This document shows positions 1 to 64,000 of a stretch of DNA of 64,000 nucleotides, in pieces. The position numbers and the translations under genes are program-made. This DNA comes from a virus. The stretch's first letter is position 1. The number at the start of each line of letters is the position of its first letter. The notes under the pieces are model-generated. The model saw only the letters and a list, made by a program, of their open reading frames with translations. It was not told where the DNA came from and did not search any database. Location of the stretch: the IMG/VR virus record IMGVR_UViG_3300025168_000032, positions 1 to 64,000 of that record; one strand, written 5' to 3'.

Positions 1-1
1 G

Positions 2-2245
2 CAGATCGAATCCCTTAAAAGTGCATATAAACCTTTTAGAAACGACTTTTACGGTACAACAACTCTAGCTAAGCAAGGGGAGATTGTACGAGAATTTAAA
101 CAAGCTCTAAAGGCAGTGTCGGAAGACGAAGACAAGGAAGCTGGGTACGAAAGAACTTCTGATGCTAAAGTAGAAACGCCCCCGATAGAGGAGCAAGAAG
201 ATGAACAGGTTCGACTAAAAAGGCTTCCAAACTTTAAATCAGATGTTAGAATATTTTATGATAATGCCAGAAGGTCTAAGGAGTCATTGAATAAATTTTA
301 TGAATATACCAAAGGCGGCAAAAAAATAGGAAACATTTATAAGCAAAAACTTATCAGACTAATAACTCAATTACAGAAAAGCACCGGAAGATTGGCTAAG
401 GATATAGATAAGTTAATAGGAATGCCGGAAGAGGCTATTACTGAAATAATGTCTGCTGAAGAAAAATATGAAAATGCCCAACAAGTAGAAAGGGTACACA
501 CAGAGATCGTAACCTCCTTTGACGATCTGTTTAAGATGCTTGAAGACCAATTGAAAAAACCCAGAGAAGAACCAGCAACCAAAGAAATTAGTGAAGAATT
601 GACATCTTTATCTAAGGATGCTGTTGATATGGAAATCAAAAAGATATACGGTCTGTTGAATCAGATTGTAGGTTTTTTCCCTAACGTTCAGCCATTCGCA
701 GGAACAGTGGATTTCGAAGAACTGGAAGAAGAATATAGAAAAGCCCTTGAGGACTTAGACTTCAGTGTTTCTAATTTACGTACACTAAATCAGGACTCCA
801 TTGCTGAGGGAACTCTTATTGACCTTAGAGAGAGACTTAAACTGTTTTCTGAAAAATTAGAAGAGATCTTTGCAATTAAGGCGGAAGTGCCCGGAGCTAG
901 TCCACAGCCATCTAGAACCGAACCTCTTCAGAGAGACCCAAGCCCTCCTTCCCCGGAGGAAAAAGGTCAAGAAGCCGGAGCCATAACTACGAGAGACCCT
1001 GATGCTCCTACGGGAGATCAAGAAGCCGATGAAGAAGGAGACGAGGAAGTGGCTCGTTTGAAAGACGGCACATTCGCTCCTCAGAGTACATCCCAGTTAT
1101 CAACATGGTTCAAGACCAAGATATTTAAAGCCCCCATGATAAAAGCTGAAATTAAAAGGTTATTTCCTGATGGAAAAGGTGTAGAAAATCTAGCTAAATT
1201 TATAGCTTATGTTTTGATATATAAAAACCAAATCAAACAAGACGTTCAGGAAAACACATACCACCGTACAGTTTTGAAAAGATTCATGGGAATTCCAGAA
1301 AACAAAATTGGTAATTTCTTTACTGACTTAAAAAGAAGAGAGGCACCGGTTCACGATTTCTTTGTTCAGTTGGCAAATTCCGAAAAAGAGAGCGAAAAAG
1401 TCGGCCTTCTGACATTGTTCAAAAGAGTTAACGGATATCTGGACGACAACCCAGTTGACGTATCTAAGATTGATATCAGCAGAATTAAAAGGGCTCAACT
1501 AACAGACACAGGCGGTGAAGAAGCCGAAAAAGAACAAGCAACAACCGATCCCCAAGACGACGCAGAAGAGCCTAAATCATTTAAAACATATTTTACCAAT
1601 AAAAAGTCCGTAGATTTTTTCCAAAAGGCTAAAAAGATTTTAAACTTTCTTTTGCAAAACGATCCACCGAAAGAAGATGCAGTTGGCCAATTGTCTGGTA
1701 TGCTACAAGAGAAGGAAGGCGTAGAATCGTTAATATATAACAACAAATCTTATTCTTTATCAGACTTAATGAGAAGACAAGAAGATCTTACATCTATGTT
1801 TTCACGACTAAAAGGGAAGCCCGAAGTTGTTAATACCCAAAACATCATAAATAAACTAATGAGTAAACTTCAAGGGTTTGTGGATATTTGGAAAGTTGGA
1901 TTGGAAAAATACTCAGCCCCTAGTGCTTCTGGTAATCTTGGCATAGAAGAGCCCTTGAATCTGGATCAAACCCAGCAACTTGTAAGACAGGCCTCCACAG
2001 ATGCTATTCAAAGAGTGATGAAAAGAAATCCCGATGCCTCTAACGAAGAAATTTTAGGTAGGGCCTCAGAGCTTGCAATGGGCGATGATATTTTAAAAGC
2101 TTTAATCGACTCACCAGAAAAAGGAACCGAAATTAAAAGCTCCATTATTAATGGGGTAAAGCAGGAATTAGAGACAAACCAACAAGGTTTAGAAGAACAA
2201 ATTAAACTAGCAGTAAACGAACTGCTCCGGGAAACAAATGGCTAA
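2..2245 (+). CDS. Large acidic hypothetical protein, 5'-truncated by the window edge
   Basis: The frame of the listed ORF (116..2245) has no stop back to position 2 (QIESLKSAYKPFRNDFYG...), so GTG116 is probably internal. Helical, Glu-rich, with low-complexity linkers. Confidence 0.8.
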   Translation, partial: QIESLKSAYKPFRNDFYGTTTLAKQGEIVREFKQALKAVSEDEDKEAGYERTSDAKVETPPIEEQEDEQVRLKRLPNFKSDVRIFYDNARRSKESLNKFYEYTKGGKKIGNIYKQKLIRLITQLQKSTGRLAKDIDKLIGMPEEAITEIMSAEEKYENAQQVERVHTEIVTSFDDLFKMLEDQLKKPREEPATKEISEELTSLSKDAVDMEIKKIYGLLNQIVGFFPNVQPFAGTVDFEELEEEYRKALEDLDFSVSNLRTLNQDSIAEGTLIDLRERLKLFSEKLEEIFAIKAEVPGASPQPSRTEPLQRDPSPPSPEEKGQEAGAITTRDPDAPTGDQEADEEGDEEVARLKDGTFAPQSTSQLSTWFKTKIFKAPMIKAEIKRLFPDGKGVENLAKFIAYVLIYKNQIKQDVQENTYHRTVLKRFMGIPENKIGNFFTDLKRREAPVHDFFVQLANSEKESEKVGLLTLFKRVNGYLDDNPVDVSKIDISRIKRAQLTDTGGEEAEKEQATTDPQDDAEEPKSFKTYFTNKKSVDFFQKAKKILNFLLQNDPPKEDAVGQLSGMLQEKEGVESLIYNNKSYSLSDLMRRQEDLTSMFSRLKGKPEVVNTQNIINKLMSKLQGFVDIWKVGLEKYSAPSASGNLGIEEPLNLDQTQQLVRQASTDAIQRVMKRNPDASNEEILGRASELAMGDDILKALIDSPEKGTEIKSSIINGVKQELETNQQGLEEQIKLAVNELLRETNG

Positions 2246-3560
2246 AAAAAACTATATTATTGACACTTCGGTGTTTCTCTCAGATGCAGATGCATTATTT
2301 GCTTTTGAGAACAACGACATTTTTATACCTCTAAAAGTTCTTGAAGAAGTCGATAAGCACAAAAAACGACAAGACAGTGTTGGTTTTCATGCTCGAAAGG
2401 TTATCAAACACTTCGATGGTCTTCGAGCAAGGGGTTCACTACATAAAGGAATACGCCCCAAAAAGGGTATGGGTATAATTAAGATCCTTGGCGTAACCAA
2501 CGGAGAATTTCCGGCAGATTTGGATATTTCCGTCCCCGACCACGAGATATTGTCCGTTGCGATGGATGTGTCAAGACTCATTCCCAAGAGGAAGGCTATT
2601 GTCGTTTCTCGTGACATCAATATGCGCGTAATTGCAAATGCAATTGGCCTTGAATCAGAAGATTATCTTACAGAAAAAGCAGTTGATGATGCCGATAAAT
2701 TATATGATGGTTTTTGCGAGCTTATAGTAGATGATCAATTGATTGATTTATATTATGCCGATGAAGAAATCATACTTGAAGAAGAACAAACTTTGAAACT
2801 CAACCCAAACCAGTTCCTTATGCTTCAATCGAGCGCAAACCCTAAAAAAACTGCTCTTGCGAGGTTTATGGGACCATCGCGCCCTATAGCAAAAGTGGCT
2901 CAAAATATCGGCAATATTAGCTGGGGAATCAAACCAAGAAACAAGGAACAATCTTTTGCCTTTGATTTGCTTTTCGATGATGATGTTCCACTTGTGACTC
3001 TAATCGGTAAAGCAGGGTCGGGTAAGACACTTATGGCTATAGCGGCTGGTATGGAACAGTGTTTAGGGATGGGGGAAAAGAAATATCGAAGGATTTTAAT
3101 TTCAAGACCAGTTCAGCCCCTTGGTAAAGATATTGGTTTCCTTCCCGGAACTCTTGAAGAAAAGATGCTTCCGTGGCTCAAGCCAATCCAAGACAACCTC
3201 CAAATGGTTGTTGGACACGATCGCACCATGTTGAAGAGTTTTATGGAAAAAGGACAAATCGAGGTTGAAGCCTTGACATATATTCGAGGCCGCTCGATTT
3301 CCAATGCATTTGTCATTATCGATGAAGCTCAGAATCTCACAGCGCATGAGGTCAAGACCATCATCACAAGGATCGGAGACAACACAAAAATTGTCTTAAC
3401 CGGAGACATTGAACAAATTGATAATATTTATACAAACGAGACATCAAATGGTCTCGCATTTGCCGTTGAAAAGTTCAAGACTTATGATCTGTCCGGTCAT
3501 ATAACGTTTAAGCGCGGAGAACGTTCGAAATTAGCGACTTTGGCGGCCAATATACTGTAG
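2238..3560 (+). CDS. phoH: PIN domain-PhoH family ATPase (PhoH2/YlaK-like)
   Basis: N-terminal PIN motif YIIDTSVFL...EEVD...SRDINMR, Walker A GKAGSGKT, RGRS, Walker B IIDEAQN and VLTGDIEQID. Confidence 0.95.
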   Translation: MAKKNYIIDTSVFLSDADALFAFENNDIFIPLKVLEEVDKHKKRQDSVGFHARKVIKHFDGLRARGSLHKGIRPKKGMGIIKILGVTNGEFPADLDISVPDHEILSVAMDVSRLIPKRKAIVVSRDINMRVIANAIGLESEDYLTEKAVDDADKLYDGFCELIVDDQLIDLYYADEEIILEEEQTLKLNPNQFLMLQSSANPKKTALARFMGPSRPIAKVAQNIGNISWGIKPRNKEQSFAFDLLFDDDVPLVTLIGKAGSGKTLMAIAAGMEQCLGMGEKKYRRILISRPVQPLGKDIGFLPGTLEEKMLPWLKPIQDNLQMVVGHDRTMLKSFMEKGQIEVEALTYIRGRSISNAFVIIDEAQNLTAHEVKTIITRIGDNTKIVLTGDIEQIDNIYTNETSNGLAFAVEKFKTYDLSGHITFKRGERSKLATLAANIL

Positions 3561-3570
3561 GAGGTAAGAT

Positions 3571-4185
3571 ATGTTGTTTATGTTAATTTTGTGGTTGAAT
3601 TTGACCGCTTTTGGTCAAGCCCCCGACCATGAGATAATTATTAAACCATCTGGTGTTAAGATTTATGTTGGAGAAGGCTTAACACCCAAAGGCTTATCAA
3701 GTCTAGTTTCAACCTACGCATCGCTTCACAAAGGAACAATTCGAAACGTAATTACTAAATCAGTCGCCCCACAAGTCTACGAAGGGAAAATCAAAATATA
3801 TGATAAGACTAGTATAAACTTTTTAAATAAATCAAAGTGTGATTATAAGAAAAATGCAATCAACTGTGGGGTCGAAAACAGACACTGGACAATGGTCCCT
3901 TCGATAACCGTGGAAAAACTTCATGCAAATTTTAATTTATCACTTTTTGATGAAGACGGAGAACTCATAGGAGCTTCATCAGTACCAGTGTGGGGGTTTG
4001 TGCAACTTTTACCTCGGTACAAAAGAACAACAATTAGCGAAAACACAATGTTTGGAAAAACAAATAGAGTAATATTGGAACAATACCCACCAAAGCGAAA
4101 AATAGTTCCACCCTTGGTAACATCATCGCATGTCTCTGACGCAATGATGATGCTTTTTCTATCAATCGAGGTGGAAAATATTTGA
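3571..4185 (+). CDS. Hypothetical protein with a predicted signal peptide
   Basis: GGAGG RBS and a hydrophobic N-terminus MLFMLILWLNLTAFGQ. Confidence 0.75.
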   Translation: MLFMLILWLNLTAFGQAPDHEIIIKPSGVKIYVGEGLTPKGLSSLVSTYASLHKGTIRNVITKSVAPQVYEGKIKIYDKTSINFLNKSKCDYKKNAINCGVENRHWTMVPSITVEKLHANFNLSLFDEDGELIGASSVPVWGFVQLLPRYKRTTISENTMFGKTNRVILEQYPPKRKIVPPLVTSSHVSDAMMMLFLSIEVENI

Positions 4186-4210
4186 CAAGACTATTGAGGA
4201 ATGTTATATT
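4182..4210 (+). promoter_or_regulatory. sigma70-type promoter with extended -10
   Basis: TTGACA (4182-4187), 17-nt spacer, TG-n, TATATT (4205-4210), upstream of ATG 4235. Confidence 0.8.
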
Positions 4211-4234
4211 GTATTTTAATAATGGAGAGTATTT

Positions 4235-4906
4235 ATGAACTGGGTTAAGGAATCAATAACCAGATCAAATAAAACAAGGAATCATTATACAATGTATGAG
4301 GTGGACATTTTCATTAAGGACGCATTACCTAAAAATATTGATCCGGATCTTGTTTTTTCATATATAAAGAAGCAAGTTCCTTCGTATTTTTTTAAGGATG
4401 TGGATATTATCTATGTCGGTCAATTCGATGTGTTTAAAGAAAAACAAGTTAATGCTATTTTTCAAGATGGTGCAATCTATGTGTCGAATAACCAAGACAG
4501 TAATCAAGATCTAGTTGATGACATTATTCATGAGATTGCCCATTCGGCTGAAGAAATATATCGAGATATAATATACTCTGACCAACAACTAAAAAATGAA
4601 TTTATTGGAAAAAGAAAAAAATTATATTGGATTTTGCAATCAAATGGTTTTAAACCTTATGAAAAGGTTGCAAATACATACCATTACGATAAAGAAATCG
4701 ATATGTATTTCTATAAAGAAGTTGGCTATGACACAATGTGGACAATTGTATCTGGCTTGTTTCCAACTCCTTATTCGACAACATCGTTGAGGGAGTACTT
4801 TGCAATTGGGTTCGAAGAATTTTATACGGGAGCACAGACCGATCTTAGAAAAATTTGTCCAATTTTATTTTCAAAGTTATCTGAACTTAACCAATTGGAG
4901 GGTTAA
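4235..4906 (+). CDS. Putative zinc metallopeptidase (HEXXH; anthrax lethal factor/Pro-Pro endopeptidase-like)
   Basis: DDIIHEIAH plus a downstream REYFAIGFEEFY resembling the third-ligand motif of ATLF-like zincins. Confidence 0.6.
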   Translation: MNWVKESITRSNKTRNHYTMYEVDIFIKDALPKNIDPDLVFSYIKKQVPSYFFKDVDIIYVGQFDVFKEKQVNAIFQDGAIYVSNNQDSNQDLVDDIIHEIAHSAEEIYRDIIYSDQQLKNEFIGKRKKLYWILQSNGFKPYEKVANTYHYDKEIDMYFYKEVGYDTMWTIVSGLFPTPYSTTSLREYFAIGFEEFYTGAQTDLRKICPILFSKLSELNQLEG

Positions 4907-5685
4907 TGCCTAAACATATATCTTATTCTGAACTTAAAACATGGGCTGAATGCCCAAGAAAACATAAAATTTCATACATTGATAGAATCAGGAGGTTTAA
5001 GGGAAATGAATATACTGCTTTTGGTCGCTCTATTCACGCTTTATGTGAGAATGCTGTACAGGGTACGCTTGATGAACGAGACTATGACGACTTCTTTGAT
5101 GAACATTTTGACAGAGAGTTGGACCAACTCGGTGAAGAACATCAGCGAAAAGACGATCTTATCACAGGAATGCGAGAGCAAGCAAAACGAATCTCTCCCC
5201 TCATCCTCCCAAAATTAGAGGAACATTATGGTAAATATCAGGTTATATCAGTCGAAGAAAATCTTTTTGAAAAAATAAATGATTTTTTACTTGACAAATA
5301 TGATTTTAAAGGTTATATTGATTTAGTGATTAAAACGTCTGACGGAAAATATCACATAATTGATTGGAAGTCGTGTTCTTGGGGCTGGGATGCTAAAAAG
5401 AGAAGTGATAAACTCATAACATATCAATTAACCTTGTACAAAAAATTCTTTTGTCAAAAACACAAGATTGATCCGGCTATGGTTGAGACTCATTTCGCTC
5501 TCCTCAAGAGAACCGCAAAGAAGGAAAATGTTGAAATATTTAGAGTTACATCGGGTTCTAGAAAAACAAACAATGCAAAAGATTTGTTGGTTCAAGCCCT
5601 TGCTAATATTAAAAACAAAAATTATGTTAAAAACCGACTCTCCTGTCAAGGTTGTGAATTCTATAAGACGGTCCATTGTCCATAG
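4906..5685 (+). CDS. PD-(D/E)XK nuclease, Cas4/RecB/AddB-like
   Basis: ISYSELKTWAECP, GYIDLV...IIDWKS, QLTLY and C-terminal CQGCEFYKTVHC (four-Cys Fe-S-type arrangement). Confidence 0.85.
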   Translation: MPKHISYSELKTWAECPRKHKISYIDRIRRFKGNEYTAFGRSIHALCENAVQGTLDERDYDDFFDEHFDRELDQLGEEHQRKDDLITGMREQAKRISPLILPKLEEHYGKYQVISVEENLFEKINDFLLDKYDFKGYIDLVIKTSDGKYHIIDWKSCSWGWDAKKRSDKLITYQLTLYKKFFCQKHKIDPAMVETHFALLKRTAKKENVEIFRVTSGSRKTNNAKDLLVQALANIKNKNYVKNRLSCQGCEFYKTVHCP

Positions 5686-5693
5686 GAGAGCAA

Positions 5694-6962
5694 GTGACTA
5701 AAAAAATTAAAGTTCTGACCCTGTCAGATCACCCCCTTTCACCTTCCGGAGTAGGAACCCAAACAAGATATGTTTGCGAGGCTCTTCTTAAGTCCGGAAG
5801 GTTTTCTATTATATCATTGGGTGGTGCTATGAAGCATCAAGATTATACACCCAAGATGGTCGACCCATACAATGAGGACTGGAAGATAATCCCAGTTGAC
5901 GGATATGGAACACCAGAGATGATACGATCAGTCTTGAGAACTGAAAAAGTAGATATTGTTTGGTTTATGACCGACCCTCGTTTCTGGGGCTGGTTGTGGC
6001 AAATGGAAAACGAAGTGAGACCATTGTGCCCAATGGTTTATTACCACGTATGGGACAACAAACCATACCCAGTATTTAATAAGATGTTTTATGATTCAAA
6101 TGATTATATTGCAACAATATCTAAAGTTACTGACGATATCGTTAAGAACGTAGCACCAGACGTCAACAGCACATATATTCCCCACGCTGTTGATTCAAGT
6201 ATATTTAAACCTGTTACTGATGAACAAATTATATCGTTTCGAAAAAGTTCGTTACCAGAATCAGATCATGATAAGGTTATTTTCCTTTGGAACAACAGAA
6301 ATGCTAGAAGAAAGCAGTCTGGTACTTTAGTATGGTGGTTTAAGGAATGGTTAGATAAGAGAGATGCTCATGAAAAAGCACAGCTAATAATGCATACAGA
6401 TCCGAAAGACCCTCACGGCCAAGATCTAGATCAAATCATAAGACACCTTGGTCTCGATGAGGGTAGACAAGTACTGGTATCAAAGGAGAAGATTGCACCC
6501 GAGCATTTATCTTCTATGTATAACATGGTTGACTGTACAATAAACATTTCCGATGCCGAAGGTTTTGGCCTCGCAACGCTAGAATCTCTTTCCTGTGGTA
6601 CTCCTATTATTGTTAATATGACAGGAGGACTACAAGAGCAAATAACAAATGGCTCTGAGTGGTTTGGTATCCCATTGCACCCCACATCGAAAGCTATAAT
6701 CGGATCACAACAAGTTCCATATATATACGAGGACCGAACATCTAAAGAGCAATTCTTTTCTGCTATGGATAAGATGGTAGCGCTAGGTAAAGCTGGCCGA
6801 AAAGAAATGGGACTGAAAGGACGACAGCACGTTTTAGATAATTATAATTTTACAAATTTCACTAAAACTTGGGTAGATTATATGGTTAATGTGCATGAGG
6901 CCGAGGGATCTTGGGATACAAGAAAGAATTATAACGGAATCCGGTTCAAGGAAGTTGCATGA
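5694..6962 (+). CDS. Glycosyltransferase, GT-B fold (GT4-like)
   Basis: SDHPLSPSGVG, NRNARRK, EGFGLATLESLSCGTPII. Start moved to GTG5694 behind AGGAG (track start 5676). Confidence 0.9.
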   Translation: MTKKIKVLTLSDHPLSPSGVGTQTRYVCEALLKSGRFSIISLGGAMKHQDYTPKMVDPYNEDWKIIPVDGYGTPEMIRSVLRTEKVDIVWFMTDPRFWGWLWQMENEVRPLCPMVYYHVWDNKPYPVFNKMFYDSNDYIATISKVTDDIVKNVAPDVNSTYIPHAVDSSIFKPVTDEQIISFRKSSLPESDHDKVIFLWNNRNARRKQSGTLVWWFKEWLDKRDAHEKAQLIMHTDPKDPHGQDLDQIIRHLGLDEGRQVLVSKEKIAPEHLSSMYNMVDCTINISDAEGFGLATLESLSCGTPIIVNMTGGLQEQITNGSEWFGIPLHPTSKAIIGSQQVPYIYEDRTSKEQFFSAMDKMVALGKAGRKEMGLKGRQHVLDNYNFTNFTKTWVDYMVNVHEAEGSWDTRKNYNGIRFKEVA

Positions 6963-7324
6963 GCAAAGAGCAGACCGGTTCTGCACCCAGTGGCATACCA
7001 TCTGTTGCTGACTCGCTAGAGTGGTCCTATATTGAGCCCTCTCCCGAATTCCCAGAATCAGCAGAATGGTTCCAGCCCGGAATATTTGATATCAATATAC
7101 CAATTCACCCAACATACAAAGAATCACTTAATCCTGTCTTGAATGTTGGGGATCTTGTTGAAACATACAATGGAGAAATAGGAATTATAGTTGAGTCAAA
7201 GGAACCTGAAGGTATTGCCTTGAGAATCAATGATGCAAACAATAACAGCTATAGTGTCTTAATAGGTGACGAAGAAAAAGCTTATATAGGATATTCCCTA
7301 AGAAGAATCAAAAAAGATTCTTGA
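6959..7324 (+). CDS. Small hypothetical protein with a KOW/SH3-like C-terminal half
   Basis: ATGA overlap with the upstream GT. LNVGDLVETYNGEIGIIVE resembles KOW-like motifs. Confidence 0.6.
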   Translation: MSKEQTGSAPSGIPSVADSLEWSYIEPSPEFPESAEWFQPGIFDINIPIHPTYKESLNPVLNVGDLVETYNGEIGIIVESKEPEGIALRINDANNNSYSVLIGDEEKAYIGYSLRRIKKDS

Positions 7325-7349
7325 CAATTTTATCAAAACGTGCTATACT
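7321..7349 (+). promoter_or_regulatory. sigma70-type promoter with extended -10
   Basis: TTGACA (7321-7326), 17 nt, TG-c-TATACT (7344-7349), followed by AAGGAG and ATG 7371. Confidence 0.85.
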
Positions 7350-7370
7350 ATAAAAGGAGAGTTAAGCTAA

Positions 7371-8615
7371 ATGAAAAAGAAAATATTTGTTAGAGGCCCT
7401 GTTCTCTCGCAATCTGGGTATGGTGAACAAGCCCGATTTGCACTTAGAGCCTTGAAATCAAGAGAAGACCTGTTTGATGTATTTATACAAGCCATACCTT
7501 GGGGCCAAACAGGGTGGGTTTGGGATCAAAGCGAATTTAGAGAGTGGGTTGATGAGAAAATAACAACAACTCAAATTCTAATGCAGGAGAAAAAATTACT
7601 TCCTGACATCAGTCTACAAATAACAATTCCGAATGAATTTCAAAAGATATGTCCGATTAATATCGGTTATACCGCTGGGATTGAAACTTCAAAGGTTGCA
7701 CCCGTATGGCTACAAAAAGGCAACGATATGGACAAAATACTTGTTGTTTCAAATCATGCCAAGGATACATATGTCGGAACAGTAGCCCAAGCAAAAAACA
7801 ACCAGACTGGTGAAACAATTCCATACAAATTGGAAACACCGGTTGAGGTGGTTTGGGAGTCCACTCCAAGGTCACCACCTGAAGATATTCCGGGTTTTAG
7901 TTTGGATTATGATTTCAACTTCCTCATGGTATCTCAAATAAGCCCTCGAAAGAACTTTCAAAATGCTCTAAGGTGGTGGGTTGAGGAGTTTGTAGATCAA
8001 GAGGTAGGCTTGGTTATCAAGTGTAACATTAAATCAAATTCAATTTCTGATTGGGAACATTTGCAACCTTCTGTTAAAAATATGTTAGCAAATTACCCAG
8101 ATCGAAAGTGTAAAGTATATCTTCTTCATGGAGATCTATCGTCAGGGCAGATGGTTGGCCTTTACAATAATCCTAAAATTAAAGCACTTGTAAACATTTC
8201 TCACGGTGAGGGCTTTGGTTTGCCAATGTTCGAAGCAGCAAGAGAAGCCCTCCCAATCGTAACCTGCGGATGGTCAGGTCAGCGCGATTTTTTATATGAT
8301 AACGAAAAAGGCTATTTTCAAGATGTGAAATTTACAATGGAGAAAGTTCAAAGCCAAGCAGTTTGGGACGGAGTAATAGAAAGAGACTCCCAGTGGGCTT
8401 TTGCAGATCAGGGATCTTATAAGATGACTCTTAGAAAAACTATGAAAGATTGGGACAGTGCCAAAGCACTGGCAAACCAACTTCAGGAGAGTCTATCTGA
8501 ACGATTTAACGATGATAAACTTTTTGAAGGCTTTGTTTCTGCGATTTATGGAGAAGAGATAAACGTTGATGAATGGCTAAAAGAGTTAGAAGAGGATATC
8601 GTTGAACAAGATTAA
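7371..8615 (+). CDS. Glycosyltransferase, GT-B fold (GT4-like)
   Basis: SQSGYGEQAR, SPRKN, HGEGFGLPMFEAAREALPIVTCGWSG. Confidence 0.9.
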   Translation: MKKKIFVRGPVLSQSGYGEQARFALRALKSREDLFDVFIQAIPWGQTGWVWDQSEFREWVDEKITTTQILMQEKKLLPDISLQITIPNEFQKICPINIGYTAGIETSKVAPVWLQKGNDMDKILVVSNHAKDTYVGTVAQAKNNQTGETIPYKLETPVEVVWESTPRSPPEDIPGFSLDYDFNFLMVSQISPRKNFQNALRWWVEEFVDQEVGLVIKCNIKSNSISDWEHLQPSVKNMLANYPDRKCKVYLLHGDLSSGQMVGLYNNPKIKALVNISHGEGFGLPMFEAAREALPIVTCGWSGQRDFLYDNEKGYFQDVKFTMEKVQSQAVWDGVIERDSQWAFADQGSYKMTLRKTMKDWDSAKALANQLQESLSERFNDDKLFEGFVSAIYGEEINVDEWLKELEEDIVEQD

Positions 8616-9456
8616 AATAATCTATATTTCTGATTACTTTGTGAATGAGGTTCTTGGTGGTGGCGAGTTGAACGACCATGAGCTTTTATCTATTTTGGAA
8701 AACAACGGACATGAAATAGTTAAATTGAAATCTAACACTGTTGATATCAAAACACTCAAGACCAATAAGAGTAATGGCTTTGTTATTTCTAATTTCATTA
8801 ATCTTTCAAAAGAGTGCCGTAATTATCTTTCTAACAATTGCAATTATATAATATACGAACATGATCACAAATACTTAATATCTAGAAATCCCGCTTTATA
8901 CCGGGATTTTGTTGCTCCTCCTGATCAATTAACAAACATTGAATTTTATAAAAAAGCAAAATCTATATTTTGCCAATCAGTGTTCCACAGGAGTATAATA
9001 ACCAAGAACCTTAAGATTAATAATGTTATTAGTGTTTCTGGCAATTTGTGGTCAACACAGTCCTTGAAAATAATGTCATTTTTAAATAAAAAACAAAAGA
9101 AAGGGTGTTATTCGGTTTTGAAATCACCGATACCGCACAAGAACACCAGAGAAACAGCCTTTTATTGCGAAAAGAAGGGTTATGAATATAGTTTGATATA
9201 TTCTTCAAATTATCAAGAGTTTTTGTCTCTGCTTAGTAATAACGACAAATTCATTTTTCTGCCAAAAACACCAGAAACATTATCTAGGGTAGTAGTAGAG
9301 GCAAGAATGATGGGAATAAAGACAATAACAAATAGAAACATAGGTGCCTCATATGAGTCGTGGTTCTCACTAAGTGGGGACGAATTGATAGATGTTATGT
9401 CTAGCAAGAGAACTGAGATACCGAATTTAATAGTGGAAAAATTAAATGAACAATAA
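8602..9456 (+). CDS. Putative glycosyltransferase (divergent GT-B)
   Basis: GGGELND at the N-terminus and ETLSRVVVEARMMG resembling the GT4 E-x7-E motif. Sits among GTs. Confidence 0.6.
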   Translation: MNKIKIIYISDYFVNEVLGGGELNDHELLSILENNGHEIVKLKSNTVDIKTLKTNKSNGFVISNFINLSKECRNYLSNNCNYIIYEHDHKYLISRNPALYRDFVAPPDQLTNIEFYKKAKSIFCQSVFHRSIITKNLKINNVISVSGNLWSTQSLKIMSFLNKKQKKGCYSVLKSPIPHKNTRETAFYCEKKGYEYSLIYSSNYQEFLSLLSNNDKFIFLPKTPETLSRVVVEARMMGIKTITNRNIGASYESWFSLSGDELIDVMSSKRTEIPNLIVEKLNEQ

Positions 9457-10195
9457 ATTTATTATAGTAACTCCCCTTTACAACGTGGAGAAGTGGGTAA
9501 AATATTGCATCACCAGCGTGATGAAGCAGAAATATGATAATTACGAACACTATGTCATTGATGATATTTCGACAGACCAGACAAATTCAATAATCAAGAA
9601 ATGTTGTGACAAGAGTGATAAACTAAATTTGGTAACAAATACGGAGAAAAAGTATGCTCTTAAAAACATTCATGATACTTTGGAATCACTAGACCTTGAT
9701 GACAACGATATAATTGTTATACTTGACGGTGATGACTGGTTAGCGAGCGACCAAGTACTACAGAAATTAAACAACATCTATAAACAACAAGATTGCTGGA
9801 TGACGTATGGGTCTTATGTTGAATATCCTTCGAATCAGCGTGGTAAATTTTCTAAGAAGATCCCCAATCAGATTATAGACAATTCGTTGTACCGGGAAAG
9901 CGCTTGGATGTCATCTCATTTACGTACTTTTAGATATAAGCTTTGGAAAAAGATAAATAAGCAAGATTTTATAAACCCGAAAACAAACAAATTTATAAAG
10001 GCAGCATGGGATTTGGGATTTGTTTTTCCCATGTTGGAGATGGCTGGAAAGAAAGCATTTTATGTTGAGGATATATTGTATATATACAATAGAGATAATC
10101 CGCTAAACGAAGACAAGGTGGATCACAGTAAGCAGTTAAATGAAGAGTCATATGTCAGAAGCAAGAAGAAGTATCAACTACTGAAGGAGTTATAA
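9446..10195 (+). CDS. Glycosyltransferase family 2
   Basis: IVTPLYNVEKW, VIDDISTD and ILDGDDWL (DXD). Confidence 0.92.
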   Translation: MNNKFIIVTPLYNVEKWVKYCITSVMKQKYDNYEHYVIDDISTDQTNSIIKKCCDKSDKLNLVTNTEKKYALKNIHDTLESLDLDDNDIIVILDGDDWLASDQVLQKLNNIYKQQDCWMTYGSYVEYPSNQRGKFSKKIPNQIIDNSLYRESAWMSSHLRTFRYKLWKKINKQDFINPKTNKFIKAAWDLGFVFPMLEMAGKKAFYVEDILYIYNRDNPLNEDKVDHSKQLNEESYVRSKKKYQLLKEL

Positions 10196-11793
10196 TGCTT
10201 ATATGTGGATTGTACAATAGCCATGATACATCATTCGCTATTTTGGAAAATGGCAAAACCATATTACACGTTGAGTTGGAAAGATATATTAGACAGAAAC
10301 AACCAATAGGCGATGCCTTTCAGTTGTTGATAAACGATTATCCTGAATTCAAAAAGATAAAATACTTTGTTGAAATACTGGACCCAACACACCAAACACA
10401 AAAAAAGACCCCTTACGCGCACCAGATGATTAAGAATATAGTAGAATCAAATGGCGGTGAGTACTATGTTTGTGGGCACCATCAGTCTCACGCTGCAAAT
10501 GCTTTTTATTCTAGTAACTTTAAAGATGCGTTGATTGTAACAATTGACGGTGGCGGCCGAGATATAATTGAAAACGTCGACAAGATATTAACATCTACTA
10601 CGTGGGTTGGAAAAGGTAACAATATAACAATTATAAAACATGCCGTTGAGTCACAATTTAATATAGGCTCTACGTGGAATATATTTACGACGAATATCTT
10701 TGGTTTATCCGGTGGGTGGCCAAAGGGAGATCAGGCAGGTTCTGTTATGGCAATGGCATGCATGGGAGACCCAAACAAATATTATGATGACGTGGCATCC
10801 TTACGATTTGAAAGATACGCTTATTGGAACAAAGAGAAGATACAAACATTCAACAAGCTGGCGAAAATAGCCAATGGAAGTGAGCAAAACAAATTTGATA
10901 TCGCTGCCGCCTTGCAAAAATACACAGAAGACTTTTTGTTTACACTAATTGGCGGTTTGCTAAAAGAGACAAAACAAAGAAACATATGCCTCAGTGGGGG
11001 TGTCGCTTTAAATTCCGTTATGGTTGGGAAATTGTATTCTGTATTTGAAAAAGAGATTGATAATATCTATGTTTGTCCTGTGCCTTATGACGCTGGGCTA
11101 TGTATCGGAGCAGCGCAATATGTGTGGCATCAAGTCCTAGGGAACGATAGAATAGAACATATCAATAACTCTTCTCCGTATCTAGGAATAGATTACACAA
11201 AACAGCAGATTCTTGATTCTTTGAGCTTATATGACAACGTATCGACATACGAAAAACAAAACCAGACTCACGTTTTAGGTCTCTTGTCAGAATCTAAAAT
11301 AATTTCTTTGTTTTGCGGAAAATCAGAATCAGGTAGAAGGGCTCTGGGGAACAGAAGCATAATAGCTGACCCAAGAAACCCAGAAATGAAAGACACTATA
11401 AATCAAAAAGTTAAACATAGACAATGGTATAGACCATTCGCACCTTCTATTATGCGTGAGCATGTGTCTGAGTGGTTTGAAAGGGACATCGATAGTCCCT
11501 ATATGAGTAAGGTTATTAATTTTAAACCGGAGATGGGTAAGAAGGTGCCCGCTGTAAACCACTTCAATGGATCAGCAAGACTACAAACAGTCACAGAGCA
11601 AGACAATAAGCTTTATTACAATTTGCTGAAAGAGTGGAATGAGATATCTGGTGTTCCAATATTGCTAAATACAAGCTTTAATGATAGGGAGCCGATTGTC
11701 GAAACACCCAACGATGCAATTAAGTGTTTTTTAAATACCGATATAGATCATTTATACTTTTTGGAGTACGAGTTGCTGGTGAGTAAAAAATGA
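10195..11793 (+). CDS. O-carbamoyltransferase (NodU/CmcH/TobZ family)
   Basis: HHQSHAANAF, SGGVALN, GRRALGNRSI, RPFAPS, SARLQTV and LLNTSFN. Confidence 0.95.
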   Translation: MLICGLYNSHDTSFAILENGKTILHVELERYIRQKQPIGDAFQLLINDYPEFKKIKYFVEILDPTHQTQKKTPYAHQMIKNIVESNGGEYYVCGHHQSHAANAFYSSNFKDALIVTIDGGGRDIIENVDKILTSTTWVGKGNNITIIKHAVESQFNIGSTWNIFTTNIFGLSGGWPKGDQAGSVMAMACMGDPNKYYDDVASLRFERYAYWNKEKIQTFNKLAKIANGSEQNKFDIAAALQKYTEDFLFTLIGGLLKETKQRNICLSGGVALNSVMVGKLYSVFEKEIDNIYVCPVPYDAGLCIGAAQYVWHQVLGNDRIEHINNSSPYLGIDYTKQQILDSLSLYDNVSTYEKQNQTHVLGLLSESKIISLFCGKSESGRRALGNRSIIADPRNPEMKDTINQKVKHRQWYRPFAPSIMREHVSEWFERDIDSPYMSKVINFKPEMGKKVPAVNHFNGSARLQTVTEQDNKLYYNLLKEWNEISGVPILLNTSFNDREPIVETPNDAIKCFLNTDIDHLYFLEYELLVSKK

Positions 11794-12617
11794 TATCTTG
11801 TGTTTTAAAAGGCGGGCTGGGAAACCAAATGTTCCAAATAGCTGCTGTCGTAAACCTTGCGGTTGAAAATAAAATAGCATTTTGTTTTGACCAGAATACG
11901 TGGCCCCCAATGGGAGGCGCAGGCGGAGAAGCTTTCCAAGCATCCCCTCCAACTAAATACTTAAAGAATGTATTTCGAAAATTACCTTTTAAAGATATTA
12001 AATCTAAAAACTTATTCATGGTCTATAACGAGCCTAGCTTTCATTACACTGAGATTCACCCAAGACAAAACATGCTGTTAAATGGGTACTTCCAATCTGA
12101 ACGTTATTTCGAAAAGAATGCAGAGATTATAAAGAAGGTTTTCTCCCCTCCAAAAAGCATTATCAATGATTTTAACAATAGATTTGTTAAAGAGTTTCCT
12201 GATTGTCAGTTTGTCTCTATACATGTTCGAAGGGGTTCCCACCTGAAAAACCCGCATTATCATGGATCGTGTGACAGTGAATATTTTAATGAGTCCATTA
12301 AGAGGTTTGATCAGACTGTAAAATTCTTAGTTTTTAGTGATGATATGGATTGGTGCCAAGATAACTTTCATGGAGATAATTTCCTGTTCGTAGAAAACCA
12401 GAAAGACTACGAAGACCTCTATTATATGTCGTTGTGCCATCACAACATAATATGCAATAGTACATTTAGTTGGTGGTCAGCATGGCTGAATACGAATGAA
12501 GGCAAAATTATTATAAGTCCAAAGAAGTGGTTTGGGCCCGGCTACTCCGGGCATAATCTGTCAGACATGGTCCCACCCGAGTGGGAAATCATTGATAATG
12601 GTCTGGAAGGGGAGTGA
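11790..12617 (+). CDS. GT11 alpha-1,2-fucosyl/colitosyl-transferase
   Basis: GGLGNQMFQ, SIHVRRG, FSDD and NSTFSWWSAWL. Confidence 0.93.
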   Translation: MISCVLKGGLGNQMFQIAAVVNLAVENKIAFCFDQNTWPPMGGAGGEAFQASPPTKYLKNVFRKLPFKDIKSKNLFMVYNEPSFHYTEIHPRQNMLLNGYFQSERYFEKNAEIIKKVFSPPKSIINDFNNRFVKEFPDCQFVSIHVRRGSHLKNPHYHGSCDSEYFNESIKRFDQTVKFLVFSDDMDWCQDNFHGDNFLFVENQKDYEDLYYMSLCHHNIICNSTFSWWSAWLNTNEGKIIISPKKWFGPGYSGHNLSDMVPPEWEIIDNGLEGE

Positions 12618-13447
12618 ACTTGAACGATCACCGCTTTAACAAGTTGGAAAAGAGATATTATGATTTCTATCTAAAGAACAGAAAACAAGCAAGCCAACAA
12701 TTCATGGATAAGATATCTATAAATTCTGGTTTAGTTGGCCACTTGCACCTCCTGAAGGCCAACGGATATGTACAGATACCCCCAGAGTCTTTAAGCATTA
12801 AAGATGACTTGGGTGAAATACGAAGGCAGGTTTGTGATTACTATTCCGAAAACGACACAAGGGTTCTAAAGAACCCTTTTGGGATTAATGGGTTGTATGA
12901 ATTGGTAAAAAAAACACTGGTCCCTATCGCTTGTTGTTATTACAAGTGTGTACCAACAATAAGCTATATAAAGGTAATAAAATCCTATGCTTCAAACGAC
13001 CCAAAAGACACACAGTTTTTTCATAGAGATCCGGGTTCATACAAATTATTAAAAGCGGTTATTTATTTAAACGATGTTGATGCGTTTGGCGGCCCTTTGG
13101 TATATGTACAAAATTCCAACAAAGAAGACCTAAGTGGGATATCGGGCAGAGAAAGAATAAAAGATAAAGAAGTAAAGCAAAAATATAACAAGAAAATAAA
13201 AGAAATAATCGGACCGTTAGGTCAAGTAACTTTCTTTGATGCTAAAGGGGTACACAAGGGGAAGCTGCCAACCCGAAGAGACAGAATTGCAATAATAGTT
13301 AATTTTTCTCTTCACCCTGAATACGGACAGAAAGATAACTATAATAAAATTACTTACAACATAACAGATGGTTATAGTGATTTCGACTTAATGCTTTTAG
13401 ATTCTTGTGTGCCCATATTCGGAGTAAAAGATGAAAATAAAAGTTAA
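12614..13447 (+). CDS. Fe(II)/2-oxoglutarate oxygenase (phytanoyl-CoA dioxygenase-like)
   Basis: FHRD (HxD), AVIYLNDV...GGPLVYV, distal His in GVHKG and a following Arg. Confidence 0.8.
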   Translation: MNLNDHRFNKLEKRYYDFYLKNRKQASQQFMDKISINSGLVGHLHLLKANGYVQIPPESLSIKDDLGEIRRQVCDYYSENDTRVLKNPFGINGLYELVKKTLVPIACCYYKCVPTISYIKVIKSYASNDPKDTQFFHRDPGSYKLLKAVIYLNDVDAFGGPLVYVQNSNKEDLSGISGRERIKDKEVKQKYNKKIKEIIGPLGQVTFFDAKGVHKGKLPTRRDRIAIIVNFSLHPEYGQKDNYNKITYNITDGYSDFDLMLLDSCVPIFGVKDENKS

Positions 13448-14276
13448 CTTATTTGATGTTTTGACAAACCATAGCAAACCAGCGTATGGCTTTAGAACAT
13501 TCAGTCCCTTTGTGGAACCAAAGTGTATAGATTATCTTGATGGTGGTCAAGATGTATCGGTATATACAGACAAAAGCTTAAATAGAGAAAATGTACTTAG
13601 AGACCCTGCCAAAGTTAAAGTCGCTTGGCTAGTGGAGTGTAGGGAAGTACACCCCTTTGCTTATGAACAGGTGCTTCGTCTTGAAAATCTGTTTGATTAC
13701 ATATTCACTTTTGACGAAGAATTACTGAACTTGGGTGACAAGTATATAAAAACCCCAATAGCATCAAGTAGGATTATAGATAGGCATTCCAAGATTTACA
13801 AAAAAAGAAAAAACACTTCCATGATAGTTTCTAAGAAATCATGGTGTTCCGGGCACAAATACAGACACGAAATAGTATCAAAGCTAAAGAATACTCACTT
13901 ATTGGATCTTTGGGGAGAAGCCTTTAAACCAATGCCACAAGGAGCCAAAATACTAGCGTTAGCAGAGTATAGATATTCAATAGTGGTAGAGAACTCTAAA
14001 GGTAAAAACTATTTTACTGAAAAACTTATTGATTGCTTTAGGACGGGAACAATACCAATTTATTGGGGATCTAGCGCCATCACCGAACACTTTAATATGG
14101 GCGGTATAATCTGTTTTGATACAATTAAAGATTTAGACGATTTAATCCCGTCTTTAACGGAAGATAGATATGGCACAATGATAGAAGCATTAAGAGAAAA
14201 TTACAAGCTAGCCAGTAAGTGGACTTCCATGGATGACACATTTGCAAACAATTTAAAGGAGATTACAAATGGATAG
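13431..14276 (+). CDS. GT10-like (alpha-1,3/4-fucosyltransferase-like) glycosyltransferase
   Basis: YRYSIVVENS...YFTEKLIDCF..GTIPIYWG. Confidence 0.8.
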   Translation: MKIKVNLFDVLTNHSKPAYGFRTFSPFVEPKCIDYLDGGQDVSVYTDKSLNRENVLRDPAKVKVAWLVECREVHPFAYEQVLRLENLFDYIFTFDEELLNLGDKYIKTPIASSRIIDRHSKIYKKRKNTSMIVSKKSWCSGHKYRHEIVSKLKNTHLLDLWGEAFKPMPQGAKILALAEYRYSIVVENSKGKNYFTEKLIDCFRTGTIPIYWGSSAITEHFNMGGIICFDTIKDLDDLIPSLTEDRYGTMIEALRENYKLASKWTSMDDTFANNLKEITNG

Positions 14277-14685
14277 AAAATATTTACCAACACTTTCAGA
14301 GTTGATCGACAGGCTTTCAATAGCTCAATTGAAAGAGGTCTTTATAACAAAACACAAAGAGGAGTATGCTCAAGAAATTTCTGATATTTTACATGATATA
14401 GACTTGACACTAAAGGAAAAAGATGTTATATTAGATAGTAATAGTGTAAGGGCAATTGTTGTCTTGTCTCAAATGAATTTACATATTTGGCATAACGAGT
14501 CAAATTATAGAAAAGGCATAAAAGACGGAAACAACCTTGAACTTACACACGGTCTCAATGGAATTAGAAACACTGCTAAAAACAAAATACAAGAGTTAGC
14601 GGGCGGCAGAAAAGATTATAAGATTGATTGTTTGGCGGCAGAGTTTAAAGATTGGGAGATAAGCTGGGATAAAGATGAAGATTGA
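14269..14685 (+). CDS. Helical hypothetical protein within the glycan island
   Basis: 138-aa ORF overlapping both neighbours, beginning LPTLSELIDRLSIAQLKE. Confidence 0.8.
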   Translation: MDRKYLPTLSELIDRLSIAQLKEVFITKHKEEYAQEISDILHDIDLTLKEKDVILDSNSVRAIVVLSQMNLHIWHNESNYRKGIKDGNNLELTHGLNGIRNTAKNKIQELAGGRKDYKIDCLAAEFKDWEISWDKDED

Positions 14686-15160
14686 CAATATCGATGGTGT
14701 TAAAATAGTTGAGCCTGATTATTTTACTGATTATAGAGGCGACCTGTGGACCTTGTGGAAAAGTGGTGATCACGGTTTGAGCTTCAATCATGATAAGGTA
14801 TCTACCTCTAGAAGGAACGTGCTACGGGGAATCCATGGGGATTCCAAATCGTGGAAGCTGGTCACTTGCTTGTATGGTGACCTTTATTTCGTCTTAGTCG
14901 ACAACCGAGAAGATTCGCCTACGTATATGAAATACCAGTCCATGATTTTGGACTCGAAAAAGAGAAAGCAGGTGCTAATCCCTCCAAGCGTGGGAAACGG
15001 TTTTGTAGTGTTGAGCCACAATTCCGTCTTTCATTATAAGTGGGCATATCCGGGAACCTATCCCGATGTAGATCAGCAGTTTACAATAAAATGGGATGAC
15101 CCTCGTTGTAACATTAACTGGCCAATTAGCAACCCGATATTACAACTAAGGGATAAATAA
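14675..15160 (+). CDS. rmlC: NDP-4-keto-6-deoxyhexose 3,5-epimerase (RmlC cupin family)
   Basis: DYRG, NVLRGIHG, KLVTCLYG, QVLIPPSVGNGF and WDDP..NINWP. Confidence 0.9.
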   Translation: MKIDNIDGVKIVEPDYFTDYRGDLWTLWKSGDHGLSFNHDKVSTSRRNVLRGIHGDSKSWKLVTCLYGDLYFVLVDNREDSPTYMKYQSMILDSKKRKQVLIPPSVGNGFVVLSHNSVFHYKWAYPGTYPDVDQQFTIKWDDPRCNINWPISNPILQLRDK

Positions 15161-15792
15161 TGATTTTGCAAATACCAAAACATTTAGAGAAAGTTAGAGA
15201 GGTTACGATAACAGAGCAGGAATTGATTAATTTTGAATCAAAAGTTCGTGATACTTATGAAGCTGGTAAGATAAGAGGGCCAATTCATTTAGCTGGAAAT
15301 AACGAAAAGCAATTATTGGAAATTTTTCAATACATAAACAAGGACGATTGGGTCTTTGTTCCGTGGAGAAACCATTATCACGCCTTGTTGCATGGTGTTG
15401 ATCCTGAGAAGCTTTTTGATTGGATTTTGGAAGGAAGGAGTATGGGAACAAACAACACCAATCCTAACTTTTATTCATCGTCTATAGTGGGTGGTATAAT
15501 TCCTATTTCTGTTGGCACAGCCATGGGGTTGAAACTGAAGAATTCTCCAAATCGTGTATGGTGCTTTGTAGGTGACATGACGATGGAAACTGGTGGGTTT
15601 CATGAAGCATATAAATACGTTAAGAACTTTGATCTACCACTACAGTGGGTAATCGAGGATAACGATATGAGTGTCCATACCCCGACTGAAATGGCTTGGG
15701 GAAAAAAACAAGAAACACCAGACGGAGTTGTATATTACAAATACGAGATGGGATATCCCCATCACGGAACAGGAAAGTGGGTGAATTTTTAA
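15160..15792 (+). CDS. ThDP-dependent E1 alpha-like subunit (short form)
   Basis: GPIHLAGNNE, RNHYHAL, SSIVGG and ThDP motif GDM-x26-DN. Confidence 0.88.
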   Translation: MILQIPKHLEKVREVTITEQELINFESKVRDTYEAGKIRGPIHLAGNNEKQLLEIFQYINKDDWVFVPWRNHYHALLHGVDPEKLFDWILEGRSMGTNNTNPNFYSSSIVGGIIPISVGTAMGLKLKNSPNRVWCFVGDMTMETGGFHEAYKYVKNFDLPLQWVIEDNDMSVHTPTEMAWGKKQETPDGVVYYKYEMGYPHHGTGKWVNF

Positions 15793-15794
15793 TC

Positions 15795-16340
15795 ATGAAA
15801 GAAAAGAGATATAAAAAAGAAATAATAAGAGCAATGAACTGGTTAGCAGAGAAAGACAACACGATCTTTTTAGGCCAAGCCTGCAAAGTAAGCGGTCATG
15901 CCATTTCAAGCACAATTCAAGAAGTACCTATTGAAAAAAGGATCGAATTGCCGGTGTTTGAGGAAACCCAAATGGGAATCTCCACAGGTGTTGCATTAGA
16001 AGGTTTTGTTCCTATAACGATGTATCCAAGGTTTGACTTTTTTATTTTAGCATGCAATCAGCTTGTTAACCATCTAGATAAGATGAACGATATGTCCAAG
16101 GGAGAGATGCTACCTCGTGTAATCATACGAGTATCAGTTGGGTCGAAGAGTCCAATAGATGCAGGCCCCCAACATACTCAGAACCACACCGAGGCTTTGA
16201 GAAAGATGTTGACAGATGTTCATGTAGTGGAATTAACAGAAGCTGACCAAGTGTTTCCAGCTTTCGTAGAGGCTTATGAGAGAAAAGATTCTAAGTCAAC
16301 TTTGATTGTAGAGCATGGAGAGTATTATGGGACAAAATAA
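15795..16340 (+). CDS. ThDP-dependent E1 beta-like subunit (pyrimidine-binding domain only)
   Basis: LPVFEETQMG, YPRFDF..LACNQLVNH and GPQHTQ. Start moved to ATG15795 just after the alpha-subunit stop (track start 15696). Confidence 0.88.
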   Translation: MKEKRYKKEIIRAMNWLAEKDNTIFLGQACKVSGHAISSTIQEVPIEKRIELPVFEETQMGISTGVALEGFVPITMYPRFDFFILACNQLVNHLDKMNDMSKGEMLPRVIIRVSVGSKSPIDAGPQHTQNHTEALRKMLTDVHVVELTEADQVFPAFVEAYERKDSKSTLIVEHGEYYGTK

Positions 16341-17493
16341 GTTTTCTTGGCCACTTATCAACGATAACATAACCCAGAAAGATAAGGAAGTGCTATCGGA
16401 TTTTATATTGAACACAAACAGATTCACGAACGGTCCCAAAGTCAAAGAGTTCGAGAAAGCGTGGTCTGAGTGGTTGGGTGTTAAGTATAGCGTGATGGTT
16501 GGTTCTGGTGCTGCTGCGAATTATATTACAACATCGATTGTTCGCGAGAAAAAGGGCCAAAAGGGCGAGATTATTGTACCTCCTATAGGATGGGTCTCCG
16601 ATGTGTCTTCTGTCATAAATACCGGCTTTACGCCCGTTTTTGTTGATGTCGACTTGGATACGATGGCAATTTCTTACGAGAATATCAAAAACGCGATCAA
16701 TAAAAATACAAAGGCTATTGTTTTAGTTCACGTTTTGGGATTCAACGGCATCAACGACAAGATTATTAAACTAGCTAAAGAAAACGATTTACTACTGATA
16801 GAAGATTGTTGCGAATCACACGGTGCGACACACAACGGTAACAAGGTCGGAACCATGGGAGATATGTCCTGTTTTTCATTTTATTTTGGCCATCACATGA
16901 CAACTATTGAGGGCGGTATGGTGTGCACAAACGATGAAGATATATACGAGTTTGCAAGAATGTTTAGATCCCATGGGATGACCAGAGAGGCTTCACTTGA
17001 AACTCAGAAAAAATATGCAAAGCCAGATGTCAATCCTTTGTTTACATTTGCAGTCCCCGGATACAACATGAGAAGCACCGAGCTTAATGCTGTGTTAGGC
17101 CTAGAGCAAATTAAAAGACTTGATGATAATATTAATACTAGATGTAATAATCTGGTAACGTGGGTTTCGAATCTAGATCCTGAGCTTTATTACGTTAATT
17201 TTCTAATGGATGGTAGTAGTAATTACGCTTTACCCCTGATATTGAATTACAATAATAAGAATATGAAATTAGTTTGTAGCATTCTGGAAAGCGAAGGAGT
17301 GGAGTACAGACTTGGTACTGCCGGTGGTGGCAACCAAGCAAGACAACCTTATTTAGAAAGGTACGAATATTCTGTGGTAGGGAAGATGAATAATACAAAT
17401 TATATACATGATTACGGTTTGTATATTGGGAACCACCCGGAATTAACTAAAAAACAAATTATAAATTTATGTGGGAGACTTAATGATGTTTGA
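16327..17493 (+). CDS. PLP-dependent DegT-family enzyme, ColD-like GDP-4-keto-6-deoxymannose 3-dehydratase
   Basis: EDCCESHGA, FSFYFGHHMTTIEGG (His at the usual Lys position) and RSHGMTR. Start at ATG16327 behind GGAGAG. Confidence 0.8.
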   Translation: MGQNKFSWPLINDNITQKDKEVLSDFILNTNRFTNGPKVKEFEKAWSEWLGVKYSVMVGSGAAANYITTSIVREKKGQKGEIIVPPIGWVSDVSSVINTGFTPVFVDVDLDTMAISYENIKNAINKNTKAIVLVHVLGFNGINDKIIKLAKENDLLLIEDCCESHGATHNGNKVGTMGDMSCFSFYFGHHMTTIEGGMVCTNDEDIYEFARMFRSHGMTREASLETQKKYAKPDVNPLFTFAVPGYNMRSTELNAVLGLEQIKRLDDNINTRCNNLVTWVSNLDPELYYVNFLMDGSSNYALPLILNYNNKNMKLVCSILESEGVEYRLGTAGGGNQARQPYLERYEYSVVGKMNNTNYIHDYGLYIGNHPELTKKQIINLCGRLNDV

Positions 17494-18445
17494 AAATAAA
17501 AAGGTTCTAGTCACAGGCGGAACTGGTATGATTGGTAGAGAGTTGGTAAACCTTTTGACTGCTCGTGGCGCTAAGGTGTTCATTTGTAGCCTAGACCAGC
17601 CAAAGGATATTCCGGAGGGTGTTTCTTTTGTATTTAAAGACTTAAGATACTTATCAAATTGCCTTGAGGTATGTAAGGGTATGGATTATGTTTTTAATTG
17701 TGCAGGAGTTAAGGGCTCCCCAAAGATGTGCATGGAGCAACCAGCAGACTTCTTTGTTCCAATGGTGCAGTTTAATACCAACATGATGCAAGCTGCCTTT
17801 GAGAATGATGTAGAGTGGTATTTATACACTTCTAGTGTCGGCGTGTACCACCCGGCTGAAGTCTTTAAAGAAGACGATGTATGGATGACTATGCCTTCTA
17901 AGAACGATTGGTTTGCCGGTTGGGCAAAACGCATGGGAGAATTACAAGCTAAAGCTTATTCTATTCAGCACGGGTGGGATAAAGTGTCTATTGTAAGACC
18001 AGCTAATGTTTACGGATCATATGACAACTTTGACCCCGACAACGCAATGGTTATTCCAGCTTTAATAAGAAAAGCATTCGAGAATGACAAGTTGAGTGTT
18101 TGGGGCGATGGGTCTCCAATAAGAGACTTTATTCATGCTAGAGATGTCGCATTGGGTATGATCCATATGGTAGAAAACAAGTTCACAAAACCAGTGAATT
18201 TGGGGTCCGGGGAGGGCATTAAGATCAAGCGTATAGCCGAAGCGATAGCAAACTATTTCGATAAAGAAATAGAGTGGGATGTTTCTAAGCCAACTGGCGA
18301 TGCTAGGCGGGTATTTGATATGACACGAGCAAAATCCTGTGGTTTCGAACCATCTGTGTCAATTGAAGAAGGAATAAGTGAAACCATTGAATGGTTTTTA
18401 GAAAACAAAGAAAACATAGATAAGAGATTTAATGCGTTCAAATAA
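17483..18445 (+). CDS. Extended SDR, GDP-fucose synthase/GDP-mannose epimerase-like
   Basis: TGGTGMIG, RPANVYG, VIPALIRK and WGDGSPIRDFIH. The YxxxK position reads AGWAK. Confidence 0.85.
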   Translation: MMFENKKVLVTGGTGMIGRELVNLLTARGAKVFICSLDQPKDIPEGVSFVFKDLRYLSNCLEVCKGMDYVFNCAGVKGSPKMCMEQPADFFVPMVQFNTNMMQAAFENDVEWYLYTSSVGVYHPAEVFKEDDVWMTMPSKNDWFAGWAKRMGELQAKAYSIQHGWDKVSIVRPANVYGSYDNFDPDNAMVIPALIRKAFENDKLSVWGDGSPIRDFIHARDVALGMIHMVENKFTKPVNLGSGEGIKIKRIAEAIANYFDKEIEWDVSKPTGDARRVFDMTRAKSCGFEPSVSIEEGISETIEWFLENKENIDKRFNAFK

Positions 18446-19148
18446 TATACTAATAACAGGAGTCAACAGTGGATTGGGCAAATATATTCACAACCATATT
18501 AAAGGGTCCGTGGGTCTGCATAGGCAAAACCTAGGCGCTGTGCTCTCCTGTTCATCTATCGACACAATTATACATTGTGCTTTCGATGCGAAAAGAGAGA
18601 TAAATGACCACTATCAGTATTTTAATGATAATCTCTATCTCACAAAACAATTACTGGGGATGCCGCATCAAAAATTTATTTATGTATCATCTGTAGATGT
18701 TTATCGAGAAGAGCAATCATACTATAAGTTGATGAAACTTATGGCCGAATCTATAGTAAAAAACGAGAGTAAAAACTACATCATCGCAAGATGTTCAGCG
18801 ATGCTTGGAGAAGGAATGAGGAAAAACACTTTGGTAAAATTATCAGAAAAGAACCTTTTAAAAACTGGGCTTTCAAGTAAGTCTACTTTTAATTATGTTT
18901 TATATGAAGACATTTTGTCTTTTTTTAACAAGTCTATTGAAAATAATCTATCTGGTGTTTATAATTTGGTATCAAGATCCAACATATCTTTATCAGAGAT
19001 CGGTGAGCATTTTGAATATTATCCAAAATATGGAGATTTTCTATATAATACCCCTGTGGTAGAAAACAATATCCCATCTGATCTTTCCTCAATGGGACAA
19101 AGAACGTCACTTCAAAATATAAAGAGGTTTATAAAACAAAATGACTAA
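18432..19148 (+). CDS. Short NAD(P)-dependent epimerase/reductase (SDR)
   Basis: ITGVNSGLG, SSVDVY and YKLMK (YxxxK). Confidence 0.8.
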   Translation: MRSNNILITGVNSGLGKYIHNHIKGSVGLHRQNLGAVLSCSSIDTIIHCAFDAKREINDHYQYFNDNLYLTKQLLGMPHQKFIYVSSVDVYREEQSYYKLMKLMAESIVKNESKNYIIARCSAMLGEGMRKNTLVKLSEKNLLKTGLSSKSTFNYVLYEDILSFFNKSIENNLSGVYNLVSRSNISLSEIGEHFEYYPKYGDFLYNTPVVENNIPSDLSSMGQRTSLQNIKRFIKQND

Positions 19149-20091
19149 AAAGAAAATTTTAATTTGTGGAGCAACAGGGTTTATTGGAAAAAATTCCTTA
19201 GAACGCTTCACACGGAGAGAAGACTACGAAATAAGAGCAGTTTATCACATTAAGCCGCCTCTTAAAGAATATGATGTTGAGTGGGTCCAAGCTGATCTAA
19301 ACAATATAGAAGATGTTAAAAGAGTTATAAAGGGGATGGATATTGTACTACAGTTAGCTGCAACTACCTCTGGTGCAAATGATATTATTAATCGTCCGTA
19401 TATTCATGTTACTGATAACGCTGTTATGAATTCTCTGCTTCTACGAGAGGCATTTGAGAACGATATAAAGCATTTTATTTTTCCAAGCTGCACAGTCATG
19501 TACCAGCCGAATAGAGTTGCAACTAAAGAAAGTAATTTTGATGGAAATCAAAGGCTATTGTCTAAATACTTTGGCGTTGGCAACACCAAAGTGTATATCG
19601 AAAAAATGTGTGATTTTTATGGCACCTTGGGTAAAACAAAACACACAGTATTAAGACAGTCCAATATTTACGGCCCTCATGACAAATATGATCTGAAGAA
19701 AAGCCATGTCTTCGGCGCGACCATAACCAAGGTTATGACCAACGACGAAAAAATTAATGTTTGGGGACCCGGAACCGAAACAAGAGACTTTTTATATGTT
19801 GATGATCTTTTGAACTTTGTAGAAATGGCTCTTGAAAAACAAGAATCCATGTGTGAGGTTTTTAATGTTGGCTGTGGATATGAGGTTTCGATCAAAGAGT
19901 TGGTTGAAAAGATTATTAAAATTTCCGGCAAAGATCTTAAGATGGAACATGACCTCAGCAAACCTCATATTCCGACAAAACTCTTTCTAGATTGCACAAA
20001 AGCTAAGGAAATGCTCGGATGGGAACCAAAGGTATCTTTAGAGGAAGGTATTAAAAGAAGTATTGATTGGTGGAAGGCCAATAATGACTAG
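19141..20091 (+). CDS. Extended SDR, GDP-L-fucose synthase (Fcl/ColC)-like
   Basis: CGATGFIG, FPSCTVMY, SNIYGPHD, SHVFGA and WGPGTETRDFLYVDD. The YxxxK position reads VGNTK. Confidence 0.85.
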   Translation: MTKKKILICGATGFIGKNSLERFTRREDYEIRAVYHIKPPLKEYDVEWVQADLNNIEDVKRVIKGMDIVLQLAATTSGANDIINRPYIHVTDNAVMNSLLLREAFENDIKHFIFPSCTVMYQPNRVATKESNFDGNQRLLSKYFGVGNTKVYIEKMCDFYGTLGKTKHTVLRQSNIYGPHDKYDLKKSHVFGATITKVMTNDEKINVWGPGTETRDFLYVDDLLNFVEMALEKQESMCEVFNVGCGYEVSIKELVEKIIKISGKDLKMEHDLSKPHIPTKLFLDCTKAKEMLGWEPKVSLEEGIKRSIDWWKANND

Positions 20092-21091
20092 GGCTTTTAT
20101 AACCGGAATCACTGGAATGGTCGGGTCACACCTTGTTGATTTTCTATTCAAAAATACAGATTGGGATATTTATGGCTTAGTTCGATGGGATGACAGGATG
20201 GATAACCTTGAGCATTTAATGAATTATATAAATGGAAAACATAGAATTCGTTTGGTTTATGGTGATATAAACGACCTAAGTTCTTTGTTGACAGCCTTTG
20301 GTTCAAGCAAGCCAGACTATGTTTTCCATTTAGCCGCACAAAGTTATCCGAAAACCAGCTTTGATTCTCCTTTGGAGACGTTGGAGACTAATATTCTGGG
20401 AACTGCAAAAGTTTTAGACGCGATAAGACACCTGAAATTAGAACCGACAATACATGTTTGTGCCTCGTCGGAAGTTTTTGGAAGGGTTCCAAAAGAGTTT
20501 CTACCAATTCACGAGGATGTAACATTCCACCCAGCGTCACCGTATGCAATTTCAAAGGTTGGGACAGATTTGGTTGGTAGATTTTACGCTGAGGCATATG
20601 GAATGAAGGTTATGACTACTCGTATGTTTACACATACAGGCCCAAGGCGTGGTGATGTTTTCGCTGAATCCACTTTTGCTAAGCAGATAGCAATGATTGA
20701 GGCAGACTTAATACCGCCAATATTGAAAGTAGGCAACTTAAAATCCCTAAGAACTTGGTCAGATGTTAGGGATGCGGTTAGGGCATATTACAGCTTGGTA
20801 ACAGTGAATCCAATAGCCGGGGAATACTATAATATTGGTGGATCATATACCTGTTCTATCGAGGACATGTTGAATTATTTATTAAGCAAATCTACCGTTA
20901 GCACCATTCAGGTGAGAGTGGACCCCGATCGTTTGAGGCCAATTGACGCAGACTTGCAGGTACCTGACACCACTAAGTTTAGAAACCACACTGGCTGGGA
21001 GCCAACTATTCCTTTCGAAAAAACTATGGATGATCTTTTAGAATATTGGAGAGGGAAAGTAAAGTCAGGTAGTAATTTTTTATCAAGGTAA
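20084..21091 (+). CDS. gmd: GDP-mannose 4,6-dehydratase
   Basis: ITGITGMVGSHL, HLAAQS, ASSEVFG, SPYAISK and GNL...R.WSDVRD. Start moved to ATG20084. Confidence 0.88.
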   Translation: MTRAFITGITGMVGSHLVDFLFKNTDWDIYGLVRWDDRMDNLEHLMNYINGKHRIRLVYGDINDLSSLLTAFGSSKPDYVFHLAAQSYPKTSFDSPLETLETNILGTAKVLDAIRHLKLEPTIHVCASSEVFGRVPKEFLPIHEDVTFHPASPYAISKVGTDLVGRFYAEAYGMKVMTTRMFTHTGPRRGDVFAESTFAKQIAMIEADLIPPILKVGNLKSLRTWSDVRDAVRAYYSLVTVNPIAGEYYNIGGSYTCSIEDMLNYLLSKSTVSTIQVRVDPDRLRPIDADLQVPDTTKFRNHTGWEPTIPFEKTMDDLLEYWRGKVKSGSNFLSR

Positions 21092-21095
21092 CACA

Positions 21096-21833
21096 ATGAA
21101 ATCAGATATTTTAGTTATTGGCGAAACATGTACCGATGTTTTTTATTATGGGGAGTGTGACAGGCTTTGTCCAGAGGCCCCAGTGCCAGTATTTGTTCCA
21201 ACTGAAATAATAAAGACACCCGGCATGGCAATGAATGTTCAAAAAAACATACAATCTTTATATGGAAGTTGCGATATACATACGAATACCAACTGGAAAG
21301 ACATAACAAAAACAAGGTTTATCCACCTCAATACTAATCAAATGTTTGTGAGAGTTGACGAGAATGATCACACTGTAAAGAGATGCGATGTAAGCAAGGT
21401 TGATTTAAATAAATACAAGATTGTTGTCATTTCAGATTATTGTAAAGGCTTTTTAACCGAGAGTGACATCAGTTATATATCTGATAATCATAATTGTGTT
21501 TTCTTGGACACAAAGAAGGTTTTAGGAGATTGGTGTACTGGGGTGAGGTTCATAAAAATTAATCATTATGAGTACAACAAGTCCAAGGATAGAATACCAG
21601 AAAACGTAAAAGACAAATTAATAGTAACTTTGGGCCCCAAAGGTTGCAAATACAAGGATAAGGTATATCCTGTAAGAAGGGTCGACATAAGGGATGTTTC
21701 GGGTGCGGGTGACACTTTCCTCTCTGGGCTTGTGGCCGAGTATCTAAGAACATCGAATATAGAATCTTCTATAAGTTATGCTAACGAGTGTGCTACAATA
21801 GCAGTACAAAAAAAAGGGGTCACTGTAATATGA
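21096..21833 (+). CDS. PfkB-family sugar kinase, HldE/RfaE kinase-domain-like
   Basis: RLCPEAPVPV, KTRF...Q...RVD, ISDYCKG and DVSGAGDTF. Confidence 0.9.
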   Translation: MKSDILVIGETCTDVFYYGECDRLCPEAPVPVFVPTEIIKTPGMAMNVQKNIQSLYGSCDIHTNTNWKDITKTRFIHLNTNQMFVRVDENDHTVKRCDVSKVDLNKYKIVVISDYCKGFLTESDISYISDNHNCVFLDTKKVLGDWCTGVRFIKINHYEYNKSKDRIPENVKDKLIVTLGPKGCKYKDKVYPVRRVDIRDVSGAGDTFLSGLVAEYLRTSNIESSISYANECATIAVQKKGVTVI

Positions 21834-22219
21834 AAGTTATTTGGGTAAATGGTTGTTTTGATATTCTACACCGAGGCCATGTAGAGTTATTTAAGTATGC
21901 CAAATCACTGGGAGAGTTTTTGGTGGTAGGTATTGATGGGGACAAGAGAATCAAAGAAACCAAGGGCCCCGAAAGGCCCGTTAACAATCGTCGAGATCGA
22001 CAATTCTTTCTTGAATCAATCAGATATATCGACGAGGTGGTCGCTTTTGATAATGATACAGAGCTTGAAAATTGGATCGAGTTTTTTCAACCAGACGCGC
22101 TAGTTGTCGGTGTCGAGTATAAAACTAAGGGAGTCATTGGTTCAGAGCATGCAAAAAAAATTGAATATTTTGATCGAGTAGGAGAATATTCAACAACAAA
22201 CATATTGGAGAGAAAATGA
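21830..22219 (+). CDS. Heptose-1-phosphate nucleotidyltransferase-like (HldE C-domain/HldC)
   Basis: NGCFDILHRGH (HxGH), KGPERP and C-terminal STTNILER. Start at ATG21830 (ATGA overlap). Confidence 0.9.
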   Translation: MKVIWVNGCFDILHRGHVELFKYAKSLGEFLVVGIDGDKRIKETKGPERPVNNRRDRQFFLESIRYIDEVVAFDNDTELENWIEFFQPDALVVGVEYKTKGVIGSEHAKKIEYFDRVGEYSTTNILERK

Positions 22220-22533
22220 CATATGTAATAGACATAGATGGGACCATTTGTACAAATACGGATGGGGATTACAAGAACGCGAAACCCATTGTAGAGAGAA
22301 TAAACAAAATCAACAAATTATACGACGATGGCAACATTATATATTTTTTGACTGCAAGGGGTATGGGGAGATTTAATAACAATTCCGAATTGGCAACTCA
22401 TAGCTTTCTATCCTTAACAAAGCAACAGCTAGACAGTTGGGGAGTGAAATATCATGAGTTATTTATGGGTAAGCCCTCTGGTAACTTGTATATAGATGAC
22501 AAGGGGGTGAAAGATGAAGACTTTTTTATCTAA
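22216..22533 (+). CDS. Small HAD-superfamily phosphatase
   Basis: DIDGT, LTARG, GKP and YIDDK. Confidence 0.88.
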   Translation: MTYVIDIDGTICTNTDGDYKNAKPIVERINKINKLYDDGNIIYFLTARGMGRFNNNSELATHSFLSLTKQQLDSWGVKYHELFMGKPSGNLYIDDKGVKDEDFFI

Positions 22534-22879
22534 TGATATTAAATTTGTACCAAAAGGGTGGGGATTTGAAAAGTGGATTGTGAACTGCGAAGAGTATTGT
22601 GGAAAGCTTTTGTATTTTGTGAAAGGCAAGAAGTGTTCGTGGCATTACCACAAGCTTAAGGACGAAGTTTTTTATATTCAGTCTGGCGCGATTACGCTTT
22701 CCTATTCAGACGATGATGACTTGGGGAATGCCAAAAAGGTAATTTTGCAAAAAGGAGATAGATTTCACATCTATAGGGGATTGAGGCATCAAATGTATGC
22801 TATGGAAGACACAGAACTGTTTGAGTTTTCAACTCAACATTTTGATAGCGATAGCCATAGGGTTATAAAGGGAGATTAA
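22514..22879 (+). CDS. Cupin (sugar-phosphate isomerase-like)
   Basis: KGWGFEKW, SWHYHKLKDEVF, LRHQM and EFST.HFD.DS.R. Confidence 0.85.
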   Translation: MKTFLSNDIKFVPKGWGFEKWIVNCEEYCGKLLYFVKGKKCSWHYHKLKDEVFYIQSGAITLSYSDDDDLGNAKKVILQKGDRFHIYRGLRHQMYAMEDTELFEFSTQHFDSDSHRVIKGD

Positions 22880-23746
22880 ATGAAAACAGTATTAGTCACA
22901 GGTGGTTGTGGTTTTATAGGAAGCAATTTGGTAGATATCTTGGTAAAGCAAGGTAACAGAGTGGTAGTCATAGATGACCTATCAGACGGAAAAAAAGAAA
23001 ACTGCAACAGGTTAGCTAAATATTATTTTGATGATTTTAAAAAGATCCTAACAAATGGTCTTGATGAGAGCATAGATACTATTTTTCATTTAGCTGCTGA
23101 GGCAAGAATACAACCATCTTTCAAAAAACCATTATACACTTGTGAAAACAATTCATATGGAACAGCAATTGTGTGCGAATATGCAAGAAATAACAACTGC
23201 ATGGTCGTATATGCTGGGTCAAGTTCGTTTTACGGTGGCGTTTACCTTAACCCATATGCTTTTGCAAAATGGCAAGGGGAAGAGGTTGTAAAGATGTACA
23301 CTAATGTTTATAATATAAAATCTGGTATTGCTAGATTTTTTAATGTATATGGACCTAGAAACCCGTTGATCGGTCAGTATACCCCTGTAGTCGCCATATT
23401 CGAGCAACAATATAGTAATAATGTACCTCTGACAGTGGTAGGTACAGGTGAACAAAGAAGAGACTTTACGCATGTATACGACATATGTAACGGATTAATA
23501 GCGATATCCAAGAAGGATAGAGAAGCCTCAATATTTAATTTGGGAACTGGCACCAACCACTCTATCAATGAACTGGCAGATATGTTCGGCAGGGAAAAGA
23601 AGCATCTACCAGCCAGACCCGGAGAGGCGAAAGAGACAAGAGCAGATATATCTAACTCCATAAAGGTTCTTGATTGGGCCCCGGAGCACAAATTAGAAAC
23701 ATATATAAATAATTTTTTAAAGGAGACAAAAAATGAAATTAAGTAA
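22880..23746 (+). CDS. NAD-dependent epimerase (GalE/HldD-like SDR)
   Basis: VTGGCGFIGSNL, HLAA, PYAFAK (YxxxK), RFFNVYGP and RRDFTHV. Confidence 0.9.
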   Translation: MKTVLVTGGCGFIGSNLVDILVKQGNRVVVIDDLSDGKKENCNRLAKYYFDDFKKILTNGLDESIDTIFHLAAEARIQPSFKKPLYTCENNSYGTAIVCEYARNNNCMVVYAGSSSFYGGVYLNPYAFAKWQGEEVVKMYTNVYNIKSGIARFFNVYGPRNPLIGQYTPVVAIFEQQYSNNVPLTVVGTGEQRRDFTHVYDICNGLIAISKKDREASIFNLGTGTNHSINELADMFGREKKHLPARPGEAKETRADISNSIKVLDWAPEHKLETYINNFLKETKNEIK

Positions 23747-23918
23747 TCAAGCTGTAGGAGCCGTAATGATGGCCTTGCAAAAATCTTTAATGGAACAGAG
23801 CGATATCGTTCCAGTCCTACAGAGTTTTAAGCTAGAAGTTGCTGATAACGGAGAAGTGGTAGTTACAAACCCACCTGTTGTTAAACCCAAGAGCAAAAGC
23901 AAAGTAGTCACATCGTAA
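23733..23918 (+). CDS. Small hypothetical protein
   Basis: AAGGAG RBS and coupling to neighbours. Confidence 0.7.
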   Translation: MKLSNQAVGAVMMALQKSLMEQSDIVPVLQSFKLEVADNGEVVVTNPPVVKPKSKSKVVTS

Positions 23919-24178
23919 TGCCGCGATATGTATACCAGTGTAATAGTTGCGATGGCCACTTCCAAGTGCGACATGGGATGAAAGAAAGACAAGAATCATG
24001 CCAACTGTGTGAGGAAGTAGGTTATTTGCAAAGGGTACCGCAAATGCCAATTCTTAAAAAAGGTGAAACCACGGGGAACCAATCCACGGGGACACTTACT
24101 AAAGACTATATAGAAAAAAATCGAGAGCTACTTCGAGATATGAAAAAAGAAGCAAGGAATCAGAAACATGACGATTAA
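23918..24178 (+). CDS. FmdB-like zinc-ribbon protein
   Basis: MPRYVYQCNSC...CQLC pattern. Confidence 0.85.
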   Translation: MPRYVYQCNSCDGHFQVRHGMKERQESCQLCEEVGYLQRVPQMPILKKGETTGNQSTGTLTKDYIEKNRELLRDMKKEARNQKHDD

Positions 24179-24563
24179 TTTAACAGTGTGGTTAGTAATA
24201 GCCATTTTAATATCCATAACGGCTAATATTTTCGCTCTTTGGTACATAAGGCGACTACTATCCAAGTTGTGGTTCATAGCCGAAAATTTGGGCGATTTGG
24301 TCGATCTATTGACTAATTACAAAGGCCATCTCAAAACACTCTTTGAGCTTGAAGATTATTATGGAGACGAAAATATTAAATTTGTCTTGTCTCATACTTC
24401 AAGTTTGTTGGAAGTTTTGGAAGAATATGAAGATATTTACAACATTGTCGAATACGACGAAAATTCTGAAGACGAACAACAAAAGGAAATTGAACAAGAT
24501 GCCGAGGAAACGATCCAAGAAGAGAATGTATTTTACGCAGGTTCACGAAGACGCGATAGTTGA
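24168..24563 (+). CDS. Membrane-anchored hypothetical protein with an acidic tail
   Basis: Hydrophobic N-terminal helix LTVWLVIAILISITANIFALWYI. Confidence 0.75.
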   Translation: MTINLTVWLVIAILISITANIFALWYIRRLLSKLWFIAENLGDLVDLLTNYKGHLKTLFELEDYYGDENIKFVLSHTSSLLEVLEEYEDIYNIVEYDENSEDEQQKEIEQDAEETIQEENVFYAGSRRRDS

Positions 24564-25185
24564 ATACTCAAGAACAAACTGCAACAAGGTAAGAACTAGA
24601 TTATATGTTGAATTGATACAGCCAGCATTTAATGAAATGGTAGACAAAATTGTGTTTACTTATAAATTTACTACATTACCTAATATTGATGAGTTGAGAG
24701 ACGAGTGCAAAGTCTGGTTAACAACTATTTTAGATAAATATGACCAAAGTAAAGGCTCCAAGGCTTTTTCTTACTTTTCTGTAATAACGAAAAACTGGTT
24801 TATTCACAAGGTCAAACAAACCGCTAAGCGCAATAAAAGAGAAGTCGATTATGAAGATGCTTTAAAGGAAGTCGATGAGGACAAGGTTGTATGCTATAAT
24901 CCATATTTGATGGAAAGAGAGCAAAAAGATTTCTGGAATAAATTACATTTCGAAATTAATAGCTGGGAAATAGATGATATGAAAGAGAACGAAAGAAAAG
25001 TTTATAATGCTGTTAGGGTCATCTTGGGATCGGTTGAAAACATAGAAATTTTTAATAAAAAAGCCGTTTATTTGTATTTGAGAGAGATAACCGGCTTAAA
25101 TACCAAGCAAGTGGTCTCTCAGCTTAACAAACTGAGAACCAAATACCGTACATTCAAAGAAGATTGGGATGAAGGTAAAATTTAA
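24499..25185 (+). CDS. Phage sigma factor, T4 gp55-like (late transcription)
   Basis: DELRDECKVWLTTILDKYDQSKGSKAFSYFSVITKNWF resembles sigma region 2. Start probably ATG24499 (MPRKRSKK). Confidence 0.7.
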   Translation: MPRKRSKKRMYFTQVHEDAIVEYSRTNCNKVRTRLYVELIQPAFNEMVDKIVFTYKFTTLPNIDELRDECKVWLTTILDKYDQSKGSKAFSYFSVITKNWFIHKVKQTAKRNKREVDYEDALKEVDEDKVVCYNPYLMEREQKDFWNKLHFEINSWEIDDMKENERKVYNAVRVILGSVENIEIFNKKAVYLYLREITGLNTKQVVSQLNKLRTKYRTFKEDWDEGKI

Positions 25186-25206
25186 ACGAGGCCTAGTTAA
25201 AGTGTT

Positions 25207-25500
25207 ATGTCAAAAAAAGTTGATAGTTTTATAAATGAGGCGATAGACAACATTCGTGATGATCGAAAGATAACTCGTGAACTGTTGGATGACGCTATTA
25301 AGTGGCTTGCAAAAGATGAAGCTCGCCACAAAGAAGTCGGAATTATTATTTCGAAATATGTAGAAACCCTACAGAGATCAAATGAGCAACTTGTTAAAGT
25401 TGTCAATCTTATTAGCAAAAAAGAAGTATCCGAGGGGTTATCTGAAAATGATATGTCTCAGATATATGATATGATATCGAAAGGGGATATTGAAGAATGA
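25207..25500 (+). CDS. Small coiled-coil hypothetical protein
   Basis: Helical 97-aa ORF coupled to the next gene by ATGA. Confidence 0.75.
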   Translation: MSKKVDSFINEAIDNIRDDRKITRELLDDAIKWLAKDEARHKEVGIIISKYVETLQRSNEQLVKVVNLISKKEVSEGLSENDMSQIYDMISKGDIEE

Positions 25501-26110
25501 CAAAAAGGATACAGAACAAGATCACCAATAGATTTGATTCTATATCAGATCCCTATGGTCGAAAAGAGACCAGAGATTCTATGGTATTTGATTTTGTCCA
25601 AAATGAGCTTTCTAATCCATACACAGACACTCAGTGTTTTGGTGTCATATTAATGATCGAAACCCAAGGTATATTGGGACCTGACGGTTCGACCTTGCCA
25701 ACAACCCCCAACCCAACTCATCCATTCGTTATCACTGCTAGGGTGCGCCCTCTTGAGCCCATGATCGAAGCTCAGGCTTTAGACGAGCCTTGCAAATTCA
25801 AAAGCGATCCTACTGCGCTGTATGAAAATTTAATGCAACATCCCATCGCATATTCCGAAACCCTAGATGGTGATGAGAGTTTGTTTATACCAACTGTCGG
25901 TGATGTCGTTCCGATTTATTATGACTTAGAAGGCCCGACCTCGCAAGGAAAAAAGAGAGGGCTGAGATTTAAAATGCAAAGAGTCAGGAGAGCAGAAGGC
26001 GGTTTTGATGCAACATGCTTAGCAGCGCTTGGAACCAAATTAATTGACGGAAAAATTTCATTAAGCAGAGTCGGAACCCCAGTATCAGTTATTGGTGTTG
26101 CTGGTGCTGG
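25497..26110 (+). repeat. Duplicated ~0.6-kb segment, copy 1
   Basis: Colinear with 26893-27500 at a constant offset of 1390 nt over the aligned core. Includes an identical 32-nt block (25884-25915 = 27274-27305). Confidence 0.95.
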
Positions 26111-26888
26111 TGCTGCTGGAGCAGCAGGTTCTTACGGAGGAGCAGGTGCTGGAAATGCACAACAGGTGTTGATTCCATTCTTGGACTGCAAATTCGCAAC
26201 TAAAGGGTTTCAAGCTTCAACATTTGGAAAAGGAGACAGGGTAAAAAAGAAACAAATCAAACATGTTGTTTTGCACTCCACAGCCGGCAGTACTGGAAAC
26301 GGTAAGGCAAAAAGTACGATTGGCAGATTTTCTAGAACGCCAATTACAACAGGGTTTACAGACAAGAGTAAACCCAAAGGTCAACGGAAAAAGAATCCAC
26401 CATGTTCAGATTACGCACCCGGTCCACCATTTGATCCTCATAAGATGCCCCATGGGACAATTTGCCGAGAAAGAAAAGGAAAAAAAGGAAGACCAGCAAA
26501 ATACACTGTCGAAAAGAGAGTAAACACATCTATTCACTATGCATGCGATCAGGGAGGAAATATAATCCAAGGCTTGAACGAACGCCACAGAGGCTGGCAT
26601 GCCCCCGGTATGAATAAAACTTCTGTTGGAATTGAAATGTGCGGAGATCCCGGAAAGGGCAAAGGGCAAGGCGCAACTCCTAAATATGCTTCTATGTACA
26701 ATGAAAAACTTTTAGGAGCATGTGCGAAATTAGTAAAAGATATTTGCAAAAGGCACGGTTTGTCAATTAATAGAGATACCATTCGTGGACACGAACAGTC
26801 TAGCACGAATAGATCTGACCCCGGAGATAAAAAGAATCCCGGAGCATGGGATTGGGATGATTTCCTACAAAGAGTAAGGAGGGCATAG
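25497..26888 (+). CDS. gp5-like spike N-domain fused to N-acetylmuramoyl-L-alanine amidase (Amidase_2)
   Basis: OB-fold-like IPTVGDVVPIYY, Gly/Ala linker, then VVLHSTAG, SIHY, GWHA, SVGIEMCG, IRGH and SDPG. Confidence 0.85.
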   Translation: MTKRIQNKITNRFDSISDPYGRKETRDSMVFDFVQNELSNPYTDTQCFGVILMIETQGILGPDGSTLPTTPNPTHPFVITARVRPLEPMIEAQALDEPCKFKSDPTALYENLMQHPIAYSETLDGDESLFIPTVGDVVPIYYDLEGPTSQGKKRGLRFKMQRVRRAEGGFDATCLAALGTKLIDGKISLSRVGTPVSVIGVAGAGAAGAAGSYGGAGAGNAQQVLIPFLDCKFATKGFQASTFGKGDRVKKKQIKHVVLHSTAGSTGNGKAKSTIGRFSRTPITTGFTDKSKPKGQRKKNPPCSDYAPGPPFDPHKMPHGTICRERKGKKGRPAKYTVEKRVNTSIHYACDQGGNIIQGLNERHRGWHAPGMNKTSVGIEMCGDPGKGKGQGATPKYASMYNEKLLGACAKLVKDICKRHGLSINRDTIRGHEQSSTNRSDPGDKKNPGAWDWDDFLQRVRRA

Positions 26889-26892
26889 ACGA

Positions 26893-27500
26893 ATGAGTTT
26901 TAGTAAAAAAATGACTAACAAGTTTGATTCTATATCAGACCTTTATGGCAGGAAGGAAGCTAGAGATTCTTTGATTTTCGACGCTATGGTAAATAGCCTT
27001 TCTAGCCCGTATGGAGATACGCAGCTTTTTGGCGTTATATTGATGATCGAAACCCAAGGCATATTGGGCCCTGATGGCACAACCTTGCCGACGACCCCTA
27101 ATCCGACTCATCCATTTGTTATCACTGCTAGGGTTCGTCCACTCGCCCCATCAGCAGAGAGTTTTAATTTAGATGAGCCTTGTAAATACAAGAGCGATCC
27201 TACCGCATTGTACGAGAATTTGATGCAGCACCCAATTGCTTATTCTGAAACCTTAGATGGCGATGAGAGTTTATTTATACCAACTGTCGGTGATGTCGTT
27301 CCGATCTATTATGATTTGGAGGGCCCTACATCTTCTGGCAAGAGGCGTGGACTCCGTTTTAGAATGCAAAGAGTCAGGAGAGCAGAGGGTGGTTTTGATG
27401 CAACATGCATAGCAGCCTTGGGGGCGAAACTTGTAGATGGAAAAATTTCATTAAGCAGAGTTGGAACCCCAGCATCAGTTATTGGTGCTGGTGGTGCTGG
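26893..27500 (+). repeat. Duplicated ~0.6-kb segment, copy 2
   Basis: Matches 25497-26110. Similarity ends in the Gly/Ala-rich linker. Confidence 0.95.
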
Positions 27501-28416
27501 GGGCGTAGCAGGAGCCGCAGGTGCTATAAGTGGCGCCGGAGTTGGAGCCACCCCCGGAACCCTTTCTCCTGCTACTCTAGCAGTGTGGCCAAGCGGAGTT
27601 ATAGGTGTAAAGAAAGGAGAAAAAGTGACTGGGGCCCCACGAGGGGTTTTCAAACAAGCAATGGCAAGAAGGGCTTGGTGGATGAACAAAGCTAATAATC
27701 CAAGATACCCACAAGTAGGGGCAAACAAATCAGGGAGAGATGTGAAGACTATAAAAAAGCCAAATCTTTTAACAATTGTTGACGGCACAAAGTCGAGAAA
27801 TGAGAAAAATTGTTGGACATATGATTTGAGTGTCGGAACAGACGGGGTCAAAGGTATTCTAGTCTCGACTTACAGTGGTATTGGTAGAGGAAGCTTTAGT
27901 CCCGGTGCTCCATACGCGCCTACAAAAAAAACAAAGGGTCCGGCTGTTGATTATAACAACGGAAACAATTCCACTAGCGCTGGTATGAAAATATTTGGTA
28001 GAAAACGAACTTTTAAGAAAAAAACAAATGCTTCCATTAGAGCGTTACAAATTTGGGGTATCGAACCGTGGAATTCACTCGAAGACAACAGGGGGGCCAT
28101 TGCCCACGAAACAGCACGAAAAGGAAGCCGAGCGGTTTCTTTTGGTTGTTTAGCTACGCATGGAAATGTTCTAGATCCTACTGACTCTGTACATTTTCAC
28201 GCTTGGGAAATTTGGAAAGGTGGGTCTTGGGTATATTTTTATAGCGGTCACACCGATGAATCAAAAGCTGGTAACGTTTACTGGCATAAGGGCCCCGGCA
28301 ATCCCATAAAGTCGGGAGAAAATAGAAAAACTTGGGATTGGAGTCAACCCCAAGGTGGACACTCAGCCCCGCCTCCAAAACCACCCCGAAAGAAGAAAAA
28401 GAAGAAAAAGAAATAA
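26893..28416 (+). CDS. gp5-like spike N-domain fused to an L,D-transpeptidase-like (YkuD_2-type) domain
   Basis: Same N-domain as 25497. C-domain LLTIVDG.KSRNEK.CWTYDL, STSAG, LQIWGIEPWN...RGAIAH...SFGC, ending in poly-Lys. Confidence 0.7.
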   Translation: MSFSKKMTNKFDSISDLYGRKEARDSLIFDAMVNSLSSPYGDTQLFGVILMIETQGILGPDGTTLPTTPNPTHPFVITARVRPLAPSAESFNLDEPCKYKSDPTALYENLMQHPIAYSETLDGDESLFIPTVGDVVPIYYDLEGPTSSGKRRGLRFRMQRVRRAEGGFDATCIAALGAKLVDGKISLSRVGTPASVIGAGGAGGVAGAAGAISGAGVGATPGTLSPATLAVWPSGVIGVKKGEKVTGAPRGVFKQAMARRAWWMNKANNPRYPQVGANKSGRDVKTIKKPNLLTIVDGTKSRNEKNCWTYDLSVGTDGVKGILVSTYSGIGRGSFSPGAPYAPTKKTKGPAVDYNNGNNSTSAGMKIFGRKRTFKKKTNASIRALQIWGIEPWNSLEDNRGAIAHETARKGSRAVSFGCLATHGNVLDPTDSVHFHAWEIWKGGSWVYFYSGHTDESKAGNVYWHKGPGNPIKSGENRKTWDWSQPQGGHSAPPPKPPRKKKKKKKK

Positions 28417-28434
28417 TCACTAACAGGAGTTACG

Positions 28435-29358
28435 ATGAGTAAAGTCGATGGTTATATACCAAATATAGACGGGTTAACAGAACAAGCAAAATTAGAAATT
28501 AAAAAAGGTGTCAATGACGGTTTATTCTGCACTGATGTCCAAGAGAAAGTACCAAATCGATACAAAGCAGGTTGCGAAAAGGTTATAAAAGGTAGAAACA
28601 ATTCTTGGATTGTGCTGGGTCGTGACAGGCCTTCGACAGTCGTAACGGGCGCTGGCGGAGCAGGATACACCCAGTGTGGGATGATCGATATGGTAGTTGG
28701 CCTTGGTGCTGTTACATCTACGAGGGAAATAAAGAAAGGGGAAGACCCCCTCGGTCCCAAGAATGTAGTTAGCGCTAATTTTGCTGCCGATGCTGCTAGG
28801 TTATACATGTCGCAAAGGTGTGTTGGTAAAGGTGGCATTGATGCCTACCTTGGACTAAGCAGAACCAGAGGTCCCTCTGCTCAAAATAAATCGGCAATTG
28901 CATTAAAAGCTGACCATGTTCGCATTGTAGGGCGTGAGAATGTAAGGATCTATGCCGCCAGAACACAAAACTTTCAAGGCTTTGGTCTTGGCGGCGAACC
29001 GACTACGTTAGGGACGCCAATTACAAAATCAACCATTGAACTGGTAGCCGGGAGAGAAGAAGATCTCCAACCAGCGGTTCTGGGTGATAACTTAAAAAGA
29101 TATCTTGAATCCAAAGACGAGTCGATGACAAACGTACTTAGAGTCATTCTTGGTATTGTAGGTCAATTAATGGAATTGAACTCCGCTGTTATGTTTCTAA
29201 ACCCTGCTTTGATGAAAAACATCCCCAAAAACATTAATGACTATTTCGATACAATTATAACCACGTTAAACAACGAAATCGACAAGATTAATTCACTGGA
29301 CAAACTGATAGTATCTGGTGGTAACCCACTACTTAGCAACACCGTATTTATAACTTAG
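28435..29358 (+). CDS. Putative baseplate hub/spike protein (gp5 C-terminal-like)
   Basis: Beta-rich repeats such as SWIVLGRD, IDMVVG, ARLYMSQ and SAIALKADHVRIVGRENVRI. Position between the spike-enzyme genes and the baseplate genes. Confidence 0.5.
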   Translation: MSKVDGYIPNIDGLTEQAKLEIKKGVNDGLFCTDVQEKVPNRYKAGCEKVIKGRNNSWIVLGRDRPSTVVTGAGGAGYTQCGMIDMVVGLGAVTSTREIKKGEDPLGPKNVVSANFAADAARLYMSQRCVGKGGIDAYLGLSRTRGPSAQNKSAIALKADHVRIVGRENVRIYAARTQNFQGFGLGGEPTTLGTPITKSTIELVAGREEDLQPAVLGDNLKRYLESKDESMTNVLRVILGIVGQLMELNSAVMFLNPALMKNIPKNINDYFDTIITTLNNEIDKINSLDKLIVSGGNPLLSNTVFIT

Positions 29359-29367
29359 AGGTAAAAA

Positions 29368-32300
29368 ATGTCAAAAACTCCCATATGTGCGCCAATAGCG
29401 CCATTGCCAAAGCCCGACCCAAAGGCCCCATGTCCAACTTGTTTACCAGACAAGACCTTTGTTGAGCCAACGTGGCACACAACAGAATCCCCTTATTTAA
29501 ACAGGAAAACCTGCGAGTATATGGTATCGGTAACCGTTAACAGTCGTGGGGATTCGCACACAACAAGCTCAGTCAAAAAAGCTGGATTGCCTTTTAAAAA
29601 GTTGTTGAAAACCTACATAAGACCCGGCCTTCGGGAATTATTAAGATATTTCGACAAATTAGAAAATGATGAAATAGTGTGTGCGTCTTATACAACAGAA
29701 CAAGGCGGAATAAAATCTGTTTCCATAGGCATGGAAGGGCCCAAGCCCAAGGTCAAAGTCAAATCAAAATCTTCTAAATACGCTTTTGATAAAGAGTGTA
29801 GGGAGATCTTAGATTTCGATTATTCTGAATTTATAAAAATCAAAAACAAACCATCCACATTGCAAGGCGACAGTGTTCACAAGATATATAACATCGACGA
29901 ACAGATAAGACAAAAATACCCACAGATAAAAAATATAAATGCTATTGAGTTATATGCTAGAGCTATAGACTACCATTTTACTGGATACGGTGAAAGCGTA
30001 ATGAAAGTATTAATAGCAATACCTGCATTTATATTTGATCAAGTACCGGAGGCCCCAGACTTACCAGACGTAGATGTCAGCGCTGAGAGATTATTCATTT
30101 CTCCAAGAAGGTTACACACCGACATTACTCGGTTGAAAGAAGTGTTGTTATCTTTTTCTCAATATCAAGCATTTTTCTATCGCTACCAGAATGGGACTTT
30201 ATATTTTAAAGACACAGAGACAACAGAAGAGTCAGACGAAGCAGAGACCAGTGACCCGCTAAAGAAAGTAGGGAAAAAGTTTTATATAAAATTTTATGTT
30301 AAAAGATTAGAACTTTTCGAGAATGCGCTAGAAAAACTTCTCAAACAGAACGGGTTCACATATAGTACATTTCTTAATAGAAGAACCTCAGACATGCCTT
30401 GGAGAATAAAATTTGTTTTTGACAAGAGCGACGAAAAGCGCCCTTTTACTCTTAAGAGAGTGGGGGTGAAAATAGAAGGTTGTTATTACAAAAAATTAGG
30501 AAAAGGCCTGTCATCTTTTCTCAAAAAAGGACTGATACAAGACCAAACCCTAATGGGCTTAATAGCAAATATAAAAGATATTAGGAGTGATCTGGACGCC
30601 CGAGAAACGCCCGGATGGCTAGATTTTTGTTTAAAGTATATCTATCCCAATTTGGGAGTAAACTATGGCTCAAAAGACAAATATAAAGAACAAACAGCAG
30701 TTAATTGCTTAGGGGATAAACTTGGATTAAACGGAATCGATGATTTCGTACACAATGCTGTAGGGGAGTTCACGGATTTGTTCGCATATCAGTTTAACAA
30801 AAACCAATGTCGCGCCCTAGGGCAAAAACTTCCGGAAATCGACTTGTTTGATTCATCCGGAGGCATTCAGGACAAATACATTGATGAGTGGTATAACAAC
30901 AAATACGCAAAAATCGGTGAACCATCCATTCTAGAAGAAATGCTAAAGGATATAAAAAGTAATTGGGATAATGTAAACAAGTCAGAGGACAAATTGAAAA
31001 ATCTTATGGGGGCGTTAAATCCTTGTAATTTTTTCCAGCTTGGGCTAAAGGCCATACAGTGTTTGATGTCTGGTATGTCCTTCGAGGCCTCTATGAGGAT
31101 CATGGCTAAAAAGGCCTTATCAACAATGGCTAGTGATGCTTTGGAAAAAGTTATGGAAGCTTTACCATACGACAAGCAAGAAGAAATAAGGAAAATGGTG
31201 GAAGACAAATTTGGAAATATGCCTGCTCCTTGGGAGCAGGGGTATAAGCCCGGTAGCTTTGATAAAGTTATTGACAAGAGGACTGCTGACGGGATAGCTT
31301 CGAAAGAAAAAGCAGCAAATGAAATGTTGGATAATCAGAGCGATGCTGTAACGAAAATGAAAGAACTAAACAAAAGGGTGGAGGAGTTAGCCACTTGTCT
31401 TGAAAATCCAAACATCTGTACGCGAGACGGGAAATTGAGACCCCCTCCGCCACCAGTAGTCGCAGTTTATCCACCATTGACATATGTCGAAAACATGAGA
31501 AGGGGCGATCAAGGAGCAAGCGTGACAGCCTTACAAGTAGCTTTGGTAACGCTAGGACACAAATTGGTCCCAGATGGGGATTTTGGTAAAATAACCAGAA
31601 ACGCCCTGAAAGCATATCAGAGATCTGCAAAAATACTGGTTGATGGGATTGCTGGTCCACAAACAAGAGGCAGTATAAATTCAGCTTTAGCAGCTAAAGC
31701 ACAAGCGGAAAATGACAGTGAGGCCCCTAACGAAGACCCAATAGTTATTAACAAGCCAAACTCTACAGAAAAACAAGTTCTTGAATCGTCGGGTGTTGTA
31801 CAGGGATCTACCGATAGTTTATACGGTGATATTCTAAAGGAACTTATGGATGCTCACAAGCAAACAAACACAAGTGTACAAAACACAGAGCGAGAATTGA
31901 AAGAAGATGAACAGAAGTTAGAAAATCTAAAGGGCAAGCTAAGGAGCGTTGGCGAGGAACAAGAGCAAAAACAAAAAGATTTGGAAGCGGCTAAAGCTAA
32001 AATGAGGGCTTACATGAACCAACTTGAAATAGACTGGTTTGATTATGGCGGTATCAAGACAATGACCGCTTGGCAGAAAGTGGAGGTGAAAGATCTCCAA
32101 GACAAAATAGACGAAGCACTACAGGCAACGGCCAAATTGGAACAAGATTATAATAAGATGTTGCCCGGTATCGAGTATTTGGAAAAGAGAATTCTAAAAA
32201 AAGCCGCAGCCGTAAAAGCAGCATACGAAAAAAGAACAGAATCATATGATACTGCTATGAATTTAGAGAAAATGGTAGACGACAAGATAAAAGAATTACA

Positions 32301-35300
32301 AGGAGAGTGGTTTACGAAGAGAACTGAGTTGCAATTGGCGATGGCTGAACAGGCTAAAAAGTATTCAGCCAATGATACAACGTTAAATGAAGAATCTGGG
32401 CCGTATGCTAACTGGAATGATCTCTCGGAAGATGAAAGGACGTCCCTAACCGCAAGAGAGAGAAACAAACACGACGACAGAATCATGAAAGGTGTAAGTC
32501 CAGACGATCCTGATTTCGAGCAAGGCACCTATGGTAAAGCCTTGGGGGATATCCAATCAGCAGTAACATCGGCATATGTGGAAGCAATAATGGAGACTGC
32601 GGAATTACAACAACTTATGGGTATACTTAACAAACTCCCCGGAGTTAAGCTTATTGGTTCTTTCCTTGCGGGTTTGAAGTGCCCCTTGCCAAGTTTTATC
32701 TACCCTCCATTATCAAGTTTTCTTGGAACGTTGACTCTTGATCCTTGTGGCCCCGGCAAAACAAGGATATCCTTTGGTGAGCTTCCAAAACTGCGAAGCT
32801 TTAACGGTTGGAATTTTTTAAATATATTAAAAAATGCTTTTGTAGATGCTCTTTTGCAGGTAGTAACCGAGATAATGTTTGCTATAATTTTTAAGCTGGC
32901 TTCTATTGTGTTTGACGTAACATGCCAGACTTTAGCAGCCGCAGGTCAAGCCGCTTTTAAAGGAATAGTTGGTGACAGCGGATGGAGAAACGCGGTAGAC
33001 GATTTCTTTTGTGGCAAAGACAAGCCTGAAGACGAGCGTGATGATCACGCTGCGCTGGTTTTAAAAACAGCCGTCCCTCAAATACCCGGAGATGCCAAAG
33101 ATCTGGCTAAGACGATGTCTGTTATCGGTACTAAATCTGAATATGCAAGAGCAATCACTTCCCTACCAGAAGACCAAGATATGGGTTTTATGAAAAATCT
33201 ATCTTCACTTATAGTTGCAAACCACCCAGAGTACGCACTGACTATGGGAACTCCTGAAATGCTCGTTATGTTCTTTTCGCAGGTAGGAAACCTTTTAACA
33301 GCAGACCAGATTGTCCAACTGAGAGATTCTTTAGATTTTGAGTCGGAAATTCCTCTAGATGACAGTATATGTTTGACAGACGATGAACTTGACCAATGGG
33401 CTCAGGATAGAGAAGACGCATTAACAAACGCAGGATTAGATCCTCAAATAGCAAAAGATTTTGTTGCGAGGCAAGATGAAAGAAGGAAATCGGATTTGGC
33501 AGATATAGCAGATATTCTATCACAATCACCAGAGGGAATGCTAGAGAACGCCTTGAACGAAGCGCTTGGTGCAAGTGATCCTGATCCGGGTTGTGACGTC
33601 TCCAAGTCAGCAGTACAATTAGAGAAAATAGAGCAGGTCAAAGATGCTGTCGGTAAAGCTACCAAGGGCATGTTCAAGAGGTTAGAAAAGGCCTTTTTCG
33701 ATGATATAATTCTGTGGCGCTGGCCAATGGACCCAAGGTCATGGAATGACACACCGGGAATTCTAAGCACCATATTGGCAGATACACAGGGGTATACTTT
33801 AAATTTCCACAATATAGCAAGAAACAATATCTTTTTTAAAACATCTAACTTTGTTACTTTTGGTTTTTATCCTAAGTACGAAGAGTACCCCGAGACAGTC
33901 GGGATAAAGTTCAGAGAAGCCCTTTTGGAAACCAGCTTTAAGTCAGAAGGCACTAAGACCAAAATACCAATTAAGTATGATATTACTGATGACTATTCTT
34001 GGAAAAGTGTGATCACGTTGACGGACGAATTCAAAGAGACAAACGACCTTGGTCAAGAAGTCTACCCTCGTGCGTTCGATTACAAATTCAAACAAAAATC
34101 ACCAGAAAACATACTAGGTACGTTTAGGGTTGAAAAACCTTTGGGCCCCGATAATAAAGACTATCAAAAATATAAACTGTTGCCTTCTAACGGACAACTT
34201 GGAAAAAGTGATTTCAGAGGTTTGGTGATGAAGAACCTGTTGAACAACTGGGTCTATAAAGATTTTAACAATGTAGATATTGATGAGTCCGAGGCAAGGT
34301 CTCTGATGTCTAAATTGCAGAACATTGTAAATACAAAATTTGTAGCTTCTCTAATGAGCGTTGATGGGAATATCCCATCTGGTTTCCTCCACGGTAGTAA
34401 AAACCAAGAAATAAAAGCAGAACACCTTGAATATGTTGCCCCGGATGGGGCAGAATACGATTTTGAAGAAACAGACGCAGTTTTCGGAAGAGCAAAGTCT
34501 GGAAACGGTAGGGTCAAGTTCCTAGACCCTGCTAAGTATGGTGGAGACTATACTTCACCAAGTATTTATATTTCACCCCCTAAAGACGAAGGTTTGATGC
34601 AAATTGCGAGGGTTTTTGTTCCGCATATTTCGGAGGGGTGTAACCCAGATTTGTCAAAGTCTCATTTTTTAAAATTGGATCAAATAAAAGAAATTATAGA
34701 TGCTGCGAGAGCCGGTATGAAACCCCATAAGAAGTTGGAATTTTCCCCTGAGTGTGTAAGAGAATTCCCATTTGATAAAATAGCTTCTCCTGCCACTCTT
34801 GCTTCACTAGAAGGGGTCGTTATAGCCACCATAAGAGTATATCTGGCAGACTTTTTTGCCAAAACGATGCCTATTTGGTCAAGCATTTCTTTGGTTTCTT
34901 TGGTCAACAACGCTGAGAACTATGATGAATTGCTACCAGAGTATATTGTCATGCTTATGAAGCGAGGTCTTTCTAGCGAGAAGTCCATCTTTTCTCGTGC
35001 TACTTATGAGGCTTACCCGTATTGGCTTTTATTCTTGGAGCAAGCGGCTCAAGTTGTGCAAAGGAGAGTGAAGAACGGCTCCATAGAAGAGACAACAGAT
35101 ATTAAAGAGGCCTTTGATACTATCAACGAACTACAAAATCAACATGTTGTTGCGAGTCCAAAAGATTTGATACTTGTGGCAAAATCATACGATGGAGATG
35201 TAAAGGTCAACAATTTCGCAAATGATTATTTGGCAGAATCGATTGTTAAGGGTGGGGCATTGATAGGTGGCGTTATGGAACGTGGAGAGTTGCCTTCTGG

Positions 35301-36792
35301 CACGAGTTCTTTTGGAAGTATCTTGTGGTCTGCTTTCGGCTTAAAAGAGGCCCGGTTTAGCGCTAAAATGTGGACTCTTCACCGTGGCCGCAAAGCTGCC
35401 ATGACTTTGTTAAAATACCTTGTGATCGGTGAAATCAATGAATATCAGTTAACGATGGCAAAGAAATTGCATGAAATGAATAATATGCCGCATTTTAATG
35501 ATTTGGGTTTGTCCTTGATAGGGAAGCATGGCGCAGCGGTAGGTAAAGCTCCAGAGAGTGGAATCTGGGCGACTACACCAGATAGTGAAGGGTTCAAAGT
35601 GCCACCAGAAACAAGAAGAAAATATGGTGATGTAAATTCTGTGTCGTCCAACCCGCTTGAGAGACACAGCATAGAGAGTGCAAAGGGAAAGTTGCCCAAA
35701 GTTAAACAAGAAGATTTTGACTTTATGAAAGAAAACGGAGCACTTTTTCTAGAAAAATATATAAGACTATTCGATCGTACAGAGGAAAGCAGCACAAAAC
35801 CAATCCCAGATTTTATCAAAAACAGACCAAACCACCTCAAGGGTGTAGTTAACATATCTGATTTCAAGAAGTTTCTTAATGACAACAAAGATTCGATTCC
35901 GGCAGATATAAGAATATCAGATTGGTTTATGGCAAAAGAGATTGCCGAGTCTGAAGAAAATAAGCCTGCTGAGTATGAGGACATAGTTGGTATAAAATAC
36001 GGTGTTAGGCTATGCTATATACCCGACGAAGATTTCCGGCCTTTTAGCTTGCCAAACACAGAGGACAACAATAAGGCAATTTTAGAAAAATCTTTTAAGT
36101 GCAAGCCAATATCATTCGAGGTAGAAAGGGAATCTACGGTACCCGGCTCCTTATCTGGTCCGACTTATCAGGTTAGTGTGCTAGAAGGTTCCAAAAATAC
36201 TTTTCCCATAGAGGAGATAGAACAGGAAATACCTGATACTGAGTTAATTAAATTAATTGAATTTGATGATGATTTAAATCAAGAATTAAGGTGTTATGTC
36301 GATAGGTTGACCCTTGGCACAAGATTTGATTTAATATTTCATAAGACTCTGCACCTAAAAAGAATAACCTCCCTGCTTATGATATCATCTTATGACAGTT
36401 GGGTGCCTTCGATAGGCGCGAAAGGCAGCAAAGAAAGGATAGAACCAGAAATCCCCGAAGCTTACGAGGACATGGAAGACGATCCACCATCCTATTCAGA
36501 CCCCGGTGGAACGCCATATTTTAACGATAGCAGAAAAGAATGTAGAAAATTGTTTATAGCCAATTACAAGAGAAGCGATTATGACCCAAAGGACGAAGAA
36601 GAAGATTTCGACCCAATCAAGGACAACGTACAACAAATGATGTCAAATACATTTAGCGCTGTTTCATACGGCTCAGATGTTCCTTTCTGGATGAAATGGA
36701 GAGTTCTTAAGGAAAACCCTGACGATAAAGAGGGTAACGCTTGTGGTAATCAGTTCACTAAACTATTTAAGAAAACAGAGGAAGAAGAATAA
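29368..36792 (+). CDS. Giant (2474 aa) virion-associated protein with an internal peptidoglycan-binding domain and coiled coil
   Basis: PG_binding_1 pattern RRGDQGASVTALQVAL...PDGDFG..T..A.K.YQ....I.VDGIAGPQT (~31489-31690), followed by a long coiled coil. Confidence 0.75.
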   Translation: MSKTPICAPIAPLPKPDPKAPCPTCLPDKTFVEPTWHTTESPYLNRKTCEYMVSVTVNSRGDSHTTSSVKKAGLPFKKLLKTYIRPGLRELLRYFDKLENDEIVCASYTTEQGGIKSVSIGMEGPKPKVKVKSKSSKYAFDKECREILDFDYSEFIKIKNKPSTLQGDSVHKIYNIDEQIRQKYPQIKNINAIELYARAIDYHFTGYGESVMKVLIAIPAFIFDQVPEAPDLPDVDVSAERLFISPRRLHTDITRLKEVLLSFSQYQAFFYRYQNGTLYFKDTETTEESDEAETSDPLKKVGKKFYIKFYVKRLELFENALEKLLKQNGFTYSTFLNRRTSDMPWRIKFVFDKSDEKRPFTLKRVGVKIEGCYYKKLGKGLSSFLKKGLIQDQTLMGLIANIKDIRSDLDARETPGWLDFCLKYIYPNLGVNYGSKDKYKEQTAVNCLGDKLGLNGIDDFVHNAVGEFTDLFAYQFNKNQCRALGQKLPEIDLFDSSGGIQDKYIDEWYNNKYAKIGEPSILEEMLKDIKSNWDNVNKSEDKLKNLMGALNPCNFFQLGLKAIQCLMSGMSFEASMRIMAKKALSTMASDALEKVMEALPYDKQEEIRKMVEDKFGNMPAPWEQGYKPGSFDKVIDKRTADGIASKEKAANEMLDNQSDAVTKMKELNKRVEELATCLENPNICTRDGKLRPPPPPVVAVYPPLTYVENMRRGDQGASVTALQVALVTLGHKLVPDGDFGKITRNALKAYQRSAKILVDGIAGPQTRGSINSALAAKAQAENDSEAPNEDPIVINKPNSTEKQVLESSGVVQGSTDSLYGDILKELMDAHKQTNTSVQNTERELKEDEQKLENLKGKLRSVGEEQEQKQKDLEAAKAKMRAYMNQLEIDWFDYGGIKTMTAWQKVEVKDLQDKIDEALQATAKLEQDYNKMLPGIEYLEKRILKKAAAVKAAYEKRTESYDTAMNLEKMVDDKIKELQGEWFTKRTELQLAMAEQAKKYSANDTTLNEESGPYANWNDLSEDERTSLTARERNKHDDRIMKGVSPDDPDFEQGTYGKALGDIQSAVTSAYVEAIMETAELQQLMGILNKLPGVKLIGSFLAGLKCPLPSFIYPPLSSFLGTLTLDPCGPGKTRISFGELPKLRSFNGWNFLNILKNAFVDALLQVVTEIMFAIIFKLASIVFDVTCQTLAAAGQAAFKGIVGDSGWRNAVDDFFCGKDKPEDERDDHAALVLKTAVPQIPGDAKDLAKTMSVIGTKSEYARAITSLPEDQDMGFMKNLSSLIVANHPEYALTMGTPEMLVMFFSQVGNLLTADQIVQLRDSLDFESEIPLDDSICLTDDELDQWAQDREDALTNAGLDPQIAKDFVARQDERRKSDLADIADILSQSPEGMLENALNEALGASDPDPGCDVSKSAVQLEKIEQVKDAVGKATKGMFKRLEKAFFDDIILWRWPMDPRSWNDTPGILSTILADTQGYTLNFHNIARNNIFFKTSNFVTFGFYPKYEEYPETVGIKFREALLETSFKSEGTKTKIPIKYDITDDYSWKSVITLTDEFKETNDLGQEVYPRAFDYKFKQKSPENILGTFRVEKPLGPDNKDYQKYKLLPSNGQLGKSDFRGLVMKNLLNNWVYKDFNNVDIDESEARSLMSKLQNIVNTKFVASLMSVDGNIPSGFLHGSKNQEIKAEHLEYVAPDGAEYDFEETDAVFGRAKSGNGRVKFLDPAKYGGDYTSPSIYISPPKDEGLMQIARVFVPHISEGCNPDLSKSHFLKLDQIKEIIDAARAGMKPHKKLEFSPECVREFPFDKIASPATLASLEGVVIATIRVYLADFFAKTMPIWSSISLVSLVNNAENYDELLPEYIVMLMKRGLSSEKSIFSRATYEAYPYWLLFLEQAAQVVQRRVKNGSIEETTDIKEAFDTINELQNQHVVASPKDLILVAKSYDGDVKVNNFANDYLAESIVKGGALIGGVMERGELPSGTSSFGSILWSAFGLKEARFSAKMWTLHRGRKAAMTLLKYLVIGEINEYQLTMAKKLHEMNNMPHFNDLGLSLIGKHGAAVGKAPESGIWATTPDSEGFKVPPETRRKYGDVNSVSSNPLERHSIESAKGKLPKVKQEDFDFMKENGALFLEKYIRLFDRTEESSTKPIPDFIKNRPNHLKGVVNISDFKKFLNDNKDSIPADIRISDWFMAKEIAESEENKPAEYEDIVGIKYGVRLCYIPDEDFRPFSLPNTEDNNKAILEKSFKCKPISFEVERESTVPGSLSGPTYQVSVLEGSKNTFPIEEIEQEIPDTELIKLIEFDDDLNQELRCYVDRLTLGTRFDLIFHKTLHLKRITSLLMISSYDSWVPSIGAKGSKERIEPEIPEAYEDMEDDPPSYSDPGGTPYFNDSRKECRKLFIANYKRSDYDPKDEEEDFDPIKDNVQQMMSNTFSAVSYGSDVPFWMKWRVLKENPDDKEGNACGNQFTKLFKKTEEEE
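36763..36769 (+). promoter_or_regulatory. Candidate late-promoter element CTATTTA
   Basis: About 22 nt upstream of the gp25-like start. Recurs upstream of other late-type genes but has low information content. Confidence 0.3.
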
Positions 36793-37172
36793 TGGCCAAT
36801 TTAACAGTAAGATTCCCGTTAGAACAAACAGGAAAAAACACAGGCTTTGATTTACTTTCTAGTGAAGATATAAGGGATTTGGTCAAATTTAATATCAAAA
36901 ACACCCTCTTGACATGTCCGGGCGAACGCACATTTGACAGCGAGGACTTTGGGGCTTGTTTGAGAAAAATATTATTTGAATACCCAACTGCATCTGTTTT
37001 AGACACAGCAGCTTCAGCGATAAGAAAGCAATTGGGGATATTCGTTCCGTATATTGTTTTAGAGGATGTTGATATCACAAACCCGGACAATATGGTAGCA
37101 CATGTCAGGCTACTATACTATATAAATGAAATAGAGGCTAGAGACGAACTGTTAATTAGAGTCAGAGTATAA
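36792..37172 (+). CDS. Baseplate wedge subunit, gp25/GPW-like
   Basis: NIKNTLLTCPGER....DFG..LRKILFE. Confidence 0.88.
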   Translation: MANLTVRFPLEQTGKNTGFDLLSSEDIRDLVKFNIKNTLLTCPGERTFDSEDFGACLRKILFEYPTASVLDTAASAIRKQLGIFVPYIVLEDVDITNPDNMVAHVRLLYYINEIEARDELLIRVRV

Positions 37173-37192
37173 AGTATAAATTGATATAAAAC

Positions 37193-37199
37193 CTATTTA
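37193..37199 (+). promoter_or_regulatory. Candidate late-promoter element CTATTTA
   Basis: Intergenic, about 24 nt upstream of ATG37224. Confidence 0.35.
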
Positions 37200-37223
37200 T
37201 TTTGTAAAAGAGGGTCCTTATAA

Positions 37224-39026
37224 ATGCCAAAAAGCAAAAATATTAATATAAAATACACCAGTAGAGAATTTGAATCTATCAAGGAAGACCTTATAGATCA
37301 TGCTAAACGATATTACCCAGATACCTATAGGGACTTCTCGAAGCCTTCATTCGGAGCAATGGTAATAGACAGTGTGGCTTACGTTGGCGATGTGTTGTCA
37401 TATTATTTAGACTATCATGTTAATGAATCCTTTATGGATACGTCGATAGAATTTGATAATATCAGGAAACATGCTAGATCCCTTGGTTATAACTACACTG
37501 GTGTTCCTACTACATACGGTATTTTAGATTTTTATGTTCTATGCCCAGCCAATGCAGAAGGAACAGCCCCAGATTTAACTTACTTACCAACGTTAAAAGC
37601 AGGATCGACCTTTACATCTGAAAACGGTGGAAATTTTATATTAACAGAGGACGTTATCTTCAATAGCGTAAACAACGAATTTAGAGCAGCTAGATTTAAT
37701 GGCGCGACAGGTGCTACAACCAATTTCGCTGTAAAAACTACAGGTCAAGTTCAATCTGGTATGCTGATGTCTGCTGAAGCAGACCTGACAGACGAAGCCT
37801 TCGAGAGATTCAGAAAAGTCAGAGTTGGTGCAGGAGAAGTTACGGATATAACAAGTGTTGTAGATTCCGAAGGAAATAAATACTATGAAGTTGATAACCT
37901 TGCTCAAGAAACCATATTAGTCGAAACCACAAACCCGGACGCCCTCACTGATGGTGTCAGATCTATAATCAAACCTTTTGTGGCCACTAGAAGATTTACT
38001 GTGGAGAGGGACGATACTGGAACATATCTACAATTTGGATTTGGTTCAGGGGAAGAAGACCCAACTGCTTTAGTCGACCCATCAAAAATTGCTTTAAAGA
38101 TGCACGGCAAAAATAATATAACTCTATCTTCTTTTGACCCTAGTAAATTATTAAAAAATGATAAACTTGGTGTCTCTCCTTACAACACAGTCCTCACGAT
38201 CATATACAAGTTGAATAACATTGGATCGATAAATGCAGGAGCGAATAGCGTCAGTGTTGTTTCGCGAGCAATTTATAATTTTAACAACTTAACTAGTTTG
38301 GATACCAGTCTTGTTTCCGGAGTAAAAAACTCTCTAGAATGTACAAATCCGCTTCCCATTACGTCTGTTATCGATAGCTCCGTAACCGTTCAAGAAATTA
38401 AACAAAGAGCAAAGGCATCCTTCGCAGCACAAAGTAGAGCGGTAACAAAGCAAGACTATGAGTCTTTAGTGTACAATATGCCTCCAAAATTTGGAGCAGT
38501 AAAGAGGGCGAATATAGTTAATGACCCTTCTTCAACGAATAGGCGGATTTCCTTATATGTGATATCAGAAGACGATAGCGGCAATTTAGAATCTCCGGGT
38601 CAGGTGACCAAAAACAATATTAAAAATTGGCTTGTATCTTACAAGTCGTTAAACGATGTTATCGACATTTACGATGCTATAGTGATTAATTTTAAAATTA
38701 ATTTTTTAGCTATTTCTGATAAAAGATATGACAATAAAGAGGTACTATTTGCATGTGCAGAGGCCCTTAGAGTATACTTTGAAGACATTCTTTATATCGG
38801 TGAGCCACTATATTTGACTAGATTATACGAGGTCTTGAATAGAGTAGAAGGCGTCGTAGACATAAAAAATGTCTCAATTGATGAGGCCGTTGGCGGATTG
38901 TATTCAGGCGCCAGTTTAAATTTCAAAAAAATTCTATCTAAAGATGGAACATATTATAAAGTTCCTAGAAACGTGGTTCTTGAATTAAAATATCCATCTC
39001 TAGACATAAAAGGTACAGTAAAATAA
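37224..39026 (+). CDS. Baseplate wedge subunit, T4 gp6/baseplate J-like
   Basis: YTSREFESIKEDL...DFS..SFG...D..AYVGD.LSYY.D, LQFGFG and RAVTKQDYE. Confidence 0.9.
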   Translation: MPKSKNINIKYTSREFESIKEDLIDHAKRYYPDTYRDFSKPSFGAMVIDSVAYVGDVLSYYLDYHVNESFMDTSIEFDNIRKHARSLGYNYTGVPTTYGILDFYVLCPANAEGTAPDLTYLPTLKAGSTFTSENGGNFILTEDVIFNSVNNEFRAARFNGATGATTNFAVKTTGQVQSGMLMSAEADLTDEAFERFRKVRVGAGEVTDITSVVDSEGNKYYEVDNLAQETILVETTNPDALTDGVRSIIKPFVATRRFTVERDDTGTYLQFGFGSGEEDPTALVDPSKIALKMHGKNNITLSSFDPSKLLKNDKLGVSPYNTVLTIIYKLNNIGSINAGANSVSVVSRAIYNFNNLTSLDTSLVSGVKNSLECTNPLPITSVIDSSVTVQEIKQRAKASFAAQSRAVTKQDYESLVYNMPPKFGAVKRANIVNDPSSTNRRISLYVISEDDSGNLESPGQVTKNNIKNWLVSYKSLNDVIDIYDAIVINFKINFLAISDKRYDNKEVLFACAEALRVYFEDILYIGEPLYLTRLYEVLNRVEGVVDIKNVSIDEAVGGLYSGASLNFKKILSKDGTYYKVPRNVVLELKYPSLDIKGTVK

Positions 39027-40552
39027 TGTCAATAAAAAAATACTTTGCAATCGCAGACAACACCATAACAAACGCATTTGAGGAGAATCTTTCGACAAGA
39101 GGCACGGGGTCCAACATGGGCCAGTCCGACATTCTCGAAGTGTTTTCTATATATGCTCAACAGAGCACAGGATCATCAGAATTAGCAAGATCCTTAATAC
39201 AATTTGATATATCTTCTATCACATCCGATAGAACAGCGGGTACGACACCAGCATCTGGAAGTGTTAGTTTTTATTTAAAACTCTATAATGCAGAACACTC
39301 TCTGACTTTGCCAAGGAATTATCATCTTGAGGTCAATTCTATTTCTGCCAATTGGGAAGAGGGCAACGGTCTTGACATGGATAACTATACAGATCTAACT
39401 TACGATTTCACAGGCTCTAATTGGATTAAGAGAGCAAGCTCGACTTCGTGGACCACAGCAGGTGGAGATTACCACACAGATACAAGTTCTTCCTTTAAGC
39501 AGTATTTTGAAATTGGCGATGAAAATTTAGAAATAGATGTAACCACATTGGTCGAGCAATGGTTGAATAGCGGTGGTAACGTGCTGGGTAGCAAGACTAA
39601 CTATGGTGTGCTCGTTAGGTTATCAGGGTCACAAGAGGCTACTAGTTCTCTGAGCCCTGCTGGTGGTGGCGCTACAAAATCGTATTATACAAAGAAGTTC
39701 TTTGGCAGAGGTACAGAATTCTTTTTCGAAAAACCATCTATTGAAGCTCGATGGGACTCCTCAAGGAGAGACAATAGAGGTACATTTTATTTTAGTAGCT
39801 CGATTGCCCCAGCTTCAGAGAATTTAAATACTCTTTTCTTATATAATTATGTTAGGGGTAGGTTGAGAGACATCGCAGGTGCGACAACCCAGCTTCCAGT
39901 TTTAAATTTGCATTACGCTTCTGGGTCAGCACCAGAAGGCTCAGCCCAATATCTTAGAGATTCTTCAAATGCAGCAGCAAATTTTTTAAGCTCATCAAGA
40001 GTCTCAGAGGGTGTTTATAAAGCGCAGTTTTCAGTGACCAGTAGTGTTGTCACTGCAACGTATCCTTACTTGGTAGATGTTTGGACGTACAGTGGTTCCC
40101 AAATACAGACAGGCTCGGCATTTACTCCAACTGATTTTGGCATGGAAAACTATGATGTATCTAATACTCATGTACTAACAATGCCAAAGCTACTAAAAAA
40201 ATATTCAAATAAAGAAACGGAAAGATTTAGACTCTTTGTGAGAGATAAAGGTTGGTCTCCTAATGTTTATACTAAGGCGGTCTCTACTATCGATAGCAAG
40301 ATTATTGAAAGTGCCTCATTCCAAATTATGAGAACTGTAGACCAAAAAGTTGTTATTCCATACGGAACAGGATCTGACAATTATAGTATGCTATCTTATG
40401 ATGTGTCGGGAAATTATTTTGATTTTGATATGAGTTTGCTTGAATCTGGATACACTTACGCATTCAAGTATTCTTTCTATGATGATGCTGTTGGTGTATA
40501 TCGAGAGCAACCATATTTATTTAAATTCAAGGTAGAAAACGATGAGTATTAG
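39026..40552 (+). CDS. Structural protein with an N-terminal DNRLRE/CBM-like domain
   Basis: RSLIQFDIS, WEEGNG, WTTAGGDY and DVTTLVEQW. Follows the baseplate wedge gene. Confidence 0.6.
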   Translation: MSIKKYFAIADNTITNAFEENLSTRGTGSNMGQSDILEVFSIYAQQSTGSSELARSLIQFDISSITSDRTAGTTPASGSVSFYLKLYNAEHSLTLPRNYHLEVNSISANWEEGNGLDMDNYTDLTYDFTGSNWIKRASSTSWTTAGGDYHTDTSSSFKQYFEIGDENLEIDVTTLVEQWLNSGGNVLGSKTNYGVLVRLSGSQEATSSLSPAGGGATKSYYTKKFFGRGTEFFFEKPSIEARWDSSRRDNRGTFYFSSSIAPASENLNTLFLYNYVRGRLRDIAGATTQLPVLNLHYASGSAPEGSAQYLRDSSNAAANFLSSSRVSEGVYKAQFSVTSSVVTATYPYLVDVWTYSGSQIQTGSAFTPTDFGMENYDVSNTHVLTMPKLLKKYSNKETERFRLFVRDKGWSPNVYTKAVSTIDSKIIESASFQIMRTVDQKVVIPYGTGSDNYSMLSYDVSGNYFDFDMSLLESGYTYAFKYSFYDDAVGVYREQPYLFKFKVENDEY

Positions 40553-43500
40553 AGATCTTTTTGAAAAACCAGTTTCTATAGAAAACGTTTCAACTTCTAG
40601 TATGAAGGTTGAATCAAACGAGTATATTATAGAATCCACTAAAAGAGATAAAACATTTCAACCTTATGTGGATTTTAGCTCTGCTAGTAACTTTGCTAAA
40701 TTTGGCTCTGCTTACGAGTATTATACTAAGGCATTGGAGAGGATTTATGGTGATTATCCCTATGACGGATCAGAAAAAGAAAAAACCAAATTTGAAATAT
40801 CGTCTTCTTACTTAGACAAATATATTTTTGACAAGTTGTATCCCAAATCAACTGGGTATATTAATTTTTCATATGGCGGTTGGGGCTCCGGGTCTCCTGA
40901 CGCTCAGGGGTATGGTAGCACCGTTGCATCTTCAGATTATGAATATATTTTCATTAGGGGCGGAATACACACAGCATCTTCTGGGATGGAAAACTCACCA
41001 TTGTATAAAACTTTTGATAATTCAGTGGTTTATGATAGTGCTGCATCTCGAACTTCCACTTTCACACTAGATCCAGAAAAAGGATGGACTGTAGAGTTTT
41101 GGCTAAAGAAAGATGATTTTGATGCAACTAAGTCTTCTAGAGAAGTTATATTAGATTTATGGAACAACAACTCGACTGGTGGTTCTACATATGGTCGCTT
41201 CACTCTTTCTCTAAACGGCGGGTCGGCTCTAAACGGACTAAACAGCTTCCAAATGACATTCCGTAGCGGCTCATTAGCGTCTGGAAAGGGGATATTCGAA
41301 CAAACAGTATGTAGTAGTACATTTCACACTTCGTCATTAGCGACATGGGGCCATTACGCCCTATCGGTTGTCTCCGAATCTTCAGGCCTAATAACGAGGT
41401 TCTATACTAACGGCGACCTAAACCAAAAAACGACTCACAACGTTGGTGGCGCGATGGGCTCGGTAGGCGGAAGAATAAATGGGTACATTGGATCTTTGAT
41501 TGGTACAACTTCCCATCTATCTCCATCTAACCAATATGCTGGTAAACTAAGCGCTAGTTTAGATGACTTCCGTTTTTGGAAAGCAAGGAGAACCTCAGAA
41601 GAGGTTTATGATAATTGGTATGTACCTGCAAACGGCGGAACTAATACTGATGATGCTAATATTGATCTTGGTCTTTATTATAAATTTAATGAGGGCATAA
41701 CTGGATATTCTAGCAAAGACTCTGTTGTATTGGATTATTCTGGCCGAATCATCAACGGGTCTTGGACTGGTTACGCTGCGGGATCGAGAAACACAGGCTC
41801 AGCGTTTGTATCTTCTAGCTTGGTCACGACTGAAAAAGAAGACCCAATAGTGTATAGTACCCACCCAACCGTTGTTAACTTGTTGTCCGAATTGCAAACC
41901 TCTGGTAGTGATTGGGATGTTATCAACCCCTCTTTGTTATATAACACAATACCACAGTGGATAAGAGACGAAGACGAAGAGACGAACAGCAATGTCAAAT
42001 ACCTTTATCAAATAATAGCAAGCCATTTTGACACTTTGCATTCTCAAATAACAGCCCTACCATCTTTACAGAACAGAGTGTTTCCCAGTTCAAGCTATAA
42101 GGCACTTCCTTTTGCAAAAGATATGTTAGAGAGCAAGGGGCTGGTAACACCAAATCTTTTTGTTAATTCTAATCTTATTGAGATGTTCGGGGATAGAGAT
42201 GATAACCAAGTATTATTTGAAGAAAAACTGAGTGAGATAAAGAATCTGATCTATACTAACATTTACAATAACTTGGATTTTATTTATAAATCTAAAGGAA
42301 CAGAGAGATCAATTAGGAATATGCTTAGATGTTTTGGTATTGACGACGAAATCGTTAAGCTTAACGTTTATACTGATGGCGGAACTCACTATTTCAATGA
42401 CAAGCACAAGCAAACTTCGCAGACTACAAAGTATATAAACTTTAATAGTGGCTCTTTGATGAGCGCAACAATGTTCCTCACAGCCTCAGACAGTAATTCA
42501 CTATCTTACATATCAGGCTCAGAGGCGTCCAAAAGCGAGCAATTTTCGGCCTTTACGGCAGAGATCGACGTAGTAGTGCCATATAAGCTAAAGATGCACG
42601 AAAAGGGGCATTTTGACACTTCGTTTCTATCGAGTTCCATCTTTGGTATGCATAGGCCTGCTGACGGTGGTGCTGGTACTGATTATACTTGGAGACCGCT
42701 AACCGAAGACATAGGTAATTTTCAAATTTACCTACTTCGTGATGGAATAGAATCAGAAAACGCCCAATTTGTATTAACAAACAGAGATGGATCACTTTAT
42801 CTGACTTCTAGTGTTTATAATCAAATCTACAATAACCAAAGGTGGAATATAGCAGTCCGAGTAAAACCTGACAAGTATCCATTAATTGGTAATATTGTCT
42901 CCTCATCTAACCCCACATACAACGTAGAACTTTATGGTGTTACACACGACTATGATGATGTTCGAAGCGAATTCACTGTAACATCGAGTGTATCTTACGA
43001 TAGCGGATCAGCGTTTCTATCTGATAGCAAGCGTTTTTACTTCGGTTCTCATGTCGAGAACTTCACGGGCTCTGTACTACAACAGACTGATATGAAGATC
43101 GGTGCGTTTAGATTTTATATGGATTATTTAGAAGATTCTATCATTAAGCAACACAATTTAGATCCCTCAAACTATGGACTTAGAAAGAGTTATCAGAGTC
43201 CTACTTTATTTTCATTAAATTTGGACAAACAAGTCCCAAGTGCGGATTTGATAGCTGCTAATCATGATTTTTCAACTGTGACCGGCTCTAATGCAAGCGG
43301 CCAGTTCATAGTTGAGGATTTATCAAGCGGATCGTCAGATGTGATATACGGCTGGATTGACAACATCAACAGGAGGGAACACAGGGTCTTAGGACATGGA
43401 TTCCCAGCTTCTGTTTCTACGATGGTTGATAACGAACCTATATTCTCTTTTAAGAAAGAGTTGCCTGAAATTGCGTTTACAGCAAACAACGTTTTTATCA

Positions 43501-46500
43501 AAGGGGATAAAGAAGAATCAATCATCAAAGACGATGATGTTAGTGACAACCTGTACGCCCTTGAGAAGAGTATGGGCCAAGTAGTTTCAGAAGAAATGTT
43601 AAAGATGTTCTCCTCTGTTAAGGAAATGAATAATCTTGTTGGTAAGGCAATAGATAGATATAGGATAGAATACAAAAATTTGAACATCTTGAGAAGATTG
43701 TTTTTCGAAAAAAATGAGGGAGACCCAAATTTCGATCGATTTACTGAGTATTTTAAATGGATTGATGTAACTGTGTCTGAAATGGTAAACCAGTTGTTCC
43801 CAATCAGCACCAGACACTCAAAAGGTATTTCTAATATTATTGAAAGTCACATGTTGGAGCGTAACAAGTATCAAAATAAGTTCCCCCTTCTGGATATATA
43901 CTCAGCGACAGAGACCAGTATTAAAAGTTATTCTGAGTTAAATTATAATTGGAAATTCGGTCATGCTCCGTTGCCTGATTCTGAAAATGATAATTGCCTT
44001 TGGAACAAAGATCGGGAAGTAAGAACGGATATAGCAGATCGCGAATCAATAAGAAAAGTTATCCTTAACCACAATAATGCTACAGCGTTGAGTGCCTCAA
44101 CTGAGACAGGTGTTGTTTACGAGGCCTCGACTTACGCTATAAGGAAATTGGCCAAACCATACTCTATCGAGACAACGCTTGGTAGCAGAATACACGCTGG
44201 TATAAACCATCCCGAGAACAAAGACAGAGACTTTATCCACAATGCAGTAAGTCGCCATGGTGATAAAACAAACATTGGCATACCAAAAAATGTCGTTTTA
44301 GTTGGTGGTGGCACTGGCTCTGGTGTTATAACAAAACGAAGATGTGACGACATACACAGGCCGAACATTAAAGAAAATTTAAATGTTGATGCGTTCATAG
44401 GTAAATACGCTGGTGGTGGATCTACACCAACTCCCACAAACGCTAATGAAACTTACAATTACAGAACTGATGTTTCGAAGTTGCCATTGACAATTGTTTC
44501 TCAATCAGTACGTAGTGGTTATGGGGCTTCGGTTTTGAATGAATATCATGATGTCAGGATAACCAATCTCCACTCTGACACTACTGATTTTACAAACGAA
44601 ATCCCAATGCAGGGCCCTTTTACAAATACTTGGGTTGGCGGTCACCAATCTAGACACATCGAGGTTAATAGATACGATAACACCCTGAATGATGACGATT
44701 CAGGCGGTGCTCCCCCTAATAATATCCACAATCAGTACACCAGACCAGAGGCATGGCGTCTATTGTTCGGAGAAAGAGACTCGGGTGGATTCACTAAGTA
44801 TGATGGAGCCTTTGGATTCACAGGTTTCGATTATGGCGGCCCTTATCCCGACCCGGCAAGAAAAGGAGCAACTTTTTACCGTGGCGAAAGAGCCAAGCGA
44901 CCTGTTAATATCGAAAACATAAAAACCACGACAGGGAGCATCAGCCACGGAAGCTTTTACCAAAATTATGAGTTAGTTTCTGCTGTCGGGAAACAAGAAA
45001 ATAATCTTTATTTTAGGAAAAACCCGGTACAGTCAAATTACTTACCGACTTCTATAACAGCATCGTTGCCGACGACGACTCACCCGTTGACCCTTGTGGC
45101 GTATGCAGCAACAGCCAATGGTAATGTTTTTGGTAAACACTCGAACAATAGACAACCAGACATCCCGGCAGTCACGGGAGCCACAGCTAGCGCAGAGTTC
45201 AACGCTTATGGTACATCCGGATCGAATGAGTACTCCCTGATTAATACTTGGCTTGAGCAAGCGGGTAAAAACCATGGTATCTTGATTGAAGATGTGGGTA
45301 TCTCAATAGGGGTATCAGGCTCAGCAGCATATTCAGGCGATTTTGACACTGTTGCAAAACCAACAGGAAGCTCGGTTGAATACTGGAATGAATTAAATAG
45401 ACTTTTGACTGCTGTTCCTGCTATAACTTCAACTTATTCAATAGTAAACGCGGTCGATAATTATAGTCAAGGCTTTACCTGTCATTCAATTAACGGTCAG
45501 AACGTAGCCCTGAGCAGTAGCACGCTTGTAGGAGCCAGTGGTTCGGCAGCTTTTACTTTTTCATCATGGATAAATGTGTCCACCGCTTCGACTGGTCATG
45601 TCAAAAATCTGTTTTATACGGCAGCTTCTAAAGGCGGTCAAAGATCAGCAGAAATAAAAATTGATACAAATGGCCACTTATCTCTTACAAGGTATGGGGT
45701 TACTGGTGGTGGCGGATCTTCTAATTCGACAATTCAGATAAACGATTTTCAGGCTAGTTATAGCGGAAGCTGGATACACCTTGCATGTATATGTGGTGCA
45801 GACTACACTACAAGAGGCCAAACAGCATTTTATGTCAATGGGGTGTCTCAATCAGTAAATTCCGAGAGTCCCGGTGGCGGAACCGCACATGTAATTTCTG
45901 GGGCGGTATTTGTAATGAGCAACGGACATCAAGCAGATAGTCACTACTTCCCTTTTCAAGGAAAATATGATGAAGTATCGTATTGGAAAGCCCCATTGAC
46001 TGCCGTTCAGGTAATACAATTATACAATTGTGGTACAAAGTTTAATTTAACAGGCGCCTCCGCTGGAACTTATCTTCCAACTGGTGATTTGACTTCTTGG
46101 TGGACCTTTGATGATACTACAATTACAGGTAGTATGCACACCGGGTTTACAATCACAGACCATGCTGCCACATTTGGGGCTAATACGTTAACCGTTAAAG
46201 ACAAATATCAAGAAGCAGGGTCGGGCATCTTATTAACACCAGTAAGCGGAGTTATAAATGCAAAACCAATGGCGCTGTTTTCATTAAAAACGTCAACAAA
46301 CACCGCTGCTTACAACGGGGAAACAACACACGGAATAACAGCCGGGTTCGTTACTAGTTCTGCGATTACTATTGGTGTCGACCACTTTGCTTATCTGAAT
46401 TGTACAAGCTCCTTATCTGGAACTATTTCATTTACTGGTGGTATTAATGACTCTGTTGCTTCAAGGAACTTGCATTCGATCAATGACTCTCTTCTTGGCG

Positions 46501-47810
46501 AATCTAAAAACAGAACAATTATAACATCTCGCTTTTCAGCACCGGGTGGTATTGAAGTGCAAAGCAAGGGGTATTTAGATGCATACTCTCACGAATATTC
46601 TGTTCACAATGCACTGCCATATAGAAATCTGACAGTTAGAGGCTCTGGTTCAGGCGAGTCTGGTACGATTAGGGCTATAGATATACATGGCAACAGATCA
46701 GGCTTAAGAACACATCTACAAAGACATAGTGGTAAATTTGGAAGCGATTCAGGAGTGGGCTCCGTCACCTCGACAGAGTATGTCACTGTTCCCTCGTTTC
46801 ATAAAATACCAAGAAATGTTAGCAGAAAACCAACCAGTACTTCTCAATTATTATCTCCTGTTTTTAATGAGGACCATAACAACGCCTTTTTTCAGAGTCC
46901 AATTCCGCAAAGTGATTACCAATATAGTTGGGTTACCTCATCTTTAAACTATAACTATGGAATCAGAAGTGGAAAACAACGGGTTTATGGTTACCTCCCA
47001 AGGGATGGTGAATTAGTAAACACAGACTTGGATCAAAGTGCTAATTTTTCAAGTAACACTAGTTTTATCGAGATAGGCACGGATACTCTGTGGAACGGTA
47101 TTGTTGGCCAAGGAAGTTCCAATAGAACAATGGCTTGCGCTTTCTGGTTTAAAAGAACAACAGATACTGTCTCATACGACTATCAAAGAATTCTTTCCTT
47201 CTCATATAGAGATTTGCAATTATCTTTGTTCGAAAACAAATTTAGATTCGAGGCAGACTGGTCTACAACAGATGGGGTTTGGATTTCCAAGGAGACGTTT
47301 GAACTCAACAGGTGGTACCACATAGTTCTTATGTATGATGGTGGTGCAACTTCGAATGATCCGGTACTATATATTGATGGAGCCCTAGCGAATGGTTTCG
47401 ATGAAACGGCAACCCCAGTCGGAAGCCTTGTGCCCTTATCTGGACAAAATTGTTACATAGGAAATAGTTATTTTAAGAACGAAGCATTTAGGGGAAATTT
47501 GGATAACTTTGCAATCTTTAGCGATGGGTTATCGCAAGCGAATGTAACCACCCTATATAACGATGGTGATAGATTCAGGGAATACGCGTATAGGACAAAC
47601 ATGGAATTGTATTACAGAATGGGCGCAGGAAGCTACAAGGGGCTTACGCTGGAAAGTTTTAGTGAAGACACAACAAGTAACTTTTATGACATTTCAGGTA
47701 ACGGTAGAAATTCTACTGATGCTGCTAATTTATCATTTACAACTTTATTTTCGTACACTGTTTACGATGCGATAACCTTTCCCACAGCCTCAGAGATTTT
47801 TGGAGTATAA
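40542..47810 (+). CDS. Giant (2422 aa) baseplate/tail protein with several LamG/concanavalin A-like domains
   Basis: Repeated LamG patterns WTVEFW..WGHYA..LDDFRFW, FSSWIN..WIHLA..GKYDEVSYW and CAFWFK..WYHIVLMYDG..GNLDNFAIF, plus a wedge-like KSKGTERSIR motif. Confidence 0.8.
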   Translation: MSIRDLFEKPVSIENVSTSSMKVESNEYIIESTKRDKTFQPYVDFSSASNFAKFGSAYEYYTKALERIYGDYPYDGSEKEKTKFEISSSYLDKYIFDKLYPKSTGYINFSYGGWGSGSPDAQGYGSTVASSDYEYIFIRGGIHTASSGMENSPLYKTFDNSVVYDSAASRTSTFTLDPEKGWTVEFWLKKDDFDATKSSREVILDLWNNNSTGGSTYGRFTLSLNGGSALNGLNSFQMTFRSGSLASGKGIFEQTVCSSTFHTSSLATWGHYALSVVSESSGLITRFYTNGDLNQKTTHNVGGAMGSVGGRINGYIGSLIGTTSHLSPSNQYAGKLSASLDDFRFWKARRTSEEVYDNWYVPANGGTNTDDANIDLGLYYKFNEGITGYSSKDSVVLDYSGRIINGSWTGYAAGSRNTGSAFVSSSLVTTEKEDPIVYSTHPTVVNLLSELQTSGSDWDVINPSLLYNTIPQWIRDEDEETNSNVKYLYQIIASHFDTLHSQITALPSLQNRVFPSSSYKALPFAKDMLESKGLVTPNLFVNSNLIEMFGDRDDNQVLFEEKLSEIKNLIYTNIYNNLDFIYKSKGTERSIRNMLRCFGIDDEIVKLNVYTDGGTHYFNDKHKQTSQTTKYINFNSGSLMSATMFLTASDSNSLSYISGSEASKSEQFSAFTAEIDVVVPYKLKMHEKGHFDTSFLSSSIFGMHRPADGGAGTDYTWRPLTEDIGNFQIYLLRDGIESENAQFVLTNRDGSLYLTSSVYNQIYNNQRWNIAVRVKPDKYPLIGNIVSSSNPTYNVELYGVTHDYDDVRSEFTVTSSVSYDSGSAFLSDSKRFYFGSHVENFTGSVLQQTDMKIGAFRFYMDYLEDSIIKQHNLDPSNYGLRKSYQSPTLFSLNLDKQVPSADLIAANHDFSTVTGSNASGQFIVEDLSSGSSDVIYGWIDNINRREHRVLGHGFPASVSTMVDNEPIFSFKKELPEIAFTANNVFIKGDKEESIIKDDDVSDNLYALEKSMGQVVSEEMLKMFSSVKEMNNLVGKAIDRYRIEYKNLNILRRLFFEKNEGDPNFDRFTEYFKWIDVTVSEMVNQLFPISTRHSKGISNIIESHMLERNKYQNKFPLLDIYSATETSIKSYSELNYNWKFGHAPLPDSENDNCLWNKDREVRTDIADRESIRKVILNHNNATALSASTETGVVYEASTYAIRKLAKPYSIETTLGSRIHAGINHPENKDRDFIHNAVSRHGDKTNIGIPKNVVLVGGGTGSGVITKRRCDDIHRPNIKENLNVDAFIGKYAGGGSTPTPTNANETYNYRTDVSKLPLTIVSQSVRSGYGASVLNEYHDVRITNLHSDTTDFTNEIPMQGPFTNTWVGGHQSRHIEVNRYDNTLNDDDSGGAPPNNIHNQYTRPEAWRLLFGERDSGGFTKYDGAFGFTGFDYGGPYPDPARKGATFYRGERAKRPVNIENIKTTTGSISHGSFYQNYELVSAVGKQENNLYFRKNPVQSNYLPTSITASLPTTTHPLTLVAYAATANGNVFGKHSNNRQPDIPAVTGATASAEFNAYGTSGSNEYSLINTWLEQAGKNHGILIEDVGISIGVSGSAAYSGDFDTVAKPTGSSVEYWNELNRLLTAVPAITSTYSIVNAVDNYSQGFTCHSINGQNVALSSSTLVGASGSAAFTFSSWINVSTASTGHVKNLFYTAASKGGQRSAEIKIDTNGHLSLTRYGVTGGGGSSNSTIQINDFQASYSGSWIHLACICGADYTTRGQTAFYVNGVSQSVNSESPGGGTAHVISGAVFVMSNGHQADSHYFPFQGKYDEVSYWKAPLTAVQVIQLYNCGTKFNLTGASAGTYLPTGDLTSWWTFDDTTITGSMHTGFTITDHAATFGANTLTVKDKYQEAGSGILLTPVSGVINAKPMALFSLKTSTNTAAYNGETTHGITAGFVTSSAITIGVDHFAYLNCTSSLSGTISFTGGINDSVASRNLHSINDSLLGESKNRTIITSRFSAPGGIEVQSKGYLDAYSHEYSVHNALPYRNLTVRGSGSGESGTIRAIDIHGNRSGLRTHLQRHSGKFGSDSGVGSVTSTEYVTVPSFHKIPRNVSRKPTSTSQLLSPVFNEDHNNAFFQSPIPQSDYQYSWVTSSLNYNYGIRSGKQRVYGYLPRDGELVNTDLDQSANFSSNTSFIEIGTDTLWNGIVGQGSSNRTMACAFWFKRTTDTVSYDYQRILSFSYRDLQLSLFENKFRFEADWSTTDGVWISKETFELNRWYHIVLMYDGGATSNDPVLYIDGALANGFDETATPVGSLVPLSGQNCYIGNSYFKNEAFRGNLDNFAIFSDGLSQANVTTLYNDGDRFREYAYRTNMELYYRMGAGSYKGLTLESFSEDTTSNFYDISGNGRNSTDAANLSFTTLFSYTVYDAITFPTASEIFGV

Positions 47811-47811
47811 A

Positions 47812-50800
47812 ATGGCGAATTATTATTTAGATTATGTAGGATTGAACACATTCATTTATGAACCGGTTGGTTATGACGAAGACGCTCAACTGGCACGGGA
47901 GTTTGTATCTTTCGGGTCATTTGTTCAGTTTAAACAAAACCATATTGGGTCGACGTTGGGCGGAACCACTCCAAACGATCTTAAATATGTTAAAAATTTT
48001 GATTTCCCAGCACACTTGGTCGACCCACAGACCGGAGCCCATGCAGCTAATGACGCTGGTCTCCTTCGGGCAACTGCATCGTTTTTTCCTGCTCTTATAC
48101 TCCATCGCAATGGTCCTTATGGTTTTCCAACGTGGAAACAAATCAGGGTTGGCGATAATCCCCTCACTCGTAGACAAAAGAAGAGCAACATTTTCACCTT
48201 TGTTCGAGAGCCCGGAGAAGAGTTTTCTTTCAAAATGGCAGGCAAACAACACACCTTAAGAAGCAAATATGGAGCAATTGAGGCGTACCACGAAAGTCCG
48301 GTTACATCAAAATATAAACCATTTGTGGTTTCTGTTGGGAGCATTCAGGGAGACTCGCTGAGTCGTTTTAGAATAAAAGCCTCATACGGAAATGCAATAG
48401 CTGGCTTTACAAATCCAGAAATAAATAATTATTATGACTTTAATGACAAGGAAAGCGATGAGTTTAATCAAATTAAAAAAGAATACCTCAATGGTGGATT
48501 AGATAGCGATGGCAGCTTAGTTGATTCATTTGAATCATTTACCTATAGGGAGGTAGTGTTTCCACAAAAGCAATACACATATAGGCATTTCAAGAGACAA
48601 AGAACCACTTTCTCTTTCCCGTGGAGATATGAGAGAACAAACAGAAATTCTAATGGGCAAATATCCAATGGGTTTGGTACCGCCCCTGTATCCCAAAGCG
48701 TATGGCCCTTGGACGTAACGGAAAATTGGGCGACAACGATAGTAGGTGCATCTAGGCTTGCCCTCGGCAGCGCCCCGAACGAAGTTTATTTTGGTCTAAC
48801 AGAGGGCTCCAATACTAATCCCGGTATCTTGTGGAATAGATATAGTAGTTTTAATAAAAACAATACCTCTTATTTGACCTTTGGCCTTATAAATACTCAT
48901 TTCGCCCCTGCTCCAATATATGCCCGAAGACATACATTAATACAATCAGAGTCAGTAGTTTCTCCATGTGGTATGCCTATAGAGGGAATTAGATATGGAA
49001 CAACGCTTGGTGATATAGCGATGGAACATATACCACAGGGCGAAGCAGCATGGGACACCCCATCACAATCTGGTCGTGCTCCATTTTATGACACATATAA
49101 TTTGTACCACGTAGATCTCAAAAGCAAATACAAAGATTATTCTATAATTCCAGAATTTAGAATGTCCAATCACGTAAAAGCTTACCAGTCAACTGGTTCT
49201 ATTGAACAAAACTTGAGTATTTTTGAGCTAACAGGAGGCCTTGCTTCTACCACAGGCTCAGCAGAGGCTAATTTCTATAAAATCTTTACAAATACTGACT
49301 TTATGGAACATTTTGAATTTGTCAAAGAAGAACATAAGGATTTTGTTAAACCAAGCAGGCTTATGTTAAAGTGCAAAGCGGTTAAAAAGTTCTTACCTTA
49401 TGACGGTTTTTATCCCGTTCAGCGATCTGTCGAGGTAGCAAAGCAGTTTTTCCAATCATATTCGGGATCTTTCACGGTTACCGCTAGTAGCACCTCTTGG
49501 GGTACGGGCAACAAACCAGAATTTGCAATGCAAAATGTTCTTGCTCCGATGTTTGCTCCCGGAGTATTATACAATTCAATAAAATCCGGGGTAGCAGTTG
49601 ATTACCCCATCGTAACGGGGTCCTATATGGCATCGGGAACCGAGGGGTCAAATGAAAATCTAAATGCGATTTTGTCGCACCCAACTCTAGATGCTGACCA
49701 ATACATGATAAGACTCAAATACGATGCGTCGACTGACGGGATAGTCAACTGGGATAAGAGAGTTCCCTTTAAAGCGCTGATCGAGCCTGCAAGACACTTG
49801 TCAAGTTATTCAATCCCCACCCAAGAACCACATGCCAGCGGAAACGTATCAGCTTCTGTTTTCTTTTCTCCTAAGTCCGGGCCACTATACAAGCTAATGA
49901 TACATAATTATTTGGCAGAAATCCCAGAGTTCTTTTTGAAAGGGAAAGAATTTTCTAGAATTGCATCTAAAAAATCAAGCGATCCAACAGTGGGGAACGC
50001 TAGAAAGGATCACACATATATGATGAGAGTGAAGATGTTTAAATCGACATTGTCTGGTACTTTTGCTCAGGGTCCACTCGCTGTTGCAACTGATATCGGG
50101 GTAGAAACTCCGCAGATTACGGATGTCAACAACTTCGAAACTTTTACAATGTATTCTAGGCCTAGCGCCTTTGGTCCTCCAAGTATTTGGAGACACGCAA
50201 ACGGAGTGAATGTCAAAACAGTTCAGGATTCGAGAGAAGGTTATAATTATCCTTTTACTCCTCCTTATTATCATGGTGAGGGATGGGCTGATATCAGATT
50301 CCAGCCAAGCGAAACTAAAAAATATACTATAAATGAGATAGTAAACCAATCCACTGTTGAGTATTTTCGGTGGATTGACGAAAACTCTTTGGCTGGCTTA
50401 TCGCCCAGCTATGGAAACAAAGAAACCATTGGGGACAAAGCAAATGATACATTTCTTCAACTTTCTGCCTCGCTAAACCTCTTCACGAAAGCCTCCGTCA
50501 GTACTACTGGGCAAGGCGCAAATGAGCAAACAATCGTGGTCTCTACAACGGCAAACGATGACCAACACTGGGTTATACAACCACACTTTGAATCACCAAT
50601 GTTAAACTTTAATCATTTGTCTGCTTCGACTTCTATCACTTTGCCGTTAAACGGCTCCGAGTCCGTGCCAAGAGGAATGTGGCACCAATATGGAAGAATC
50701 GAGGAAGATCCATCCAAAGGAATATTTATGCAAGTCACGGATGTTCCAGACAGACATATTGAAATTATAAATGGAGGAGTTCCAGAGTCTTCTGCTAAAG

Positions 50801-51765
50801 ACCCCACCACTTCCACAACAGGCTCGCTAATGGACCTATGCGGATTCAATAGTGCCCCAGTTAAAATGGGACAGTTGGCTGACACCAAAGAAGTAAGAGA
50901 AGCAGTGGTTGCTGTTCCTTTTATCGAAGAAGAAGGCAGAAGAAAATTTTTCAAATTAGATGAAAAGGAAGTCCGAGTCGCGATACAGCGCTCGAAAGGG
51001 AAAAGTGCTTTAGCCTTAATCAACCAAGGCTTTCCTGAAGAAATACCAGAAAGTGTCCAAAACATGGTTGATAAGATGAAGCATTATGTTTTTCCACCCC
51101 CAATGGACTTCTATAACGATTTAAGGTCAGTTGACCCGATTGCGATGTATATTTTTGAATTTAAACATAAATTTGGAAAACAAGACTTGGCAGATATGTG
51201 GCAAGGGGTTCAACCAAACATTGGAATTTCCCATGAAGAGGCAACGGCATATAGCAGTCATAGTCTGCTAGAGGAAGAGCTTCTCGGGCAAAACAGCGAC
51301 ATACCTGATCGTCTTCGGTGGATGATCTTTAAGGTAAAACAGAGAGCAAAGGTAAATTTTTACGACAAGAGTATTATTAAACAAGTGGGGAATGCTTCAC
51401 AAGGAGCGATAGCTAATGTTGACCAAGATATAGCGGATTCGTTCGAGAGTTTATTAAAGGCCGGCAACGACTCGGGTCCACCAATTTCATTCAATTGGCC
51501 TTATGATTTCTTTTCGTTGGTTGAACTAATTAAGTTGGAAGCTAATGTCAAGTTTAGTGAGGAGTCCAAACTTCCTCAAACTGGTGGTATAATGAAAAGC
51601 GCAACACAAGCTATAATGAGAAATATCCCGAAGAAAGCCGATCAAGATACATCGACTGAAGCTCTTATGGAGACCAATAGAACATATTATAGTGCCGCTG
51701 GGTCTACCAAGATCACATACAGCGATGGTTCTACAAAATGGGTAGCAGGAGATAAAACATCATGA
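47812..51765 (+). CDS. Large structural protein (baseplate/tail region)
   Basis: Start moved to ATG47812 behind GGAG. Operon context. C-terminal AVVAVPF..PIAMYIFEF.H..NWPYDFFSLVEL. Confidence 0.75.
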   Translation: MANYYLDYVGLNTFIYEPVGYDEDAQLAREFVSFGSFVQFKQNHIGSTLGGTTPNDLKYVKNFDFPAHLVDPQTGAHAANDAGLLRATASFFPALILHRNGPYGFPTWKQIRVGDNPLTRRQKKSNIFTFVREPGEEFSFKMAGKQHTLRSKYGAIEAYHESPVTSKYKPFVVSVGSIQGDSLSRFRIKASYGNAIAGFTNPEINNYYDFNDKESDEFNQIKKEYLNGGLDSDGSLVDSFESFTYREVVFPQKQYTYRHFKRQRTTFSFPWRYERTNRNSNGQISNGFGTAPVSQSVWPLDVTENWATTIVGASRLALGSAPNEVYFGLTEGSNTNPGILWNRYSSFNKNNTSYLTFGLINTHFAPAPIYARRHTLIQSESVVSPCGMPIEGIRYGTTLGDIAMEHIPQGEAAWDTPSQSGRAPFYDTYNLYHVDLKSKYKDYSIIPEFRMSNHVKAYQSTGSIEQNLSIFELTGGLASTTGSAEANFYKIFTNTDFMEHFEFVKEEHKDFVKPSRLMLKCKAVKKFLPYDGFYPVQRSVEVAKQFFQSYSGSFTVTASSTSWGTGNKPEFAMQNVLAPMFAPGVLYNSIKSGVAVDYPIVTGSYMASGTEGSNENLNAILSHPTLDADQYMIRLKYDASTDGIVNWDKRVPFKALIEPARHLSSYSIPTQEPHASGNVSASVFFSPKSGPLYKLMIHNYLAEIPEFFLKGKEFSRIASKKSSDPTVGNARKDHTYMMRVKMFKSTLSGTFAQGPLAVATDIGVETPQITDVNNFETFTMYSRPSAFGPPSIWRHANGVNVKTVQDSREGYNYPFTPPYYHGEGWADIRFQPSETKKYTINEIVNQSTVEYFRWIDENSLAGLSPSYGNKETIGDKANDTFLQLSASLNLFTKASVSTTGQGANEQTIVVSTTANDDQHWVIQPHFESPMLNFNHLSASTSITLPLNGSESVPRGMWHQYGRIEEDPSKGIFMQVTDVPDRHIEIINGGVPESSAKDPTTSTTGSLMDLCGFNSAPVKMGQLADTKEVREAVVAVPFIEEEGRRKFFKLDEKEVRVAIQRSKGKSALALINQGFPEEIPESVQNMVDKMKHYVFPPPMDFYNDLRSVDPIAMYIFEFKHKFGKQDLADMWQGVQPNIGISHEEATAYSSHSLLEEELLGQNSDIPDRLRWMIFKVKQRAKVNFYDKSIIKQVGNASQGAIANVDQDIADSFESLLKAGNDSGPPISFNWPYDFFSLVELIKLEANVKFSEESKLPQTGGIMKSATQAIMRNIPKKADQDTSTEALMETNRTYYSAAGSTKITYSDGSTKWVAGDKTS

Positions 51766-52733
51766 CTTTTTTTAATAAAAAGGAAGATGTTATTAAGATA
51801 GAGTTGACTCCTCACGGTAGAAAGTTACTGTCGCAAGGAAAACTAAAACCAGAGTTTTATGCTTTTTTTGATGATGATGTGATTTATGATTCAGAACGTG
51901 GAGGCTTTACGGAAACCAACTTACAATCAAAAACTAGAATTTTGTCAGAAACTCCGTCGCTAAGACCACAAACAACTCACCGTGGGGTAGATACTGGGCT
52001 TAAGAGTTCTTTGTCGATAGACAAGAACGATTCGATGACTTATGCGATTGGAACTAACAATTTTTCTGACCAAGATGCGGTTGGTTGGGAAGCCTACATA
52101 CTACAGGGTGAGGCTGATACTTTTTCTTATAATTACACAACCAACACAAACGAAAATATCAAAATTCCTCAAGTTAATAGTTTGTTGAACTTTACGATGT
52201 CAATTGGTGATGTTAGGCAAGGTGGCATGCCAACTTCAAATTACATTGATTATAGCCCGGATATGGGAGCAGACGATGCAAGCTTTATACGAGTAAAAGA
52301 GCAGGAAATGTTAATATATCTTAGTGAAAAGAACGGATTTAATACTAGTGACAATTACACAATGGATGTCTTTTTATACGAAGAGGATAAAGCTGAATAT
52401 AAAAAGCTTAAATTTCTTTCTAGGGATATTGATGAAAACGAAATAAAAAATGACATACTTAGATTAAGAACCCCCGGAAGTGAAGATGGCATTTTCGAAC
52501 AACCAGAAGAGAGTGTCGATGCTGACACGGTCGAGCAATACTTTGACCTCATGATTGATTCCGAGGTGTCAAGAATCAAAATATGTGAGGGTATAAGATC
52601 CTTGAGTGCAAAAGATATATTTGTTGATTTGCAAGATTACGATTGCGATGATTTGCTGGATAAAGAGGAAGCTTTAGATGTTAATATATATTCTACTGGA
52701 AACAATGACATAGAGGTATGCGAAGATGAGTGA
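51762..52733 (+). CDS. Putative structural protein
   Basis: N-terminus ELTPHGRKLLSQG..FYAFFDDDVIYD resembles the N-terminus of 57873. Confidence 0.75.
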   Translation: MTFFNKKEDVIKIELTPHGRKLLSQGKLKPEFYAFFDDDVIYDSERGGFTETNLQSKTRILSETPSLRPQTTHRGVDTGLKSSLSIDKNDSMTYAIGTNNFSDQDAVGWEAYILQGEADTFSYNYTTNTNENIKIPQVNSLLNFTMSIGDVRQGGMPTSNYIDYSPDMGADDASFIRVKEQEMLIYLSEKNGFNTSDNYTMDVFLYEEDKAEYKKLKFLSRDIDENEIKNDILRLRTPGSEDGIFEQPEESVDADTVEQYFDLMIDSEVSRIKICEGIRSLSAKDIFVDLQDYDCDDLLDKEEALDVNIYSTGNNDIEVCEDE

Positions 52734-55700
52734 TTTTTTAGTTGGTAACGAGTTATTGCCCAATGTTTATATAAAGGGCATAGAAATCCTCGAAGGACAC
52801 AATGACGACAATGCATCTCTTAGGGCCCATGTCTGCATTGTTGATACCTCTTCTTTAGGGGTTAAAAAACTGTGGTCTGATAACGACCGACTTACAACCG
52901 CAATGTCTATTCTATTTGTAGCAAGTAGTGAAGAAGAAATCGGAGATTTGATAACAGATGGAAATATAGATTTTTCTGAAAGAGCAATCCGCGAAAGGGC
53001 AAACAGTTTGCAAAGCAACATTATAGATTTTGTCTTCCCAACAATAATTAACAAAACATTTAATTCGAAGGTGGAGACATCTATCGATGATGGTTATAAG
53101 TATTTCAATTTCACTTTCGATTTCAAACACAATTTGTTAAAATCAGAATTGAAAATTTTCAGCGCTGTTTACCTAGATGAGGCAAAAGCATCCGCGACTG
53201 GTGGTTCTATAAAAATTATCCCGGAAATGTCGTATTACGGCCCCGTATCATCAGAGACCGTATTTCAGAAATCAAACATAAACAGAACGACAACGGTATT
53301 CTTAAACTCTAACGGTACCCAATATATAGGACCAGTTCATATGCACGAAGGGGGATATATGGCAGGATCTTACCACAAGAATGTGCCTCACTCTAAACTT
53401 ACAACATTAGAGGTTTTTAACTATAAAATAAAAGATTATAGAGAAATGAAACCCGACAGTTACAACAGAGAAAGCCAAATTAAAAAAGACAACAATTATA
53501 CTCCTTTTACTGAGTTATACGATACGGTCACATATTCCGGTAATATTTCTGCATTGTTTGGAATCAACGTCAGGGACATGTTGTTAAGGAAAACTAAATT
53601 TGGTAGAACACTAGAAGGACTAAACCCCGTTGTATTAAACTCTATTATGTCTAATTTTAAAATAAACAACCTTACGATAATAAGAGACAGGATTAAATTA
53701 GCCTATGGAACTAACAAGATCGGAAGTCCGATAGAGACTTATCGAGATTCAGTTAGCAAAGAATATATTATAACCTCTTATGACGAAAACAAACTTATAA
53801 AGCCATTAACTAGATTATCGAAAAACAAAGATTTTTATTATGATATGGTTATAGAAGAGTTGCCAATTTTAACTGCCGGAGAGGAGCCATTGTCAGGTCA
53901 ATTTTATAGAAACAATTTACAAGATTATAATATTGATGGAAGCATCAAGGAGATGTTTCTAGGCGAAAATAATATAAGATTTTTTGAATTTGAAGATTTT
54001 CTCATTAACGATAACAGGGTAGGCGAATATATGTATGAGGTAGAGTTATCGTTTAAAGACCCAACAATACCATTTGTACAAAGTCTTTTTGATAACATTT
54101 TAGAAACGTTCAAGAGGGTCACGGATTATTGTGATATGTTGTCTTCTAAGAAAAATTACAACTATGACATGGACCAAACAAGAGACAACTTTTTTGATAA
54201 TCAAGATTTCGAATATCAAGAAAATTACTCATCTGCCCCATGGGTTCAGGGACCCTTGGTGCTGGCTAAAATGTATTCTTACATGTACAACATGGGACAG
54301 GCTGACTTGTCGACTATTCTACAAAGCAATACTTCAAAATTAAACCCTAGGTTTGCAACAACTAAAAGTGCTAGCTCTTTTTTGGAAGAGATGGATAGAA
54401 TGATTCACAAAATGATAAATTATTTTTCTTTTTCACCAAGCCAAATAAAAGAAAACAGTCTTAAGGTTTTTCCTAAGAACACTCCAAGATCAACTTTGGT
54501 TAAAATCAGCCACAGATTCGAAAAAATATTCTTGCCTTTTGAAAATAGGAAGCGCTACAACTTTATAGAACCAAATTACACCTCGGGTGTGCCGAAGATA
54601 CAACCCGAGGAATTTTTAAATAGACTGTCCCAAGAAAGAAGCAAGCTGTTTACAGACGGCCCTGCAATCTATAGTTCCCAAGAGCCTGTTGATCCTGACA
54701 CATTATCTGGTCTTGTACAAACTACTGGTTTTTCTTACGGCTATATAAGCCCAATGTCCGTTCGGGATAAAGGAGTCCGGTTTGACCTAAAAGAACCAGA
54801 ATCTATTGATGTAAACAAATTTAATAAATTATTTGATAATGTTCAGAGGATTCCACCAGAGAGGCCGACAAGAAGAAAAAAAACAAGAAAGTCAAGGACA
54901 AGAAAAAGAAAATTTTCAAATTTAAATTTGTCTCCTAAGTTTTCTATACTTAGCCCTATCCCTATGAACTTCGAGGACACCGCAGAAGAAGAAATAACTA
55001 TTAATTCGGAAGAATATCTAGGTAATGATTCTTCTTTCGTCGTGTATGACAAGGACCTTGTTTTTAAATTGGAGCCTATTCCGGAGCAAAGTATGTCTGC
55101 GATAAGTAGCCAACTTTCGATAGCCCCACCAAGCAGGGTGGTGTCAAAAAATACTTTTGATATTGATAACAAACAAAATATTTTAAATAAGATTAAGAAC
55201 AATTCAACCCCTGAAGCATTTTCGTCAAGAGTTGCAAACTTGCCAAACCATATGAAGGCCCTGTTTTTATCAAAAGGTAAATCATCAAAAATTAACCTGT
55301 TCAAGCGGAAAGATAGATTAGTAGCTAAAGACACTGAATTGCTTAGCAAGGTTTCGTATTTTACTATCGTTAAGGTCGAGGTTCTGGTAGGTTATGAAGC
55401 TATAAAAGAAACGGGAGAAATGCTATTAAACAAGCCCATTTGGGATATGTTGGACCCAGATAGTTTACTCGATATGACAGGCTATTATTTCTGTAAGATG
55501 GTTTATCACGTAGACAAAGAACTCGGAATTGGAACAGACGACAGGACCAATCTAGCATTTACAAATAAATACTTTTTTATTTCCAGAGGTGATTTATACG
55601 ATCCCTCTTTGGCAGATGGCCAAAGTGATGATCTTGATTCTGACTTAGTTATCAGTGAATATTCTAACAGTATTGATTTCAACATGTCACAGGCGACTAG

Positions 55701-55854
55701 TAATATAGTAACCCAAATCAACAACTTTGTTTCAGGCCGGCCACAGGCTACAACAATTTCCACAGCTATACCCACTTCAACAACCACAACAACCACAGCA
55801 ACTCCCACTTTAACTAGTGGCACGACGACAGCTACAACAGGAGGTTCGTACTAA
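52726..55854 (+). CDS. Large hypothetical (structural) protein with a Thr-rich C-terminal tail
   Basis: 1042-aa ORF in the operon, ending TSTTTTTTATPTLTSGTTTATTGGSY. Confidence 0.75.
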   Translation: MSDFLVGNELLPNVYIKGIEILEGHNDDNASLRAHVCIVDTSSLGVKKLWSDNDRLTTAMSILFVASSEEEIGDLITDGNIDFSERAIRERANSLQSNIIDFVFPTIINKTFNSKVETSIDDGYKYFNFTFDFKHNLLKSELKIFSAVYLDEAKASATGGSIKIIPEMSYYGPVSSETVFQKSNINRTTTVFLNSNGTQYIGPVHMHEGGYMAGSYHKNVPHSKLTTLEVFNYKIKDYREMKPDSYNRESQIKKDNNYTPFTELYDTVTYSGNISALFGINVRDMLLRKTKFGRTLEGLNPVVLNSIMSNFKINNLTIIRDRIKLAYGTNKIGSPIETYRDSVSKEYIITSYDENKLIKPLTRLSKNKDFYYDMVIEELPILTAGEEPLSGQFYRNNLQDYNIDGSIKEMFLGENNIRFFEFEDFLINDNRVGEYMYEVELSFKDPTIPFVQSLFDNILETFKRVTDYCDMLSSKKNYNYDMDQTRDNFFDNQDFEYQENYSSAPWVQGPLVLAKMYSYMYNMGQADLSTILQSNTSKLNPRFATTKSASSFLEEMDRMIHKMINYFSFSPSQIKENSLKVFPKNTPRSTLVKISHRFEKIFLPFENRKRYNFIEPNYTSGVPKIQPEEFLNRLSQERSKLFTDGPAIYSSQEPVDPDTLSGLVQTTGFSYGYISPMSVRDKGVRFDLKEPESIDVNKFNKLFDNVQRIPPERPTRRKKTRKSRTRKRKFSNLNLSPKFSILSPIPMNFEDTAEEEITINSEEYLGNDSSFVVYDKDLVFKLEPIPEQSMSAISSQLSIAPPSRVVSKNTFDIDNKQNILNKIKNNSTPEAFSSRVANLPNHMKALFLSKGKSSKINLFKRKDRLVAKDTELLSKVSYFTIVKVEVLVGYEAIKETGEMLLNKPIWDMLDPDSLLDMTGYYFCKMVYHVDKELGIGTDDRTNLAFTNKYFFISRGDLYDPSLADGQSDDLDSDLVISEYSNSIDFNMSQATSNIVTQINNFVSGRPQATTISTAIPTSTTTTTTATPTLTSGTTTATTGGSY

Positions 55855-57833
55855 TGTCTACCAAACTAAGAATAGCAGATATGGGAATAGATGAGTTGAT
55901 GTTAAATGGCGGAGGCGATGCAATTCGTGAACTTAGCTTTCAAGAAGAAAAATATGACTTTGAAGAAAACACAGTTGTACAAAGAATCGTAGCAACAACA
56001 GTAAAAGGTTTCGACATAACAAGTATTATGGCTTTCGGGCCTACATATTATAACCATAATGCTACGTTTGACATGCCTACTGATATTTCTTTCTTGAGTG
56101 GTATGGAGCTTCATAAGCAAACTAATTTTTTTAAAATTAATAATGACTACCTCTACAGTTCTATTGAATACGATACGTTCATTGCAGATAAAGACCACAG
56201 GATGATACCAACGGTTTATTTATCTACTGTTAGCTCGCAGAACATGAAAGAAGTTGATAATTTTACCCCATTCTCAACTAGCATCAATTCTAAAAAGATA
56301 AAGAACTTCAATACAGACCTTGAGTCTCACTACGTCGGCTCTGACGGGGCTATTGTGCAAAAGCGCTCTAGAGTCTTCTTCGGTTCGGAATATAGCTTTG
56401 GGATCGGTAACTCATCATTATCTGAGTTTCCTTACCACAACAAAATTATTTTTTCTGCTGTAAAAGAACAAACAATTTTGAGCATACTGAAGGACCCAAG
56501 AATCGACCTTTACGACAAAATAGTAAATGATTACATAGAATATCCCAAATCAGGAACTACATTTGAAATAGGAGGAGTTGAAAGAGAGGCCCACTCGGTC
56601 GACCTATTTAATCTTATAGGCCAAGGTAACTCCTCTTTCTCGAACGACCAAATGCTTGTTATGCCACCCTACGAAGAAAAATCTACAATGGAAGAAGAAT
56701 CAGCAAGATGGGCCGCAAACCTTAATATAAAATCAGCGGCGCTACTCGCTACCAGAAACCTTGGAGAAATATATGATGAAGAGCTAGCGGAATACGAGTG
56801 GTTATTTTTTAAAATTGAAAAATACGCAGGTGATAATACAAATGTATCTCCTGTTCAAACTTATATAGTGGCGGATACCACTGGTGATGTTATTTTAGCA
56901 GATACCCAAATCAAGCCTATGGAGCAATATACTTATATTGTTATGGGCTACGCCTTAGTAAAAGGCTCGGAATATTCTTATAGATTAGCGGATAAAAGAG
57001 AATCAGAGGAAGAAGTGAGATTTGAAATTGATGTTGTAATCAAGCCATCTATGAAAATTCTAGAGCTTCCACTTTTTCGAAAGTCAGTGTTTGTTACTAA
57101 GAAACCCCCAATACCTCCGTATGTAAAATTTATTAATAAATCAAATTCGAAAAGTAAAATAAAAATATTATTGGATCTACAAAGAGGTGAGCAAGCTTCT
57201 AAATTCGTATCAGTGCACGAGAAAGATAGTCAAATAATGAATTTCATTCCGGGTATTAACGAAGATGAAGACATAGAGTTTGAATATTCTGAACATCCCG
57301 GAAAATTTGAAATATTCAAATCATTTAGTAAAATTACAAATTATAATAGGCATGACACTTCTTTCATAGCTGAGAATGCGGTAGGCATGCCGTATGTTGT
57401 AATAGACGAAAAGATAAGAGCAAACAGAAAATATTATTATTTTTTTAGAACTATAAACGATTTTGGTTTACCCTCAAATCCGTCTCCTATATACGAAGTT
57501 GAGTTATTAAAGGATTCAGATGATTCTAAAATAATTGTTAATATAATTAAAGTTAATAACGAAATAGATTTACGGTTCCAGCCTGATGTAAAGTTCGGGC
57601 AATTTCTTCATGTCCTTCCCGCGTTCGCCCAGTCGCAAATAGTATACCCTCCCGAGTACAGCGGTGAAACATATAAAAAATTACTACCAAAATTTGGTTT
57701 AGGATATGCAGCGGAACCAGTTTGGGGTAGAAAATTTAAATTTAGGATTACTTCCACGAATACTGGTCGTAAAATAGATTTTAATATAATTTTTGACATT
57801 GTAAAAAGAGAATCAGAAGAAAATTTGAAATAG
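55854..57833 (+). CDS. Hypothetical (structural) protein, possibly with Ig/FN3-like beta domains
   Basis: 659-aa ORF with YTYIVMGY and YYYFFRTIN..GLPSNPS patterns. Confidence 0.65.
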   Translation: MSTKLRIADMGIDELMLNGGGDAIRELSFQEEKYDFEENTVVQRIVATTVKGFDITSIMAFGPTYYNHNATFDMPTDISFLSGMELHKQTNFFKINNDYLYSSIEYDTFIADKDHRMIPTVYLSTVSSQNMKEVDNFTPFSTSINSKKIKNFNTDLESHYVGSDGAIVQKRSRVFFGSEYSFGIGNSSLSEFPYHNKIIFSAVKEQTILSILKDPRIDLYDKIVNDYIEYPKSGTTFEIGGVEREAHSVDLFNLIGQGNSSFSNDQMLVMPPYEEKSTMEEESARWAANLNIKSAALLATRNLGEIYDEELAEYEWLFFKIEKYAGDNTNVSPVQTYIVADTTGDVILADTQIKPMEQYTYIVMGYALVKGSEYSYRLADKRESEEEVRFEIDVVIKPSMKILELPLFRKSVFVTKKPPIPPYVKFINKSNSKSKIKILLDLQRGEQASKFVSVHEKDSQIMNFIPGINEDEDIEFEYSEHPGKFEIFKSFSKITNYNRHDTSFIAENAVGMPYVVIDEKIRANRKYYYFFRTINDFGLPSNPSPIYEVELLKDSDDSKIIVNIIKVNNEIDLRFQPDVKFGQFLHVLPAFAQSQIVYPPEYSGETYKKLLPKFGLGYAAEPVWGRKFKFRITSTNTGRKIDFNIIFDIVKRESEENLK

Positions 57834-57837
57834 TGTT

Positions 57838-57844
57838 CTAATTA
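57838..57844 (+). promoter_or_regulatory. Candidate late-promoter element CTAATTA
   Basis: Intergenic, about 28 nt upstream of ATG57873. Confidence 0.3.
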
Positions 57845-57872
57845 TAGAAGAAAACCTTTTTAGGAGAAAAAA

Positions 57873-58820
57873 ATGGCATTTTTAGACAATAGTGGGGATA
57901 TAATCCTCGATGCAGTATTAACAGACCACGGAAGGATGGTTTTGGCAAAGGGAGATGGGTCTTTCCAAATAACCAAGTTTGCTCTTGGGGATGAAGAAAT
58001 CGACTATTCTCTATATAATTCTTCCCACGCTAGCGGCTCGGCTTACTATGATTTGGAAATTTTACAAGTTCCGGTTCTTGAGGCATTCACAAATAATGCT
58101 TCATCAATGAAGTCAAAACTTGTTACGATGGGTAACAACAACCTGTTATACATGCCAGTTCTCAAGCTAAACACAAATTTAACAAACACGAAACAACACG
58201 GTTCAGGATCTCATATGGTTGCGGTTGATCGAGAAACAGAAGGAACAGATGCTGCCCAAACTGGTGCGGCTGTTGGCTATATCGGGACTGACGCAGTCCA
58301 AGGGATAATGTTTGGCCAAAGTCTAGAAGGCACAAATTATATAAGGATAGATCAAGGCCTTGATACTACTGAGGTCTCTCCTAAACAAAGAAGTTCGATT
58401 CGGGACATGATTGAGGCATCGTATATTATGCAAATTGATAATCGTCTTGGACGAATCGTAACGTCTGGCGGCGACAGGGTTTCTGAAGATTATATTGATG
58501 ATGACAATATCGCTTATTATACGGTAGACGCATCAGACGGGATTGTATTAGATAACACCGATGACTCTAATTCTACAACCCAAACTATTTCTGGTCCTCG
58601 TGGATCGATGCTTGAATTTAAAATTGAAGCATCACTTCAATTGCAAACGAGTACCTATTTATTTAACCAGCTTGGTGGAACAACCACCATGGTTCGAAAA
58701 GACGGCACAGCGGGAACTCAAAGTGTAAGATACATTGATTCCACTGTCAGAGTTACGGGCATGTCAACAGGTTATTCAATTGATGTACCTATCAGGTTTA
58801 TTAAAACAGTTACTAGCTAA
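57873..58820 (+). CDS. Virion structural protein
   Basis: AGGAG RBS. VLTDHGRMVLAKG...ITKFALGD resembles the start of tail-collar-fibre domains. Confidence 0.75.
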   Translation: MAFLDNSGDIILDAVLTDHGRMVLAKGDGSFQITKFALGDEEIDYSLYNSSHASGSAYYDLEILQVPVLEAFTNNASSMKSKLVTMGNNNLLYMPVLKLNTNLTNTKQHGSGSHMVAVDRETEGTDAAQTGAAVGYIGTDAVQGIMFGQSLEGTNYIRIDQGLDTTEVSPKQRSSIRDMIEASYIMQIDNRLGRIVTSGGDRVSEDYIDDDNIAYYTVDASDGIVLDNTDDSNSTTQTISGPRGSMLEFKIEASLQLQTSTYLFNQLGGTTTMVRKDGTAGTQSVRYIDSTVRVTGMSTGYSIDVPIRFIKTVTS

Positions 58821-58837
58821 CAAAAGAGAGACAAAAT

Positions 58838-64000: not shown

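What the first reader, a model, noticed from the sequence alone, without database searches (positions are those of the whole stretch)
14675..21091. Candidate GDP-linked branched-chain 3,6-dideoxy sugar pathway (yersiniose-like logic) in a phage
Seen: one run of RmlC-like epimerase, short E1 alpha, E1 beta, ColD-like enzyme, three SDRs and Gmd, with no E2 or E3. Established: Gmd then ColD gives GDP-4-keto-3,6-dideoxymannose; ThDP enzymes add a pyruvate-derived C2 unit to 4-keto sugars in yersiniose A (YerE, then reductase YerF) and avilamycin eurekanate (AviB1/AviB2, E1 alpha/beta-like). Inference: the phage makes a 4-C-acetyl or 4-C-(1-hydroxyethyl) 3,6-dideoxyhexose on GDP rather than CDP. 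I know of no described viral example, but novelty is unverified.
Basis: partly seen in the sequence, partly recalled or inferred. Interest (0 to 1): 0.85.

Follow-up and report, generated by a model that had tools for sequence, protein, structure and literature searches.

The report
Phage operon for branched dideoxy-heptose
A large marine phage carries a tightly packed operon that probably turns a seven-carbon nucleotide sugar into a 3,6-dideoxy-4-keto sugar and then adds a two-carbon branch with a stripped-down two-subunit thiamine enzyme. This enzyme family is common in phages and bacterial surface-sugar loci, and I found no report that it has been tested.

Summary
Two corrections apply. The 'Gmd' is far closer to the Campylobacter jejuni GDP-heptose 4,6-dehydratase (368 bits) than to any GDP-mannose dehydratase (at most 141 bits). 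The RmlC-like gene likewise matches C. jejuni GDP-heptose epimerases. HldE-like heptose kinase, nucleotidyltransferase and phosphatase genes follow directly. The sugar is therefore most likely a heptose, and its nucleotide carrier is unresolved.

The DegT enzyme has His at the catalytic Lys position, like ColD. The E1 pair is minimal: alpha is 210 aa and beta is 181 aa, beta is a Pyr domain only, and the ThDP motif and catalytic Glu are intact. The record has no E2, lipoyl domain or YerE-type enzyme.

The pair recurs in at least 185 viral contigs and in bacterial O-antigen or capsule loci. It usually sits with RmlC-like and SDR genes, and every adjacent DegT gene is of the His type. Natural alpha-beta fusions exist.

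C2 branching at C4 is the best-supported role, by analogy with AviB1/B2 and KbDH, but it is inferred and not shown. This scan has flagged the same cassette on other DNA.

The parts
14269..14685 (+). 138-aa helical protein of unknown function (u138), the most conserved companion of the module in phages
   Evidence: Found in 54 of 80 viral loci at a median 79% identity. Alignment A3 has 33 invariant columns. The AF2 model (pLDDT 82.5) is a helical bundle with no informative structural match.
14675..15160 (+). RmlC-fold epimerase of the GDP-heptose 3/5-epimerase type
   Evidence: PF00908, 1.9e-36. Best solved matches are C. jejuni GDP-4-keto-heptose 3,5- and 3-epimerases at 158-162 bits, against at most 77 bits for dTDP RmlC.
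15160..15792 (+). Minimal E1 alpha-like subunit (PP domain, 210 aa) with a GDM...N ThDP/Mg motif
   Evidence: PF00676 and TIGR03182. It aligns to human E1 alpha residues 48-211 only. D139 is nearly invariant and N168 invariant across 36 family members.
15795..16340 (+). Minimal E1 beta-like subunit (Pyr domain only, 181 aa); the transketolase-C/E2-binding domain is absent
   Evidence: PF02779 only. The start was fixed at the ATG at 15795. E56, the Glu of the P-V-x-E-E motif, and H127, in a G-P-Q-H motif, are invariant in 35 sequences.
16315..17493 (+). ColD-type PLP/PMP 3-dehydratase (His replaces the Schiff-base Lys)
   Evidence: Best solved match is ColD 2gms at 201 bits. The motif G-H-H-M-T-T aligns with ColD S-H-H-I-A-T, and the mutant entry 3b8x marks the first His. 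The sequence has no C-x-C pattern.
17471..18445 (+). Fcl-like extended SDR (SDR1) without the canonical catalytic Tyr
   Evidence: Best solved match is E. coli GDP-fucose synthase at 127 bits. Fcl Tyr136, Cys109 and His179 are replaced. In the family, Lys153 is invariant and the residue four positions before it is Ala or Pro. Present in 69 of 80 viral loci.
18432..19148 (+). Short SDR (238 aa) with a canonical Ser/Tyr-x3-Lys triad; candidate ketoreductase
   Evidence: Weak Pfam Epimerase match. S86, Y98 and K102 are invariant in 15 orthologues.
19141..20091 (+). Fcl/GalE-like SDR (SDR3) with unusual Tyr-x6-Lys spacing
   Evidence: Y143, K150 and H189 (the position of Fcl His179) are invariant in 34 orthologues.
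20063..21091 (+).
   Evidence: [quoted passage not shown] It falls below the TIGR01472 gmd cut-off (166 bits against 415). The Y-A-I-S-K motif is present.
21096..21833 (+). HldE domain I-like heptose-7-phosphate kinase (PfkB fold)
   Evidence: TIGR02198, 117 bits, below its cut-off; PF00294.
21788..22219 (+). HldE domain II-like heptose-1-phosphate nucleotidyltransferase, ending in S-T-T-N-I-L-E-R
   Evidence: TIGR02199, 118 bits, below its cut-off. Sequence. The STT-x4-R motif is linked to CDP/UDP-heptose synthesis in PMC11461863.
22216..22533 (+). Small HAD-type capsule-biosynthesis phosphatase-like protein (candidate heptose bisphosphate phosphatase)
   Evidence: TIGR01689, 52 bits, below its cut-off.
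22514..23746 (+). Cupin (121 aa) plus a canonical SDR (288 aa); resembles a split CapF-like epimerase/reductase
   Evidence: The cupin model (pLDDT 93) best matches D-lyxose isomerases and the cupin domain of S. aureus CapF. The SDR has a Y-A-F-A-K motif. The cupin-SDR pairing is also seen in L001.

Best explanation
The run from about 14269 to 23746 is one phage operon that makes an unusual nucleotide-activated sugar for the glycosyltransferases encoded just upstream.

Proposed route:
1. An HldE-like kinase, a small phosphatase and an HldE-like nucleotidyltransferase activate D-glycero-D-manno-heptose. The nucleotide is unknown.
2. The 4,6-dehydratase gives NDP-6-deoxy-4-keto-heptose.
3. The ColD-type enzyme removes the C3 hydroxyl, giving NDP-3,6-dideoxy-4-keto-heptose.
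4. The RmlC-fold enzyme epimerises next to the keto group.
5. The minimal E1 alpha/beta pair decarboxylates pyruvate on ThDP and adds the resulting hydroxyethyl carbanion to the C4 ketone, making a 4-C-acetyl tertiary alcohol.
6. One of the SDRs reduces the branch to 1-hydroxyethyl.

Shown here: gene identities, the His-for-Lys change, the heptose-type affinities, the truncation of both E1 subunits, the absence of E2 and lipoyl domains, and the conserved synteny. Inferred: the substrate of the E1 pair, pyruvate as donor, the order of steps, the roles of the individual SDRs, and the final acceptor.
For: -
- Heptose-type dehydratase: 368 bits against at most 141 bits for any GDP-mannose dehydratase. 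Heptose-type epimerase: 162 bits against at most 77 bits.
- ColD-type His.
- C. jejuni makes GDP-3,6-dideoxy-heptose with exactly these four enzyme types: dehydratase, PLP 3-dehydratase, epimerase and reductase (PMC10440746).
- The E1 pair keeps its ThDP/Mg ligands and the cofactor-activating Glu, but lacks the alpha C-terminal third and the beta C-terminal domain.
- The record has no E2, lipoyl domain or YerE-type enzyme.
- Natural alpha-beta fusions exist: P0141, P0182 and P0235.
- In 80 viral loci, E1 alpha co-occurs with E1 beta in 76, RmlC-like in 71, SDR1 in 69, ColD in about 36 and the heptose-type dehydratase in about 43.
- Every DegT gene adjacent to the pair has His at the Lys position. 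This includes cellular loci such as a Caulobacter MAG, where the pair lies in a Wzm/Wzt polysaccharide cluster with a GHMP kinase, and Bacteroidales, Pelagibacteraceae and CPR genomes.
- Precedent: E1-type alpha/beta enzymes (AviB1/B2, Pau11/12, KbDH) install pyruvate-derived C2 branches on keto-sugars (PMC4425429 and PMC12247030).
Against: - No member of this short family has been assayed.
- Known sugar-branching E1-type enzymes are full length (Pau11 is 325 aa and Pau12 is 345 aa), so the homology argument is indirect. I could not place the phage pair relative to them in a tree.
- In about half of the related phage loci the pair occurs without ColD or a heptose-type dehydratase within 10 kb. 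3-Deoxygenation is therefore not obligatory for its function.
- The activation genes are of the ADP/CDP/UDP beta-heptose type, while the tailoring enzymes resemble GDP alpha-heptose enzymes. This mismatch is unresolved.
- Two of the three SDRs have non-canonical catalytic motifs, so the reduction steps are uncertain.
Confidence: 0.5

Rival explanations
1. The operon makes an ordinary unbranched 3,6-dideoxy- or 6-deoxy-heptose, as C. jejuni HS:5 does. The E1 pair then does something other than branching this sugar, for example supplying an acyl or hydroxyethyl unit for a different substituent, or acting on another intermediate.
For: All four enzyme types of the characterised HS:5 route are present (PMC10440746). 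The canonical short SDR, or the SDR4-cupin pair, could serve as the C4 reductase. The E1 pair also occurs in loci without ColD.
Against: The E1 genes lie between the epimerase and the 3-dehydratase, with a 1-nt overlap and a 2-nt gap. They keep this company across phages and bacteria. No other acceptor pathway is evident.
Confidence: 0.2
2. One reading: host GDP-mannose is converted by Gmd and ColD to GDP-4-keto-3,6-dideoxymannose, which the E1 pair branches to an eight-carbon, yersiniose-like hexose. The adjacent HldE-like genes would feed a separate ADP-heptose pathway.
For: ColD itself and the Fcl-like SDRs belong to GDP-hexose families. GT10- and GT11-like transferases lie upstream. The phage has no GDP-heptose-forming enzyme. 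C. jejuni heptose 3-dehydratases are 62-67% identical to hexose ColD, so specificity is not readable from sequence.
Against: The dehydratase scores 368 bits to the heptose enzyme and at most 141 bits to any GDP-mannose dehydratase, and it fails the gmd model cut-off. The epimerase is likewise of heptose type. The dehydratase is contiguous with the heptose kinase and nucleotidyltransferase here and in a differently ordered locus.
Confidence: 0.13
3. The ThDP pair performs different carbon-carbon chemistry on a sugar. Options include branching at another position, using a donor other than pyruvate, or DXS/transketolase-like chain extension or cleavage.
For: E1-type enzymes branch at C3 in some antibiotics. 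The alpha subunit also shows weak DXP-synthase and transketolase similarity. The loci are diverse; some contain B12-radical SAM enzymes.
Against: After ColD action C3 carries no oxygen, so C4 is the only ketone available. According to PMC12247030, known E1-type sugar branchers are restricted to C2 units from pyruvate.
Confidence: 0.1
4. The pair is an auxiliary metabolic gene that works with the host E2/E3 as an ordinary 2-oxoacid dehydrogenase E1.
For: Source annotations call homologues 'pyruvate dehydrogenase E1 alpha'. The beta His of the Q-H motif is conserved.
Against: Beta lacks the whole C-terminal domain and alpha lacks its C-terminal third. The genes are embedded in a sugar operon. 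The genome has no E2 or lipoyl domain. The family sits in polysaccharide loci in bacteria.
Confidence: 0.03

Closest known systems
E1-type (alphaKADH2) sugar C-branching enzymes of actinomycete antibiotic pathways: AviB1/AviB2, Pau11/Pau12, AlmDI/DII, KbDH-alpha/beta
   Same: Two-subunit PDH-E1-like ThDP enzyme with no E2 or E3, encoded among deoxy-keto-sugar genes. The proposed role, shown in vitro for KbDH on analogues, is to add a pyruvate-derived C2 unit to a sugar ketone (PMC4425429, PMC12247030).
   Different: The phage subunits are about one third and one half shorter (210 and 181 aa, against 325 and 345 aa). Beta has no C-terminal domain. The context is a phage or cell-surface glycan operon, not an antibiotic cluster. 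The likely substrate is a heptose. Direct sequence comparison with these enzymes could not be made.
Yersiniose A pathway (CDP-glucose 4,6-dehydratase, E1/E3 3-deoxygenation, YerE, YerF)
   Same: The same chemical logic: a 3,6-dideoxy-4-keto nucleotide sugar receives a C2 unit from pyruvate through ThDP, and the side chain is then reduced (PMC9306805).
   Different: YerE is a single-chain flavoprotein of the decarboxylase superfamily, and no such gene is in this phage. Deoxygenation here is ColD-type (no Fe-S, no E3). The sugar is probably a heptose, and the carrier is not shown to be CDP.
C. jejuni HS:5/HS:11 GDP-3,6-dideoxy-heptose pathway
   Same: A heptose 4,6-dehydratase, a PLP-dependent C3-dehydratase, an RmlC-fold epimerase and SDR reductases. 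The phage dehydratase and epimerase have these enzymes as their closest solved relatives.
   Different: C. jejuni has no ThDP enzyme and activates heptose as the GDP alpha-anomer through HddA/HddC. The phage has HldE-type genes. Its Fcl-like SDRs are only distantly related to the C. jejuni C4-reductases.
GDP-colitose pathway (Gmd, ColD, ColC)
   Same: A ColD-type His dehydratase and Fcl-like SDRs; GT11- and GT10-like transferases are nearby.
   Different: The dehydratase is not a Gmd. Additional E1 pair, RmlC-fold epimerase and heptose activation genes are present.

Membership tests
E1-type (alphaKADH2) sugar-branching ThDP enzymes | Alpha subunit PP domain with a GDG-x(25-30)-N ThDP/Mg motif | tested here: met
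   The motif is G-D-M ... E-D-N, with D139 nearly invariant and N168 invariant in 36 family members.
E1-type (alphaKADH2) sugar-branching ThDP enzymes | Beta subunit Pyr domain with the cofactor-activating Glu | tested here: met
   PF02779 match. E56 in the P-V-x-E-E-x-Q-M-G motif is invariant in 35 sequences.
E1-type (alphaKADH2) sugar-branching ThDP enzymes | Full-length E1 architecture (alpha about 325 aa; beta about 345 aa with a C-terminal domain) | tested here: not met
   Alpha is 210 aa and beta is 181 aa with a Pyr domain only. Pau11 and Pau12 are 325 and 345 aa.
E1-type (alphaKADH2) sugar-branching ThDP enzymes | Encoded with keto-sugar-forming enzymes and without E2/E3 | tested here: met
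E1-type (alphaKADH2) sugar-branching ThDP enzymes | Pyruvate-dependent C2 transfer to a sugar ketone | not testable with these tools
   Needs an enzyme assay.
ColD-type 3-dehydratase | His in place of the PLP-binding Lys; no Fe-S cysteine motif; ColD as nearest relative | tested here: met
   The first His of H-H aligns to ColD His188. ColD scores 201 bits against 150 bits for the Fe-S enzyme 3bcx. The cysteines at 165, 166, 186, 204, 277, 321 and 386 form no C-x-C pattern.
GDP-mannose 4,6-dehydratase (Gmd) | Score above the equivalog cut-off, with Gmd as nearest characterised relative | tested here: not met
   TIGR01472 scores 166 bits against a cut-off of 415. The nearest solved relative is the heptose dehydratase at 368 bits, against at most 141 bits for any GMD.
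NDP-heptose 4,6-dehydratase (DmhA/WcbK type) | Close similarity to the characterised enzyme, an SDR Tyr-x3-Lys motif, and adjacency to heptose activation genes | tested here: met
   Substrate use itself is not testable here.
2-oxoacid dehydrogenase complex E1 | Beta C-terminal domain for E2 binding, and E2, E3 or lipoyl partners | tested here: not met
   There is no Transketolase_C match. PF00198 and PF00364 are absent from the record.
YerE-like branching enzymes (decarboxylase superfamily) | Single chain with TPP_enzyme_N, M and C domains | tested here: not met
   PF02776 has no match in the whole record.
HldE-type heptose kinase / nucleotidyltransferase | Scores above the rfaE domain I and II cut-offs | tested here: inconclusive
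   These are the best families but both fall below cut-off: 117 bits against 345, and 118 against 181.5. The STT-x4-R motif is present. No GmhA is found in the record.

The most novel reading that the evidence does not exclude
Phages, and the marine and uncultured bacteria that share the cassette, make an undescribed nine-carbon sugar: a 4-C-acetyl or 4-C-(1-hydroxyethyl)-3,6-dideoxyheptose. They would do so with a new minimal class of E1-derived carboligase reduced to one PP and one Pyr domain. The carrier could be a non-GDP beta-heptose nucleotide made by an STT-x4-R nucleotidyltransferase. The Tyr-less Fcl-like SDRs and the phage-specific 138-aa helical protein would be dedicated partners.
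Probability: 0.25. Interest if true: 0.8.

Novelty: new variant of a known kind. Interest (0 to 1): 0.6.

Why it matters
If the pair is a carboligase, it would be the smallest E1-derived ThDP enzyme known to make tertiary alcohols on sugars. It would also extend E1-type branching from actinomycete antibiotics to cell-surface and viral glycans, where only YerE-type enzymes are known.

The family is large: more than 2,400 proteins, 185 or more viral contigs, and SAR11-type, CPR, Bacteroidales and Caulobacter genomes. One assay would therefore annotate many genes that are now mislabelled as pyruvate dehydrogenase, and would point to an undescribed sugar on abundant marine microbes and their phages. 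Such a sugar could matter for phage receptors and surface variation.

Tried and rejected
- u138: Pfam, the protein Atlas, Foldseek against PDB and VIA-align wide gave only generic helical-bundle matches.
The single-protein scan worked.
- Two encoding-contig look-ups with tblastn match ranges found nothing, because these were not the exact gene products.
- No close DNA relative was found in the phage record collection.
- I could not obtain AviB1, Pau11 or KbDH sequences, so no tree against characterised branching enzymes was built.
- The structure paper for the heptose dehydratase (PMC9623766) is not held, and one literature search was uninformative. The guanine-binding residues, and hence the nucleotide carrier, could not be checked.
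- I considered the cupin as a substitute for the missing GmhA isomerase. Its fold matches both D-lyxose isomerases and the CapF epimerase domain, so this stays open.
- I rejected the cyanophage reading because the record has no psbA.

Full report
**Setting.** The window is the first 64 kb of a 185,652-bp virus record estimated to be 92% complete. Nearly all genes are on the + strand. It carries a T4-type baseplate wedge protein, PhoH and a cell-wall amidase, but no psbA. An island of glycan genes spans about 5.7-23.7 kb. It contains GT4, GT2, GT11-like and GT10-like transferases, a NodU-like carbamoyltransferase, and the run in question.

**Observation.** From the GT10-like gene to the last SDR, neighbouring genes overlap or are separated by at most 4 nt, so this is one translationally coupled run. 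The E1 beta-like gene starts at the ATG at 15795, 2 nt after the alpha stop codon, and encodes 181 aa. No E2 catalytic domain or lipoyl domain occurs anywhere in the record.

**The sugar is probably a heptose.**
[quoted passage not shown] It misses the gmd equivalog cut-off by a wide margin.
- The RmlC-fold protein scores 158-162 bits to C. jejuni GDP-4-keto-heptose 3- and 3,5-epimerases, against at most 77 bits for dTDP RmlC enzymes.
- Directly downstream lie genes whose best families are the two halves of HldE (heptose-7-phosphate kinase and heptose-1-phosphate nucleotidyltransferase) and a small capsule-type phosphatase. All three score below the family cut-offs.
- In a differently arranged homologous locus (L001), the nucleotidyltransferase, kinase and dehydratase are again next to the RmlC-E1 alpha-E1 beta-DegT block.
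- C. jejuni HS:5 makes GDP-3,6-dideoxy-heptose with exactly a 4,6-dehydratase, a PLP C3-dehydratase, an epimerase and a C4-reductase (PMC10440746).

**The 3-dehydratase.** The DegT-family protein is closest to ColD (201 bits). It has His-His where aminotransferases have the Schiff-base Lys; the H188N mutant entry pins the first His. It has no Fe-S-type cysteine pattern. It is the only DegT gene in the record.

**The nucleotide carrier is unresolved.** The phage has no ManC/HddC-type transferase and no GHMP kinase. Its only activating enzyme is HldE-like and ends in S-T-T-N-I-L-E-R. This is the Arg-containing motif reported to allow CDP- and UDP-heptose synthesis as well as ADP-heptose (PMC11461863). 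Against this, the tailoring enzymes and the GT10/GT11-like transferases belong to GDP-sugar families. No GmhA is encoded, so heptose-7-phosphate must come from the host or from an unrecognised isomerase.

**The E1 pair.**
- Alpha (210 aa) matches only the N-terminal part of E1 alpha, human residues 48-211. It keeps the Mg/ThDP ligands.
- Beta (181 aa) is a Pyr domain alone, with the activating Glu and the Q-H histidine invariant.
- From general knowledge of E1 structures, which I did not test, the missing beta C-terminal domain is the E2-binding element, and the missing alpha segment carries the regulatory loops.
- The characterised sugar-pathway homologues Pau11 and Pau12 are full length, so this is a distinct, reduced form.
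- Natural alpha-beta fusions of about 400 aa exist. These support the view that the two genes encode one enzyme.

**Distribution and company.**
- The short alpha has more than 2,500 relatives in metagenomes, many at 72-92% identity from marine samples. It forms 109 clusters at E below 1e-30 and occurs in at least 185 viral contigs.
- In 80 fetched viral loci, E1 beta is present in 76, RmlC-like in 71, SDR1 in 69, the 138-aa protein in 54, a heptose-type dehydratase in about 43, ColD in about 36, and the kinase and nucleotidyltransferase in 19.
- Many loci read RmlC-E1 alpha-SDR-SDR-E1 beta with no ColD, often with a different canonical SDR of about 312 aa.
- A scan of GTDB genomes found 25 loci, some on contigs of 431-765 kb. 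In a Caulobacter MAG the pair lies in a Wzm/Wzt polysaccharide cluster with a true Gmd, an RmlC-like gene (59% identity to the phage gene), a GHMP kinase and a His-type DegT. Bacteroidales and Pelagibacteraceae genomes show E1 alpha-E1 beta-DegT(His)-SDR.
- Every DegT gene adjacent to the pair has His at the Lys position.

**Mechanism.** The only ketone left after ColD action is at C4. E1-type alpha/beta enzymes are the accepted C2-branching catalysts for keto-sugars in avilamycin, paulomycin, aldgamycin and kibdelomycin. KbDH has been shown in vitro to couple pyruvate to cyclic ketone analogues (PMC12247030; PMC4425429). The YerE/YerF pathway shows the same logic on CDP-4-keto-3,6-dideoxyglucose (PMC9306805). 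I therefore rate C2 addition at C4 of a 3,6-dideoxy-4-keto-heptose, followed by reduction of the side chain, as the most likely function, with about 0.5 confidence for the whole statement. The branching step is inference.

**The SDRs.**
- SDR1 is Fcl-like but lacks the catalytic Tyr and the Fcl Cys/His pair. This holds across 56 family members, while the Rossmann motif, Ser and Lys are invariant.
- SDR3 has an invariant Tyr and Lys with unusual spacing, and keeps the Fcl His.
- The short SDR and SDR4 are canonical.
- Which of them reduces what cannot be decided from sequence.

**Prior notes.** Earlier AI notes of this scan describe the same cassette on other DNA, and some follow-ups reached a similar reading. 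I treated them as leads only. The heptose assignment, the synteny counts and the His check were made here independently. The paper searches run here named no phage-encoded ThDP sugar-branching enzyme.

Noticed in passing
window 14269-14685: A 138-aa helical protein is the most conserved member of the module in phages (median 79% identity, 33 invariant columns, many of them polar). It is almost absent from the cellular loci. It has no family and no structural match. It could be an accessory subunit or a regulator.
   Followed up: partly
window 22514-23746: A 121-aa metal-type cupin is directly followed by a canonical SDR. The cupin model matches D-lyxose isomerases and the cupin (C3-epimerase) domain of S. 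aureus CapF, which is an SDR-cupin fusion. The pair may be a split CapF-like epimerase/reductase, or the cupin may replace the missing GmhA isomerase.
   Followed up: partly
window 17471-18445 and 19141-20091: Two Fcl-like SDRs have conserved but non-canonical active sites. SDR1 has no Tyr four residues before the invariant Lys. SDR3 has Tyr-x6-Lys. Both travel with the E1 pair in most phage loci.
   Followed up: partly
window 21788-22219: The HldE domain II-like nucleotidyltransferase ends in S-T-T-N-I-L-E-R, the Arg motif linked to CDP/UDP-heptose synthesis. The likely true start is the ATG at about 21827. The record has no SIS-type GmhA.
   Followed up: partly
proteins P0155, P0158, P0196 (relatives of E1 alpha): Some family members carry an intein or a LAGLIDADG insertion, and one is fused to an APH-type kinase domain. 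This is typical of genes that circulate in phages.
   Followed up: no
L008-L013, L017, L022, L035 (about 100-5400 in the loci): Closely related phages carry a second, longer His-type DegT paralogue (motif F-Y-P-A-H-H-M) next to another dehydratase-like SDR. This suggests a second deoxysugar route that is absent from this window.
   Followed up: no
window 10195-14276: A NodU-like carbamoyltransferase, a GT11-like gene, an unassigned 277-aa gene and a GT10-like gene lie just upstream. The carbamoyltransferase co-occurs with the E1 pair in about 27 of 80 viral loci, and the GT10-like gene in the closest relatives. They are candidates for O-carbamoylation and transfer of the product.
   Followed up: no
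L074:8498-9469, L081:12014-12949, L099:12508-13446: A canonical SDR of about 312 aa, 45-50% identical between phages and bacteria, accompanies the E1 pair where the window's SDR set is missing. It may be the conserved reductase or oxidase of the core module.
   Followed up: partly

What the first reader, a model, noticed from the sequence alone, without database searches (positions are those of the whole stretch)
25497..29358. Duplicated spike carrier with interchangeable cell-wall enzymes
Seen: two adjacent genes share a colinear ~200-aa N-domain (clear DNA similarity, 32-nt identical block) and diverge in a Gly/Ala linker into unrelated C-domains, an amidase and an LD-transpeptidase-like domain. 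A separate beta-rich gene follows. Established: T4 gp5 is OB-fold, lysozyme and beta-helix in one trimer, and IPTVGDVV resembles the gp5/VgrG OB motif. Inference: a split gp5 with two alternative enzymatic heads forming mixed or alternative spikes, with the shared DNA acting as a recombination point for cassette swapping, like polymorphic VgrG effectors.
Basis: partly seen in the sequence, partly recalled or inferred. Interest (0 to 1): 0.8.

Follow-up and report, generated by a model that had tools for sequence, protein, structure and literature searches.

The report
Tandem phage tail lysins, swappable heads
Two neighbouring genes of an uncultured 186-kb marine phage share one anchoring domain but carry different cell-wall-cutting enzymes, and related phages have fused at least a dozen other enzyme types to that same anchor, so this looks like a plug-in tool holder on the phage tail.

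Summary
Genes A (25497-26888) and B (26893-28416) share a 191-aa N-domain (84% aa, 76% nt identity, with the 32-nt identical block). They diverge at a Gly/Ala linker into an Amidase_2 head and a YkuD_2-like (L,D-transpeptidase-fold) head that keeps the His/Cys motif. The tandem pair recurs in independent assemblies and runs, so it is not an artefact.

The N-domain is a new sequence family, always N-terminal. In 44 of 62 related viral contigs it lies directly upstream of a conserved 307-aa gene, inside the baseplate module (giant PG-binding protein, gp25-like, gp6-like). At least 12 Pfam families follow it, among them VanY, Amidase_2, M23, M15, SLT, lysozymes, YkuD_2, LysM, OmpA and a DSP-like phosphatase. 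The heads are scattered over the N-domain tree. A close relative is 90-100% identical in DNA except across B's head (about 50%), which is a direct cassette replacement.

A medium-confidence model shows helix plus OB-like barrel. Its best matches are myophage central spikes, but only weakly (Z 5-6). A separate endolysin-like gene exists elsewhere in the genome.

Verdict: baseplate-associated lysins with swappable heads, resembling T4 gp5*. The split-gp5 reading and mixed spikes remain unproven.

The parts
25207..25500 (+). 97-aa acidic, helix-rich protein. Its stop overlaps A's start (ATGA). Function unknown.
   Evidence: ORF; overlap read. A 94-116-aa gene holds the same slot in L001, L002, L005-L007 and in Flavobacterium phage immuto. 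No Pfam or PHROG hit.
25497..26888 (+). Gene A, 463 aa: N-domain, Gly/Ala linker and Amidase_2 head.
   Evidence: Ortholog P0001 is 98% identical in the N-domain and 95% in the head.
25497..26081 (+). A's N-domain (aa 1-195): two N-terminal helices plus a five-strand OB-like barrel. Proposed docking module.
   Evidence: AF2 model with pLDDT 62. VIA best matches are 9vzk_q (Z 6.3), 8kea_D (Z 5.5, 113 aligned residues covering helix plus barrel) and 9ki1_V (Z 5.1). C99, H115 and C174 are nearly invariant.
26082..26165 (+). A's Gly/Ala-rich linker, variable in length.
   Evidence: Read from the translation. In runs X2 and X3, 26094-26151 is replaced by 68 other letters. Identity to L002 drops to 0.73 here.
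26166..26885 (+). A's head: an Amidase_2 (N-acetylmuramoyl-L-alanine amidase) domain with a basic insertion of about 75 aa. The Pfam match covers 26511-26828.
   Evidence: It is 45% identical to the head of L012, whose N-domain is only 27% identical. It is only 30% identical over 86 aa to the genome's other amidase.
26893..28416 (+). Gene B, 507 aa: N-domain, Gly/Ala linker, YkuD_2-like head and poly-Lys tail. It has its own AAGGAGG ribosome-binding site inside the end of A.
26893..27471 (+). B's N-domain (aa 1-193), paralog of A's.
   Evidence: 84% aa identity to A; 94% to its ortholog in L002.
27472..27570 (+). B's Gly/Ala linker, and the left breakpoint of the head cassette.
   Evidence: Identity to L002 falls from about 0.9 to about 0.5 from about 27480. 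Contigs of X2, X3 and X6 match up to 27491-27494 and then continue with other sequence, giving loose ends at 27480-27483.
27571..28413 (+). B's head: L,D-transpeptidase-fold (YkuD_2-like) domain. Catalytic-type His405 is at 28105-28107 and Cys419 at 28147-28149. The R-K8 tail is at 28387-28413.
   Evidence: H405, S416, G418 and C419 are invariant. Relatives hit PF13645. hhalign to P0012 covers the motif. The head is only 40% identical to ortholog P0002 but 48% to P0010.
25884..25915 (+). 32-nt block identical to 27274-27305 (codes FIPTVGDVVPI).
27274..27305 (+). Second copy of the 32-nt identical block.
28435..29358 (+). 307-aa conserved partner protein (beta-rich body plus helical hairpin). 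Candidate spike body or hub-side partner.
   Evidence: 254 homologs and over 500 IMG/VR contigs. AF2 pLDDT 83.5. An N-domain gene lies directly upstream in 44 of 62 loci. hhalign to the immuto 378-aa family gives probability 60%, E 8.7e-5. ESM neighbours are Gp5_C, Gp5_trimer_C and DUF2345 at 0.82-0.84, a lead only.
29368..36792 (+). Context: 2474-aa protein with a PG_binding_1 domain (aa 715-767).
   Evidence: Syntenic giants of 2563 aa (L001) and 1897 aa (L007) are.
36792..37172 (+). Context: gp25-like baseplate wedge protein.
   Evidence: phrog_261 at 2.6e-6. PF04965 at 3.7e-4, below its cut-off. The L007 ortholog is listed with PF04965.
37224..39026 (+). Context: gp6-like baseplate wedge protein.
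   Evidence: phrog_219 at 3.8e-15. 31.6% identical over 99% of its length to the annotated baseplate wedge protein of Flavobacterium phage immuto.

Best explanation
A and B are tandem paralogs of the phage's baseplate-associated cell-wall enzyme, the functional counterpart of T4 gp5* (the OB-plus-enzyme part of gp5).

Each protein has three parts. The first is a conserved N-terminal module of about 180 aa, made of helices plus an OB-like barrel, which I infer docks the protein at the centre of the baseplate next to the conserved 307-aa protein. The second is a flexible Gly/Ala tether. The third is a catalytic head. A's head is a muramoyl-L-alanine amidase. B's head is an L,D-transpeptidase-fold Cys/His enzyme that probably cuts or remodels peptide stems or cross-links.

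The genes are co-transcribed with the baseplate genes. I infer that the enzymes open the peptidoglycan locally when the tail fires.

The N-module is kept because it must fit the resident baseplate. The head is a cassette that is exchanged at the linker, between phages and between paralogs' lineages. Duplication of the carrier lets one phage hold two chemistries, or three in other lineages.

Shown: the architecture, the synteny, the head diversity, a cassette replacement and the genuineness of the tandem.

Inferred: virion location, docking by the N-module, the OB identity, and the time of action.
For: Architecture and paralogy.

N-module:
- It is always at residue 1 and is about 165-180 aa long in 42 family members.
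- It is a new family: 35 representatives among 1.8 billion proteins, with no Pfam or PHROG hit.

Baseplate context:
- gp25-like and gp6-like genes lie downstream.
- The same order is found in L001, L002, L005-L007.
- An N-domain gene lies directly upstream of the 307-aa homolog in 44 of 62 anchored IMG/VR loci. The 15 without a detectable N-domain gene all have a 389-1291-aa ORF in that slot.

Heads:
- Families seen: DSPc, YkuD_2, LysM, VanY, M15_3, M15_4, M23, SLT, Phage_lysozyme2, Amidase_2 and DUF2272.
- In the 44 anchored members: VanY 16, Amidase_2 8, M23 3, OmpA 1, Phage_lysozyme 1, M74 1.

Swapping:
- On the N-domain tree the amidase copy is nested in the YkuD_2 clade.
- P0015 (unknown head) is sister to P0014 (VanY) at branch lengths 0.02-0.05. 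P0018 and P0028, and P0011 and P0012, are also sister pairs with different heads. DSPc heads appear in three places.
- Window against L002 DNA is 0.9-1.0 identical except across 27480-28430, where it is 0.47-0.58.
- Head and N-domain identities are discordant.
- Contigs from other samples leave the window sequence at 27480-27494.

Not the endolysin: a separate PG_binding_1+Amidase_2 gene lies at genome 143362-144270.

Fold: the top VIA matches are the P1 baseplate chain q (Z 6.3), A-1(L) chain D (Z 5.5, covering helix plus OB; that spike is described as an N-terminal helix plus OB fold in PMC10966104), Mu chain V, VgrG1, Afp8 and PVC.

Expression: tight spacing, each gene with its own ribosome-binding site, and no + strand terminator between the genes (the only + strand terminator-like match, 28120-28143, lies inside B's coding sequence).
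Against: There is no direct evidence that either protein is in the virion. No cultured phage carries the N-domain or the 307-aa protein, so no proteome can be consulted.

The N-domain model is only medium confidence (pLDDT 62). Its spike matches (Z 5.1-6.3) barely exceed generic OB folds such as IF1, Nmd3 and the proteasomal Rpt N-domain (Z 5.0-5.4).

No sequence link exists to Gp5_OB, Phage_base_V, T4 gp5 or the N-part of the immuto 378-aa protein.

The proteins have no beta-helix, and no PAAR or Gp5_C was found in the genome, so the geometry of any spike is unknown.

B itself has no significant Pfam hit, and no activity of a YkuD_2 domain as a hydrolase was tested here.
Confidence: 0.65

Rival explanations
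1. Literal split gp5 with heteromeric spikes. The N-module is the true gp5/gpV-type OB domain of the central spike, and the 307-aa protein is the gp5C-like needle encoded separately. A and B co-assemble, or alternate, in the trimer so that one particle or one burst carries two enzymes. This is the first reader's full reading, and is a more specific form of the best explanation.
For: The helix-plus-OB layout matches central spikes best (PMC10966104). The named ESM neighbours of the 307-aa protein are Gp5_C, Gp5_trimer_C and DUF2345. The immuto 378-aa protein in the same slot aligns to the 307-aa protein only from about residue 240 on, and so has about 100 extra N-terminal residues. No other gp5, gpV or PAAR was detected in the genome. 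Arrays of exactly two or three paralogs occur. Co-resident N-domains resemble each other more than those of other genomes: 85% in the window and 47-52% in L005, against 22-39% between arrays.
Against: All the structural similarity is weak (Z at most 6.3; ESM score under 0.9, which the tool calls a lead only; hhalign probability 60% over 62 columns). The AF2 monomer of the 307-aa protein is a compact beta domain plus a helical hairpin, not an obvious triple beta-helix, and it found no spike in the PDB. The N-domain shows no profile similarity to immuto's N-part. No multimer prediction was possible. L028's three N-domains are only 26-31% alike.
Confidence: 0.35
2. Tail-lumen or ejected proteins. 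The N-module binds the giant PG-binding (tape-measure-like) protein, and the enzymes travel with it through the tube instead of sitting on the spike.
For: The giant PG_binding_1 protein is always nearby. Flexible linkers and very basic heads and tails would suit passage through the tube and binding to the envelope. In A-1(L) the spike's N-terminal helices intertwine with tape-measure C-terminal helices (PMC10966104), so an N-terminal helix could bind such a protein.
Against: The immediate and most constant neighbour is the 307-aa gene, not the giant. In L007 another gene lies between them. Family members reach 1334 aa, which is large for a lumen passenger. No test was possible.
Confidence: 0.15
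3. Endolysins. Both are lysis-from-within enzymes, and the shared N-domain is a regulatory or cell-wall-binding domain.
For: PHROGs name the amidase part 'endolysin'. Modular endolysins with swapped domains are common knowledge. There is no proof of virion location.
Against: The genes sit in the baseplate operon, not beside a holin-like gene. A canonical PG_binding_1+Amidase_2 gene exists at genome 143362-144270. The N-domain is strictly N-terminal, is syntenic with a structural-module gene in 44 of 62 loci, and has no similarity to known wall-binding domains. Heads include a DSP-like phosphatase and proteins up to 1334 aa, which is atypical of endolysins.
Confidence: 0.08
4. The duplication is an assembly artefact, for example two strains collapsed in tandem.
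For: Metagenome assemblies can chimerise related strains. The two N-domains are 76% identical in DNA.
Against: The same A+B order is found in three other assemblies from other samples. Contigs of three independent runs span A's head into B's N-domain. Both copies show the codon-position pattern of purifying selection. Other lineages have arrays of three.
Confidence: 0.01

Closest known systems
T4 gp5, the baseplate hub subunit and tail lysozyme, which matures into gp5* (OB plus lysozyme) and gp5C (beta-helix)
   Same: An enzyme is tethered to an OB-type module at the centre of a contractile-tail baseplate. The gene lies in the baseplate gene block (T4 order 53-5-5.1-5.4-6-7). A/B plus the 307-aa gene mimic the gp5*/gp5C division.
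   Different: There is no sequence relation. The heads are an amidase and a YkuD-fold domain, not GH24 lysozyme (one search finds no Phage_lysozyme in the genome). The division is between genes, not by proteolysis. No beta-helix was detected. There are tandem paralogs and many alternative heads.
Evolved VgrG spikes and polymorphic T6SS effectors, where a conserved spike or trafficking part carries a variable C-terminal toxin (for example peptidoglycan-degrading VgrG C-domains). From general knowledge.
   Same: A conserved N-terminal structural module is followed by an interchangeable C-terminal enzyme. Head types are scattered on the carrier's tree. The weak structural matches of the barrel include VgrG1, VgrS, Afp8 and PVC spikes.
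   Different: This is a phage infection device, not a bacterial weapon. There are no immunity genes, no gp27-like domain and no beta-helix in the same chain. The carrier is only about 180 aa.
Enzyme-bearing baseplate cores of other myophages: the A-1(L) hub gp15 with peptidase and endoglucanase domains and its spike gp25 (PMC10966104); the Staphylococcus phage 812 central spike with a phosphodiesterase-like petal domain and its hub with a CHAP 'cleaver' domain (PMC13433997).
   Same: Several different wall-degrading activities are mounted at the baseplate centre. The spike starts with an N-terminal helix plus OB fold. Non-peptidoglycan activities occur (phosphodiesterase there, DSP-like phosphatase heads here).
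   Different: In those phages the enzymes are domains of a single hub or spike protein that also has tube-like or beta-prism parts. Here the carrier is minimal, the enzymes are on separate tandem paralogs, and the family is unrelated in sequence.
Domain shuffling in modular endolysins and virion-associated peptidoglycan hydrolases
   Same: The same catalytic families occur (Amidase_2, VanY/M15, M23, SLT, lysozymes), and evolution is mosaic.
   Different: The constant part is not a wall-binding domain. It is an N-terminal module tied by synteny to baseplate genes. YkuD_2-type heads, which predominate in the window's own N-domain clade (B, P0002, P0004-P0006, P0009, P0010), are to my knowledge not a described class of phage tail lysins. 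A literature search returned only two papers that mention YkuD at all, both surveys of phage lytic proteins that I did not read.
L,D-transpeptidase-fold enzymes that act as hydrolases or exchangers (E. coli DpaA/LdtF; T6SS effector Tlde1). From general knowledge, not tested here.
   Same: A YkuD-type His/Cys active-site motif is conserved in B's family. A destructive rather than synthetic role is plausible.
   Different: Membership is by Pfam YkuD_2 through relatives only. No activity data exist. B also has a long N-terminal extension of the head and a poly-Lys tail.

Membership tests
T4 gp5 (baseplate hub subunit and tail lysozyme) | N-terminal Gp5_OB domain recognisable by sequence (PF06714) | tested here: not met
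   There is no Pfam hit for A or B at E up to 0.1 and no PF06714 match anywhere in the genome at E up to 10. hhalign of the N-domain profile against T4 gp5 gives probability 0.2%.
T4 gp5 (baseplate hub subunit and tail lysozyme) | OB fold at the N-terminus (structure) | tested here: inconclusive
   The AF2 model (pLDDT 62) has a five-strand barrel at residues 44-165. The best VIA matches are spike OB domains at Z 5.1-6.3, but unrelated OB folds score 5.0-5.4.
T4 gp5 (baseplate hub subunit and tail lysozyme) | GH24 lysozyme domain | tested here: not met
   The heads are Amidase_2 and YkuD_2-like. No PF00959 match exists in the genome. One distant family member does carry Phage_lysozyme.
T4 gp5 (baseplate hub subunit and tail lysozyme) | C-terminal triple beta-helix (Gp5_C repeats) in the same polypeptide | tested here: not met
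   A ends with the amidase and B with a poly-Lys tail. There is no PF06715 match in the genome.
T4 gp5 (baseplate hub subunit and tail lysozyme) | Encoded in the baseplate gene block | tested here: met
   gp25-like and gp6-like genes lie 8-10 kb downstream on the same strand, and the order is conserved in relatives.
gpV / Mu gp45 / VgrG central spike | Phage_base_V OB domain (PF04717), followed by a beta-helix or beta-prism and an apex | tested here: not met
   There is no PF04717 match in the genome at E up to 1. No beta-helical part follows the barrel; a linker and an enzyme follow instead. Fold-level likeness of the barrel is inconclusive.
Amidase_2 (N-acetylmuramoyl-L-alanine amidase, PF01510): gene A | Profile match above the gathering score, with zinc-ligand motifs | tested here: met
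   78.3 bits against a cut-off of 26. The alignment to AmpDh2 keeps GIE and GH...DPG. The first His ligand region (VLHSTAG) lies before a basic insertion of about 75 aa, and is covered only by a PHROG match over residues 245-437.
YkuD_2 L,D-transpeptidase catalytic domain (PF13645): gene B | Profile match above the gathering score | tested here: inconclusive
   B alone has no hit. Homologs with alignable heads pass: P0006 31.8 bits and P0012 60.2 bits against a cut-off of 27. P0009 scores 22.1 bits.
YkuD_2 L,D-transpeptidase catalytic domain (PF13645): gene B | Conserved His ... Ser/Thr-x-Gly-Cys active-site motif | tested here: met
   H405, S416, G418 and C419 are invariant in five B-type proteins. 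They align with the corresponding H...SWGC of P0012 inside its YkuD_2 match.
Virion-associated peptidoglycan hydrolases (tail lysins) | Peptidoglycan-active domain in a protein encoded among tail or baseplate genes | tested here: met
Virion-associated peptidoglycan hydrolases (tail lysins) | Physical presence in the particle | not testable with these tools
   No cultured phage in GenBank carries the N-domain or the 307-aa protein. The nearest cultured relatives (Immutovirus, Mel-JY01) lack the N-domain gene.
Polymorphic carrier-plus-cassette proteins (evolved VgrG logic) | One conserved carrier domain joined to many unrelated C-terminal domains, with evidence of exchange | tested here: met
   16 head clusters and at least 12 Pfam families. 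Sister N-domains carry different heads. A cassette is replaced between near-identical genomes. Head and carrier identities are discordant.

The most novel reading that the evidence does not exclude
The about 180-aa N-module is a universal socket adaptor for the centre of the baseplate in a large uncultured marine myophage clade. Paralogs would co-assemble through it into one hetero-oligomeric ring, so that a single particle carries two or three different envelope-cutting enzymes. Exchange of heads at the Gly/Ala linker would be a main route by which these phages adapt to new cell-wall chemistries. The heads would include non-peptidoglycan tools such as DSP-type phosphatases and esterase-like domains, and L,D-transpeptidase-fold enzymes used as wall breakers.
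Probability: 0.25. Interest if true: 0.75.

Novelty: new variant of a known kind. Interest (0 to 1): 0.6.

Why it matters
Tail-borne wall enzymes decide whether a contractile phage can get its tube through the envelope. So far they have been seen as fixed domains of hub or spike proteins such as T4 gp5, the A-1(L) hub and the phage 812 spike and hub.

Here the enzyme sits on a small, separable carrier. In nature that carrier has been joined to more than a dozen enzyme families, has been duplicated independently in several lineages, and shows a clean cassette replacement between two nearly identical genomes.

If the carrier really docks at the spike, this gives three things. The first is a natural, minimal 'plug' for mounting foreign enzymes on a phage tail. 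The second is a catalogue of enzymes that marine phages use against Gram-negative walls, including L,D-transpeptidase-fold and phosphatase-like heads whose substrates are unknown. The third is a testable case of hetero-oligomeric spikes.

It also assigns a probable role to two abundant families of hypothetical proteins in ocean viromes. The 307-aa family alone occurs on more than 500 IMG/VR contigs.

Tried and rejected
N-domain, searches that found nothing:
- Pfam and PHROGs.
- ESM Atlas by features gave no usable hit.
- Foldseek against the PDB gave nothing at E up to 1e-3.
- hhalign against T4 gp5.
- hhalign against the immuto 378-aa protein and its family, also with an 85-sequence profile.

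307-aa protein, searches that found nothing useful:
- Pfam and PHROGs.
- Profile search of PDB sequences found only helical-bundle noise.
- Foldseek against the PDB gave nothing.
- The wide VIA search was filled by helical hairpins matching residues 210-307, so the beta part remains untested.
- BFVD returned one unnamed homolog only.
- hhalign against T4 gp5 gave nothing.

B family: a profile search of PDB sequences found nothing.

Genome-wide Pfam searches without a match: Phage_base_V, Phage_sheath_1, Gp5_OB, Gp5_C, Phage-tail_1 (gp27 N), PAAR and Phage_lysozyme. These show only that the families are not detectable by sequence.

GenBank phages: no record holds the N-domain (one search hit only amidase domains of Cutibacterium phage endolysins) or the 307-aa protein.

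Pattern-based locus search with the N-domain found one locus only. I therefore anchored the survey on the 307-aa gene.

T4-type late promoter TATAAATA: 10 matches against 6.07 expected. The nearest upstream match on the + strand is at 23704, so it is not informative.

Recombinants joining A's N-domain to B's head: none in the contigs of four runs. Contigs drop rare variants, so this says little.

Origin of A's amidase from the phage's own endolysin: rejected, since they are only 30% identical over 86 aa.

An idea from reading alone, that the upstream 219-280-aa gene (24343-25185) is a gp55-like late sigma factor, got no Pfam or PHROG support and is not claimed.

Full report
WHAT IS THERE

The window is the first 64 kb of a single 185,652-bp IMG/VR virus contig, estimated 92% complete by CheckV. 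All long ORFs are on the + strand.

Gene A (25497-26888, 463 aa) and gene B (26893-28416, 507 aa) are 4 nt apart. B has its own AAGGAGG ribosome-binding site inside the end of A, and A's start overlaps the stop of a 97-aa gene.

BLASTP gives 161/191 identical residues (84%) without gaps over the first ~195 residues, and nothing beyond. At DNA level this stretch is 76.3% identical. 89 of the 136 differences are at third codon positions. The reported 32-nt identical block is exact at 25884-25915 = 27274-27305.

Both proteins then run into Gly/Ala-rich linkers and unrelated heads.
- A's head is an Amidase_2 domain at 78.3 bits. It aligns to Pseudomonas AmpDh2 with the GH...DPG motif kept.
- B has no Pfam hit of its own. 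Its homologs P0006 and P0012 pass the YkuD_2 threshold. The His...Ser-x-Gly-Cys motif is invariant in the B family and aligns with that of P0012.

NOT AN ARTEFACT

The A+B tandem occurs in a 140-kb contig from another sample and in two short contigs (L002-L004). Contigs from three other runs bridge A's head into B's N-domain.

WHAT THE N-DOMAIN IS

It is a new sequence family. An exhaustive phmmer search of 1.84 billion representatives found 35 proteins. Pfam, PHROGs and the ESM Atlas gave nothing. In all 42 members examined the domain starts at residue 1 and spans about 165-180 aa. A Cys pair and a His are nearly invariant.

An AF2 model built on 40 sequences is of medium confidence (pLDDT 62). 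It shows two N-terminal helices followed by a five-strand barrel at residues 44-165. Foldseek found nothing significant.

The Foldseek-independent structural search ranked these first:
- a chain of the phage P1 baseplate (9vzk_q; Z 6.3, rmsd 3.3, 78 residues, chain residues 5-82);
- a chain of the cyanophage A-1(L) baseplate (8kea_D; Z 5.5, 113 residues covering helices plus barrel).

Further matches were Mu chain V, VgrG1, Afp8, PVC and other injection-system spikes at Z 5.0-5.2. Unrelated OB folds (IF1/eIF1A, Nmd3, RNase II, proteasomal Rpt N-domains) also score 5.0-5.4.

[quoted passage not shown] The P1 paper describes a trimeric spike gp5 like T4 gp5 without the lysozyme (PMC12810830). 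I did not verify which protein the two PDB chains are.

The fold is therefore OB-like and laid out like the start of a central spike, but the scores do not prove kinship. Profile comparisons with T4 gp5 were negative, and the genome has no Gp5_OB or Phage_base_V match.

CONTEXT

Downstream lie, in order:
- a conserved 307-aa gene (28435-29358);
- a 2474-aa protein with a PG_binding_1 domain;
- a gp25-like gene;
- a gp6-like gene.

The same order holds in a distant 178-kb relative with one carrier gene (L001), in L007 (one carrier with an M23 head) and in Tara Oceans contigs L005 and L006. L005/L006 have three tandem carrier genes, with an unknown head, a DSP-like phosphatase head and a VanY head.

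To survey more widely I anchored on the 307-aa protein, which has 254 homologs and relatives on more than 500 IMG/VR contigs. Of 62 loci with at least 2.5 kb upstream:
- 47 have a detectable N-domain gene, 44 of them directly upstream of the anchor;
- the other 15 have a 389-1291-aa ORF in that slot;
- copy number is one in 46 loci and three in one.

Carrier plus 307-aa protein is therefore a conserved gene pair, and tandem duplication is an occasional elaboration. Co-resident N-domains are more alike (85% in the window, 47-52% in L005) than N-domains of different arrays (22-39%). L028's three are only 26-31% alike.

The nearest cultured phages by the gp6-like protein are Flavobacterium phage immuto and Microcystis phage Mel-JY01, at about 31% identity. 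Immuto has no carrier gene. In the equivalent slot it has a 378-aa protein whose C-terminal part aligns with the 307-aa family (hhalign probability 60%, E 8.7e-5). Its extra ~100 N-terminal residues show no profile similarity to the carrier.

The ESM Atlas's nearest named neighbours of the 307-aa protein are all spike-type clusters (DUF2345, Gp5_C, Gp5_trimer_C). They score only 0.82-0.84, which the tool itself rates as a lead. My AF2 model of the protein (pLDDT 83.5) found no PDB match for its beta part.

THE HEADS ARE CASSETTES

- Diversity. Among 36 family proteins there are 16 head clusters. Pfam assigns YkuD_2, Amidase_2, VanY, M15_3, M15_4, M23, SLT, Phage_lysozyme2, LysM, DUF2272 and DSPc. 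The 44 synteny-anchored members add VanY (16), Amidase_2 (8), M23 (3), OmpA, Phage_lysozyme and M74.
- Tree. On a maximum-likelihood tree of the N-domains, head types are scattered. The amidase copy (A and P0001) is nested inside the YkuD_2 clade. Several well-supported sister pairs carry different heads: P0015 with P0014 at branch lengths 0.02-0.05, P0018 with P0028, and P0011 with P0012. DSPc heads occur in three places.
- A direct replacement. The window and L002 are 90-100% identical in DNA from 25000 to 29600, except for A's linker (0.73) and the whole of B's head. Across 27480-28430 identity is 0.47-0.58, and it returns to 0.99 at the first base of the 307-aa gene.
- Discordant identities. 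B's head is 40% identical to its 'ortholog' P0002 but 48% to P0010, whose N-domain is only about 50% identical. A's head is 45% identical to that of L012, whose N-domain is 27% identical.
- Other samples. Contigs match B's N-domain up to 27491-27494 and then continue with different sequence.

Exchange at the linker is thus documented. Exchange between the A and B repeats within one genome is not: no such joints were seen, but only contigs could be laid.

ENDOLYSIN OR TAIL ENZYME?

The genome has a second Amidase_2 gene at 143362-144270. It has the classical PG_binding_1+Amidase_2 endolysin layout and is only 30% identical to A's head over 86 residues. This, together with the baseplate synteny, the strictly N-terminal non-wall-binding carrier, the sizes up to 1334 aa and the phosphatase-like heads, argues against A and B being the lysis enzymes. 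Virion presence could not be tested, because no cultured phage has these genes.

MECHANISM PROPOSED

A and B are the phage's gp5*-like tail enzymes. I infer the following:
- The N-module docks at the baseplate centre beside the 307-aa protein.
- The linker gives reach.
- The heads cut the wall when the tail fires. A removes stem peptides from the glycan. B, with an L,D-transpeptidase-type Cys/His site, attacks or exchanges peptide bonds at the diamino acid.

The carrier is conserved because it must fit the resident baseplate, while heads are exchanged at the linker. Duplication gives two chemistries in one phage. Whether A and B share one oligomer, whether the barrel is a true gp5/gpV OB domain, and whether the 307-aa protein is the needle all remain open.

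COMPARISON AND NOVELTY

The logic is that of T4 gp5, of enzyme-bearing hubs and spikes (A-1(L) gp15; phage 812 gp112 and gp110; PMC10966104, PMC13433997) and of evolved VgrGs. A and B fail sequence membership of gp5 and gpV, and they lack a lysozyme and a beta-helix. I therefore file them as a new variant of a known kind: a minimal, separately encoded carrier with a very broad head repertoire, occasional tandem arrays, and YkuD-fold and phosphatase-like heads. Literature searches returned no title that describes this family; I judged the lists by titles and abstract openings and read none of those papers.

Noticed in passing
Relatives P0016, P0022, P0029, P0038 (for example L005:2250-3611): Some carriers bear a dual-specificity/PTP-like phosphatase head with an HCxHGADRTG active-site motif (DSPc 1.5e-6; also the Tc-R-P and PTP-NADK families). 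This is a non-peptidoglycan tool on a tail enzyme carrier, and its substrate is unknown.
   Followed up: partly
Relatives P0019 and P0030: These heads have no Pfam hit but by eye show GDS...GGN...DG.H blocks like SGNH esterases. They could be a peptidoglycan or LPS de-O-acetylase. Untested.
   Followed up: no
window 28387-28413, and the C-termini of P0004, P0005, P0010: B-type proteins end in a run of 8-12 Lys/Arg after a Pro-rich stretch. A's amidase has a Lys/Pro-rich insertion of about 75 aa. Both heads are strongly cationic, which would suit binding to LPS or membranes.
   Followed up: no
genome C1:143362-144270 (L011:1156-2064): A 302-aa PG_binding_1+Amidase_2 protein, the likely true endolysin, lies directly after a ClpP-like 204-aa gene and a 138-aa protein with a hydrophobic N-terminus (a possible holin or spanin candidate).
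   Followed up: partly
window 26094-26151 and 26050-26200: The Gly/Ala linker of A varies in length between samples. In runs X2 and X3, 56 nt are replaced by 68 nt, and this is the only low-identity spot of gene A against L002.
   Followed up: partly
window 25207-25500; L093:10550-10900: A small acidic helical protein of 94-116 aa always precedes the carrier gene. In Flavobacterium phage immuto it precedes the 378-aa spike-slot gene. It may be an assembly chaperone. No family hit.
   Followed up: no
window 25791-25793, 25839-25841, 26016-26018 (A residues C99, H115, C174): Two cysteines and one histidine are nearly invariant across the N-domain family. They may form a disulfide or a metal site that stabilises the barrel.
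   Followed up: no
L093 (MW353176.1 79212-80348) and PP395634.1 159997-161097: The cultured relatives Flavobacterium phage immuto and Microcystis phage Mel-JY01 have a 378-aa 'hypothetical protein' in the spike slot. It has over 500 metagenomic homologs, and its C-part matches the 307-aa family. It is a good entry point for experiments, because a host exists.
   Followed up: partly
L050, L061, L083 (carrier genes of 1201-1334 aa): Some carriers are three times longer than A or B, so they probably bear several domains behind the same N-module. Their architecture was not resolved individually.
   Followed up: no
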